A DNA stretch of 64,000 nucleotides, from positions 13,503,807 through 13,567,806 of the forward strand of contig NC_134031.1 of assembly GCF_964204645.1 (NCBI RefSeq). The letters are read 5' to 3'. The position numbers and the translations under genes were made by a program. Numbering within the stretch: position 1 is the stretch's first letter; every line of letters begins with the position of its first letter. The notes under the pieces were generated by a model. The model searched no databases. It was not told the DNA's origin and saw only the letters and a program-made list of their open reading frames with translations. This document shows, piece by piece, positions 1 to 64,000 of this stretch. The stretch comes from Tubulanus polymorphus (taxonomy: Eukaryota > Animalia > Nemertea).

Positions 1-2504
1 CATTTCTTGTTTTTGACGCAGTAGATGATCTTGTTGTAAAAGCTGAAGCCCTCTTCTGTGGCTACTTAGCCGGACATAACATTCCAATCGTAGAAGTGAC
101 CATTTTGGTAGGTTTTGATTTACACACTTTACACATTTTTCAAGGATTTAGGAACAGAGACAGCTTTAGATAAAATATAGTCACATACGAAAAAGAGGGG
201 AGTGCTTGTTCTCGTTCTTGTTCTTGTTCTTGTTTGGATACTGTGTCGACCACGATCGCGTGTGTGCTGACATCCATACCTGGCGTTTGAGATTTATTTT
301 CATCGATGTTAAAAATTGGATTTTTGCTACGTAGGCGTATGGTAAGCCAAAAATAATTTTTTGTTTCTTAAGTGTGCCAGGCCTCCAATCCAATGCAAAT
401 AAAAGCTTAAATGGATCTCGGCTGTTTCTACCTTTTTATGTATTCTTCCAGATTTATATCTTTCAGGAGAACTAATGCGCACGATGTTGCCACTAGACAA
501 TCCAACGTTGCTGCCACAAGTAATCAAGAAATTTTCTTGTGGAAGGACCAAGGCAACGTATATTCTCAGAGAACTGGCGCAACATACGCAGGCATCTTTA
601 GTAGAGCAGATGATACAGGGACCTTTTTCACTGTCAACTGATGGCGGTCACGAAAGAGAACAAAAAGAAAAACTGTATCTGATTGTTATTACATTTGTTT
701 CTAATGAAAATTGTGTTAAAACTGTGAACTGTTAGCTATGATAGACTGCGAAAGGCATTCAAATGGTGAGAATATCACCAAAATGATCTTAGGAGCACTT
801 GACACAAAGGGTATATCAATGAATAACTGCATGGCCCTATGTACTGATAATGCGAATGTGATGGTTGGTTGCAGGAAGGGGGTGTATGGCAGACTGCTAA
901 AAGTACAACCCAAGTTGTACCTTGCTGGGTGTGTCTGTCATTTACTTCACCTGTCAGCTGAGTGGGGTGGCAAACAACTACCAGTGGATGTATCCGGCTT
1001 TTTCAATGATATATATTATTATATGGAGAAGAGTGCTGATAGATTGCGAGATTTTGAAGAAGATGAGATTTCACATGATCTCCCTTTATATAAGGTGCCA
1101 AAGCATGTGGCCGTTAGGTGGCTATCCCTAGAGCAAGCAAACTGCTATATTCGTCCTAGAGCAATGGCATGCGCTTGGAGTGTTCTTCAAAAAAGAAATT
1201 GAGAGTGACAAAAATTTCAATAAGCAGTTAACGGATTCTGAGAAATCCTGTTCCGATAGAAAGAAGAAGGCTTATGACAGTCTAAACTCTAAGTCAATGA
1301 GGTTATATCTAATGTTTCTTGTGTATGTGTTGAAGAGATTCAATGATGTCAACCAGATCTTTCGAAGTGAAAAACCTCTCATTCACGAACAGAGAGCCAT
1401 TCTGTTTCAATTAATGAAAAGTTTGTTGGTTATGTTTGTCAAACCATGTGCCACCAAAGACCATGATCTAGTTGAAGGCAAATTAATGCCGAATTACAAT
1501 ATCAAGAACCATAGTGACATAGTTGTTGGAGATAAAGTCAGGAAATTTATAGCGAAGAAGAAAATTTCTTGTGAGAAACAGAAAAAATTTTTCCAAAATG
1601 TTGTAAAGTATTTGCAAACAGCATGCTCTTACATAATCAAAAAATTTCCATTGAATGACCCATTGCTAAAAAATGCTGAAGTGGCTGATGTGCGTTAACA
1701 ATGTGTTGGCAAATTCTCTGGAATTAGGCATTATATCCAAAGGTTCTACCTGCTGGTTGTGATATTGACACAATTGAGAAAGAGTTCACTCAAGAGTTCA
1801 CTGTATTTAGTTGAAGATTTACCTGAAAAAATTCTCAGTTAGAATAGAGGTGATATTGAGTGGCAAATGATTGGTAATTTGATTGATGATATTACAGGAT
1901 CTCTGAAATATAAAAATCTGTCTAGACTAATGTTAGCCATAATGTGCATACGACACAGCAATGCCACTTCTGAAAGGGTTTTCAGCCTAGTGAGAAAAAA
2001 AGATCGACTTTAGGTCATCCATGAGTCTGCAGACTCTTGAAAGCTTGCTTGTATTAAAGCAAGAGGGTACAATATGCCACAAAAGGAAATTTTCCAAACA
2101 TTTGTTACAGCAATGCAAGTCTGCTACTAAAGGTAAACGTGGTCTTGAAAATCCCCATTAAATGACCATTGCTAGAAATGCTTAAGTGACACTCTGTTCT
2201 TAGGTTTTAGATAGATTCAATGTATATGATGTTGACATGATTGGACATAAGTATTATATGTATTAAGTAATTCTTTGTTAATTTGTTTGTTCTTTGGGTT
2301 AGATTTTATGAATAAATTTTACGAAACCTTTCAATTTTCTTTCATGGTCTAGCTCGTCACGACACCTGGCCACAAGATAAGTGCTTCATATAAGGTTAAA
2401 AAGCTAAAACACTGAAATTTTAGGATGTCCCTGAAAATTGTTGGCCGTCCCTGAAAATAGGAATCTCTGTCCCTCAAAATAGATTTCAGGGGTTGGCAGC
2501 TTTG
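1..2504 (+). mobile_element. Decayed hAT-superfamily DNA transposon (5' end outside window), probably within a PKN intron
   Basis: Frameshifted ORFs 475-735, 738-1202 and 1180-1698 carry hAT motifs (FSLSTDG, CTDNANVMVG, GCVCHLLHL, VRWLS); a HSNATSERVFS dimerisation-type motif lies at ~1955-1990. Terminus GGTTGGCAGCTTTG ends at 2504, preceded by three GTCCCT(G/C)AAAAT subterminal repeats. Confidence 0.85.
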
Positions 2505-2730
2505 CCAAGGGGCTGAATAGTAGAATAACTTAGTATTTCCGTATTAAATTGGCAACGAGGGATATTTTTTTATCACAATCAATTACAAAATTGTAGCTGC
2601 TGACATTTCTATGATTGTGGTGAGTTTCAAGGTCATTGGTATTTCTATATGGTCACCAGGGGTGTTGAATATTGAAATTGTTAGAAAAACCATTTCCCAA
2701 GAGGGCATGGTGTCCCTGGACCCCTAGTTG
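2505..2730 (+). repeat. 3' fragment of a Helentron/DINE-like element with ~150-bp repeat unit, interrupted by the hAT element
   Basis: Same unit as 5190-5600 and 6760-7960; ends in ...CCCTGGACCCCTAGTT like the copy ending at 7997. Confidence 0.6.
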
Positions 2731-3256
2731 GTCTAAAAATCTACATCTGCCCTAGGCCCATCAGCCAAAGCGGGCCCAATCTAATCGAGATGGTCGGCCA
2801 TTATTGTGTGTGTAGATGGAATCCAAACTTGAATTGAAGACGCTCCAAAGAATTGTCTTGATATCTGGTTTATACATATAACTGCCATATACACGCCTGC
2901 TGCTCAAAAATTGGACTCATCAAATTCAAGATGGCTTACTGGTGGCCATAAGTGTCCGCTGAAATCAACACTTCTTACACATTTTAAGGATCAACTGTCC
3001 TTAAAGAATGGATCTGAGAGTAACTTTCTGTTAGCTCTTGGTGGAACAAATTGTAACCACTGGATATACACGGCTGATTATTTGTCATTAAAAGGGAAAA
3101 GGATTTCAATGAATTTATCCTCATTCTACCAATCAATGCTTGACCTTGTTTCTTAATGATGACATCACAGGGAAAGCTCTTCAGAAAGGCAATTGTTAGC
3201 ACTGTTATAGCATACATTTCACACAGAATTGGGATCAGCAAGTGTCACTGGATCCC

Positions 3257-3580
3257 CATCCCCCGCAGGGATTCGAACCCAACGGCATCGAGATTACCAT
3301 GGTACAAAACCCTGCCATACTAGACCGAGTACACACATGCGCAGCTTAGATGATGTCATAGAAGCCAATCAGAAATCCCATTTTATTTTAGCCCGGGTTT
3401 CCCATTTATAGTTCTTTCGTGAAATTTACCTCAGTGACAATGAGCAATCTGATTGGTGCCGCAAGTTTTCGTGTGGCAAAGCTTCGCATGTACTGTGCGC
3501 TCGGTCTTGTGTGGCAGGGGTTCATACCGTGGTTGAGAGAAGCGATGCCATCAGGTTCGAATCCCTGCCTGGGGAGGATG
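3257..3580. mobile_element. Palindromic MITE with 9-bp TSD (Mutator-like); second copy at 46268-46688
   Basis: TIRs CATCCCCCGCAGGGATTCGAACC / GGTTCGAATCCCTGCCTGGGGAGGATG; flanks CTGGATCCC / CTGGATTCC. Confidence 0.8.
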
Positions 3581-3850
3581 CTGGATTCCTAGTTTTCTTT
3601 TGTGATTTGGTCAATAGGACACATCTTGGCCGTACAATGACATTTGCAAATACTGGTCACTTTTGGTCTGAATTCTGAGACTTGTAGCTTCCGTACAGTT
3701 CCCGTATTGAGTTGGTATTGTCAAATTTTCCAGCATGGTGCCTCGGAACCTTAATTTGTACAGTGTATTATTGGAAATAGCCCCTCCCTCCAAAAGATTT
3801 TGTTTAGCTGCCCTCCAAACAAATGCAATAGGAATATAGATTTGGATTAA

Positions 3851-4117
<267 letters not shown>

Positions 4118-4194
4118 TAGATTGTTAAGTTTCTCTTTACCTGAAGTAGTCAAAATTAAATCAAGGTAGAGATACATGTGATTATTGCTCTCAG

Positions 4195-4416
4195 ATGCAT
4201 AAAAATTATATTATTCTGTGACTTTTAGCAAGCAACATGCGTAAAAAGTGATATTTTTATAGTTTTAGAAATTTCTATGAAGAAATATAGTGTAAAAGTA
4301 ATAGTAAAATATCTATGTTCCCTGAATATTATTGTAAAAAGTATTATCTGTATTCATTTAGGTTTAATACTTAAGTTTGATAGAAAACTAAACTTGGGGG
4401 GATTTTTACCTACATT
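4195..4416. repeat. Truncated copy of the MITE at 63234-63740
   Basis: Shared sequence TGCATAAAAA...TTCTGTGACTTTTAG...GGGGGATTTTTACCTACATT. Confidence 0.7.
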
Positions 4417-4475
4417 TGTTTTTACCCCATAGAATTCAATTTATAATGGTGAGATAACATGTGAGATATATTTAA

Positions 4476-4604
<129 letters not shown>

Positions 4605-4621
4605 TAACACAATGTATTACA

Positions 4622-5650
4622 TTTTTAGCCCACTTGACACTTAGGCCTAAGTCCCAGCAGGTTTATTGCATTTACTTATCGTCCGTCGGTCCATTCATCT
4701 GTAGACAGAATCCAGTTATTTTTGGAAACTTCAATTTTTAAGGGAAATTTTTTAAGGGAAGACGCTTCAATCAATTATCTTGGTCTTTCACATGTTAATA
4801 TCCCCTAAGGGCCCATCAGCATAAGACACATTGGGTCGATTGGACACAAGATGGCCGTCCTGTGACCTTTTTTGTGCCCTGAATTGCGAGACCTGTAGCT
4901 TCTGAATGGTTGGTGGTTTTTTATTGAAATTCGTGATGGTTATACTTAGAGAAGGGCCCCTAGACATAGCAAACAGATATTTTGATCAGTGATGCGTGAC
5001 ACAATCGGCAGCCATCTTAGTATCATCAGTTCTCATTTGTAGATAGATAAAGTTTTTTCAGGAAAATACCGAGAGGTTTTAACTTATAGTCTTGATATAT
5101 GATTGATATTATCAATGTCTTAGCATTCATCTCCTCACAAAATGGAATTGGGGTTACTACCCACATTTTTGTTCTGGCAGGCGGAGTTGAATATTTAATT
5201 ATATATAATTTGGCTATCTATGTTGGCACCTATCAATTAACGCAATTAATTGCAAAATTATAGCTCATGACATGTTCTATGATTGTGGTGAGCTTCCAGG
5301 TTATCAGTTGTATAGCGTCACCAAGGGACATTGAATAGCCGAATAACTTACTATTTTCATATTTTTACCCTGGCATATTTTGTAACCACAATGAATTGCA
5401 GAATTGTAGTTTGCGACAGGCTCTATGAGATTGGTGAGTTTCAAGGTCATTGTATTTTGTATATGGTCACCAAGGGGCATTGAATAGCTGAAAAACTTGG
5501 GATTTTCATATTTTATTCATCCCTAGGCATATTTTGTAACCTCAATCAATTGCAAATTTATTCACCAGGGGCGTTGAATATAGAAATTTTCTGATTTTTG
5601 AGTATTTCAAATCATTTCCCAAGAGGGCTTGAATTCTTGGACTCCCAGTT
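4622..5650 (+). mobile_element. Helentron/DINE-1-like non-autonomous element with internal ~150-bp tandem repeats
   Basis: Starts TTTTAGCCCACTT, has a GTCC-type microsatellite at ~4680, repeat units at 5190-5600 and a 3' end related to CCCTGGACCCCTAGTT; paralogous to 5961-7997. Confidence 0.6.
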
Positions 5651-5757
5651 CGAGTTTTTTTTTTATAATTGTTCATCCTGATAGACAAAATGCTTGGAAA
5701 GTTTAGGATTCCACAGAGAAAAGAGAAAACTGATTGTAATTGAAGAATGTCACTTAA

Positions 5758-8439
5758 CTCTTTTAGTGCCCAGTCGACTTTTGTCGACATTATTTCAGGT
5801 CATACAGCGCCCCGTCGACATTTCATACCAGTTTTATCTTAAGGCTTTCGTATAGAAATCAGCAGAGAAACCTGCCGCTAGATGGATTGATTGAATAGCA
5901 GTGCCAATTAGTTCGTTTTGATGCTCCACTTTGGTAGAAGTGTAATTCAAAATATCCGAATTTTTAGCCCACTTAGCACTTTAAACATGTATCTTCCGAA
6001 TGGTTCGGCATTTTTCATTTAAATTTGTGATGCCTATACTTCGAGAAAGACTCGTAATCATAAGCGTATCAGACAAATTCTTTGATCAGTCATGCGTAAC
6101 ACAATTGGCAGCCATCTTTGTGTCATCACTCCTTCCTCATTTATAGATAGAAAAAGTTTTTGAGGAAAATATCAACAGTTTTAAGTGCAAGCGGGCTATT
6201 GCATTCACTTTACGTCCGTCGTCCATCCGTCTGTAGACGGAATCCAGTTATTTTGAGAAGTTTTGAAGACGCTTCAAGGCAATGTCTTGATATTTGGTTT
6301 ATACTTGTATCTACCCTAGACACATCTTCAGCCCAAAAACTGGCCCTCTCAGATTGAAGATGGCCGATTGGCAGCCATTGTTGTTCGCCAAATTCAACAC
6401 TTTTTAAACATTTTTGAAGTTTTCGAGGGAAATTTTGAAGACCCTTTAATCAATTACCTTGATTTTTTAGATATATTTGTATCCCCCCAAGGGCCCATCA
6501 GCATGAGAAATTGGGTTTATCGGACTCAAGATGGCTGTCCTGTGACCTTTTTTGTGCCCAAAAATGTCAATTTTGGCCTGAATTCTGAGTCCTGTAACTT
6601 CCTAATCCATGGTTTGCCATTTTTCATTGCAATTTGTGATTGGTATTCTTTGAAAAGAGATCTCTTATACCTGAGACAGGTATTTTTGATCTGCCATTTA
6701 TGACACATTTGGCGGCCATCTTGGTGTCATCAGTACTCATTCGTAGGTGGAAAAAAGTATTTCCACATTGTATTGATACCTAAGCATATTTTGTTTCCAC
6801 AATCAATTGGAACGTGTTCTATGAGTGTGGTGAGTTTCAAGGTCATTAGTTTTTGTATATGGCCACCAGGGGGCGTTGAACAATACAATAACATAACTAT
6901 TCCCTTATTGTATTGTATTGTATATGGCCACCAGGGGGCATTGAACAATGCAATAACTTAGTATTTCTACATTATATTTGTACCTATGCATAATTTGTTA
7001 CCACAATCAATTGAAAAGTTGTAGCTCATGTCATGTTCAATGAATGTGGTGAGATTCAATGTCATTCCATATAGTCTCTAGGGGGCGTTGAAAAGTAGAA
7101 TAGCTTAGTATTTCCTTATTATATTGGTACCTAGACATATTTTGTTAACATGATCAATTGCAAAGTTGTAGCTCATAACATGTTCTATGAATTAAGCGAG
7201 TTTCGCGGTTATTTGGCTTAGCATATGGTCACCAGGCGGCGTTGAATAACTAGAATAACTTAGTATTTCCATATTATATTGGTAACAAGGCATAGTGTGT
7301 TACCGCAATCAATTACAAAATCGTAGCTGCTGACATTTTCTATGAATGTGGTGAGTTTCGAGGTCATTGTTGTTGTAAATGGCCACCATGGGACGTTGAA
7401 CAATTCAATAACTTAGTGTTACCATGATCAATTGAAGAGTTGTAGCTCATGACATGTTCTATGATTATGGTTAGTTTCAAAGTCATTGGGCTTTGCATAT
7501 GGTCACCAGGGGGCGTTGTATAGTAGAATAACTTAGTATTTCCATATTATAGGGGTAACTTGACATATTTTGTTGGCACAATCAATTTCGAAATCGTAAC
7601 AGCTGACATGTTCTACAATTGTGGTGAGTCCCTGGACCCCTAGTTAACTTATAGTCTTGATATTTGATAAATGCTATCACTGTCATAGGATTCATCTCCT
7701 CACATGGGATTGGGGTTACCCAGGTTTTTTTTCTCGCCACGGGGGGAGTTGCAAAGTTGAAGCATAAGACATGTTGTATGAATGTGTCTGAGTGTCATGG
7801 TCGTTGGTTATTGTTTATGGTCACCAGAATAACTTAGTATTTTCATATTATATAGGTATCTAGGCATATTTGTGACCACAATCAATTGCAAAATTGTAGC
7901 TAGTGACATGTTCTATGAGCGTGGTGAGTTTTAAGGTCTGTGTGTTGAGTATTTCAAACCACTTTCCTAGTGGGTGTGGTATCCCTGGACCCCTAGTTTG
8001 CGTTTGAAAGTAGGGGGTGCCTATCAGGAAATAGCAGAACTGACTATACAGAGGTCACGTGATCTAAATTATAAGCTTATTTTCTAGTAATAGTTACCCA
8101 TATAATCTATATTTATAAATATTCCATTGTCAGCTGTTAGCTGATGCCCTATCTGCCCTGTTCATTTTCATACCTGAATTTAGGGTGTTACCAAATAAAT
8201 AGGTCATTGAGCCAATTAGATCATTTGCATTAGATATGGTCACTTTCAGTTAGAAGAATTATTGCCAAGATTTTCTAAGCTCATACCCTACAAACTTTTC
8301 AATTACCATTAAGCTCTGTCTTGTACCGTTTTCAGCATGGAGGTCCAAAGTTAAAACCGATTTTACTACTTTTTAGTAAAAAATGATGGGCACTCAAATG
8401 GTTTTTCTAAAATTACACAATCATGGGCACTTAAAAGAG
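5758..8439. mobile_element. TTAA-flanked non-autonomous element (piggyBac-like) containing nested Helentron-like copies
   Basis: TTAA|CTCTTTTAGTGCCCA ... TGGGCACTTAAAAGAG|TTAA. Confidence 0.65.
5961..7997 (+). mobile_element. Helentron/DINE-like element(s) with ~150-bp tandem array (6760-7960)
   Basis: GTCCGTCGTCCATCCGTCTG microsatellite at ~6213; repeated unit GGTCACCAGGGGGCGTTGAATAGTAGAATAACTTAGTATTTCC...CACAATCAATTG...GTGGTGAGTTTCAAGGTCATT; ends CCCCTAGTT. Confidence 0.65.
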
Positions 8440-8837
8440 TTAAATGCCAACTTCCATAGCTTGATACTTCAGTCTGAATAGTGATCCTGTCTCACCAGGT
8501 GATGGGCTATCTAGTCTGAGCCTGAAATTGTGAGCAAATCGATGATATTGCCAGCAAAAGATATTGCTGGCAATATCGAATTTCATAAGGATAATGGGTG
8601 TCTGTCTTGAGGATGGATACAGATAACGGTTTGACAGAGGCATAAGTACAATGTAAGATGAACTGTGTTTGAGTGTAATCTCTGAACTGAAGTTGAATGT
8701 TACCTTCAATACGAGTATTTGAATTTGAGTTATATTATCTGTTCTATGAATACCTTACCACTTTTCTTTGCTAGATAACAATCATTATATTTTTATTATA
8801 TACCTCATGCATGAATGCTTTTCATTGTTGCGTATAG

Positions 8838-9775
<938 letters not shown>

Positions 9776-10376
9776 ATTGTTCTAGCCGATTGTTCTGATT
9801 TTGGAATCGTCTGGCCTAAGAAAATACATGCGCCGTTCCGACTGAGTAAAGAAAATACGAATTTTCGAATGCAAACACCCCGATGTCTTGAAAATGGTTT
9901 CAAAAATACGTTTTTCAAATAATTTCTAATAAATTTATTATGGAAATACGTTTTATTGCTAATTTATAAAGAAATCGATTAAAAAGTCACTACGACACCC
10001 AAAGCACTAGCATGTTCCTATCTGTAGTTATTTTGTTCACCTGAATACCCGAACCTAGAAATTGCATAGTCTTGTATTAGCATGTTCCTATCTGACCCCT
10101 CAAAGTTCCTCCTAAAATTTACTTCAATTCCTATCAGCACAAGGACTAGGTTGGCAGCCCTGCCCAAGTTAACTTGGTCCGTTGAGGTAAAACTTATATT
10201 GTATACAAAATATGATGATTTTTGACATGTGTAACCCAATGTTGTGGTAGAACTCGCAATATTGTTTGTTTGCATTATCCAAGTTATCATTATTGACTCG
10301 AACCGGCTCCTGAGTAATAATAGGGGCATTGAGATGAATGTTTGAAACCTTCACCTACTGGGTACTCTATTTTCAG

Positions 10377-10436
10377 AACTTGAATTGGGATGATTTACTA
10401 ATGAGAAAAGTTCCTCCACCATTCATTCCAATTGTG
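10377..10436 (+). CDS. PKN2: PKN exon
   Basis: NLNWDDLLMRKVPPPFIPIV; CAG acceptor and GTAAGT donor. Confidence 0.93.
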
Positions 10437-10480
10437 GTAAGTTTCTTCAATAAAGGTTTACTCAAAATGAGTAAAATTAG

Positions 10481-10678
<198 letters not shown>

Positions 10679-13600
10679 TCTGAGTAACTGGATGTGTATG
10701 GTGTTATTTAGAAGACATTAATGTGTGCTATAATTCAACTTGATTTCTATGACCAGTATCTATTGTTTGAAAGATGAGTGATGCATTGCCGGATCGATCC
10801 GTAATGATCCAGATGGGCATCACTTGCATGGGATGTCACCCATTGAATTGATGGTGAAGATTTTTATCTATGCCGAAAAAAGGGTTGGGCGATAATGCTG
10901 TATATAGATGGCAATACAAACGTTACAGATAGAAATATTGTATATGTTTGTATACCAAAGATTAAACAATGCATCAATGTATCTTATTAGGCCGGTGATG
11001 TGATTGCACAGTTTTATTGATGCACGAATTTACATCGAAAAAAAAAACAGCATTAGAGCTATTAAGATGGGAATCAGCGGTTTTGTATTTTGCGCGTAGG
11101 TCACAAACTGTTTATAACTAAGTGGTGCTGTTTTTTTTTTCAGCAAATTTCGAGGGAATATTCACGTGCGTAAATATACATATATAATTTGTATATATAA
11201 CTTGCCATTTGTGACGATGGAGTATAGTATAATTTATTTTTTTGATTGCAAAATCTTCTTTCGAAGTGAAATATCTTTTTTCACAAGAGATTCCTTGCTC
11301 TGTATTACAAATTTCAAATTTTTTGTTGCGGACAAAGGTGGCAAGCATATCATGTTTGTGTGTAAATTTGTGAGACTTTTTATATTAACTCTGCACTGCT
11401 GATGCTTTTCTATGTATTTCATGTGCTGTAATTATGTCAGCTGAGTTATTCGTCGAAACACATTCCAAGTTTGTCCCTCCATGAGGTAAAACAAAAGAGA
11501 ATAAAAACCAACTGGTACCTTAAGGATTAGTTCAGTTTGCTCAACTTAATGTAAAGCTGGCATACTTTTAGAATGTAGCCCCACACTTGATAACCAGTAT
11601 CACTGTTCACCTGATGAAGCTACTATACATTAGTAGCAAAAGCTTGTGCGTCAAATGAAATAATCAACCTATATAGTACTACTCGTCTTGTTGTATATTT
11701 ATTCTACACGCGGTTAACACAGCTCTTCCACGAATTTTCGGTATCACTGTGTATAGGGGTCCGATTTTCCTGGTTAATCTAAATATCTAGACTTAATAAT
11801 TCTGCCAGTGAGTTCTGAATTCTGCAGCTGGTGAGTTTCGAAATGAGCATTAAAAGGAATTCAGCTTCCTAAGTTCTAATTAATGTTTAATCCATTATTG
11901 TAGTATAAAACAATCAAGATTGATTACGATTTATTATTATGAGTACAACCATAGGTATAGAATAGGCAATAACAGTTATTTAAGCTCTATACGCTTCCTC
12001 AATTTTGCTGGATTGTCGAGGCAATACATAGTCTGGCCAGCGATCTGACAAAATCGGGAATGTGTGCCCTCGGAAACCGCTACAATTTTGCCACCGTGGC
12101 GTCAGATGATAGATATTGAACATGTTTAATGTTTGTGTGGTGCAGGCTTTAGAGAAAAACGGGTTCATTAACGGTTCTTCTAGAATATTTGGGAAAATTG
12201 TTGTCTTGCAGTGAAAACCTTTTTTGTCCAACTATTAACCTAATGAAATGAATTCCAAAGAATGGGATGCACAGCAGCACAGTAAATTTCATATCTTTTT
12301 TGACAAGAGAATAAAGTACAAATTAGAAGAAAATTTATTATTCCTAAAACTTTTTAAAAGATTTTTGATATTTTCATTATACATGTATGTAGAACGTTAC
12401 TAGAAACTCTGAAAAGCTAACAATAGTCACAATCAACAAGATGCGACTGTAAATGCAGTGACATTCTAACGCTGTTACTCATTTACAAAATGTACTCATA
12501 AAGTTAAGCGTTTGGGTTATAACAGTGTCAATGACATTGCATCTACATAGTATAACAGTGTCAATGACATTGCATCTACATATAATACAACTACACTGCA
12601 ACAAACACTTGTCAACACTGTATGGCCTTTTGAAACATTTGTACATGTATCTAAAATAATTTTTTTTGAATTAGTTGAAAAATGTATCAAAACGCATTAT
12701 TTGCAAAACGACATCTTTGTCTGTCAGGTTGCAGACTAAAGGTAATAACGGTTATTTCCAAAATTTTGGGATTTGTTGGCTAAATCTACCATCATGTTTG
12801 ACCATCAATTTGGCATCTTCACACGAATAAGTCCATAGCTGCACGACCTCTATATAGCTATATAGCTGCCCTATAGAAAGAACAATGTGCCAAAAGGTCT
12901 TTTGGAAAAGCCCTAGCTAGATCATAAGGCTCAAACATTTCAGAATCTCTATAGTGACATGTTTTTGATTGTTTGTTTCGTCTGGATATTTCTAGTCTAC
13001 GTGAAAATCAAGCCTCCAGGATTCATTAACATTTTATGGCAATAAATTGCCGATCGGCCTGTTAATTGTGTCCCTCTCAGAAATTCATTTTACATGTAGT
13101 TTGTGATTTTATTTCGCCAGTTAAGTTTATTTACTTTTATTATGAAAATGTAGATTTGAGTATTATGTAAGTAGTATTACATGCAATGGAGTGAAAAATG
13201 AAATGGAAATGAGTTCATATTATGATTATGATTATCACTGGAGACTGTTATATATTTAGTTTATATCACGTGTATGAAACCATAGATGATAACGATTTTG
13301 CTGTGAAGTATATATGTTCATTCCCTCAAAGTGAATCTTGCTTTTTTATTACAAAACTTTTCCGAGATCTATAGGGGTGAATTGATAATTTAGAAAAAAT
13401 TATCGATCATTCCCGATGATGATAAGGATGATGATAAGGCTAGAAAAATGATACCTTGTTTCTCCGCAGCGGACGGGTCGGAAACAATCTTGCTAAAAAT
13501 TTGTAAAATAAAATCCTGGCGGCCGGTTCCCTTCGAAAAGCAGGTGTGAATTTGATTTAAGAATAAAATCTGGCCTGCCGGATGAACATAAAACTTAATT

Positions 13601-13751
13601 TGAGCAGATATTTATTATTTTGTATTAGGAGAAAATCATCGTAGTGACACGCGCACCACTCCACTGAATCCTTGCAGTAAAGAAAAGATTTTAGCGACAG
13701 TATCACTGGTGAAGGTTTTAGGCCGTTGATGTTCACAGTGATTGAATTGAA

Positions 13752-14993
13752 CTAATGTCTATTTCAACCTGACTTGAGAGCATTCCGGGTGGCCTAGCTA
13801 ACTCATTTATGGTAGTACATACCTGATAAAGTAGGACCAGAAAGGACTGGCAGTCGACCTTAAACATTTTTTAATCCATTTGAAACTGTATTGAAGGATA
13901 TCCAAAAAGTCTGCATTGAAAGGGGTTCTTGAGAGAAAATAGACTCCATGATTTGAAAGTTTAACAATATGTTTCCATGCCTACAAACTGAAGTTTGGTA
14001 CGTAGGCATGGAAACATATTGTTAAACTTTCAAATCATGGAGTCACTTCTCTTCATTTAACCCCTTTCAGTGAAGACTTTTTGGATATCCTTCAATACAG
14101 TTTCAAATGGATTAGAAAATGATGATTAAGGTCGACTGCCAGTCCTTTCTGGTCCTACTAAGACCTTTATCTGGTATGTACTACCAAAACTGACTGAGCT
14201 AGGCCACCCGGAATGCTCTAAAGTCAGGTTGAAATTTATTTTTGATTGTCCACAACCTTTTTGGGATATGTCGCTTAATTTTGGGTGTGCATACCTCTAA
14301 TAGGTCTTAATCAAATCAGTAGGGCTGTGCAGTCCAGACAGATCATCGTTTTTATATCCATTTTGTACAGAGTTGAAGGATTGACGAATATTCTCGAAAA
14401 TTGAGCTTTAAATCGGCAAGAAAGACTGCCATTTTGTTCCAGTTTGTTTACTTCTTTATGCAAATGAGCAGTGTCTACCATGTGATCTGGGTAAGTTTAT
14501 TTTTTATGGAGAGAGTACATTGCTCGCACGTGTTTCACTACACGGGTACGGCCGCAATGGTTGCGCTAGGCCTAAATCATTTCCAAACCGCATTGTTTTG
14601 ATAGCTTTGACAAAGCCATGTTTATTTACTAAAACAGCTTTCTAGGGTAGTATTGTGAGTCGTTGATTGGTCTCTTGGTGACAAGACGCTGCTTCATTCA
14701 TGATATACTAATTGACGCATCCTCGCCTCATTGCGCATGTGTGCAATGGCTCATTTGCATAAAGAAATAAACAAATACGAACAAAATGGCGGTCTTTCTC
14801 GCCGATTTAAAGCTCAATTTTCGTGAATATTCATCAATCCTTCAAAACAGTGTAAAATGGATATAAAAACGATAATTTATCTGGACTGCACAACACTGCT
14901 GATTCAATTAAAACCTATTTGAGGTATGCACACCCAAAACTAAGCGAAATATCCCTAAAAGATCGTGGACAATCAAAAATAAATAGACATTAG
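13752..14993. mobile_element. Foldback MITE (~760 bp without the nested insert)
   Basis: CTAATGTCTA[insert]TTTATTTTTGATTGTCC ... GGACAATCAAAAATAAATAGACATTAG; arms 14234-14470 pair with 14750-14983. Confidence 0.8.
13763..14233. mobile_element. ~470-bp near-perfect foldback MITE inserted in the left TIR of another MITE
   Basis: TTCAACCTGACTT...AAGTCAGGTTGAA; arms pair almost to the centre at ~13995. Confidence 0.85.
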
Positions 14994-16711
14994 AGTAGTA
15001 CCTAGTCGTAGTTCCACAAACATCGTCTAGGGCGAAAGTGCTCATATAAGGTTAATATTCGTCCCTCATTTTGAGGGATGAGGCTTTGAGCGTTTATTTC
15101 ACCCCTTAAAACAACATCAACTTACCTCAAACTGACTGTTCTGTAATCAAATGTAAGTTAACTATTGTTTGTGCATAAATTTGTAATCCTAAGTAGCTTT
15201 TGACGATCGTAGTAACTCGAAACTTTTGCCTAGTTGCCTCAAAAAATAGTTGAAGTGAAGCAACATAACACATATGGCGGCTTTTCGTGTTGCATGATGG
15301 GAGTATAAATTACGGATTCGGACTTGAACTTGGACTGACATTTGATGCCAATGCAGATATTATTCTGGTTTCAAATTCTTTAGGTAAAATTGACCAAATT
15401 GTATGCGTTTTATCAACAAAAAATAACATTTAGAGTAATTTTAGAGAGACATATTGAATTTTCACATTTTATCAATTTAGTCCGTATTGGAAATCCCGAT
15501 TGTGGCAATCAATTCAAATCAAATCAATAAATTCTCTGGTTCACGATTTATATCATCAAAAATATTATTATAAAACAAGTTTTTTAAGACAACAAGGTAA
15601 CTAATTAATTTATTTGAGTACAAAGGTTTGATTTGACACTAAAATCAGTTGTTGCATTGTAATTAACAGGAGTTAACCTCTATATGATACTTTAGCGTCA
15701 GGTTGTAGGGAACAACGACTGGTATTCAGACTAGAATTGAACATGATGCTGATGAGTCCATGAACAATTTTTAGGTCCCTTGGCTATTGGTGTCCCGTAA
15801 CGAATTTCATTTTGGAAAAATAACTTTGGTTTACCATGTACGTAGAAGCTTCGTTCTCACACTTGGGGCCACGGAAGGAGTTGACTGTTTGGTTTTGTGA
15901 TCGGTTTTCGCAGTATACAACTTATTTGTAATAATAAATGTTAGATCAAGTTTATTGCGCTGTCCAATATTTCCGTCATTTGATGTAAAGAAATGACAAT
16001 GGATTCAAGGATTCCTTGAAAGATTATGGCTAGACTATGGCACATATTGACGGCACGGCACGGCACAGCTATGTCGTCGAGCACTGACGTGATTATGGAT
16101 AACCCACGCTATGATTGGTTGTTTTGGGAATGCCAGAGCTTTTGACGAAACTATGGGCAACCACTCTCTGGGCCTCCTGTTCTTTTTTAATTTTCAATGA
16201 AATGAATTTTGCCTACTAAAAGCAAATTAAGTACTTTAGTAAGTACTTTTATAAGTACTTTAGTAGCATACATGACAAATTGTTTACTTCACACCAGTTT
16301 GGCGAGCCACTGGACCATTGGTCCTTTATTTGTTATTTGGTACGGATGGCAATATTTCATTTGAAAACATTAATATACAGTCAGTTCGTTATAACTTGAG
16401 TCTTTCCCGCCCTTTTATGTCCATATTTGGAAATTTTTATCTTTTTTATTTGAAAAAAATTACAAAAATTTGTTTTAAATAGAAATCTGCCTGGTGCCGA
16501 GTTTCCACAAATCTGTTTTTTTTTAATAAATAAGAAAAAAACACCAACCTGCCTGGTTTCTATGGCGGGTGGAGAAAAAAGGTATCATTTATTCTAGCCT
16601 AATCTAGTTTATTTTTGTGTAATCATGTTTGAATGGACCTTGATGCAGTCAAACCACGTCATCCCAATCAGTATAATCTGATAAAATAGATTTTTCATCT
16701 TCTCTGGGCAT

Positions 16712-16895
16712 ATAGTGGAACTTCGTTTTGATGAAGTCTGATACAACGATTCATCGGATATAACAAATATATTTCGTCCCAATCCCAAATAAGAAAAATT
16801 AAAATTAATTTCCTACTGGATATAACACTACATGAATAGGTTATAACGAACTGACTTATTGGTCCTGTGAAGTTCGCTGTAACGAGGTTCCACTG
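16712..16895. mobile_element. Short degenerate MITE (Tc1/mariner-like termini)
   Basis: AGTGGAACTTCGTT ... AACGAGGTTCCACTG. Confidence 0.5.
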
Positions 16896-17703
16896 TTTTT
16901 AAAATCCATCTAGAAAATAGATGGTTTGATTCGGATAAATTTCGTAGGTCTACTGATCCGGATTAGGTTGGTTTACTGGTACGTATAACATTCGCACTAG
17001 TTTTGTAATATGAGAAAATGTTTTGGCTCTATGCGACAACATCAAATGCAGGGCACAAGCCCTTAACTCTTAAGGTCATACCTTCTCTACAGAATTGGAC
17101 CATTAGTTCCAACGGCTGTTACTAAGGCTGGCTTTAGTCCTTAGGTCATTACCCTACTAGCCAGCTCATTTCGGATTCTAAAGTATCCGTGTCTTGAAAT
17201 GATTACAGTTGTTGGTGCGTTATGAAAGCAAGTAGAATTAGGATAATCCTGCTCTTTAAGGCTGAAAACTGAATTCGCTTTTTCCAATTCTGATTGATTC
17301 CATCAAAATAGAAGCGTTTTAGTGACTGGAGATAGTAAGTTCATTTAATTATGTTTTCTGGGAAGGGAAATCCCTTTAATATGCTTATTTTTAGATTATT
17401 CGATAACGATAGCGGGTACGTACATCAGTGACTTCAATTGAATTTACCAGAAATCTCCTAGGTGTTTGTAAATATGTACTAATGAATTGAAACCAATGGA
17501 AGTGTTTGTGCATGTTCATAATATATATGGGGCTCTGCACTCGTGGCCGAAATTTCCTTCAACTGTATTCAACATTTCAATTGAACTGATAAGAGAGCTG
17601 AATATAATAGAATCCTTACATGGAATATTTTTTTATTGTGGTCTTTTTTGCTCTGAACTCATGTGCTAATGCAGGCTGTATGTCAACAGTTGCTTCCCTG
17701 TTC

Positions 17704-17871
17704 GGGGATGATTCATTTATTTCGTACGCATAAGATTTGAATTTTCAACCCCTCCCCCCCCCCCTCTGTACGCAAAATCGGCCATTTTTTCGTATACATT
17801 AAGCATTACAGTACGCAATTGCACTGACCCCTCACCCTCCCCAATGCGTATGTTATAAATGAATGACCCCT
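17704..17871. mobile_element. Short MITE
   Basis: GGGGATGATTCATTTAT ... ATAAATGAATGACCCC with internal poly-C tracts. Confidence 0.5.
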
Positions 17872-18333
17872 TACAAAATCGGTCGGGTCAGAAATGTATC
17901 TGCACTAGTACAGGGACACGAGATGTCCACTTTGTGATAGATGGATGAACTCACTGTAGATGTTCATGTGACCTAGCGATATTGAATTCAAGCCTACAGG
18001 GCCCGTGTAAAATACGGGGGATATGGTGAAGGAACATATTTCATTCGTTGGTTATGATTCGATCGGTGCTTCATTTTGACGTGATTTGATGAGCCGCTGG
18101 TTTAAGACAAGTGATAAGATATGCGGTGTTGTCATATCGCGGAAAGACGGAATCGCGGAATTTTCCAAAAACGCGGAATTTCTTCATTTGTACTATAAAT
18201 AGTAAACGGGTTTTCCCACGGGGATACCCACTGTCGGACAGGGCACCGGACGCAGGTTTTCAACACCGGGAATTAGTATTTGATAATTTATTATATCGCC
18301 AGTCAACAACTTAACGATACTGTTCCAAATAAT

Positions 18334-19690
18334 GGTAAGCGATTTTTTCTACCGGCCACAGTTAGGTTTCGCACTGCGCATGTTCTGAATATACCGGAAG
18401 TAAACAAACCGTGACGTACGCGGAAGTAAAGCACATGGCTAGTCAAAAGTCAATTACAGTGTCAATATATGTTACTCTGCGATGATAAAATCGAAATTTT
18501 CAAGTAAAAATCTAAAAAGATTTCCGATCCGTTTCCTTCTATGACAGCTTGTAAATATTGAGACAAAAAAATAAAATGGAATTCTACATATAAAATGAAT
18601 TTAATGTGTTTATTTCTTATGAATTTAAAGTGTTTATTTCTTTACTTAGTAAAGTACTGCTTGCAGAAAATACATTTCCAATCAAAATTTCAAATTATCT
18701 TTCGGTTGAAAGTATGAGGTAGACACACCACATGGTACCATCGATAGCAATAGTTGCATCCTACCTAGAAAAGAAATAACAAAACTATATATTGATTAAT
18801 ATTCATTTATATATGGGTGCTTCTGTCTTAACAATCAAAGCACAAAACATGACTTTGACCCTCCCTGCAATTACCAGCCATAATTCCCTTGGTACATTGT
18901 ATATTCTTTTGGTCTTTTTAATTTATCTCACTTAAATCTATTCAAGTTATACTTACCCAATCAGAAGACTTGCCATTTTCATTTCCACAGACATGGCATC
19001 TAGGATAAAAGGAGAAAGATAGCCAATCAGTTTGTGTAAGCCTACAGTATAAGTACACTATTGGGACAAATGGAAAACATGGCATAATAACAAAATTGGT
19101 TTTATAAAGAATGGAACTTTCACCAAATTTGAGTTAGATTGGGAAAATTTGTTCTCTGAAATGGCATTTAGCGAGCACTGGCATTAAAAAGGATCGCATT
19201 ATAATGAACTTTGAATTTAATAGCTATAAGGTAGAGGGCCTACCTGATTCATTAACTAGTGCAGCGGCTTATGTCCAACGATGTGAATTTGCATTTACTG
19301 TTGAAATGTGTATGATTTTATTGTATTTCTATTAGTATATGGCTTAGCCATTGGCAAAAAATCATGACTTACTTTTTCGTTGTAGTCCGTTGTACTTGTA
19401 CTGTAGTTAGGCCTATAAAACAGTTAAAAACCACGGTCCACGATACACGTACCTGTTCGACCAAAATTTGCTGTCTGCCTGACTTTGCAAAACTTCAAGT
19501 ACTCTTTCGAGAGATTTATAGTATCCGAAAAGTTCGACATACGACATCGTTACAACCAAATTATACCGCGAACTCAATTTAATTCAACTGAACTTTACTT
19601 CCGCGTGCGTCACGGTTTGTTTACTTCCGGTATATTCAGAACATGCGCAATGCGAAACCTAACTGTGGCCGGTAGAAAAAATCGCTTACC
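18334..19690. mobile_element. Nested Mutator-like element with ~95-bp TIRs and perfect 9-bp TSD, carrying PHD-finger exons
   Basis: CCAAATAAT|GGTAAGCG ... CGCTTACC|CCAAATAAT. Confidence 0.88.
18642..18999 (-). pseudogene. Two-exon PHD-finger fragment (exons 18999-18957 and 18764-18642)
   Basis: Spliced translation CHVCGNENGKSSDW|VGCNYCYRWYHVVCLPHTFNRKII*NFDWKCIFCKQYFTK* gives a C4HC3 pattern; canonical GT-AG sites; one in-frame stop. Confidence 0.8.
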
Positions 19691-19697
19691 CCAAATA

Positions 19698-19787
19698 ATG
19701 GAGAACCTAGGCAATACGTGCTTTGCGAATTCAGTGATACAGAGTATCGCTGCATTAACTGAAGGAATACAAATCGATGGTACGTAA
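19698..19787 (+). pseudogene. Ubiquitin-specific protease (USP/C19) Cys-box fragment
   Basis: MENLGNTCFANSVIQSI matches the GLxNLGNTCFxNSxLQ catalytic Cys box; no His box recognised. Confidence 0.65.
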
Positions 19788-20687
19788 ACGTAGGATTTGT
19801 GATGACACCATGGGTCGGTGGTCATTCTCCAGGACTCAGTTCCGAGTTAAGATTTGACTCTGGTCTCTGGATTTAAAACATTGGAAATGAATTGATTCTA
19901 AGTAACTCAGAGTTAACTCACAACTGTGGAACTGGATCGATGTCAGACGAAAATAAATAGACATTATGTATATTTCATTCTGGCTTAGGATTGTTCATGC
20001 GTGTTGTGTGTCTACATTGTTGTTATAATGCAAATGTGGTTTATCTTTTAGAATTAAATGATATGAAAGATAATAAAATGGTTTCGTTAATTTTTTTAAT
20101 GTTTACTTTGTGACTGCTATAACATATATGTTCCTATGCTGATTATTTGGATAAAAAGAATCTTATTGGTACCGGTACTGGACGGCCGTAAAATTATAAT
20201 AATTTCAAAGGAATTTGAACCGGTACTTGTTTGGTCATGTTTCATGTTTGCAACCATCTACAACTACGGTCCGACACCGCGAACGTGCTCAATATTTATC
20301 TGATAATATTCGTTTCTGAAGTTCTCAAAAAGTCGATGAACTTTGATAACCGAAGTTTGCCTAGTAGAAATAGACATTAGGTGCCTGGTCTCTCTCACCA
20401 CACTTGATTCTGACTTCTTCTAAAGGTGGCAGCCAGTCAACGGTATCGTAATATAATAATTCCATATAAAATTGCCTGCAAATAATGGGATTCGAACCTA
20501 ACTCGTTGCATCGATCGGTCCGGTGCCCTGTCCGACAGTGGGTATCCCCGTGGGAAAACCCGTTTACTATTTAAAGTAAAAATAAAGAAATTCCGCGTTT
20601 TTGGAAAATTCCGCGATTCCGTCTTTCCGCGATATGAAAACACCGTAAGGTATACCGGGCGACTGGATTACTGACCGACTGGATGCC

Positions 20688-21285
20688 AGTAATAGGGATA
20701 ATAGGCTTTCAGATCAAAGGTCGAACGGTCGAGCTCATTAAAAAACAAAACATTAAAAGTAATTAAAAACTATAATATATTTTCATAACCGTGTGCATTT
20801 TATATTGAAAACTAAATATTTATTCTAAGATATCAATAATTTAAAAAGCATATTGTATTAAATCAATTGGTCGCTCCACTTCGCTACCGCTCCGCTCCGC
20901 GACCAATTGATTTATTTACAATACACAAATTCATATAATCAAATATATTCAAATGATAATAATTATTCTATTATTCAACTGAAATACACACGGTTATGAA
21001 AATATATTATAGTTTTAAATTACTTTTAATATATGTTTTTAATGAACTCGACCATTCAACCTTTAACCCGAAAGCCTATTATCCCTATTACTCTTAAAAT
21101 ATTCATATATATGAATAAAATATAAATGAATAACTTCTAAAATCAATTTTAATAAAAAATTTAGTATTAAAATGGAAGCAAATAAGTACTACTGTCCAAC
21201 ATGTAATATCAATGTAGATAAATCCCAAAAAGCAAGACACAATAAAACTAAAACACATTTAGAGAATAAATTGAAACTAGAATAT
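20688..21285 (+). repeat. Left TIR (598 bp); 20688-21092 is an imperfect palindrome
   Basis: Reverse complement of 38044-38631 apart from a few substitutions and a 10-bp indel. Confidence 0.93.
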
Positions 21286-21423
21286 TTACAGTTATATTCA
21301 GAACAGTTAACAAAAGCAAAGAAATTTATTGAATTATGGAATAATGATCCAAATAATGAACAATACGTTGAGGAATTTGATATCAAGGATCTGATGTTTA
21401 TACTAGAACATGATTCTATTTGA
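21172..21423 (+). CDS. Chimeric short ORF: pPolB N-terminal zinc finger fused to a copy of the HNH protein C-terminus
   Basis: First 38 aa match the ORF starting at 38157(-); LQLYSEQLTKAKKFIELWNNDPNNEQYVE matches the end of ORF 22765-23091. Confidence 0.7.
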   Translation: MEANKYYCPTCNINVDKSQKARHNKTKTHLENKLKLEYLQLYSEQLTKAKKFIELWNNDPNNEQYVEEFDIKDLMFILEHDSI

Positions 21424-22426
21424 GCCTATATACATTCAATGTACAGAGCTATGGAATAAATCTATAAATTCACAGCTGTTACAGCTGTTACTATGACACC
21501 GAGACTTATGACTCATTATTACAAACGTGCAGAGAGAGAACACTCTAGAACCGGAACCAGATGACGTGGCAAGAAATGAATATACGCTGTAATATTGTGC
21601 TCAGGATATTCTATCTTTCGAAACGAAATTAGGAGTTTATAGTTTACAATTATAAATCTAAATGTAAGTACTGTTTGTTGTAGTTATTAAGGCTATTAAA
21701 TATGAAACCTTTAGATATATTTAAGTGTATTTAGTATATCTTTTAGATGGCTAGAGTTACCGCTAATATCTTTTAGATTAATAAAACGCCATACGCATCA
21801 AGAAGTGATAGAGAAACTCAAGATACTCTTTCTGACTGAGGAATCAACAGCAATGGATATCGAACCAATAGAATCACCAAAAGATCGACGAAGAAACTAT
21901 ATAAGAATTTCAAAAACATTAAGACTCCAATGATTAAGTTTAATATTTGTTGATGTAGTTAAATATTTACCGGCAATTGAAAAAATGTTTGTAATTATAA
22001 ATTGTATTTATAGAAATCAAATGATTTATTGGAAGAAACGACTGAACAACTTGTATAATGTATTGTGTAAATCTACTTGGTGAATGTTCTATGTTCGGTC
22101 GTTTCAATTATGATTAGCGCATGCGCATTAAGCAAAAACGCTCCTATAAGAGCGGTTTTGCCTAGTGCACATGCGTTTTGATATTTTATGTCGGTCGTTT
22201 CTATTTTACAGAATTTACAGAATGAATATATAATTATGATTAACGCATGCGCATTAAGCAAAAGCGCTCCTATAAGAGCGGTTTTGCCCAGTGGTATTAT
22301 TTAGATATCAAGGAATCGAAACAACTTATCAAAAGCAACGAAGAATGAAAAAGGATGACGTTGGTCGAAGAAATGGAAGAGGATTCTAAAATATTAACCA
22401 ATTTAGTAAAAAAATATGTATAATAA

Positions 22427-23091
22427 ATGGAACCAGAACAACCACAAACTATCAATATTACAAATAACACTGGCGTTATAAATATATATTACAAGAAGTG
22501 TTCTAAATGTGAATTAGATAAATCATTAACAGAATTTAGTAAGCGTAAGATTAGCAAAGATGGTTTTCAATATTGCTGTAAAACTTGTTTTAAACTATAT
22601 ACCAAACAATACCGAGAAGATAATATAGAACATTATAATTATTATATGGCAGAATATATGAGAGAAAGATATCAAACAGATCTTAATTTTAGATTGAAAC
22701 AATGCTTAAGGACTAGATTAACACAATTATTCAACAAAAAACGCATTCAGAAACACTATCTAATTTGTTGGGTTGTACAGATGAATTCTTAAAATCATGG
22801 ATAATATTTCAATTCGATGATAAAATGAATATAGATAATCATGGGGATTATTACCATATTGATCATGTGTTACCAATATCTAAATCTAACGTGAATGATG
22901 AATACAATAAAAAACTTATTTGGAATTGGAAGAATTTAAGACCTTTAGAAAAGAAAGAAAATCAAATCAAATCTAATAAACTAGATTTACAGTTATATTT
23001 AGAACAGTTAACAAAGGTAAATAAATTCATTGAATTATGGAACAATGATCCAAATAATGAACAATATGTTGAATCTTTATTGAGTGGTTGA
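22427..23091 (+). pseudogene. HNH endonuclease with N-terminal CxxC...CxxC zinc module (one frameshift at ~22745-22790)
   Basis: KKCSKC...YCCKTC; LGCTDEFLKSWI...YHIDHVLPIS...NWKNLRPLEKKENQIKSN, an architecture typical of large-DNA-virus HNH nucleases. Confidence 0.8.
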
Positions 23092-23316
23092 AGAATAATA
23101 GAATTTAAATAAAATATAATAAAAATTACATACCTTCAACTATCTATTATTTCTATTTTAATTTTTAATATTTTCTTTTCAAAAAAGAATACTTTATATC
23201 ACAAATAAAAAATACTAAAAAAACAATAGCTAATACTAGAATTCTTTAGCTTTAACTAGCTAGTATCATTTGAAGAATACTTATAATATTTTTGTTGCTT
23301 TTTTTCTCTAATATAA

Positions 23317-23919
23317 ATGTCAAAGAAATCTAATAAGAATAGTATTGATATTGAAAAGACATTAGATGATTTGGGTATAAGTGATAATAAAGATACAGTT
23401 GTAACTAATTGTGCTCAAGTTAATTGTAATATTGATTATGAATACTATTTATATTGTAAGCATCATCTTGAATTATTAATTGCTGGCGGGAAATCTAAGG
23501 AGTTTTTAAATAGAATCATTACTTTTCAAGAACTAGATGCTATGAAACCAGATACAGTAATAAAATATTTTAAGATTTATGAAGAGGCAAGATTAGCTAA
23601 AATAAATGATTCTATTTCGAATGGTATTGTCAAATGTTATTCTAAGTTATGTAACCAGTTAATACCAATTGATGATGAAAATAAATTATATAGTGATTTG
23701 AAAAATGACTACTTAGTTATGACTGAATTACAAAAATGGGTTGGATATGCTTCATTTCAATTAGGATCGGTTATGACATTAATTTCTACTGGCGTCATAA
23801 CATTTTCGAACATCAAACCTATGGAATTTAAATCAGGTAAGAACGAAACAGATGTACTACAACCAAATGGTGAAACAGAAAATGAATCAGAACAAAAATT
23901 AACTAAAATAAATGAGTGA
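23317..23919 (+). CDS. Conserved Polinton protein of unknown function (ORF-A)
   Basis: Intact 200-aa ORF with TAAATG start; clear homolog at 50226-50834. Confidence 0.8.
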   Translation: MSKKSNKNSIDIEKTLDDLGISDNKDTVVTNCAQVNCNIDYEYYLYCKHHLELLIAGGKSKEFLNRIITFQELDAMKPDTVIKYFKIYEEARLAKINDSISNGIVKCYSKLCNQLIPIDDENKLYSDLKNDYLVMTELQKWVGYASFQLGSVMTLISTGVITFSNIKPMEFKSGKNETDVLQPNGETENESEQKLTKINE

Positions 23920-24310
23920 TGGCGTTAAGAAAAAGGCTAGATCCGAGAAACAAATTAAATGGGCAAGAGAATTAGGTAAAAGATCTTCAGAATTAAAAAA
24001 AGCTAAGAAAAAGAAATTAACTGATATAAATGAATCACAGAAATTATCTGATATTGATTCGAATGATAATCCATCTAATTCTTCTAATGCTGGAAGTAAT
24101 TATAAATTATATGTTACAATTGGATTAGTAACACTTATTATATTATCTGGTGTAATATATAAATCAAAATTCAAATCTGATGATAAATATGATTCAAATG
24201 ATGATCGGAAACTTAGTTATCCGTGTACAGACAGTAAACCTATCATACCAGAAAATAAGTCAAATTATAAAGCCATTGAAACTAAATCTAAATTATTATT
24301 AATGGATTGA
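23912..24310 (+). CDS. Basic single-pass membrane protein (ORF-B)
   Basis: Lys-rich N-terminus, TM segment LYVTIGLVTLIILSGVIY; homolog at 49925-50293. Confidence 0.75.
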   Translation: MSDGVKKKARSEKQIKWARELGKRSSELKKAKKKKLTDINESQKLSDIDSNDNPSNSSNAGSNYKLYVTIGLVTLIILSGVIYKSKFKSDDKYDSNDDRKLSYPCTDSKPIIPENKSNYKAIETKSKLLLMD

Positions 24311-24316
24311 AAGAAG

Positions 24317-25447
24317 ATGAAAAAAGAACAATATTTAAGAGATTTATATTATAACCCAGAAAGTGAAGTATCATATTCTAACGTTTCAGAATTATGGAAT
24401 AAAATTAAATCTGATAATGAAAATGGTGATGGTGCTGTATGGCACCCACATGGTGATATAAAATATAGTGAATTAAAATCATGGTTACAAAATCAACCAA
24501 CATATCAAATCCACAAGAAAATGGATAAAACTTATTTAACAAGAAAAGTTATGGTTTCATATATCGATCAACAATGGCAAGCAGATTTAATTGACATGAA
24601 GAACTTAGAGGAATACAACAAAGGATATTTCTGGATATTAAATGTTATAGATATATTCAGTCGATACGCATGGTCAATTCCAATCAAAAATAAAACTGGA
24701 ATAGAAGTAACAAATGCTTTTAAATCTCTATTTAAAGAAGCTATTCCAGATAAGATACAATTTGATGAAGGTAAGGAATTTTATAACAAACATTTCAAAA
24801 AACTATTATCTGATAACGATGTAGATTATTTTTCAACACACTCAGATAAAAAAACATCTATTATAGAAAGATTTAATAAAACATTGAAAACTAGAATGTG
24901 GAAATATTTTACTGCTAATGAAACATATAAATATATCGATGAGTCTATAAATATATTAGATGATTTAGTGAAAGGTTATAATAATTCTAAACATAGTTCT
25001 ATAAATATGAAACCTATACAAGCTAGAAAAGAAGATAATTCGGAAATAGTTTGGAATAATTTATATGGCGCGTTTGTTACACATGATTTTGGAGAACCTA
25101 AATTCAAAATTGGACAACATGTTAGAATATCTAAATATAGAAAAACATTTTATAAAGGTTATACCCCAAATTTTACAGAAGAAATATTTAAAATTAAAAA
25201 GATAATATTAACTAAACCATTTGTTTATAAATTAGAAGATCTAAAAGATGAAGAAATATTAGGTTATTTCTATGAACAAGAATTATCACTTGTACCAAAT
25301 CCAGATGAAATAGAATACAAAATAGAAAAAGTATTGAAAACAAAAACTCTTAAAGGAAAAAAGTATTCTTTGGTGAAATATAAAGGATATGATGATAAAT
25401 TTAATGAATGGATTTTATCTAGTAAAATTAAAAGAATAAATGAATAA
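24317..25447 (+). CDS. Retroviral-like (rve) DDE integrase with C-terminal chromodomain
   Basis: QWQADLIDM, IDIFSRYAW, QFDEGKEF, IERFNKTLK; C-terminal YKIEKVLK...LVKYKGYDDKFNEWI; intact. Confidence 0.95.
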   Translation: MKKEQYLRDLYYNPESEVSYSNVSELWNKIKSDNENGDGAVWHPHGDIKYSELKSWLQNQPTYQIHKKMDKTYLTRKVMVSYIDQQWQADLIDMKNLEEYNKGYFWILNVIDIFSRYAWSIPIKNKTGIEVTNAFKSLFKEAIPDKIQFDEGKEFYNKHFKKLLSDNDVDYFSTHSDKKTSIIERFNKTLKTRMWKYFTANETYKYIDESINILDDLVKGYNNSKHSSINMKPIQARKEDNSEIVWNNLYGAFVTHDFGEPKFKIGQHVRISKYRKTFYKGYTPNFTEEIFKIKKIILTKPFVYKLEDLKDEEILGYFYEQELSLVPNPDEIEYKIEKVLKTKTLKGKKYSLVKYKGYDDKFNEWILSSKIKRINE

Positions 25448-26061
25448 AGATTTATTTATATTTGAACCGCATAATATGTTAGTTACTGGAGTAACCAATT
25501 GTGGTAAAACACATTTCATATTAGATTTGTTAGAAACTATTTATAAGAATCATTTTGATAATATAATATTATTCTGTCCTACTTATGAAATGAATAAAAC
25601 ATATAATAGAGATATAGTTAAAATAAAAAAGTTTATTATATTAAATCCTAAAACAGTAAAAGAAAATTTAGATAATTGTATAAAAATAGCAATTGATACT
25701 TATAAAGGATCAAATACATTATTCATTATAGATGATTGCGCAAATTTACATGATTCAAAAGTTAGAGAAAGTGAGTTATGTTATTTAGCTTTCTCTGGAA
25801 GACATTTTGGGATAACAACATGGGTTTTAAATCAAAAATATAATTCAATTGTTAAAGACTTTAGAGAAAACATTAGATTTCTAGTTTTATTTTATAACAA
25901 AGATAAAAAATCTATGCAACAATCATTGGAAGAAAATCAAATTATACCTACTGAATTACATGATGAGTATATGAATAAATATGAATAAATTAAAGAATAA
26001 TAAAGGTTCAAAATTATTACTGAGACTACAATTTCCATATGAATATAAATTTATAAAATAA
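25440..26061 (+). CDS. A32/FtsK-HerA-like DNA packaging ATPase; a 10-bp duplication truncates the C-terminus at 25988
   Basis: Walker A GVTNCGKT, Walker B FIIDD, GRHFGI..LNQ motif; ATGAATAAAT is duplicated at 25971-25990, and the remaining tail matches the second copy. Confidence 0.92.
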
Positions 26062-26077
26062 CTATTTGTATACCTAT

Positions 26078-26162
26078 GTATTAGATACCCTAATACCTGA
26101 TACCCCATTAGATACCCTAATACCTGATACCCTAATACCTGATACCCTATTAGATACCTTAA
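26078..26162. repeat. Tandem GATACCCTAATACCT-type repeats between convergent gene blocks
   Basis: About 6-7 units containing ATACC. Confidence 0.8.
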
Positions 26163-26220
26163 ATACTTAAAACCCCCTTTTTTATTTACTATTATTTTAT
26201 ACAATTTTCAACCTTTATTA

Positions 26221-27039
26221 TTATTTGAGTGTTAGATAATCAATTTCTGAATCACTTTCACTATCGTACTCCATCAATTTTCTCAAATTCTCTACCGTAT
26301 CTTCTTCTAATTCTTCATTATTTTTATACTTATTCTTCGTCTTTTTTACCGCATCATCAATAGTTGTTTCATTGTTATGCTTACTCATCCTTTCTATCAC
26401 ATCATCAATAGTTTCTTCTTTATGTTTCATAGAATCTTTATTAGTGTTTGCTCCTAATATTTCATTTACAGTGTTTGATCCTAATATTTCATTAGCATCG
26501 GTTAAATCTAATTCATCTTTATTAGGTGTTGCTAATAATAAATCTTCATATATTTTTTCACCATTTACTTTTTTATTTGAAACAAATTTTGTAACATATC
26601 TAAATGGGTGTTCTATAAATTCTCTTAAACCAACACGTTCTATAACATTAGTAATATGTGAATTTGTATTCATATGTTTATTCCAATTTGATGGAGCGTT
26701 TGAAAATTCACCTTTACAATAATCACAATAATTTCTATTTTTACTAACATTTAATATTATTTCATTATTAGATGTAGAAGGTATTACATTATTAGAAGTA
26801 GTAGGTATTACTGTAGTAGGTATAACTGTAGTAGGTATTACATTATTATCAATTACATTACTTAAATTATCAACAACTTCACTTTTATTATTATCGATTT
26901 CTATTAGTTTAGTTTTATAAATTTTGAAAATAGGATCAAATATCAAAGCTATATTACAAGGTATTACATAATATAAACCATCATTATTTTCATGTGTATC
27001 GATGTATGGAATATGTTTATATACTTTACCTCCTTCCAT
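26221..27039 (-). CDS. Hypothetical protein with C2H2-like zinc finger and acidic tail
   Basis: YCDYCKGEFSNAPSNWNKHMNTNSH; VIPTT repeats; TAAATG start. Confidence 0.75.
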   Translation of the reverse strand: MEGGKVYKHIPYIDTHENNDGLYYVIPCNIALIFDPIFKIYKTKLIEIDNNKSEVVDNLSNVIDNNVIPTTVIPTTVIPTTSNNVIPSTSNNEIILNVSKNRNYCDYCKGEFSNAPSNWNKHMNTNSHITNVIERVGLREFIEHPFRYVTKFVSNKKVNGEKIYEDLLLATPNKDELDLTDANEILGSNTVNEILGANTNKDSMKHKEETIDDVIERMSKHNNETTIDDAVKKTKNKYKNNEELEEDTVENLRKLMEYDSESDSEIDYLTLK

Positions 27040-27071
27040 TTATTATATATATTTTTATTAAAGTTAAAATT

Positions 27072-28250
27072 TTAATACATAACACTATCTAATTGAGAAT
27101 TTACAATATTTATTGTATTCCATCTTTAGTGTTTTGTTGTTTTTTTCCAGAACCATGTAATGAATTATCCTCTGTTGTTCTAAAATCTAACCATAATGCA
27201 TATTTATTACCGGTATAATAATCAATTTGATTAATGTTACAATTTTCAGATGATTTTACTTTTTCATTCATAAAATGTTTTCTAATTTCTGGCCATTGAT
27301 CTATCATTCTCATTCCTTGACAAAATATTTTATTTGCTATTCCTTCGATAGTTATTTCTACTTTTGTTATTTCAGGATTATAATAATTATCAACATTTAT
27401 TGCACCATTAGTATATGTTGCAATGGTAAAAAAATATTAATATACCTTTAATAGATCTTCTTGGGAAGTTAATATTCTCATTAATTATTTCATCATTTGC
27501 ATTAATAGTTACGGTTTTAAATTTATCAATATAATCATATAATAATGAAAATCCTTGATTGTATTTAGTTTGAATTATACTTGAAATATTTTCATCAGTT
27601 ACTGTATCATATTCTAAACATATATTCGATAATTTATAACTCATATCTTTATTAACGCTAGATAATACAATTTCATTTACTGGAGCAAATGTTATCTCAA
27701 ATATAATATCTTCTTGAATTGCGTATTTATATAAAGGTGCATTATTATTTATCAATTCAAAGTCTAATGGAATTTTATATTTGCTTCCATATATACTTTT
27801 TATCAATTTATCTACAGCATTAGTTAATATTGCGCTATTAGCTTCTGATCTTAATTTATTTTGGTTTTCTGATTGGATGCCTTGAAATATCATATTATTT
27901 CTATTTTCTTTAGTTAACCATAAATCTTTATAATGCATAAATAAATTATAATCATCTAATGAGAAAACTGTTTCTGGACCAATCTTTATTGTTAACTTTT
28001 TAATCAAATATCTTCCAACATTATCAACAACATAATTATTATTATTACCGATTACTTATATATCGGCTGATAAATAAATACTATTTGGAACATAAAAAGT
28101 ATTTTGTGTTAATCTAGGAATTCTAACATATAAAGTTTCATCGGGATTAATATTAGAAGGGTTATGAGTAATTATATGATGTGATCTTTCTGCTTTAATA
28201 GCATTAGATATTCTATGATTCTTCGAAGGATTGATATAACTCCCACTCAT
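27072..28250 (-). pseudogene. Major capsid protein (putative double jelly-roll), frameshifted with a C-terminal deletion
   Basis: Fragments 28056-28250, 27408-28007 and 27110-27313; motifs IITHNPSNI..LYVRIP, LSNICLEYD, KYALWLDFRT...LHGSG recalled from invertebrate Polinton MCPs; size ~400 aa. Confidence 0.75.
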
Positions 28251-28315
28251 TTATTTAACAAAAAATTAATTATTTATTTTTAATCATGGTTACTTGATAT
28301 TTTTTGATATCATGT

Positions 28316-30042
28316 TTACTTGATATCTTTTGATATCATATTCACTAATCCAAAAATAATAGCACATACAACTGTAATTAAAAATAAAATAATATGTTCA
28401 GCAGCAAAGTTAATAATGTTTCCTGCAGATTTCAATATAAAACCAACAATTGATGCAATAACTCCAGGTAAAGCTGCAGCAGATTTTTTAGATAGTTCCC
28501 ATAAATATTTTGCTAATTTCTTTAAACCATCTTTAACTTTATCTTGTATAGAATTATTACCTGGGGGTTTATCCGGTTTATTGGGAGTGGGAGTAGGAGT
28601 AGATTTCAAAGCATTTGATATAGCTAAACCAATTGTTGTAAATAACATAGTTACGGCTGTTAGAATTGAAAGAATTGTTATTCCTTCTAACTTAAATAAT
28701 AATCTTATTCTGTCTTAATGATATTTCAGAATTTGGTTTTATCAACAAATCTTTAAAAATAACTTTTAATTTTTTAATATGATTAAGATCACATGATTTT
28801 AATAATATATCTCTTTCTTCTTTTTGTAATTTTATGTTATATTCTAAATCATCTATTTCTTTTACTAAAGCTAACTTTCTGCTTTCATAATCAGCTTCAT
28901 AAATTACATTTAAGATCTCTATTTAATTCTAATTGTTTTAATTCTTCATCTGCATTAGTTAATTCTTTTTCTAACATGGTTATTTTAGAAAATCTCATCT
29001 TAATATTAGCAATTTCATCAGCTGATACTTGTATACCTTTAATTTCTCTACGTGCTTGTTCAGGAAATGCTTCTAATTCTTCATCAGTTAAATTAAGAAA
29101 TCCTTTTTCTAGTAAATATTGCTGTCGATTTATTCCAGTTTCAGAACCAGATGTATCTGATATACTATTCATCAGTTCTTATGAATCTCTTAATCTATCA
29201 ATTTGTTTTTCTAATTGTAATTGACTTGAATAATTATCAATTTGTTGAGTGTCTCTTCTCGATGTTTCGAGTGTTGAAAATCTTAATCTATCTAATCGAT
29301 GTGCAAAATCTTCATACTCTTCCATTTCTGGATCAACATAAGTAGGATTTGAATTTGGATTTTTAAATGGTGAATATTTGTTTATATCAATTTTAGGAAT
29401 TGGTTCTTCTTCATTTATTCTATCGACTGCATTCCATATAATTCTGAGAAATTCTCTACCACCTTTTGAACCTTCAATTGTAGTTCTTGCTCGCATTCCA
29501 GGTTCATAAATATTTTCTTGATCCACTTTAGATAATTGAATTGATACAGTATTCCTATTTAATTCAAGATTATAATACCATGAATCATCTTTAAATTCTA
29601 AATTATTCGTGAAATGTGGGTCATCTTTAAAAATTTGTTCTACAACATCTTCTGAACCAATTTCATCTATTACAACTTTTGGTAATAATTCGTTAACAAT
29701 TGTATCTGTTACTCTAGATTTCATTTTATATAATTCCAAATGTTCATCAGGATATTTTTTTTGTTGTTCTACTAATAGTTTCATAAATCCTTCTCTTTCT
29801 CTTCTAGTTGAAATTCTACCACTTTCAGGAGCTTTAAAATATTTATATAATTTTTCACGTAATTCGGAATCATCATCATCATCATCATAATCATCATCAT
29901 AATCATCTTCACCTAAATTAGTATTATATTCTGGCTCATTATCATCATTAAAACTTGTTTCACTAAAATCAGGTGGTTGTTCATCACTTATTCCAGGTTC
30001 ATCTAAAGGATCCATTGGAATATCTTCTCCACCTTCTGCCAA
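28316..30042 (-). pseudogene. Long acidic/coiled-coil protein with C-terminal amphipathic and TM helices, in several frameshifted pieces
   Basis: ORFs 29179-30042, 28897-29172 and 28316-28648 are collinear; C-terminus KSAAALPGVIASIVGFILK...IILFLITVVCAIIFGLV. Confidence 0.7.
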
Positions 30043-30058
30043 TCACATAATACAAAAA

Positions 30059-31444
30059 TTAAAATTTAAAATATAATATTCCTCCGATTACAATTCCTAT
30101 ACAAGTTATAGCTAATTTAGTATTTTCATGGGATTTATTATCATCATTTAGTTTAATTATATCATGTTGAATAATATCAGTTTTTATATCTTCTGATGTA
30201 TTGTAATCTTTTATTTTAGAATCATTATTTAATTTAATATTCTTAGTTTTAGTTTCAGTTGATTGAATGTGTTTTTTATTTTTTTCACCTTCCATTAATT
30301 TTGGAGCAGTAATAATCTTTTTATTTATATCATTTACTCCAAATGAATTATTTATTGTTGCAGTTTTAATTAGATTATTATAACCAATTATGTTTCCCAT
30401 CTTTAATACTAAATCATTAGAAATAATTAATAGATTAGGGCCTATACAATAATTAAGCCTTACATGAGATTTATCTAAATAATTTTGATATCTTATAATG
30501 TTTTTGAATCGATCTATTTTTATCATTATGAATTGAATCTTCAAATAATACTTTGAATTGTTTTTGTGTATCGAATGATGTATTCAAATTTCCAATTATT
30601 GGTGATCTTGTTTCAACTTGCGCACCTAAAATACATATCAAATAAGTTCAATAGATTGATTTATTCTTTGTATTCCTGATTTAGTAAAACCTTCACTATT
30701 TTCTAAAATAAAATAAACCCAACCATTATTGTTTTCTTGTTTTAAATTATCATAAAATTTCGGTAATTTATTGAAATTTAATGTTTCTAAATCCTTTGTT
30801 TCTATTTTACCATAACCTAATTTATTATTATAGATATTATAAAAACTATTAGATGGTATGGGGAGTGCACAATATTCTGCAATCTTTTTAGGGCAAGGAA
30901 GTGATCTTATTGTTCCAATTTTTGTTCTAAAGTCAGAATTATTTATATCTATATTAAATTCATTGCAAATTTTATAAAACTTAGATAAATTGATATTATT
31001 ATCTAATTCTTTAAAATATCTAGATCCTGGTAAAGCGCACTCTAATTCATTTAATATTATTCTGATTTGAAAGTATGTATGAAATCTAAATAAACTTTGA
31101 ATTAATTTATATTTAGAATTATTCAAATGATCATTCCAACTAATTCCACATCCTGTTGTTGCACAATAAACAGCAAAATTTAATTGGTTCTGCCAATACT
31201 TCATATTAGATTTTAATAACCATTGTTTTTCATCTTTCAATTTTTTAAAATTAATTAAATATACATGAAATATATTTTCCATCTTTGCATTAAAAATATT
31301 AGTTTCAGTAACATAAATTTCTAAATTAGTTAATGAATCTAAAACTTCATTTCTATATGTAATATCTTTATTAAAATCTATTGCTGGAATATTATATTTA
31401 ATTGATTTATTATATTGGAAAGCTTTTGGAAAACTATCTACCAT
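30059..31444 (-). pseudogene. Conserved Polinton protein with C-terminal TM anchor, frameshifted
   Basis: ORFs 30638-31444 (WQNQLNFAVYCATTGCGIS...FHTYFQIR...RINQSI) and 30059-30544 (ending LAITCIGIVIGGILYFKF) are linked by a VLGAQVETRSPII-encoding segment. Confidence 0.7.
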
Positions 31445-31460
31445 TTATATAATTAAAAAA

Positions 31461-31895
31461 TTAATAATTTATTAATTCTTTTAATAATTTATCTTGTTCT
31501 TCAACTGTTATATGACCATTTAAACTTATTATATAATCTAGTGTATTCTTTAATTTATTAATTTCTTTAATATTAGTTTTAATTTTTTCTTTATTACTTT
31601 TTATATTCAATTTTGAACTTATACCGGTTAAAACACTTGAACTTAATCCTAACACACCAATTGATATAGCTAAAGGTGTTAATGGGCTGAATATTGCTAG
31701 AAATGTTATTACAGAACTAATTGTAACCGAACCACTTATAATAAAATAATATATAATTTTACTTTTTAGATATTTTTTCTTTTTAACTTTTAAGTCACTT
31801 TCAAATTCTAATATTTGTTTTTCTAAATATATTTTTAATTTAGTTTTATTTATATCATGAGGAATAATATCAATATTATCAACTTTATCTTCCAT
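31461..31895 (-). CDS. Two-TM membrane protein
   Basis: Two hydrophobic segments flanked by Lys-rich coils; TAAATG start. Confidence 0.75.
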   Translation of the reverse strand: MEDKVDNIDIIPHDINKTKLKIYLEKQILEFESDLKVKKKKYLKSKIIYYFIISGSVTISSVITFLAIFSPLTPLAISIGVLGLSSSVLTGISSKLNIKSNKEKIKTNIKEINKLKNTLDYIISLNGHITVEEQDKLLKELINY

Positions 31896-31917
31896 TTATT
31901 TAACAAAAAAAAAATTA

Positions 31918-32340
31918 CTAATAAGTAAATCTATAAGCAACAAATATAACAATAACAGATCCACCTAAAATCCAAATTATTTCATATTTCTGTTGTTCTT
32001 TACTCGGGGTATAATAATCTGATAATTTAGGTTTGTATAGATGTAATTTTTCTTTATTGGTTACCGCGTTATATAAACTCATTGCATCATCAACTGATTG
32101 AAAATCTCTATGTGAAATCTTCTGATCATATAATTCTTTATTGATGTAATCCATATAGTTTTGTCTCTTTTCTCTATATTCTTCTGCAGCTTTATTGTAT
32201 TTCTCTAACGCTAAGTTATGTCTTCTTTGTTCTCCTAATGAACTATTTTTATCAATATGTTTAAATAAATAACCACCACCAGTAAATGCCAAAGCGTTAA
32301 CAATTGCCGATCCTATAATAGTTATAATTGCAGAAGCCAT
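31918..32340 (-). CDS. Conserved Polinton membrane-associated protein
   Basis: MASAIITIIGSAIVNALAFTGGGYLF...RRHNLALEKY; C-terminal TM. Confidence 0.78.
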   Translation of the reverse strand: MASAIITIIGSAIVNALAFTGGGYLFKHIDKNSSLGEQRRHNLALEKYNKAAEEYREKRQNYMDYINKELYDQKISHRDFQSVDDAMSLYNAVTNKEKLHLYKPKLSDYYTPSKEQQKYEIIWILGGSVIVIFVAYRFTY

Positions 32341-32364
32341 TTATTTAACAAAAAAATTATGTAT

Positions 32365-32586
32365 TTATATGGGAGGAATATATTTTTGTTTTTCCAAATA
32401 ATCAATAGTTAAATTAGATAAAGTAACTGCTAATGTTAATTTTAAAATATCATTTATATCAAATCTATCAACATTAACACTTCCCATTTTAAATACTTTT
32501 TTTAATACCATTGAATAACCAACAGTTCCAACTGATAGTAATGCGCCATTATATAATCCAGTTATTATCCACTTATTATCACTCAT
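32365..32586 (-). CDS. Small hydrophobic protein
   Basis: 73 aa with two hydrophobic stretches; TAAATG start overlaps the upstream stop. Confidence 0.7.
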   Translation of the reverse strand: MSDNKWIITGLYNGALLSVGTVGYSMVLKKVFKMGSVNVDRFDINDILKLTLAVTLSNLTIDYLEKQKYIPPI

Positions 32587-32943
32587 TTATTTATCAAAAA
32601 AATTACTATCATCAAAATATTTAGTTATCTTATTTGTGATTAATTCAACATTTATTTCATTACTAGTTTCATTTGTATATATTTCAATTATTATTTTTTT
32701 AATATCTTCGATGATAAAATCTTCATCTAATTCATAAAATCTTAAAGATTCTCTAATTAAATTAGTAATCTTTTCTACATTTAAAGTTTCTTTATCTATT
32801 GTTGTTTCATATCCAAATGTTGTTTCATTAGAAAATGCAATATTTTTAATATGTGTAATTACATCATTAATGTTAAATTCCATTTCTTTCTCATGTTTAA
32901 AATCAAACCCAAAACATATACTCGGTCCAACAGTTATATTCAT
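32587..32943 (-). CDS. Hypothetical acidic protein
   Basis: 118-aa ORF in the packed gene array; TAAATG start. Confidence 0.65.
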   Translation of the reverse strand: MNITVGPSICFGFDFKHEKEMEFNINDVITHIKNIAFSNETTFGYETTIDKETLNVEKITNLIRESLRFYELDEDFIIEDIKKIIIEIYTNETSNEINVELITNKITKYFDDSNFFDK

Positions 32944-32959
32944 TTATATATCAAAAAAA

Positions 32960-33715
32960 TTACTCTCTACATCTTATAACTAATTCATATATCACAGGAA
33001 AGTTATTTAAATCAATTAAGTATCCATTATGATTTCTTATTTCTAATTTAAAATTATTAAATTTAGGAATGCAAGGTTTAAAATCACATTCTGTTAAATT
33101 ATAATTTATTTGAGTTCCAAATTGTTTAACATTTTTTAGCGGTAAAATATTTAGTATACTAGAACTACAAATTGTTTCTTTAGTTGCTTCGAAAGTTTTC
33201 GTAGGCTCGATTAAATTGCAATAAATATAAAAGTGCGTAAAAGGTATTATATTTGAGCTGCCTTCTGCGTTTCCAGTAACTGTAAGTGGTTTAATTCCTA
33301 ACATTTTAGCCAGTGGTTTGTTTACCATAAATTTATGTTGTTCATTAGATATCTTTATTCTTATTTTATTAGTACTATCAATTTTATTAAATTTAATTTC
33401 AAATACAGAAGTGCCCCCGATTTTCAACCGAGCTCTTCTATTAATTTCCTGCGCTAATGATTCTAAATTATATAATCCTGGTTTTAAAAATATATGAAAC
33501 CATTTATCTTTATTTCTCATATAAATCATAAACCCTCTATGTTCAAAAGTTTTATCCGATACATTGTAAAAAGAATTACATAAACTTATATTAACTAATT
33601 TTAAATCTACACAATTCTTGAATTCTCTATCTAATTGTACTAGTAAATCATGAGATTTATAATTTGTAAGCCTTCTAGAATCAACAAATATTCTGTATTC
33701 TTTTAATTCCGCCAT
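32960..33715 (-). CDS. Minor capsid protein (penton, single jelly-roll)
   Basis: IFVDSR N-terminus, PGLYNLESL, FYIYCNLI, SILNILPL, KLEIRNHNGYLIDLNN.PVIYELVI: typical Polinton/virophage penton pattern. Confidence 0.8.
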   Translation of the reverse strand: MAELKEYRIFVDSRRLTNYKSHDLLVQLDREFKNCVDLKLVNISLCNSFYNVSDKTFEHRGFMIYMRNKDKWFHIFLKPGLYNLESLAQEINRRARLKIGGTSVFEIKFNKIDSTNKIRIKISNEQHKFMVNKPLAKMLGIKPLTVTGNAEGSSNIIPFTHFYIYCNLIEPTKTFEATKETICSSSILNILPLKNVKQFGTQINYNLTECDFKPCIPKFNNFKLEIRNHNGYLIDLNNFPVIYELVIRCRE

Positions 33716-33732
33716 TTATTTTACATATTTTC

Positions 33733-34086
33733 TTATTCGAAATCTATTTCATGGTGCCCCTTTTCATTCTTACCTTTGTATACGAAATAGAAATCTCCAG
33801 AACATAATTCTTCTAAATCTTCACTTGATAATCTATGAAATCTATCCGGTAAATATGTTCTGAATTTATGTGTATTTCCTTTTAATCCTTCATATTCTAA
33901 GTGTATAACTAATTTATCTCCATAGTTATTAGTAACTGTAACAATATTTGTAATTAGATATTTCTTATGGATTGTTAATTCTGTTAACTTTTTGAATTTA
34001 TATTCTACAGATTTTACATTTGTTATATCTTTTATTCTATCTAGAAATAATTTGTTGTTCTCACTGTGTGCTAGTTTACTCTCCAT
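33733..34086 (-). CDS. Small protein downstream of pPolB, possibly an OB-fold ssDNA-binding protein
   Basis: 117 aa, T..YGDK...YLPDRF...YKGKNEKGHH; homolog at 49444-49762; function inferred only. Confidence 0.65.
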   Translation of the reverse strand: MESKLAHSENNKLFLDRIKDITNVKSVEYKFKKLTELTIHKKYLITNIVTVTNNYGDKLVIHLEYEGLKGNTHKFRTYLPDRFHRLSSEDLEELCSGDFYFVYKGKNEKGHHEIDFE

Positions 34087-34115
34087 TTTAATAACATATT
34101 TTTATTAGAATTTGA

Positions 34116-37100
34116 TTAACACGTTAGAATTCTTTTCATTATCTCGTTCTCTTTTGTTTCTTCTCTTTTAAATTTTAAGTATTCATCTAAATTACAACCA
34201 TAAGCAACTGTATGAATTCCATCATCTAATATATATCGTTTATCATCAAATGGGTTTAGACTTATCTTTTCAATTTCTTCAATAAACATTTCATGATCTT
34301 CAGATCTTAAACATCTCATCTTATGTTTTCTAACTTCTTCATTGAATATACAATTGATGTAATCTTTGAAATGAATATTCTTTTCTACTACACTTTTGGT
34401 TATTCCTTTTAACTTTTTAGCTTCATGTTCTTTAGTTTTATATGAATACATTTTAGATCGAATACCTATGAATTCAATCATTTCTTCACCACCTAATTCA
34501 TCTTTGAATTTACCGGGAACTTTTTTATTATCATTGCTAAACAAGTCATGATCTTTAGGATAATTACTAAAATCAAAATGATGTTTTAATGTTTTTAAAT
34601 CATCAGTTATGTTATCAGTTTTTATCTTTAATATGTAACTGTCGGTATCAAAATATAGAATTTCTATATGCTTTTCTCCAAAAAGTGGTTGTAATACATT
34701 ATAATAGAATTCATACATTAGTAATTTTGATAATTCTAAAACTGATGCGCCAACATAGATTGGTTTATTAAATTTCATAGAAGTTCTTCTCATCTTAACT
34801 GCAGCTAAATTTTCATCAAATATTCTGTTACCAATGAACTTAGGATATGTTTGTAAATGTCTAATTCTTTTACCATTACTAACTAACTCAATATCATTTC
34901 TATTTCTAATATTTTCACAAGTCTTACCATAGAATGCATTATTCATTAACTTGAAGAAATCTTTCTCGAAATCAGTTTTAGCTTTAGTTCTCTGTTTGGT
35001 GTTAAAATCTATATATTTTTCTAACCACTTAGATTGATTGAATGAAATATATCTACTATCTATGTACTTTTTTTAGAATCATTCCTTGATTTAGATAAAA
35101 CTTTAACATTCTATAATGTACTACATAATTATATTTATCTTCTTGAGTTACCATTAACTTTTCTGTATGAATATGATTTTCGGGTTTAATTCTTTTTTGA
35201 TAATTTGATAATTCTTCATGAGTTACAGTTTTATGTTCGGGGCAGTAAGCTAGATTTCTAGATTTAAATTTAATATGTTCAGGATATTCTAAATCTACAA
35301 CAAAGAAGTAACCAGTATCTGAATCATCTGCAATATCTAGGATTCTTTTCTTCCAATCAAATTTATCATTATTTTCATTCTGTAAAACTTCAGTTAATTC
35401 AAATACTCCATAAGGTTGTGGTTCCATCATTGCCCAACCATACAAATTATTTGCATCTATATATAATAACTTATATCCAGGGTTATCATTTACATTGAAA
35501 TATCTATCACCTAATACACCTGAAACACCTCCTCTTATAGATTTTTCAAATAATAATAATTGATCTATATTTGTTAACAAATCCATTTTTATATCTGTAA
35601 ATTTTAATCCACAATCCCATGTTAATCCTGGTGATGAATAACAATGACAAGGATCAATATTGAAATATTTTAGGTTTACATCTCTAAACCTTTCGAATAT
35701 ATCCGATAATAATAATACATCTGATTTTAAATATAAATCTACTAATTGTCCATGATTTTCTATTTTGAAATGATTCCAAATATTCAATGTTCTATTATAG
35801 ACTTCATCTTTAACATATTAATTTTTTAATTCATCATAGAATTGTTCTTTCAATAATTCAGTTATTTTAAAATCATTATGTGATTTATAAAATGAATATG
35901 GAATTGCTCCTTTATATCTCATTAATTGAAAATCATCAATATTTGGGTAATGTTGCTTTAATATTTTTAATTCATCATCAACTAATGATTTTGATAAGTT
36001 ATCTAATGAACTATTTAAAAATCTATATGAATCTATAAATCTTAGGCAACCAAATTGGAATGATATATAATTCTCAGATGTTTTAGCTAACATTCTAAAT
36101 TTATAAGTTGGTATTTTATCTTTTGAACTATTTGAATTTAATATTTCTATTTCATTATTGATTTCTTCTATTTTATAGCATAACTGTTTGATGAATGAAT
36201 GTGCATCATATCCTGATAGATTATGAAATATAACTGGCACAAAGTTAATTTTCTTAGCTTGTAAGTTACAATTCTCATGTGCAGCGCCTCTAAACTTTCC
36301 ATTCAAATGATCATGGTCTCTTACTTTTTTATCTTTATAATTAAATATCTTTTCACAATAATAACATTTACCTGAAAACACAAATTCTTCTTTATCTTCT
36401 TCTGTCATTATAATTTCTATATTTGTATTCAATAATTTACTAAATCTTATTTCATATTCAATTAATAAGTCACAAAAAGGATTGATAACATTTTCATTTC
36501 TATAATTATAATATTCACTTTTGATTAGTTCTGGATAATCAGATTTAATATATAACCCGAAAGCAGCAGCTGATTGATGAATCTTTTTAATAGTATTTGT
36601 TTTTGGTGGTTCATCTGAAAAATCATTTTCATTAGAATTTAATTTCTTTCTTTTATAATATATTTCTTTTCTATCTTGATCAGTTAGTTCTTTATTTAAT
36701 GATTCAAAATCTCCATATATTACAAATGGTACTTTATTTTTGTAATCACATTTTTTGAATTCTAATATTTTATCCTTTTCATTTGGTAAAACTAATTTAC
36801 AATAATCATGATTTTCACATAATTGTTTATGATTTAATAATGTATTTTCATTACTGAATCTATGTAAACATTTTCTACATAGATATATTTTATTATGGTG
36901 ATCACTTTCTGTTCTAAAGAATAAATCGATTTGTTTAATCCACATATAATGATTCTCATAATATAGTATATCTATAACATCATTTGAATCATAATCTTTT
37001 GATAGATATAAAGGTTCTAATGTATAATGTTTTATGTTGTTACCTTTTGTATTTGGTAATTTGATTAAATCAAATACATTTATTCTTAAATTATTATCTC

Positions 37101-38157
37101 TTTCTATTTTTGGGATGTCTTTAATTATAACAGGATACTTATCTATCATATAATTATTTTTAAATGGTTTATAATGAGTTAATCTACTAATATTATAAGT
37201 TGCAGGATGTAAACAACTTATTATAGCCCATAGAAAACATTTATCATCTTCATTTTGTACATTTATTACAGCATTAGTTTTAAATGGTAGTTTAATATAA
37301 CTTGTTCCATTTATACTATCATCTTTATAATAAGATAAATTATTTTCATCTATTGGTTTCGATTTAGTTAACTTATTATATTTTGTGTTATAAACATGTA
37401 AAGTCATAAATATTATCTCATCAAATATTAAACCAGATCCTTCAAAATATTTCTCTTCTATTTTAGTTTTTACTTCATTATAACATTTATCTAATTTATC
37501 ATCTATATGTTGTTTAGATATAATATGTTGTGAATGAGAATTTATATTATATATTGGTTTATCTTCAGATTTTATAAACTTTACTTTAGAAGATATACTT
37601 ATTTTAGGATATTCAACATCAGTAATTATTTTTATTATTTCTTTCATATTTTCTAAATGTTTTTTATTTTCTTCTAATGTTTTTCCTTTATGAAATTTAA
37701 ACTCGATAGCTGCTGGACCAATATCACTTTTAAATGCTTCGGTTATCTCTATATCTTTTTTATTATCTAATGAATTAATATATTTTCTTACATCTTCCAT
37801 GTATGGTCTTTTATTGTTTAATTTATTTTTTATGCTTTTAATTGTCTTCTGTTTCTTATCATTATCTTTATCAAAATAATCTTCACCTAAAATATCATTA
37901 TTCTTATTTCTAATATGACTTATAGATTTTAAATGTTCTTTATAATATCTTTTATCACTGAATGATCGATTACATGTATCACATTTGTATGTTTCTTTTT
38001 CATTCTTTAATTCATCTAATTTAGTTTCTAATATATCATCTTTATATTCTAGTTTCAATTTATTCTCTAAATGTGTTTTAGTTTTATTGTGTCTTGCTTT
38101 TTGGGATTTATCTATATTGATATTACATGTTGGACAGTAGTACTTATTTGCTTCCAT
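34116..38157 (-). pseudogene. Protein-primed family B DNA polymerase with N-terminal zinc fingers and endonuclease-VII-like insert; one nonsense codon (35818) and one frameshift (~35055)
   Basis: YGDFES (ExoI), FHNLSGYD (ExoII), YIDANNLYGWAM (motif A), KLMNNAFYGKT (B), YFDTDS (C); VRDHDHLNGKFRGAAHENCN. Confidence 0.95.
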
Positions 38158-38631
38158 TTTAATACTAAAATTTTTATTAAAATTGATTTTAGAAGTTATT
38201 CATTTATATTTTATTCATATATATGAATATTTTAAGAGTAATAGGGATGATAGGCTTTCGGGTTAAAGGTTGAATGGTCGAGTTCATTAAAAACATATAT
38301 TAAAAGTAATTTAAAACTATAATATATTTTCATAACCGTGTGTATTTCAGTTGAATAATAGAATAATTATTATCATTTGAATATATTTGATTATATGAAT
38401 TTGTGTATTGTAAATAAATCAATTGGTCGCGGAGCGGAGCGGTAGCGAAGTGGTGATTTAATACAATATGCTTTTTAAATTATTGATATCTTAGAATAAA
38501 TATTTAGTTTTTAATATAAAATGCACACGGTTATGAAAATATATTATAGTTTTTAATTACTTTAAATGATTTGTTTTTTAATGAGCTCGACCGTTCGACC
38601 TTTGATCTGAAAGCCTATTATCCCTATTACT
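38044..38631 (-). repeat. Right TIR (588 bp); 38237-38631 is an imperfect palindrome
   Basis: Reverse complement of the left TIR, lacking AGCGACCAAT at ~38453. Confidence 0.93.
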
Positions 38632-40283
38632 GATGCCATAGCGATCACCCCCCTGCACCATCTCCGCAATCATCCAATCGTCATCAAAATCACCCAGTCA
38701 TTTATTCAACAAGTTATACAGCTGTCGTTGTCCAAGTAAAGAATGCATGGTAAGTAGTGCAATGGTGTGGGAACATATTCCATCCGTTTGTTTTGATTCG
38801 GTAGTCTTTTTGGCGTGATTCGAAGACCCGCCGGTTGTAATTAGTTACCTAATCGTTGGTGGTAAGCTTTTATAATCGGATGGGACTATTTTTCGAAACG
38901 TCAGTAAAAGTCTTTCATATTACTTTATAAGGCGTTTCGACAAATTTGACAGTGTCACATAATCGATGTAATAGGAAGATATATCATTGGCATTTCACAA
39001 GTGAGTGTTGTATGAAATAAAAGTTTTAAAATTTAATGCATTGAAATTACGTTTATTTCTGATTTATTGCAAAATAACCACCAAAAAACACAGAGATACT
39101 TTATCAATAACCCCAGGAACTGTATCCGAAGCCCATCGGCGAGTCCCTGTGAATAAGCGTTTAGTTTGGCTTCCGTGAAACCTTGAGTTAATAAATTCAT
39201 TTCTATTACATATATTCCATGTAGACATCATATCTCTCCCTTACGTTTCTCAGTCTTACGTTCATATTTGTATTCTAATAAAACATATTGGTATCATGAG
39301 GGCCCCAACGATACCTTTATTGAAATTTGTAACAGACTACGCGATTTGAGAAAATTCGACGTTTTTCATTGTTTTGCATTCTGACACCCTTATTTGCATA
39401 CCAGGAATTTTATTTATTTTTATTATTTCACGTCCTGGCCCAAACACCAGCGACCATAGATAATGACGATGAAGAAGGCGACGGCGTCGATGATTTTAAA
39501 GCAATTTAAAAATTTTTTAATCTACTACATCTATGTATTTGCATGAAACTGCACAACCTGATAAAAAAGAACTGTAGGCTAAAACGTAGGTATGTACGCA
39601 GTGGACAATAGAAGACCATTCCATGAGTTCTAGAATATAGCTGCAAAGCAGCGACGGGTTTTCTGCCTAGCAGTATCATTTATATGGATATTACAAATAG
39701 GAATTTATAACTGTTTATTGTCGGGGTTTCGACCCAGATATGACATTTACGTCATTGTATTATATTGCAATAAGACCCTACAAATTACCCTACAATTATT
39801 AATATGAATAGGCACTATGAGACTATTCGATAAAAGTTAACTTGAATCGACGTTCATCGCATTCAAACCCAAAAAAGCGATTTCTAATTTTCTGGAGGTG
39901 AAACCAAATTCGAACCCAATGATGACTAGCACTGTCGGACATAAAAAGCTATTTGAAATATTTTTGATTCCGAAATAGAATCTGTTGTAAATGCAAATCT
40001 TTTATTTAAATGATCGAGATAATACGAGTTCCTAGTCATATACTCGATACGAAACGTGACATATTCGCATTCTATACATGCAGTATATAACATTTGGCCC
40101 AAGTGTAGCGGGGTAATAGTGCAAGGATGTAGGAACATATTCCATACGTAGGTAGTAATTCTTCTTCACTTCAGCGTGATTCGAAGACCCACCGACTGTT
40201 CACATGTGGCATGATATACTGGGTGACTGGTCGGCTGGATGTCCGGGTGACTGGATTACGTAATGACTAGTCAACTGGATGAC

Positions 40284-40860
40284 ATTACCACCATCCCCAT
40301 CTTCTCGATCACATCCGGCATAGATACCATCCCCACCATTATCTCCATCACCTTCCCCGGCATCACCATCTTCGCCACCGCCTCCAGCATCGCCAACATC
40401 ATCATCTCTATCACCAGCATCATCTCCAACATCACTACTATCATCACCACCATATGCACCATTACATTCTGCAGTATCACCAGCGTCACCATAATAACCA
40501 CCATCACCTTTTCCATCATCACCCTCCTCACCACCAGCATTGGCTTCTCCAGCACCACCACCTTTCCAGCATCACTACCATTATCACCACCATCATCATT
40601 ATCTACACTTGACCTCCTCCAGCACCATCAACCCCACCATCATCTCAAGCACTGGCATCACCTTCTCTAGCGCATCACCATCACTAGCATCACCACCAAC
40701 TCCCACGTCACCGCCTTCACCTCCAGCATCATCACCTCCAGAATTACCATCATCTCCACCATCTTCTCCACCATTATTACCAGCACCACCACCATCTCTG
40801 CCATCATATCCATCATCACAATCACCATCATCTGCACCATCGCCCGATCTCCTTCCTCAT
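40284..40860. repeat. Degenerate (CAC/CAT)n low-complexity tract
   Basis: Trinucleotide-rich; yields Thr/Ile-, His- and Pro/Ser-rich ORFs in several frames. Confidence 0.85.
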
Positions 40861-42077
40861 GACTATCAATTCAAGAAGAACTGTTTGCACCGATAAAGGG
40901 CACAAAATAGCATTAGACTTACAGCATTCTATTTTTCTCATTTATGTGGACTTAGTTTTATAGATGAAATGATTGAGAGAAAAATGAGGTCATATTTGTA
41001 AAAATCGGCGCATAAACAAGCGTAATAATAACCGTAACAATCAGTAAAAATGCAGTGTTCAATGAGTTTACTTGTAACCCGCAATAGTTTACTTCAGGAA
41101 TTACCTTGGCTACAACGTTTCAACAATGGTAATCCGTCGTTCGATTTGTTGTGAAATTCCATATTTGTATGCCTCCGATAAAGTAATAACAGGCAGTTAG
41201 TTATCTCTTCCGTCAAAATGATGACTGGATATTTTACGGTGGGAATATACAATTTCTGATACATTCCAATGGTTATTTAAAGTTGTTGCCTAGCAACTAC
41301 AACAATGATAATTCAGATGGAGATACAGGATGGTAGACATTTGATGATTTCAGATTGTGGGACACAATAAACAACTCTTATACTTGTTTCTTCACATATC
41401 GCATTTATGATGTTTATACAACAAGCAAGATATAGCCTAAGCAAAACTGCAGTATTGAAAGTAATTGAATAAATGTAGTACCGTCTGCTCAGCTTCCTTA
41501 TCCGTCTGATCCGTGTCGATAACTTTATCAAGTGATCCAAAATATAGTAATAGATAACTAGTAAGCCACGATTGGTTCAAGATCTGTTTTTATGAGGTTA
41601 AATATTGAACTGATTATCGTTTTCCTTGTACGTAGGAGCCTTCGGAAATATAACAACTTTCCTGGATAAATCGCGGATTGCGCAGTTTATGTTACGCCAC
41701 CAGTGGGGTAGCTTAATATCGAGAAGATTCGTAGGAGCCGGGTCTGACTATTTCACTTGGCTCTGGATGACCTTTATATCAAACTTAGAAAGTTCCAAAA
41801 AATAACAACGAAAATAGGGATTCGACCTCAAAAACATCTCAGAGTGTAAGCCAACTGAGCCACGAAGCCGAAATGCCTATCTGTGATCCTAATCCTAACC
41901 ATACACCTTACCCGCTACCTTACTGTAATTCTAACTCTAAACCTACCCCCCCCCCCCCTGGGACCTCTAAACCCCAACCCCCTGGACCCTCTAGACCCTA
42001 CGTAAATCCGATTGAAAAAGCCGCTATTTCTAAAGGTCATCCTGAGCCATGTGAAATAGTCAAACCCGTGTTGACCA

Positions 42078-42256
42078 AGTACAATCAATCGACAATCAGG
42101 ATTGTAGACATTGTAGACGAGTAACGGGCCGACAACCATGATTGGAGACATTGTCGGAGTACGATCGGTCGACAATCAGGATTATAGAAATTGTCGACGA
42201 GTGTAATCGGTCGACAAATCAGGATTGTAGACATTGTCGATGAGTACAATCGGTCG
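42078..42256. repeat. ~40-bp minisatellite (4-5 units)
   Basis: GTACAATCGGTCGACAATCAGGATTGTAGACATTGTCGACGA repeated. Confidence 0.8.
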
Positions 42257-43344
42257 CGTATCCGGATTACGCATTTTTATTGCGTAACTTTGAGCGGGGC
42301 CCTTTTCCACTTCATACTGGACTTAAACCAGAAAATCATTGCATAAACCATATATTAGATTGCACGATTAATGCTGGCTAATAGTTTTTAGCCGAAACGT
42401 CGCTCAAATATATACATACATTTCTATTCAAGAACTTTGCATTTTTGGCTGAATTATTGTGGGATTTCTCGCGTTTATCCATCATACACGGATATTTTGT
42501 ATCTTATCGACTTAACTTTGCAGCTGTATTTCATACTTTAATCTTTTCTTGAAAATATCATCAATTTGAATTAAAAACTGTGTATATTATTAGTGTAAAT
42601 GTCAATAATACTTTGTATTACATTCACTGACTTATAGACAGCACACAGACTTATAGTTCCCGTCTAAACCTAGAAACTGTGCGTAACTACGAAACAACAT
42701 ATGACTTCGTTCCCACTACTAGAAATAACCTAACTACTTGTATACTGCAACCGTATATAGCTCATATCTTTTTATCCGCTCCTCCACGTCATCTTCTCCG
42801 CTACTCAATTTTCAATGAATATATATTTAATCGAACAAAATCTCAGCAACCTGAGGTGATATACAAACTTACTTTCTGTATTTCAACAGGTAGGCTGAAG
42901 GTCATCTTATGGAATGTTTTGAATAACAGTGGCAGAAGAAAACAAAATGTAGTAACCTGAATGCTAAATGTTTGGGGGGGGGGGGGACTGGAAATGTAGG
43001 ACAAGGAAGGACGAGCCCCTCGTTTCAATATATAAAAGAATCTTGCGCGGCTAATAAAACTCAGGCGAAAACCATAAGCGGATAAACCTATAAACAATAT
43101 CGTCTGGGAAGTAGGTCTCAAGGCTCATTTCCAAATACGAATACACCCGATATAGGGGTATTTCGTATTTCATTGCAGTACGTTGTAGTACATTATGTAC
43201 ATTGTAGTTATGTAATAATAGGCCAGCGAGATGACGACGGTTGTTGCTCCTGAACGACGACGCGAGCGTTATAAACGCCTGCGTACGTTCACATTACAGT
43301 TTTCCATCAGTGACAATCCCGCTTTATGATTTACAAAAAAACAA

Positions 43345-43608
43345 ATGTTTCTCTACAAAGCGAAATTGCTGGTAGCCATCATGAGCATCACAATTGATTT
43401 TTCTATTGCTCCAGCCCCGCACGTGCCCACTCAACAGGTGAAGAAAAAACAATTATATTTAGCCGGATTCGCTTCGATTGATATCGACAGCGAAGGATGG
43501 TCGTCTGCAGGTTGTATTCCCGCTATTAAGTTAGCCCTACAAGATGTGAACGAGCGAATTGATATCTTACAAGGATACGAATTGAAATGGACAGTGAAAG
43601 ACACAAAG
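43345..43608 (+). CDS. GABA-B-receptor-like class C GPCR (Venus flytrap domain), exon 1
   Basis: Signal-like N-terminus then LYLAGF...GWSSAGCIPAIKLALQDVNERIDILQGYELKWTVKDTK; GTAAGT donor. Confidence 0.88.
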
Positions 43609-46267
43609 GTAAGTCGCTGTATCATTTTCTATTCCGAGGACTAATTTCAAAAATCAAAACATGGACACAAGTTTGAGATATTGTTATATGGACATAAAAT
43701 ATTGCCTCAAAATCAGATCTAAATAATAAAAAGCGCAAATTTAAAAGCTACAGGGAAGCACCACCATTGAAAAATATTGGAGTGAATAAGGTCAATGGTA
43801 AAACTCTTTTTTTATAATATATGAATACCATGTTTGTGGTTAACTCACGTTCCAGAATCTCAATTTATCATGTATAAGAAAATGATAAAGTAAGACAAAC
43901 ACTAAAAATATTATTATAGGTAACCGCCATTTTTATTTTAAAGCCGGTCGTATTGACCGTGATGCAGCTTTTAATGTAATAGGTAAGTGTTACTTCAGTT
44001 CCGATAAAGGAAGTAAAAAGGAAACCGAGCTAATACCAGAGAGGGCAACTCGAGAATTATGTTGGTAAAACTCGAAAATTAAACGTATACGCAATTTCAC
44101 AAAAATAGAAAATAGTCCTGGTCACCATGTAAACGTGTTTTCTACGATACCACTACGATTTTCCCATTCTGATTTTTTTGGTGGATTTTTGGAAATATGT
44201 TAATTCTAGAAAGGAACGAATTGCCCTCCATCAAACGTCTTCTAAATCTGAGATGCTCACTGCCAATATCTTAAATAACTAAATTTAATTACAATTTTTT
44301 TGAATCTTCAGGCCCTACCATCGAAATGTTTCACGTATGGGTCAGTTTTGTCAGAATTTATTGTACTGACTGTCATGATCTGTTATTCTCGTATAATGAG
44401 CACCGCAGATAAACATGCTATGCCGTATCCAACATTGTTTCCCATTAGCAGCATCTACTATATAATTTTTTTACTGAAAATCATCTACACTGCAAATCTC
44501 TGGTATCTATGGTATGCTTTTTTTCATTTCGTTGCCGTTGTCATACAAAAGATAATGCATGTGGCCGTTTTCAGCCGCCATAATTTACAGTTACCGCATG
44601 GGCATGGCATGACACGGGAACGACACTCAACCTTCACCTTATTAAGAGAATAACCAAGTGAACGATTCCTTCAATTGACATACCGTTAATTGATATTTAA
44701 ACGTAAGGTTTGATCTGAAAAATCGGAGTAAATCGGCTTCGAATTAAGTTAAGTCGACTACATTGAATCCGATGGATCGGTAAATCGCATTAACCATCCA
44801 AAGTACGGAGAGTGGGCCGCTGTAAAAAAACAGACTCTCGAAGGAATTAGGTGTTAACTGATTTCGATTTGGAGTCAGGACAAAACGTGGGGTAGCATGG
44901 TGCCCCATTGGGGTACTGTATTGGGGCACTGTATTGGGGCACCTTGCTGTATGTGCTTTTTAAAGAATGTGATTTTACACCCACAGTGGAAGTAAACTTC
45001 ATAGTAAAAACAAAAATCTATTTTGATTTAAGACGCATATTGAAAGTATGCTCTCAGCAAAACCATCAGTCTAATACGGTTGCAATGGGGTCGTTTTATA
45101 TTCTGCGATGCAGCTACAACGGGTTCGAGTCTATGGATTTCGTCATTTTTATGTGCATCGATAACTTTTTTCAGAACATTTCCTCGTGCGATAGAAATAT
45201 TGTGGCTTTAGCGATCCTGTCCCACACGTTCACATTTTTAGTTAATCGGGATCTGTAAAATTTCAATTCAATATCTTACGAATGATGACGGTCATTGATT
45301 AATTTTTTTATCGCTTCAAAAGTTTATCATACGATTTTATCGAAACATGACAGTAAGTTATCCTATCAACATAATTCGATTTAATCGTCCATATGGAATG
45401 TGAAGACAAGCGTGGTCGGTAGCAAATTATTGTATGAAAATGCATAAATATGAAGTTTTGCGATCCCCCAATCTACTACCCCCATTGGGGTACCTCGAAA
45501 CTAACCCTAACGAACCCATGAATAACATTGCCGATCTGACTCATTCATATACAGTACTCCATCCCTCCCACCTCCCTGCTGAGACAAATGACGGAGATAC
45601 AACTCCTGTATATTTAGAACTATACCGTCATAGGTTAATAGTTCGCCCGAAGAGGCGACGTTTGATGAGAAACCCAAAGAGGTTATTTTGCCCAAAGAGG
45701 CGAAGATGATGAATCCATAAACTTAGTTATTTCGTTAGACGAGGTTATTTTTTACGTTGACATTTTTCGTCATAGCTTTGGAGAGACCTGTCCGGTAAAT
45801 TTTCTCACAAAATGGCACGTATCGATACTCGTCGTTTGTGCCATAGACTTACGTTGTGCGATTAGTGCAATTTAAAACTTACCAATCAGAGGTTAAACGT
45901 CGGGATACGATTTCCGTGAAACGTTCAAGTTATGTAGTAATTAGTTTCTGCTGTTTTGTAGAAGCTCTATCACAAGTCCCGTGTTCATTTTTCTTCCACC
46001 CAAGAAACATAAAAAAGAACAATTTCTGCGTCAATTCTTCATGAAATTTTTCAGAATGTGTTCAGCTCTGTAATTGTCACAAAATGACAAATAAGAATTT
46101 TCGACAAACCCATCCGATCGTTCCCTAGGGGCATTTTACATTTTGAATTTTAGGGGTTCAAATTGTGTGAGATTCATTTTTTTGAGATTTCAACTTGATG
46201 TCAGCGAGAAAACTATTCCTAAGAACAAAAGTTAAATTATTTTTCAGCTGTGACCCCTTTCTAGGAC

Positions 46268-46688
46268 CATCCTCCCACGGCAGGGATTCGAACCTGATGG
46301 CATCGCTACACTTAGCACGGTACGAACCCCTGCCACAGTAGACCGGGTGCGCAGGTACATGCTCAGCTTTGCCGCGCGAAAACTTGCGGCCCCAATCAGA
46401 TCGCTTGTTGTAATATCGCTTAGGTAAATTTCACGGACGAACTGTAAATGGGGAAACCCCGGCTAAAATAAAACGGGATATTTAATTGGGTCATAATGAC
46501 ATCATCTAAGCTGCGCGTGTAGCTACGCACTCGGTCTAGTGTGGCAGTAGACTGGTCGCCTGCCCAATTCTGCATTCGCAGTCAGAATCTAACTGAAGGT
46601 AGAGACCGGCAACCAGTCTAGTGTGGCAGGGTTTCGTACCGTGGCAATCTCGATGCCATCAGATTCGAATCCCTGTCGGGCGAGGATG
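46268..46688. mobile_element. Second copy (inverted) of the MITE at 3257-3580, with a nested 73-bp insert
   Basis: Perfect 9-bp TSD TTCTAGGAC; same TIRs and internal sequence. Confidence 0.85.
46548..46620. mobile_element. 73-bp micro-MITE with 9-bp TSD
   Basis: GTGTGGCAG|TAGACTGGTCGCC...GGCAACCAGTCTA|GTGTGGCAG; absent from the 3257 copy. Confidence 0.8.
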
Positions 46689-48639
46689 TTCTAGGACTAA
46701 CCGTTTGGGCCATAGTTATCAAATTCATGAAGCATTTCTAAGCCTATACAACTTAATCTAATGGTATTACAAACCTATACAAATGACTTAAGACCCACCG
46801 ACCAAATAATTTTTTGTTTTCGATTGACTAAATCGCTTAAAGAAATAGAGTGTCTAATATAATTAAAGGGTTATCCAGACACTCAAAATTCAAGGGCACT
46901 GGAATGTAATATTTTGAATAAACGACTGCTAGAAACCTTTTTAACAAAGTGCAATAGGAAAAAAGGCGTATTAAAACTTGCCAGTAGATGATACAGTTAT
47001 AGAATCAGATGATGCAATATTGCAAACAGGCATTACTTACGTACTGGAAATATAAAAAACAAATGATTATTTCTTTAGATTAAGTTGAATAGGCTTAGAA
47101 ATGCTTCATGAATATTGTGAATGAATATACTTAATTAGCAGACCTACTTTTGAGATACTTGGGATATACATGCAAGAATATATTTGTTATCGTGAATTAA
47201 ACAATCCATGTGTCATAGTCAATCTGGTTAATCATAATTCGCATGAATGTTAGAAAGAAAGATAATCATGATTTGATTTTTCTATTGTAAATGACATGGT
47301 TTCTAATTGCAAATTGATTTGGAAAGGTTCTTGTTTAACTAATCGTGCGATTACAACACTTCACGAAACCTATTCTATTGCGCATCAAACAAAAGAAGAG
47401 CTTTAATCGCGTGTGGAATTTCGAGCCATCATTCGTGAGTCATGCATGATATTTCTATTTGTCTAGTTAAATCTCGTATATACATGCACTGTATCGAACA
47501 AAACAAATTTTCAGTAATATGAAAAGCTTATTCGTCATTTCTGGTTCGTAAACCAGACTTTTACAGCTCTCAAATTAAGTTCCCTCTTAAATTACTTTCA
47601 CGAATATTCAATTCTGTCATACATAAGTGTAGAATTCAAATTCAAAAAGGGAAATCTGCGCTGAATTACGAAGGGTTGTGTAACGGATAGTTCTCAAAAA
47701 TGAAACGTAGAAAGTATATATTGTGATAACTTAAGTGTTTCTGGTGCTGCTATGGTTCTCCAATTACTTATTAAACGTATATGCAAAGAAATCATTCATT
47801 CAACAACAGAACTATACCATTCACCAGTCACAGAGTTGCCATTTCGCCGCATCAGTTTTGTACCTATAACTTGTATTTCCACCGATATGAGACCAGTGTG
47901 CTAAATTCATCGCGACGCAGTAAGGACCAGCAGCAATCGAGTTGCATATGGGAACGATGTCAATATGGGAATGATGTGAATATCATACCCAAACGGGAAG
48001 AGAAAACCTTAAGACTCACGACAAATGATTAGGCCTACATTAATTTCTTGTTAACAATAGATGCGTTCTGGCGAAATGTTTCCCCCAGATTTAGAAAATA
48101 ACATACCAAATGAGGAATTCCCATTGACTGAAATTTCAAACAAATATATACGTACATACAACAACCCGCAGATAGAAAGATTAGTGAAAGATTGGAAACT
48201 TATTCACAATAGCCTCGCCGGAAGCGTGCAGATTCCATCGATATCTTCGCCCAGTGCACTAATGTTAGATCTCGTTTAAATCAATAAAACCATTATTAGA
48301 CTAATTGCAGGACAATACATGCATTCAGGAAAAAAAGAAATGATGTTTGGCCTCGGTGTGAACCAAACACCAGACACAGAGACTCGGAGAGTTAATCTTA
48401 CATAGGCTACTAAGCGTAGGTAATCGGTTAACTCATTGCGCACGTTAATATAGATGACGAAATCCCAACATTTTTCTTATGAATTCATTCAATTTTGTTT
48501 TTTTTCAACCAGCGGTCATTCAATTCCGTTTTTCACGGAATTAAATCATTCTTGATTTGATTTTAGTTTTTCGATCGGCGGCCATTTTACTCCGACTTTT
48601 TTTCACGGAAATAAATCATTTTTCTGTGAATTTTTATTT

Positions 48640-49160
48640 GATGAAAACTCTGTAGAGTTTGGAAAATCAAAATGTTTCAATCTATGCTTTTACATTCGTA
48701 GTTGTAACAGAAATTTTGATAAATTTTCATATTTTTGCGAAATTTAAAAGCATACTTTTCTATTTTCGGGTTTACGGAAACCTGGACGAGCGAACTGCAC
48801 GATAATGGTAGGTTGTACAGTCTCCCAGGTATGAAAAGTGTTTTTAAGAGTAGAATTAATTGTCAGGGAAGAGGTTTGGCCCTACTTTTTAAAGAAAGTT
48901 TTAATGTAAAATTTAGACCAAATCTATCTGAAGATAGAAATAATTTTGAATGTCTCTTTACAGAAGTGATTTTTGAAAAAGAAAAAAAATTAATGGCCTT
49001 GATGGCCTTAACGAGATTTCACAAAATTTAGAAGAAAACAAATCAACCATTGGGGTATTCCTAGCTTTATCAAAAGCCTTTGACACAGTTGAAACCTTAT
49101 TAAGAAAATTATGTTTTCATGGATAAGAGGCGTCTCGAACAACTGGTTTGAAAACTAAGT
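48640..49160 (+). mobile_element. Internally deleted non-LTR retrotransposon relic (APE endonuclease joined to an RT fragment)
   Basis: FSIFGFTETW...RGLALLFK (endonuclease) followed by IGVFLALSKAFDTV...LRKLCFHGIRG...NWF (RT). Confidence 0.75.
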
Positions 49161-49443
49161 TCACATCCAGCCGAACCCGAAAATCCCTACCGACCGTATT
49201 AGGATTAGGATAAGGATTTTGTTAACACTCCAACCATTTCTATGGTACATGGAGGGAGACTTATACAAAGTATACAATATTAACAATTAACAGAAAGTAT
49301 AATCTTGTTTTGATAAAATATAGCAAAGTTTTTTAACAATATATACATACACTATTTAAGTAATTGGGAAATGTGGGTTTCAGGCCATAGGACGAGAGGA
49401 CGACACACCACTCATCACCACAAGTAATTTTTTCCCATAATAA

Positions 49444-49762
49444 ATGGGAGATAGAAAAGCATTCTTAGCAACAATAAATAACAGAATAAAACCAACAATT
49501 TTAAATAAAAAAGTTAGTCGATGTTACAAAAGAAATTGAACACAAAATATTGAAATTAGAAAAGTTAAAAACTAAATATGGAGAGAAAGTAACAGCAAAT
49601 TTAAGCTACTGTAATGTTAGTACAACGCGAGAATTTAAAGTATTTTTACCTGATAAATGGGTTTTATTGAGTACAGAGGAATTAAAAGATTTAGAAGGAT
49701 TTCAAATAATTTACCATGGGAAAAATGAAGACGGGCATCATGATTTAGAAGTTGTTGACTAA
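49444..49762 (+). pseudogene. Homolog of 33733-34086 (frameshifted)
   Basis: TKYGEKV...FLPDKW..LSTEELKDL...YHGKNEDGHHDLE. Confidence 0.75.
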
Positions 49763-49924
49763 ATAATTAAGAAATAAAATAATTTAGAAATAATAAAAAA
49801 ATGAATAACAAGAATCCGAAATGACTTATCTGTACAATTCAATTGCTCCGCGTAGATCGACAAAAGTAGTGAGATATTCAATTAATTAAAATAAAATTAT
49901 TTTTTTTGCTTTTTTTCTAAAATA

Positions 49925-50834
49925 TTAATCCATTTTTTTTATTGTGAATTTTGGAATTTCAGAAGTATTTTCATTTTTAATAGCAGTAGTTTCAGAATTA
50001 TTAATATCATAGATTTTATTTGATTTATTATACCAACTACACCCAATCAAAATGAATACAATTACAAATCCAGTTGTAAAATATAAATATCTATCAAATA
50101 TTCTATTACCAGAAGGAATAGAAATAACAATATTTTCACCATTTTCATTAACATCTTTATTATTTATTTTTTCTTTTATCGCTTTTTAAAATTCATATGA
50201 TCTAATACCTAATTGCCGAGACCATTCAATTTGTTTCCGAGTTCTCGGTTTTTTCTTCACAGTTAATCCTTTCACCTCTTCCACTTCGCTCATTTATTGT
50301 AGACAAATTTTTACTTTCAATATTCGAAAATGTTATAACTCCAGTTGATAATAGCGTCATAAATCCACCTAATTGAAATGATAAATATCCAATCCATTTA
50401 TTTAATTCAGTCATAACTAAATGATCATTTTTTAAATTGGAATATAATCTTTTTTCATCTTGAATTGGCAGCACATAATTACATAATTTACTATAACCTT
50501 TTACTACATTTTCTGATATCGCATCATTAATTCTAGCTATTCTCGCAGTTTCATAAATCTTAAATAATTTAATAATTTCATCTGATTTCATTGTATCTAA
50601 TTCATTATAAGTTAAATTTTTACTAATAAAACTTTTACATTTCCCAGATGCTATTAATATTTATAATTGATGTTTGCAATAAAGATAATATTCATAATTA
50701 TTGTTTGTAGTAATATCATTTAAAGCACCATTATAATCTGACGCTAATTTTGTTTCTGTTATACCTAAATCATCCGAAGTTTTTTCAATTGGAACATAAC
50801 TATTTTAAGACTTTATTTTCTTTTCACCTCCCAT
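49925..50834 (-). pseudogene. Homologs of ORF-A (50226-50834) and ORF-B (49925-50293)
   Basis: KIYETARIARINDAIS...LKNDHLVMTELNKWIGYLSFQLG aligns to 23317-23919; same overlapping arrangement. Confidence 0.8.
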
Positions 50835-51136
50835 TTATATAAGAAACAAATTAGTTGCAACTAGAATTCAACTAGAATTTAACTAGAATGTAACTAAAAT
50901 ATACTAGGTTAACAAGCTAGTTGAAATATTGTTGTTTTTATTTATTTTTTGTTGAATTTTATTTGATTTTTGTTTCGACTACCATTAACTAGAATTCAAC
51001 TAGAATGTAACTGAAAATATACTAGATTAACAAGCTAGTCAAAATATTGTTGTTTTTATTTATTATTTTTTTTGTTTCAACTGCCAAAAACTAAAATTTA
51101 ACTAGAATGTGACGAAAATATACTAGATAGTTGAGT

Positions 51137-51745
51137 TTAAATAAATTCATATTTAAATGGGTGTTGTAATCGAAATAATAATTTTGATCTTTTATCGCTT
51201 TTCAATTTATCCATGTATTCATTGTGTAAATCATGTGGAATAATATCATTTTCCTCAAGCGCATTTTTCATCGATTTCCTATCTTTATTGTAGAATAATA
51301 CTTAAAATCTAATGTTTTCTCTAAAATCTTTAACAATTGAATTATATTTTTGATTTAAAACCCATGTTGTTATCCCAAAATGTCTCCCAGAGAAAGCTAA
51401 ATAGCATAACTCACTCTCTCTTATTTTTGAATCATGTAAATTTGCACAATCATCTATAATGAATAATGTATTTGATCCTTTATAAATATCAATTGCTATT
51501 TTAATACAATTATCTAAATTTTCTTTAACTGTTTTAGGATCTAATACAATAAATTTATTATTTCTAGTAATATTTCTATCTTAAGTTTGATTAAATTCAT
51601 ACGTTGGACAAAATAATACTATATTATCGAAATAGTTTTTATAAATAGTTTCTAATAAATTTAATATAAAATAAGTTTTCCCACAATTTGTTACACCAGA
51701 AATTAACATATTATGAGGCTCAAATATAAATAATTCCTTGTTCAT
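51137..51745 (-). pseudogene. Packaging ATPase, copy 2 (in-frame stops)
   Basis: FEPHNMLISGVTNCGKT...IIDDCANLHDSK...SGRHFGITTW readable on the minus strand. Confidence 0.85.
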
Positions 51746-52871
51746 TTATATTTTTTTTATTTTACTCGATAATATCCATTCATTGAATTTATCTGGCCAT
51801 CCAACCCATTTTACTAAAGAATATTTTTTTCTATTAACAGTTTATGTGTTTAATACTTTTTCAATTTTATATTCCTGTTCTAGATTTTCAGTAGTTAAAC
51901 TTAATTCTTCTTCATAAAAGTACCCATCAACTTCTTCACCATCTAAATCTTCTAATTTATAGACATTTGGTTTTGTTGTTATTACCTTTTTCATTTTATA
52001 TATTTCTCTAGTAAAATTACGATCGTATCCTTTGTCAAATATCTTTTTAAATTTAGAAATTCTAACATTTTGACCAACTTTAAATTTAGGTTCACCAAAA
52101 TCATCTACAAGAAATGCTCCATATAAATTATTCCAAACAATTTCAGCATTTTCAGGTTTTCTAACATCAATAGGTTTCATTCCAATAGAAGAATGATAAG
52201 AATTATTATAACCTTTTATCAATTTTGGTAAAACATCAATCCATTTAAAAGTATTATTTGCTGTAAAATATTTCCACATTCTTGTTCTTAATGTTCTATT
52301 AAATCGTTCAACCTCTGCTCCTTTTTTATCCGATTTTGTTGAAAAATATTTAATATTATGATTATCTAAGAGTTCATGAACAAGTGAATTATCAAATTCT
52401 TTTCCATCATCAAATTGTATTTTTTTCTGGTTTTAGTTTATCATCCGAAAGAAATTTTCTTAAAACAATTGATGTTTGTACAGCATATTTTCTATAAAGT
52501 CGGAAGCTCCATACATAACGACTAAAATATCAATTATATTCAATATCCACCAATAATCTTTCTTAACATTTTTCATATCAATTAAATCTCCTTGCCACTG
52601 TTTATCTACATAACTTACCATAGTTTTACGAGTTTTATATTTTCTAACAATTTTTTTATGTGTTGTATATGTTGGTTGCTCTAACATAAAGTCATTTATA
52701 TCTTTATACTTAACTAAATTTTTTGGGATTATCTTATCTAATTTATCTTGTTTTACTTGACGCCATATGTTTTTTACAGAAGAATAAGAAACCGAACTCT
52801 CAGGATTATAATATAAATTTCTTAGATATTGTTCTTTAGAATTTCGAGTTTTTTACCCCCCCCCCCCCCAT
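51740..52871 (-). pseudogene. rve integrase with chromodomain, copy 2 (frameshifted)
   Basis: ORFs 52460-52687 (QWQGDLIDM) and 51842-52279 are homologous to 24317-25447. Confidence 0.88.
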
Positions 52872-52901
52872 TTATATATCGTTAATTTTAACTTTATATT
52901 T

Positions 52902-53273
52902 CTAATATTGAATACTATCTAATTGAGAATTTACAAAATTTAATTGCGCGTCAGATATAATATATAATATTAATGTGCATTTTGAAATTTTTGATTCCTT
53001 TTTTCTTTTTCATGAATAATTGTATTCCATCTTTTGTATTTTGTAATTTTTTTCTCAGAACCATGTAATGAATTATCCTTTGTGTTCTAATATCTAACCA
53101 TAGTGCATATTTATTGCCGGTATAATAATCAATTTGATTAATATTACAATTTTCAGATGATTTTACTTTTTCATTCATAAAATGTTTTCTAATTTCTGGC
53201 CACTGATCTATCATTCTCATTCCTTGAAAAAATATTTAATTTGCTATACCTTAAATAGTTATTTCTACCTTTG
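52902..53273 (-). pseudogene. MCP C-terminal fragment, copy 2
   Basis: MRMIDQWPEIRKHFMNEKVKSSENCNINQIDYYTGNKYALWLD is identical to 27110-27313. Confidence 0.85.
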
Positions 53274-53429
53274 AATACAACGTGCTAGCGAAATCTATAA
53301 AGATGGCCGCTCACACCATAATTCTACCAATTTCGTTTCTAGATCTTCGGTCCAGTCCTCTGCCGTGCTGAAGGTTTGGTTTACGTTTTGAACTACTTGA
53401 ATTTGAAAGTTTATGACTAATTACGAATG

Positions 53430-53765
53430 ACGCTAACTAGCGGTGATAATTTGTACTATGTATATGCGGTCTCTCATTGGCTGGAACCCCTGCGCTCAGT
53501 TCCGTCGCGTCGCAGATGAGCTTATGTCGGCTGCGATCGAAAGCAACTGCCCGCCTACCGTAGGCCGGAGTAGAACATGGGCAACTAGCCGGATACGGCT
53601 TGCGACGAGTCGGTAGGCGTCGCGTTGCCGTCGCAAGCCGGCTTATGTCGAACCGATTGAGGAGCAACTGGCGGCCTCTCGTAGGCCGCTAGTTGCCGCT
53701 AATCGGCGATAAACCCAGTTGCGTCGGTAGGCGTCGCGTTGCTTGTCGACATAAGCCAGCCTTTA
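53430..53765. repeat. GC-rich MITE fragment (Harbinger-like terminus) at the Polinton-relic/Gypsy junction
   Basis: Repeated GTCGGTAGGCGTCGCGTTGC and GCTTATGTCG; ends ATAAGCCAGCCTTTA. Confidence 0.5.
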
Positions 53766-56639
53766 GACATCCTGTCGCACACCCTTAGGCACTACCGAGT
53801 ACTGACACTGGCTCAGAAAATTCTCTATTTCTACCGAAACTGCGATATAAGAGGCCGTCAAAGATATGAAAGAAATCAGCTTTAGCAATAAGATGCTGAG
53901 CTTCTGCCTTATTCGAGGGAAGATCCCCTAACTCTAAATACTTAATCAATGGTAGACACTCATTACATGACCGCTGTAGAGAATAGAAATCTACAGTGTC
54001 CAAAACATTGACGCTTTCACTATCACAAGAAACAGGCATTTCAGATGCATAAGAAATAATCCCAATTCCTCCCAGGTTTTCGAAGGAGAAAAGTACCGCT
54101 ACATCTGGCGGAGAGGGATGGTCGTCATGATCCTCGTCATCCACTATCTCCGGGTATTCTCTCCGAGATACTACATCTGCATTGACATTCTTATACCAGG
54201 TCTATGTATGATTTTAAATTCATAAGATTGTAACTTGGTAGCCCAACGCGCCACACGAGTATTAAAATCTGTAGCCTTATTTATGCGTGTCAATGACATG
54301 TGATCTGTAAATATGGTAAAAGGTTTACCCGAAAGATATACACGGTACGTATCAATGCCTACAACGATTGCCAAGCCTTCCTTGTCCCTGGTATTCCAGC
54401 GACGCTGTGAAGCAGACAGAGCTCTGCCTCCATACGCAACAACCTGTTCGAGGCCATTCTCATCAAACTGACCCAAAATATAACTGATTGCCGTGTCGGA
54501 AGCATCAGTGCAGAGAAAGTATTCCTTTTTCGGATCCGGGTAAGCTAATAAAGGAGGTGTCACTAAATGATTTTTGAATTTCTCAAATGCTGCCTGATGA
54601 TCAGCAGTCCAAATAAATTTAATGTCTTTTTCCAAAAGTGAAGTAAGTTGGGTTGCAATCGATGAATAATCTTTGACAAACCTTCACAAAGTTACAAAGC
54701 CCTAGGAAAGACCGAAGTTCTTTTCTATTCTTGGATATCGGAAATGAATTAATCACCTCACATTTAGCAGGATCTGCCTCAGCTCCTTTATCAGAAAGAA
54801 TAAATCCTAAATAGTGAACTTTATTCTGAGCAAACTTGCACTTAGATGGCTTCAAAGTCAAATTAGCAACCCTAAGTCGGTCAAAAACTAAACTCAAATG
54901 TTGCAAGTGTTCATCGAACGATCTTGAATATATCAGAATATCATCGATATATACAAAACAGAATGACCAGTGAAACCCACGCAAAACTTCATTCATTGTC
55001 ATCTGAAATATTGCCGGGCTATTTCTTAGACCGAAGAGCAACCGCTTAACCATGTAACTTCCAGTTTGCATGACAAACGTGGTTTTTTATGCATTGTTTC
55101 TGGATCGAGTTTAAGGTGCCAAAATTTGGAAGTCGTATCAAGTGTAGTAAAGAAGATGCCTGAGATTCACCAATGGAATCGATTACATCAGGTAGCGTTG
55201 GAAGCGGATATGAAATTGTTTTTGTGATACGATTCAAGGACCTATAATCAACCGCAAATCGATATTCACCGTTCTTTTTCTTAACCATAACTACCGGAGA
55301 CTGAAAAGTCACGATATTCCTCTAATAGATCAAGCAACCCACGTTTCTGTTCTCGTTTAATTTAGTATCTGATAAGTCGCAATTTATAGGCCCTATCGGT
55401 GTTTTTTCACTCTCAGGAGCGAAATTAACAAAATCACTTGTATCATATGGAGGTAAATCAGCCGACGATCAGTGGCTTGTCCAAAGGAGTAATTGTCACT
55501 GATTCATCAAGTTTTGATAAAGACGCTATTGAGGACCCTTTCTTAATAGTAATTAATTTGTTCGTCGGATTAATTAGCCTCATGCGGGATAAACCTTTAT
55601 CTACCTTTGCCAAGCATCTAGCTCCTCTAAAATTAAGATTAATTAACTCTGGCAATGGAGCAAGGAGCACTTCTGAACCATTCAGGTATTTCGGTAAGGA
55701 AACTGCAATATCTGCTTCCGATTTTGGTCCTAGTCTTACAGATGTGATTGTTCTAGCAACCGAGCCTTGCAATGTTATCGGTAATATATGATGTGAACCG
55801 CTTTCTGCACTTTCCAATACGAAGCACTTATTCTTAAAATCCAAACTACCACCCATTTCTGTCATAAAATCTAAGCCGATAATCAAATTATGGTGTGACT
55901 TCTCAAATACGTGAAACTTGAATTTGTAAGGATTACTAACTCCAGGGAAGAGCACAGGCAATTCAAGGGTACCGGCTACTGGAATATTGTTACCACTCAC
56001 GCCGACAACTTGGTGAATAGACGAGGGCTCTAATTTACAATCCGCATACCAAGTTTTATTCAGAAATGACCGAGATACACAACTGATGCTAGCTAGCCCC
56101 GCTATCTAATGAGGCACCAACCCGTTGTGAACCAATAAAGACAGTAGTTACATTTCGTTCTAATTGTGCTACCAACGATACGTCGGCCTGAGGGTGCCTA
56201 TCCGAGTTTCCCTGGACAGGCGCGCATCCCTATGCGGAGCTACTATTAAACATACACGCTTTAGCAGTATGTCTTATTTTGTGACATACATTACACTCAG
56301 TGAAAATAGCCTGACAGTCTGACCTCAACGAACATGCGCCATGACAATAAAAACACCTACCAAACCTATCTTTTCTGACAGGGTAATTAAACGATTGTCT
56401 CGAGCGAATATTATACATGTATCGCTGGCCGCTGCCAACGATCCGTCTTGGGTTATCCGATCGACTCAGGTGACTGTTGTATTCGGGTCGCGATCGTGGT
56501 TGTCCACCCCAATTATCACGATGATCGCGGTTACTGTGAACTCGATGTTCTACTTGTTCCTGTCGACGTTCCATTCGATTCATTCGCTGACCGATCGCAT
56601 ATACGAGCTCCGTGACCGGGTCGGGTTACGGTTTATCGA

Positions 56640-57067
56640 CAACAGCTACTGTCTGAGAAAGTTTTTTCCTCGTGAAAAACGTTTTTTCGGTGCCGTGTGC
56701 GTTGGAGGCAAAACACAAAGCACCGAACTGAAAAACATTTTTCGCGAGCAAAAAACGTTTTTCGCGAAACAAGCACTGCTTGATTTGCGAAAAACGTTTT
56801 TTTTTGTAGTGGAAAACGTTTTTCGTCCCGTGTGTTGCTACACACGTCGATTGACACTTCTATGCCGTCGATTTTGCAAAATTAACAATATTGCTAATAA
56901 GATGAGTTTGTTGTCTCCATGGATTCCATGGTGCAAGAAATTTTTTCTGCACATTTTCGTTATGCCGTGTGCGTTGGACGTTTTATCGTTTGCGGGCAAA
57001 ACGTTTTGTGAAAAACGTGTTTTCTGTTTCGGCGAAACAAATTTTTTGCCGTGTGCGTTGGGCTTTA
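56640..57067. mobile_element. Harbinger-like MITE fragment interrupting Gypsy gag
   Basis: Three GCCGTGTGCGTTGG repeats, many AAAACGTTTT palindromes, terminus GTGCGTTGGGCTTTA. Confidence 0.6.
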
Positions 57068-57681
57068 GGCGGGTTTATAACCAGATACGGCTTCAGCTAG
57101 TCGCGTATGCCATTCAAAGCGAGATGCACGATTTCGGTCGTATGGCAAGTTGATGTCGTGGCCGCTCTTTCCACACGATCGAGAAAATCCTTCGTCGATT
57201 CGGTTTTACCCTGATTGATGCCAGATAATAGGACATCCGTTACCGGTCGGTACCTACGATGCAACGCATCTCTTAATTTCACGATGTCGTCTTGTTCAAT
57301 TTCACTCAGCCCACTTATCACCGTTTCGACTGATGGCGAGACGTTCGAAATAAAATAATACGGCTGTAGGTTCGGTACAGCATGCTGACGGGCCCAGCGC
57401 TCGAACTGGCGTATCCACGCGTCGACATTTTGTAACCCATCGAATTTGATCAAATTTTGTTTAATCGACATCTTATTGAACGCAACTACTTCTGGATCTA
57501 TCGGTGATCCTGTAGCACTTAGGCTGCTTTCGAGAGCCATATTATCGTCCACCGAAGAACAGCTTACTTTATCGCTTGCTTCCACTGAACCGGGTTGTAC
57601 GAGAATCGGAGCAGAAGTTGACGTACCACTTCTCAATAGGTACTGATTATTTTTACCAGGCTGCAGCATCAGGAACGAGCG

Positions 57682-57691
57682 TTCTCCACCA
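57682..57691 (-). promoter_or_regulatory. Candidate primer-binding site (tRNA-Ala-like)
   Basis: TGGTGGAGAA lies 7 nt downstream of ...TTATTACA (putative LTR end). Confidence 0.55.
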
Positions 57692-59943
57692 TTATACATG
57701 TAATAACGCTTTGGAATTAGACGCGGAATCTAGGTAGTGACACAGCCTGGGACCCTGGTTTTGTCCTCTATTTACCTGCAATGTCCTGTAATGTCCGGTA
57801 ATGTCCAAGAAGACCAAAAACACGATGATATATAATAGTTGTTCTTTATTATTGAGAGTCCAAAACCAGAATGATCCAGAACGGTCTATGCTGGACCTTC
57901 TTGGCTTTGGCTCCGCCTTCTTGGACCAGGCAACCGATTGGTGGATAGAAACCAAGCTACAGTGGTGTTTACACAGTTAAAAGTTTGCCTAATAGTTTGG
58001 TCCACTAATGGACGGACTTTTGGTTGAATAGTTCCCTTTAACTCTAATAAAAACACACTCGGGTCAGATGTCACTTTATATCGGGGTCGTATTGTAAACA
58101 AAGACGTGTCAGCTCTGTTTGAGTATGACTGTTTTGATATACTAAATAGTTGATATTCAAAAAGTCAGATAATATGAAATTGAATCTGATGTATATCGTA
58201 AATAATAATTTAGTGTTGTTACAATTGGAATGAGAGAACTGACTGAATCAAGCAGTCCACGGCCTTTGCCTGGAACGCTTTAAATTTACTCAAGCACTAT
58301 TGCCACCGATACTGATTAGTCCATCAATGTCATAATTTAAACTCTCTATTTCTGTAAACTAGAGCAAACCTTTTAGTGAGATAATTGAATCCCGGGTCTA
58401 TGAACTACCCTGTAAGGATTGTAATATGGCATATCATCTATATCAAGTTGTGCATTAATGCATTCCTCAATCCCCAGATTTACTATTAACTATAAACTGC
58501 AATAAAATGGCGTTTATCAGACTTTGGTCGAAAAATACAATAAGATGGTAAATGTATTAATTACCTTAAAACTGTTGAACGGGTAGGTGATAATGAATTC
58601 AACAGTTGCGTTCATTATCAAAATAAGACGAGATATAGTACGAATAAATTGTACGTGCAGCATAACTTAAATATGGTTAATTTTTGGCCATATTTTTAGC
58701 GATACGCTTTAGATATGTATATCATGTTTATCTGACATCATGAAAATAATTTAATCGTCGGTAGATTAATAACTGCTGCTGCTCAAAATCAAAGATCAGA
58801 ATTTTAACCGCAAGTTTATACGTGTGAGAGTGTACCGTATTATATAAACGACGTAATGTATTCGTCATTTTTAATGGAAAATTTATGCACCATACTTCGA
58901 TTTGCATTGCTGGAATCCTGATAGTTTCCAACAGGTGGAAAATGAATTCTTTTGTTTTACGTCATCCACCCTCATGCGTTTGAATAGCGTATTTCTCAAT
59001 ACTCCAGTTTATCATCGGTTATTTGTCGGTACGTCGGGTGTACGTGTAAGAAATGTAATATTGATGGAATATCGTAGAACTTGAATTAGGTTGAATTCTA
59101 CATAATGGAAGATGACAAAATTGGAAAATACCGGTCGGTTATCTTCCGCAGTGTACAATTCGTCCTCATTCCAGTTCAGGTCTTACATTTTTAGACTTGG
59201 CATAGGCCTATCTAAGCAACCCGAGGCCAAGCGTCAAGCAACTCATCAATTAGCCATGAGTGAGCGAATGATTATCATGTGATGCTTCCAAATACGGCAC
59301 CACACGACTGAGGTACTAGCGAGGCCATCTTGACAAGTCACATGATACAGATGTTTGGCGGGAAAGATAACCACTTCTCCGTCGCCAGTGATAAGACATG
59401 GGAGACACCAAGCAATCGATTGCTCGACGGTTGCTTGCAAAACCGGTCGCAGCAACCGGCGACTAAAAATCGCCTCGTGTGCGCCAGGCGAAAAACCTTT
59501 TAGTCGGCTCGCAAAGAAAGGACGTCAAGAAAAAATATATTACGGAATCTTTAATTGTTGGTTGGCAAAACACCTCAATCAATCAATCAATCAGAGTCCA
59601 TGCGTGTTGCGACTCGGGGTCCTCATTAGCTTATGGACGCTGAAGTTTGTATGTTAATCATCATTTACTGATCGTTTTTTGTTCATCACGCGCTACCCGC
59701 TCCCCTAGTTTCTTAGCTTCACACTTTTGTACGGAGCCACCGAGGTGAAATGTTGAAAAATATATGTATTTTGTTTTCTATAGTTTGCCTTTGTTACTGT
59801 TTGCTGTCCATTGAGCGTATTTCCATACTTCTTGTTCAGAAATAACCTTTGAAGAAAAACCCACAATATAAAGAAACAACAACTTCCAGAACTGGGTGAA
59901 ACTGGGCGTGACTATTTTTATCATCCGATTCCTTTTTTTACAG

Positions 59944-60081
59944 TGCTCACCGGGGAAGGCAATCGATCATTTTTTCCGGCATTTGAATGAAAAACCTACG
60001 AAGATAATGATATTAGGAGGTGGTTGCTCAAAAGCGACTGCTCCAGTAGCCCGGACGGCTACATATTTCAATCTAGTTCAG
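59944..60081 (+). CDS. GABA-B-like GPCR exon 2
   Basis: CSPGKAIDHFFRHLNEKPTKIMILGGGCSKATAPVARTATYFNLVQ; phase-0 AG/GT. Confidence 0.9.
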
Positions 60082-60511
60082 GTAATGTATAACGGACTGA
60101 ACGAACCACCCGCTATCTGGAACACGATTTTCTCGTTAACAGATGGTTACGAAAAGAATCGAGCGAATTTAATTTTCTAAACCCGGCAGTTTTTTATTTA
60201 ATACGTAGTTCTAGTCAACACCGACCATAGAATCTCCGGGAATGCTATATGGGACTTAGTTTTTGCAATATTCCTCTTCATTGTTAAGGGTGAAAATTGA
60301 TGAAAGTTATCGGTAAAAACGCACATTACATTGGTGGTGGTTTTGATTGATTTGTACGACCAATATGGAAAGTTGTTTGTGAACCGATATTCCTAACTTA
60401 AGCCGTCAAAATGTCATTTCAATTACGTTTCAATCACAAGAGATGTTAAACTGACGCCGATAGTATCCATTTCTTCCGTTTGTCTGGATAGCTGTTTGTT
60501 CTATTTTCAAG

Positions 60512-60682
60512 ATGTCTTATTCAACCGGATCAGGAGAACTCTCGAATCGGGAGAATTTTCCAACATTTTTCCGCACTTCGGCTTCTGACGTAGCACTAGT
60601 GATGCCACATATTTCTCTGATGAAAAAGTTCGGTTGGCACCGAGTGGCGACGATTTCTCAAAATGACCCCATGTTTTCAGTG
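60512..60682 (+). CDS. GABA-B-like GPCR exon 3
   Basis: MSYSTGSGELSNRENFPTFFRTSASD...KKFGWHRVATISQNDPMFSV; GTGAGT donor. Confidence 0.9.
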
Positions 60683-61165
60683 GTGAGTGAGCAATCCTTA
60701 GTAAATTGGGGCCACGCCTTAGAAATGGACGGCACAATACATATACAGCATGCCCAGTATAGAGATGAAACCTAGGTAAACGAAACCCGTAAGAACGAAC
60801 GTGTCATCGTAGTTGACCATTCCATGGGAAATTTGATGAATTGTGAAAAAATAATATTTCACAGGACACTTTTCTGTACAACCGGGACCGGGTGAACAAT
60901 ACCGTTAATTCCTTATTCGTTCGGTCCGTGCCCAAAGCGATTCTAAATGAAGAGATGAAAAGGATTTATTGAGATCAAGTCTCTCACAGAAACCTGTTGC
61001 TGTACCGACTAAATCGCGCGCTATGAATACAATGCCCCTGAATCACTTATCAACACAGGTTTGAACATGGACTCAACATGGATCAATCAGGAGCGGTAAT
61101 CCTTATGAAAATCTCCTGGGATTTTAGTATAACATCGTTTATATTCATGTTCATTTTGATTACAG

Positions 61166-61267
61166 ACTATCGATGATTTGCACAGAAGATTGCATGAAAA
61201 TAGTATCAGTCTGATTACGTCGGAGATATTTTTGACTAATCCGGGACAACAGCTGCAAAATATCGTG
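61166..61267 (+). CDS. GABA-B-like GPCR exon 4
   Basis: TIDDLHRRLHENSISLITSEIFLTNPGQQLQNIV; CAG acceptor; weak donor (could be at 61264). Confidence 0.75.
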
Positions 61268-61512
61268 GTGCTTATGATTTTAGCAGTTATATGTATACTG
61301 ATAAATGTAAATTCTTGAACATAGACCAATATGTATACCAATAATTGGTAAAAACTAAATAAGATATGATTGAATTATATTCTAAGGACATCCGGTACTT
61401 TTCATTCGACTAATTAACAGTTTATTTGCTTATATCCATAATCCTTATACCAAGATCCCCTCGAGTTTTAACCAAGAATTTGTCAAAAATTTCAGTTTCC
61501 TAATCATTTCAG

Positions 61513-61578
61513 AGAAAAGATGCGAGGATAATCATATTGGCTTCGTATGAAGGCACTGCACGCCGTGTCATGTGCGAG
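61513..61578 (+). CDS. GABA-B-like GPCR exon 5; the gene continues beyond recognisable exons
   Basis: RKDARIIILASYEGTARRVMCE matches the DARIIVG.FYE..ARKVFCE pattern. Confidence 0.88.
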
Positions 61579-61794
61579 GTAAAAAACCTTTTCTATTCGT
61601 TACTAAATCTGTCGCAGAAATTATGCAGTCATTGTCTTATGTGTCCGATTGCGTGTCGTTCTTTAACGGTTACAAATATCCTGACAATCAATGCCCCGGT
61701 AATTTGATGGCCAGGCTCACACCCTAGATTAATGACCGAAGCCTCTTTCCTAACGAACGTCCATAGGAGATCACCGAATGACTGCAGCAAGGTC

Positions 61795-62528
61795 AACAGA
61801 AAAAATGGCCAAGGAAAAAAATGGCCAGCAAAAATAGCCAAGGAATGAATGGCCAAGGTACTTGCCTAGGAAAAAATGGCCAAGGAAAAAATGGTCACGG
61901 AAAAAAAGGCCAAGGAAGATTAAATAGAAAACTAACCATCATTTCATTGACTAAAAAAAAGAAATCAAATGCATTGATGTTTTGACATGTCACTTTTTGA
62001 GATTATTAGACCTATTCCTGGATTAGTTTAGGTGAATTTATGATGAGCATATCTCACTTCGATGTTATCAGACACCAGTTTGCTATATAAATTACCACAC
62101 AATTTCAATGCTTTACCTTTGATGATTTAAGACATCTGTGCCCTAATAGCTTACTTAGATGCTTTGAAACATTAATTTAGTTAACTTATTAAGTTTAAGT
62201 TTATAACTATTAAGTTTATCCATTGCCCACTTGCATGATAGTTCTCTCATGATATTTCTTGATGTATTCATTATATGTAATGAAATTAAATGTAAGTTCA
62301 TAACATTTCTGAACTCATTCTACCGATTTTGATTGTTTTTAGCCCCATGAAAAATAAATGATGTCATCAAATTGAAAGCTATGTTTATCAACATTGTCAG
62401 TACTGCTCATAAATTTTCCTTCGCCCTTTTTTATGTGGCCATTTTTTCCTAGGCCATTTCTTCCTAGGCAAATACCTTGGCCATTTTTTCCTTGGCCATT
62501 TTTTTCCTTGGCCATTTTTTCCTACATT
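61795..62528. mobile_element. MITE with tandem GGCCAAGGAAAAAA subterminal repeats
   Basis: Repeats at 61800-61915 are mirrored at 62415-62520. Confidence 0.75.
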
Positions 62529-62818
62529 CATATTTCACAAATAACAAACATATACCTGTTCTCAAAGAAAAGATTACCTGTATCATGCCACATGAAAACC
62601 TCTGATTTAAGTTCAGTGTCGAATTTCCGGTGCAGTTGATGATATGCGATGAAGACGGGGAATAATATCTTTCCGGGCTACGTCAGCAGAAAGCGAATTC
62701 ATTAGACTTTTCGCATGACATTCGAGAGATAATCGAACCTTCATCCGCATACAAAAGTTATCCCGCTGCCATTCGTAAAATTACACGTCACGCGTAATTA
62801 ATCTTATTTCATTCTCTC

Positions 62819-63008
62819 ATTAGATTAGATTAGATTAGATTAGATTAGATTAGAAATGTCATTGTCCACAAAAAAATTTGCATTGACAAAAGTTGTTTCA
62901 ATGGTTAGTGCACGATATCAATAAGTGTTATAAATGAAAAGTTGAGATTAAACAGCAGCAGCGGCGGCGGCGGCGGCGGCGGCAGCAGCAGCAGCAGCGG
63001 CGGCGGCA
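62819..63008. repeat. Microsatellites (TTAGA)n at 62819-62854 and (GCA/GCG)n at 62954-63008
   Basis: Direct inspection. Confidence 0.9.
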
Positions 63009-63233
63009 TCAGCCACACCGGCAATGGACAGTGTTACATTAATTTTACACAATAAACACAATGCAAGTTTAAAGGTTACCATAAGCAACTGGTCACTAAT
63101 TTTCTTCGTGTGACTGGCCCCAATTAAATACAGACTGAAACGTTGAATAGTATTTATAGTCAATCAAAGAGTAACCATATGTAGGATAAATTATCTATTG
63201 TCAACCTGACGACATAGTTTGCTTAAATGGGTA

Positions 63234-63740
63234 ACAGGTAAAAATCCCCCCCCCCCCCCCCCGGTAAATATCCCCTGGCAAAATCCCCCTTAGGTAAAAA
63301 TCCCCCCTGGTTAAAAACCCCCAAATTTGATTTTACAGCAATTATCAACAAAATATTTCAATATTCTTATATTTCAGATTTTCCTTGATGTTTTTCACAA
63401 TATTCACCTTGGATAATCAATGACTTTGACCAGGCTACGTGCATAAAAATGACATTATTCTGTGACTTTTAGTTAGTAAAATGCATGAAAATGATATTAT
63501 CGTATTTCTGAAAATTTCTATGAAGAAATCTAGTTTAAAAGTAGCAAAATATATTTGTACCTATCTATGTATTATCTAAGTATTATTGTGAAAAGTATTA
63601 TCGGTTTTCATTTAGGTTTTTTACTTAAATTTGATAGAAAACTGAAATTGGGGGGATTTTTACCTGGGGGGGGGGGGGGATTTTTACCGTGTGGGATTTT
63701 TACTGGGGGGATATTTACCGGGGGGATTTTTACCTACATT
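63234..63740. mobile_element. MITE with GGTAAAAATCCCCC subterminal repeats
   Basis: Repeats at 63236-63323 are mirrored at 63650-63736; partial copy at 4195-4416. Confidence 0.75.
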
Positions 63741-64000
63741 CGCTTAAAATGACATAATAGAGAGGTGTTCCGGGTTTCGAATAGTTTTTTAGATTTTCAA
63801 GGATTGGGATATTCAAAAAGTTACGCGGGAGTAGGAGATCTCTTGCTTCCGCATATGCAGGGCACTCTAGCAGGGCATGGCGTTCATCGCCTGAGATTTG
63901 CATATTGCACTGGTCACGTAACCTATCTTCCCTTAAAACTCTTCGCCTGCGACCTACTTCGATGGATAAACTGTGGTTACTGCATCTAAAGCGAACTAGG

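Follow-up and report, generated by a model that had tools for sequence, protein, structure and literature searches.

The sharing of promoters with a helper virus is, to our knowledge, known solely for protist virophages, and the expression and helper dependence of animal Polintons is the question that the promoter signature described here addresses. For virophages such sharing is established (PMC6428243; 10.1101/2025.10.09.676808). Mavirus and the EMALEs of Cafeteria (helper CroV) combine an rve integrase, pPolB, capsid, penton and ATPase with chromosomal integration and a helper-type post-replicative promoter before their genes, all of which appear to have counterparts, the penton a probable one, in the element family reported here; this family differs in being animal-hosted and known from sequence alone, in having two promoter classes rather than one, in a poxvirus-type promoter instead of the CroV TCTA motif (PMC5294985), and in that no cysteine protease was found. 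The entomopoxvirus PLVs (AHEV_PLV1/2, CBEV_PLV1 and Ca_PLV1) are also Polinton-like and proposed poxvirus parasites; they occur within entomopoxvirus occlusion bodies and have been tied to poxviruses by co-packaging and gene exchange, with no promoter analysis in the available main text (PMC11296320). Compared by description and not by capsid sequence, they are distinguished by a size of ~12 kb, an adenain protease and the absence of an rve integrase. The yeast elements pGKL1 and pGKL2 share with our family pPolB, terminal inverted repeats (TIRs), strong AT-richness and a TAAA initiator with (here proposed) slippage, but are plasmids without capsid or integrase, and their main promoter element, of early type, is not enriched in the family. 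pGKL1, in a further similarity, is not known to have a polymerase of its own.

We analysed a window of 64,000 nt from the nemertean Tubulanus polymorphus, which contains a Polinton-type element (element 1) and a second, diverged one. The initial annotation correctly placed a Polinton at 21165..38165, although its true limits are slightly wider. The features are listed below in window coordinates, with T and A denoting the two promoter classes described further on and L numbers denoting related loci.

20688-38631, Polinton-type element (element 1), 17.9 kb, integrated, termini AGT...ACT
20688-21285, left TIR, in which the promoter and 5' end of pPolB are duplicated (ATG 21172)
22427-23091, plus strand, HNH-type nuclease-like gene in two pieces, weak HNH matches; A class
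23317-23919, plus strand, 200-aa conserved core ORF; T class
23912-24310, plus strand, 132-aa ORF with one hydrophobic helix; A class, promoter within the upstream gene
24317-25447, plus strand, rve integrase with chromodomain (PF00665, PF00385); start without TAAATG in element 1
25440-26058, plus strand, A32-type packaging ATPase (PF04665, E 2e-12), 3' end frameshifted; A class
26221-27039, minus strand, accessory ORF with weak zinc-finger match; A class, also in L003 and L004
27075-28250, minus strand, double-jelly-roll (DJR) major capsid protein, broken by a stop and frameshifts; T class
28316-30050, minus strand, conserved core gene (485 aa in L001; the '30042' gene), fragmented, start decayed, T-tract persisting upstream
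30059-31444, minus strand, conserved core gene (442 aa in L001), broken in element 1, C-terminal hydrophobic helix; T class
31461-31895, minus strand, SLATT-like two-helix membrane protein, SLATT match below cut-off; T class
31918-32340, minus strand, 140-aa conserved ORF with hydrophobic ends; T class
32365-32586, minus strand, 73-aa conserved hydrophobic ORF; T class
32587-32943, minus strand, 118-aa ORF; T class
32960-33715, minus strand, probable penton (minor capsid protein); A class, TAAATG
33733-34086, minus strand, 117-aa ORF beside pPolB; A class, TAAAATG
34116-38157, minus strand, pPolB, broken, pieces aligning to an L017 protein that matches PF03175; A class, TAAAATG
38044-38631, right TIR, 98-99% complementary to the left TIR, with the same internal palindrome
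49400-53310, second element, diverged and truncated, with 34086-like, 23912-like and 23317-like genes, ATPase, integrase and capsid 3' end

Element 1 is flanked on both sides by a 6-bp target duplication, GATGCC (20682-20687 and 38632-38637), has a GC content of 21-27% and is tiled by small ORFs over its whole 17.9 kb. A 405-nt palindrome (20688-21092) lies inside the left TIR, with a computed folding energy of -103 kcal/mol (z -20). pPolB, the capsid gene and three further genes are broken. With pPolB, rve integrase, TIRs, 6-bp target duplication, DJR capsid and A32 ATPase it has the hallmarks of a Polinton/Maverick in the broad sense, and represents an integrated but decayed copy of a capsid-encoding element of Polinton type. 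It shares these features, including the long TIRs, with Maverick-Polintons and adintoviruses, but differs from them in its core membrane gene set, its 405-nt terminal palindromes and its pox-type promoters, for which the Maverick papers searched contain no mention; moreover, PLA2X and gasdermin-like genes had no match in element 1, and adenain/Ulp1 protease had no family match in the window and relative proteins, with seven ORFs left without an assignment. The protease that marks Polintoviricetes groups 1 and 2 in the strict sense is thus missing from the matches to element 1, and Virophaviricetes (Lavidaviridae) are set apart by the lack of a cysteine protease match and by a capsid model closer to iridovirus and PBCV-1. 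Polinton-3_NV, Polinton-N1A_NV and the Octocorallia, Hydrozoa and Bivalvia PLVs near Aquintoviricetes are likewise animal-integrated with pPolB and integrase; membership among such animal elements with non-Maverick capsids is a lead, drawn from descriptions rather than reference sequences. In the bivalve Mactra antiquata, one core gene of the family has been annotated.

Three pPolB pieces align across residues 194-1207 of the L017 protein (PF03175). The element 1 capsid is 78% identical to P0002; the modelled P0002 structure finds its matches among the capsid proteins of iridovirus and PBCV-1 (E 2e-15) and, less closely, of mavirus (7e-11). The probable penton ORF at 33715 is kept in both clades discussed below and has a weak profile match to PBCV-1 P1v1 (E 0.3). 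In the 118-aa ORF at 32943 the first 24 aa alone match the L001 gene in the same slot, for which a structure search gave no useful match; for the 442-aa core protein the model is confident (pLDDT 83), yet Foldseek gave no fold match. RNA polymerase, capping and transcription-factor families had no match in 25 window ORFs or in 22 window and relative proteins, in agreement with the initial annotation, which held that the element encodes no RNA polymerase. Neither the window nor the related loci yielded a gene that is clearly of poxvirus origin, and IMG/VR and a phage collection contained no relatives of the capsid or ATPase. Two members of the capsid clade described below, L001 and L007, carry a deoxynucleoside kinase; a homologue search with it returned four matches, none pointing to a donor.

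TAAATG or TAAAATG is found at 14 of 16 gene starts of element 1, compared with 52 of 718 other ATGs (p=6e-14), in a set that leaves out the TIR copy at 21172 and the downstream pieces of broken genes and scores the '30042' gene at its first ATG, 30015. For TAAATG alone the counts are 12/16 starts and 42/489 first-ATG-after-stop controls (p=9e-10), and when the 30 nt ahead of each start were shuffled, 20,000 rounds averaged 2.0 of 16 and peaked at 8. The claim that nearly all genes begin at such a motif is therefore borne out, and so is its detail: all 12 TAAATG and three TAAAATG starts originally listed are present, as are the TTTTTTGTTAAATAAATG shared by 28250, 31895 and 32340 and the T-runs upstream of 31444 and 32943 (32586 and 23317 have T-runs too), and in the second element TAAATG at 49444, 50293, 50834, 51745 and 52871 lies at or adjoining homologous gene starts. 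The two exceptions named, the integrase and the '30042' gene, do lack the motif in element 1, but some intact relatives have TAAATG there (integrase, 1/3 counted relatives plus L001:7141; '30042' gene, 3/3 relatives). Enrichment holds over both other ATGs and shuffled AT-matched sequence, and as to the Kozak context, which had also been raised as an explanation, the T found at -3 is the opposite of the sister-clade purine (see below).

In the vaccinia late promoter, TAAAT(G) is accompanied by a conserved T at a distance of ten nt upstream, or by T residues lying 5-7 bp ahead of TAAAT, and the intermediate promoter consists of TAAA with an A/T-rich upstream stretch lacking that T (PMC11980589, PMC5294985); the latter has also been described as a TAAA initiator, 12-bp spacer and AT-rich core near -20, the viral polymerase itself reading a TAAA that is common in AT-rich DNA (PMC12917281). 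Two upstream classes, of seven genes each, could be distinguished among the 14 motif starts of element 1. The T class, a T-tract, 6-nt spacer and TAAATG, precedes capsid and membrane-protein genes; T occupies -10 at 7/7 of these window starts, and such a tract precedes 0/52 non-start TAAATG/TAAAATG sites in element 1. Across 55 starts that bear a motif in the clade loci, T is most frequent at -9 (49) and -10 (42). The A class, an A-tract and TAAA, precedes the polymerase, penton-like, ATPase and accessory genes, with TAAA and an A-rich tract at all seven window starts and no T at -10 in 6/7. In the five nearest elements the T class is found at 18/18 capsid and core-membrane starts and the A class at 16/22 others, including the ATPase in 5/5; DNA-packaging genes of vaccinia are mainly intermediate (PMC11980589). 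The T class fits the vaccinia late promoter in sequence. The A class is a looser fit to the intermediate promoter: the G8R core spans -26 to -13 relative to the start site, whereas the A-class tract, at -10 to -17 counted from the T of TAAA, is nearer to TAAA. Like vaccinia intermediate and late promoters, these fuse TAAAT(G) to the start codon, with the late T-tract ~6 nt upstream, but, compared by sequence alone, the family has no recognised early-class promoter. Overall, the promoter anatomy appears closer to poxvirus post-replicative promoters than to tested African swine fever virus (ASFV) or yeast-plasmid motifs. The initial annotation, which had taken all starts as late, is partly supported: seven fit that class and seven are nearer to intermediate promoters.

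Related contigs fall into a capsid clade, to which element 1 belongs, and a sister clade, split in a midpoint-rooted tree with support of 100/98. TAAATG stands at 35/42 orthologous starts in the capsid clade and 0/51 in the sister clade, a contrast that is one evolutionary event, so that its p-value overstates the case. Position -3 is T in 36/42 capsid-clade starts and a purine (Kozak) in 42/51 sister-clade starts. The motif persists at 40-44% GC (L006 and L007), after gene reordering, and on both sides of five head-to-head gene pairs 19-30 nt apart, which indicates that neither composition nor stop-start junctions nor poly(A) signals account for it. A looser form of TAAA also occurs outside the capsid clade: an AT-rich sister-clade branch (L018, L020, L028, L029 and L032) has TAAA and further A's before ATG in 8/11 starts.

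An artefact of AT-richness and tight packing, in which a stop TAA abuts the next ATG, could be imagined from the low GC content of the element and from 32586, the sole window start whose TAA doubles as the stop of the upstream gene. We reject it as hardly credible, given that such junctions account for 1/14 window and 1/55 clade starts, composition-matched controls yield 7-9% (or a mean of 2/16), AT-richer sister-clade loci have TAAATG at 0/11 starts, and the motif outlasts gene shuffling. Host nuclear signals, be they a compact Pol II initiator, a short-leader translation context or the poly(A) signals of upstream genes, are a quite unlikely source. Integration requires the element to be in the nucleus, core-gene transcripts are known in coral polintoviruses (PMC11131425), and AATAAA overlaps 9/14 window and 23/55 clade starts; however, the overlap is absent at 32/55 clade starts, the motif occurs at head-to-head pairs and first genes of a block with nothing upstream to terminate, T replaces the Kozak purine at -3, and a TATAAA box lies 20-40 nt upstream at just 2/55 clade and 1/14 window starts. 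AATAAA avoidance in coding strands did not discriminate (window, 58 against 57.5 expected; sister-clade L018, 31 against 23).

A cytoplasmic viral-type polymerase might instead come from a supplier other than a poxvirus, such as another nucleocytovirus, a pGKL2-like linear element or sister elements with their own polymerase, which we judge unlikely. The pGKL motif ATNTGA, an upstream promoter motif of those plasmids, occurs within 100 nt at 8/55 clade and 6/14 window starts against a background of 22%, and the ASFV late initiator TATA within the last 10 nt at just 25/55 and 5/14, so that both were rejected as required signals. Yeast pGKL elements do descend from polintons and initiate with slippage at TAAAN, TAAAT is found in ranavirus polymerase promoters (PMC5294985), and IMG/VR promoter-pattern scans (A class, 0 loci; T class, 8 unrelated loci) yielded no helper candidate. 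Against this, TAAATG is found at 5/26 ORFs in three giant-virus-like, AT-rich loci of IMG/VR, and it is for poxviruses that an ATG-fused TAAAT with a T-tract has been described (PMC11980589, PMC5294985). That the promoters are relics of a pox-dependent ancestor, in a family now spreading by nuclear copying without a helper, seems very unlikely: both elements in the window are decayed and the family has many copies in host DNA (20,792 contigs in run X1), but conservation of motif and class across elements with capsids 52-83% identical, 20-44% GC and varied gene orders needs continued selection. TTTTTNT is the poxvirus early terminator. TTTTT[ACG]T numbers 11 against 39.9 expected in capsid-clade coding strands and 9 against 8.9 in the sister clade, a signal that is weak at most, as both clades show a depletion of homopolymer runs and p<0.05 was reached in just 1/4 subclades.

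Since the two conserved start motifs match poxvirus intermediate and late promoters, we consider it probable that a co-infecting poxvirus-type helper supplies the RNA polymerase that transcribes the element genes in the cytoplasm, as CroV does for mavirus, making the element a virophage-like parasite; helper-type promoters before its genes, judged by sequence, and no RNA polymerase match are the virophage traits it displays. From run X4, presumed to be RNA, came a single short, incomplete contig, which is uninformative as to expression. The A-tract/TAAA promoters would fire first, once helper intermediate factors are made, giving pPolB, the penton-like protein, the ATPase and the accessory nuclease and zinc-finger genes, and the T-tract/TAAATG promoters would next drive capsid and membrane proteins. 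Initiation would occur within the AAA adjoining ATG, with slippage there giving the transcript a 5' poly(A) leader; this may be why T is tolerated at -3. Genome copying would fall to pPolB and capsid filling to the ATPase, and the integrase would place copies in host chromosomes to await the next infection. Transcription by a helper, so described, leaves out the route from chromosomal copy to cytoplasmic polymerase.

Literature searches, by title or opening of abstract, found no report of pox-style promoters in animal Polintons, and the main texts, as available, of PMC11296320, PMC8502044, PMC11131425 and two 2026 PLV surveys do not contain the word 'promoter'. A clade-wide, two-class, pox-type signature in an animal-integrated family offers a cheap direct test, with the sister clade as built-in negative control. 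The signature predicts poxvirus-type viruses infecting hosts of the clade, where none has yet been seen. More tentatively, the clade could possibly represent provirophages that depend on a poxvirus lineage still undiscovered in aquatic invertebrates; they would have copied its intermediate-then-late cascade, and their many germline copies might form an inherited, infection-triggered antiviral system. If true, the promoter signature alone would foretell the type of helper from sequence.

The start motifs TAAATG and TAAAATG mark the genes of the integrated Polinton-type element (20688-38631) even more strongly than was first claimed. Every coordinate that the initial annotation assigned to such a start is correct, and the five TAAATG starts it placed in a second, diverged and truncated element (49400-53310) are present, at the starts of homologous genes. 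One or other motif occurs at 14/16 gene starts versus 52/718 other ATGs (TAAATG 12/16 and 42/718, TAAAATG 2/16 and 10/718; p=6e-14), and TAAATG is also enriched over controls taken as the first ATG after a stop (42/489). When the 30 nt preceding each start were permuted in 20,000 rounds, hits averaged 2.0 and never exceeded 8. We regard it as barely credible that the motif is an artefact.

A 46-sequence capsid alignment led to relatives at 36 metagenome loci and on one MAG contig (L001-L037), and the capsid tree has 29 rows: the window piece and those loci whose capsid ORF reaches 180 aa or more. The window falls in a 16-row clade (support 100/98) that is compared with a 12-row sister clade (100/100); L015 forms a long branch. 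Outside the tree, identity and gene order place L025 in the window's clade and L032, L033, L035 and L037 in the sister clade, and near-duplicates (L002, L012, L023, L030, L034) were left out. Orthologous starts were assigned from their homology with reference orthologues, without regard to the motif; TAAATG is found at 35/42 starts in the window's clade versus 0/51 in the sister clade, and the -3 base is T in 36/42 versus a purine in 42/51, a contrast that represents one evolutionary event in a tree with a provisional midpoint root. TAAATG is kept at 40-44% GC (L006, L007) and across many gene orders. Among 55 clade starts chosen for carrying the motif, and used for flanks only, there is one stop-start junction, AATAAA overlaps 23, ten lie in five head-to-head pairs with 19-30 nt between the partners, and T is most frequent at -9 (49) and -10 (42). 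Both exceptions in the window, the integrase and the gene starting at 30042, have a TAAATG start in some intact relatives; because of this, and because at the 30042 start contigs from the host do not agree with the window copy, that exception reads as decay in the window copy.

Aligned at the T of TAAA, the 14 motif starts divide cleanly into two upstream classes of seven. The T class (capsid and the genes starting at 23317, 31444, 31895, 32340, 32586 and 32943) has 6-7 T within -7 to -13 plus T at -10, a tract present at 0/52 non-start sites in the element. The A class (pPolB, 34086, the penton-like 33715, 27039, 22427, 23912 and the ATPase) has 5-7 A within -10 to -17, and T at -10 is missing in 6/7. 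According to the available text of PMC11980589, vaccinia late promoters carry TAAAT(G) over the start codon and, amid other T's, a conserved T at ten nt upstream; intermediate promoters carry TAAA without that T and an AT-rich stretch 15-19 nt upstream. Excerpted sources also place T residues 5-7 bp before TAAAT (PMC5294985) and the G8R core at -26 to -13, and show that the viral polymerase itself reads TAAA, while cautioning that AT-rich DNA often contains TAAA (PMC12917281). The T class fits the late promoter closely, and the A class fits the intermediate promoter more loosely, given the position of the G8R core. The original description of the promoters as late-promoter-like holds for the seven T-class starts; the seven A-class starts are nearer the intermediate type. 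Among relatives, class follows gene (ATPase A in 5/5, 27039-type A in 3/3, capsid T in 10/12), and across the five closest elements the T class takes in 18/18 capsid and core-membrane starts and the A class 16/22 of the others, counts in which orthologues are non-independent and membrane genes lacking an identification are grouped as virion genes by inference. In head-to-head genes a single tract reads as a run of T in one gene and of A in its partner, recalling the bidirectional late/intermediate promoters of vaccinia.

Features of the element, its relatives and the surrounding window are as follows.

20688-21092 and 38237-38631: near-perfect 405-nt palindrome at each element end
30059-31444 and L001:2996-4321: gene for a core 442-aa protein
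32872-32943: promoter region and first 24 codons matching the L001 gene in that slot, the rest differing
L009:2017-2046, L010:370-399, L011:242-267, L013:788-819 and L003:5548-5568, both strands: head-to-head genes with TAAATG
L001:10343-10981 (-) and L007:2898-3377 (-): deoxynucleoside kinase genes
L018:123-156, 3068-3100, 3604-3646 and 4073-4115: 35-40 nt GC-rich motif beside several starts
L021:9967-13596: 1209-aa protein with AAA_30/AAA_19 helicase domain at the usual place of pPolB
2500-8000, 9170-9650, 13760-14990 and 54600-57700: host repeats (degenerate 147-nt family, 160-nt repeat, nested inverted repeats, reverse transcriptase fragments)
3440-3580 and 46270-46690: tRNA-like SINE pieces among the host repeats

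The element occupies an AT-rich island with 21-27% GC, compared with about 37% on either side, and inverted repeats of about 600 nt enclose the island; it begins with AGT, ends with ACT and has the 6-bp duplication GATGCC on both sides. Among its genes are those for an A32 ATPase and a chromodomain-bearing rve integrase; the protein-primed polymerase gene is split in three pieces, and the major capsid gene is broken by one stop and frameshifts. The window capsid (X at the stop) shares 78% identity with an intact protein of 415 aa, and the predicted model of that protein (pLDDT 85.7) matches the capsid proteins of iridovirus, PBCV-1 and mavirus. The penton is probably encoded by the 33715 ORF, on a weak match. 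In line with the first proposal, no RNA polymerase was found: protease, RNA polymerase, capping enzyme and transcription factor families had no match in 25 window ORFs or in 22 window and relative proteins, negatives that leave seven ORFs without an assigned family. The host carries many copies of the family, to which 20,792 contigs from DNA run X1 match.

The terminal palindromes (-103 kcal/mol, z -20), whose apex is a GC-rich stem, contain a terminal 19-mer that occurs four times, and could be a hairpin replication origin for each end or two mini-element copies; L017, with one end covered, has a short 24-nt hairpin instead. The core 442-aa protein has more than 1,200 homologues, including one from the bivalve Mactra antiquata, and its confident model, unmatched in Pfam, PDB or BFVD, possibly represents an undescribed fold. 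The 32943 slot looks as if cargo had been exchanged behind a fixed start, and L021, in the sister clade, suggests a swap of the replication module. The motif of L018, another sister-clade member, precedes TA(T)AAA(A)ATG and is a different regulatory or hairpin signal. L037, a sister-clade fragment within an archaeal MAG contig, is most likely DNA of eukaryotic or viral origin placed in the wrong bin.

Expression by a poxvirus-type polymerase from a helper is the account we favour, with somewhat better than even confidence. That a non-poxvirus cytoplasmic polymerase reads the genes seems unlikely: ASFV late genes use TATA (PMC11311002, in part), but TATA lies near less than half of clade and window starts, and although yeast pGKL elements combine TAAAN and slippage with an early-type upstream element (PMC6211774, in part), the core of that element is not enriched before these starts. 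L015 and L027, on the branch that adjoins the TAAATG clade, have TATA-like words right before their ATGs, resembling the ASFV late initiator; different branches may match different helpers, the starts in these two loci being few. We give slightly less credence still to nuclear signals of the host. In AT-richer sister-clade loci TAAA followed by further A's stands at 8/11 starts, which suits a related initiator or, alternatively, a Kozak context rich in A. TTTTT[ACG]T is rare in clade coding strands, as are homopolymer runs generally, and avoidance of AATAAA is absent from coding strands of both clades. Deoxynucleoside kinase, present in two members of the window's clade (L001, L007) and absent from the sister-clade ORFs scanned, would be of use to a cytoplasmic replicator. 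That the promoters are relics we consider improbable.

Precedent for a poxvirus helper comes from entomopoxvirus-associated PLVs (PMC11296320, in part), and a fish poxvirus retains TAAATG (PMC4542343, in part), and therefore the signal extends to aquatic poxviruses. The element would work like mavirus, which has the late promoter of its helper before its own genes and uses an rve integrase to integrate (PMC6428243; 10.1101/2025.10.09.676808; both in part), but it is not a member of the virophage class. Unlike typical Maverick-Polintons, which have a protease, the element yielded none, and by description it may belong with the animal non-Maverick-capsid elements of PMC11296320 and 10.64898/2026.06.19.733378, as far as their available text goes. 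Promoters, motifs and transcription are unmentioned in the main text of PMC11296320, and the word 'promoter' is absent from the available text of PMC8502044, PMC11131425 and 10.64898/2026.10.13.758929, supplements aside in each case.

The anatomy of the element and the motif statistics are observed, whereas each transcription step, the existence of a helper and any advantage for the host are inferred. The helper's poxvirus-type polymerase would read the element's genes, A-class genes first and T-class genes later, from start sites within the AAA of TAAA, with a slippage-made poly(A) leader taking the place of T at -3; protein-primed replication and packaging would follow, and the integrase would drive insertion into host chromosomes. 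This helper-polymerase reading is plausible and has the support of a comparison across the clade in which the sister clade acts as a natural negative control.
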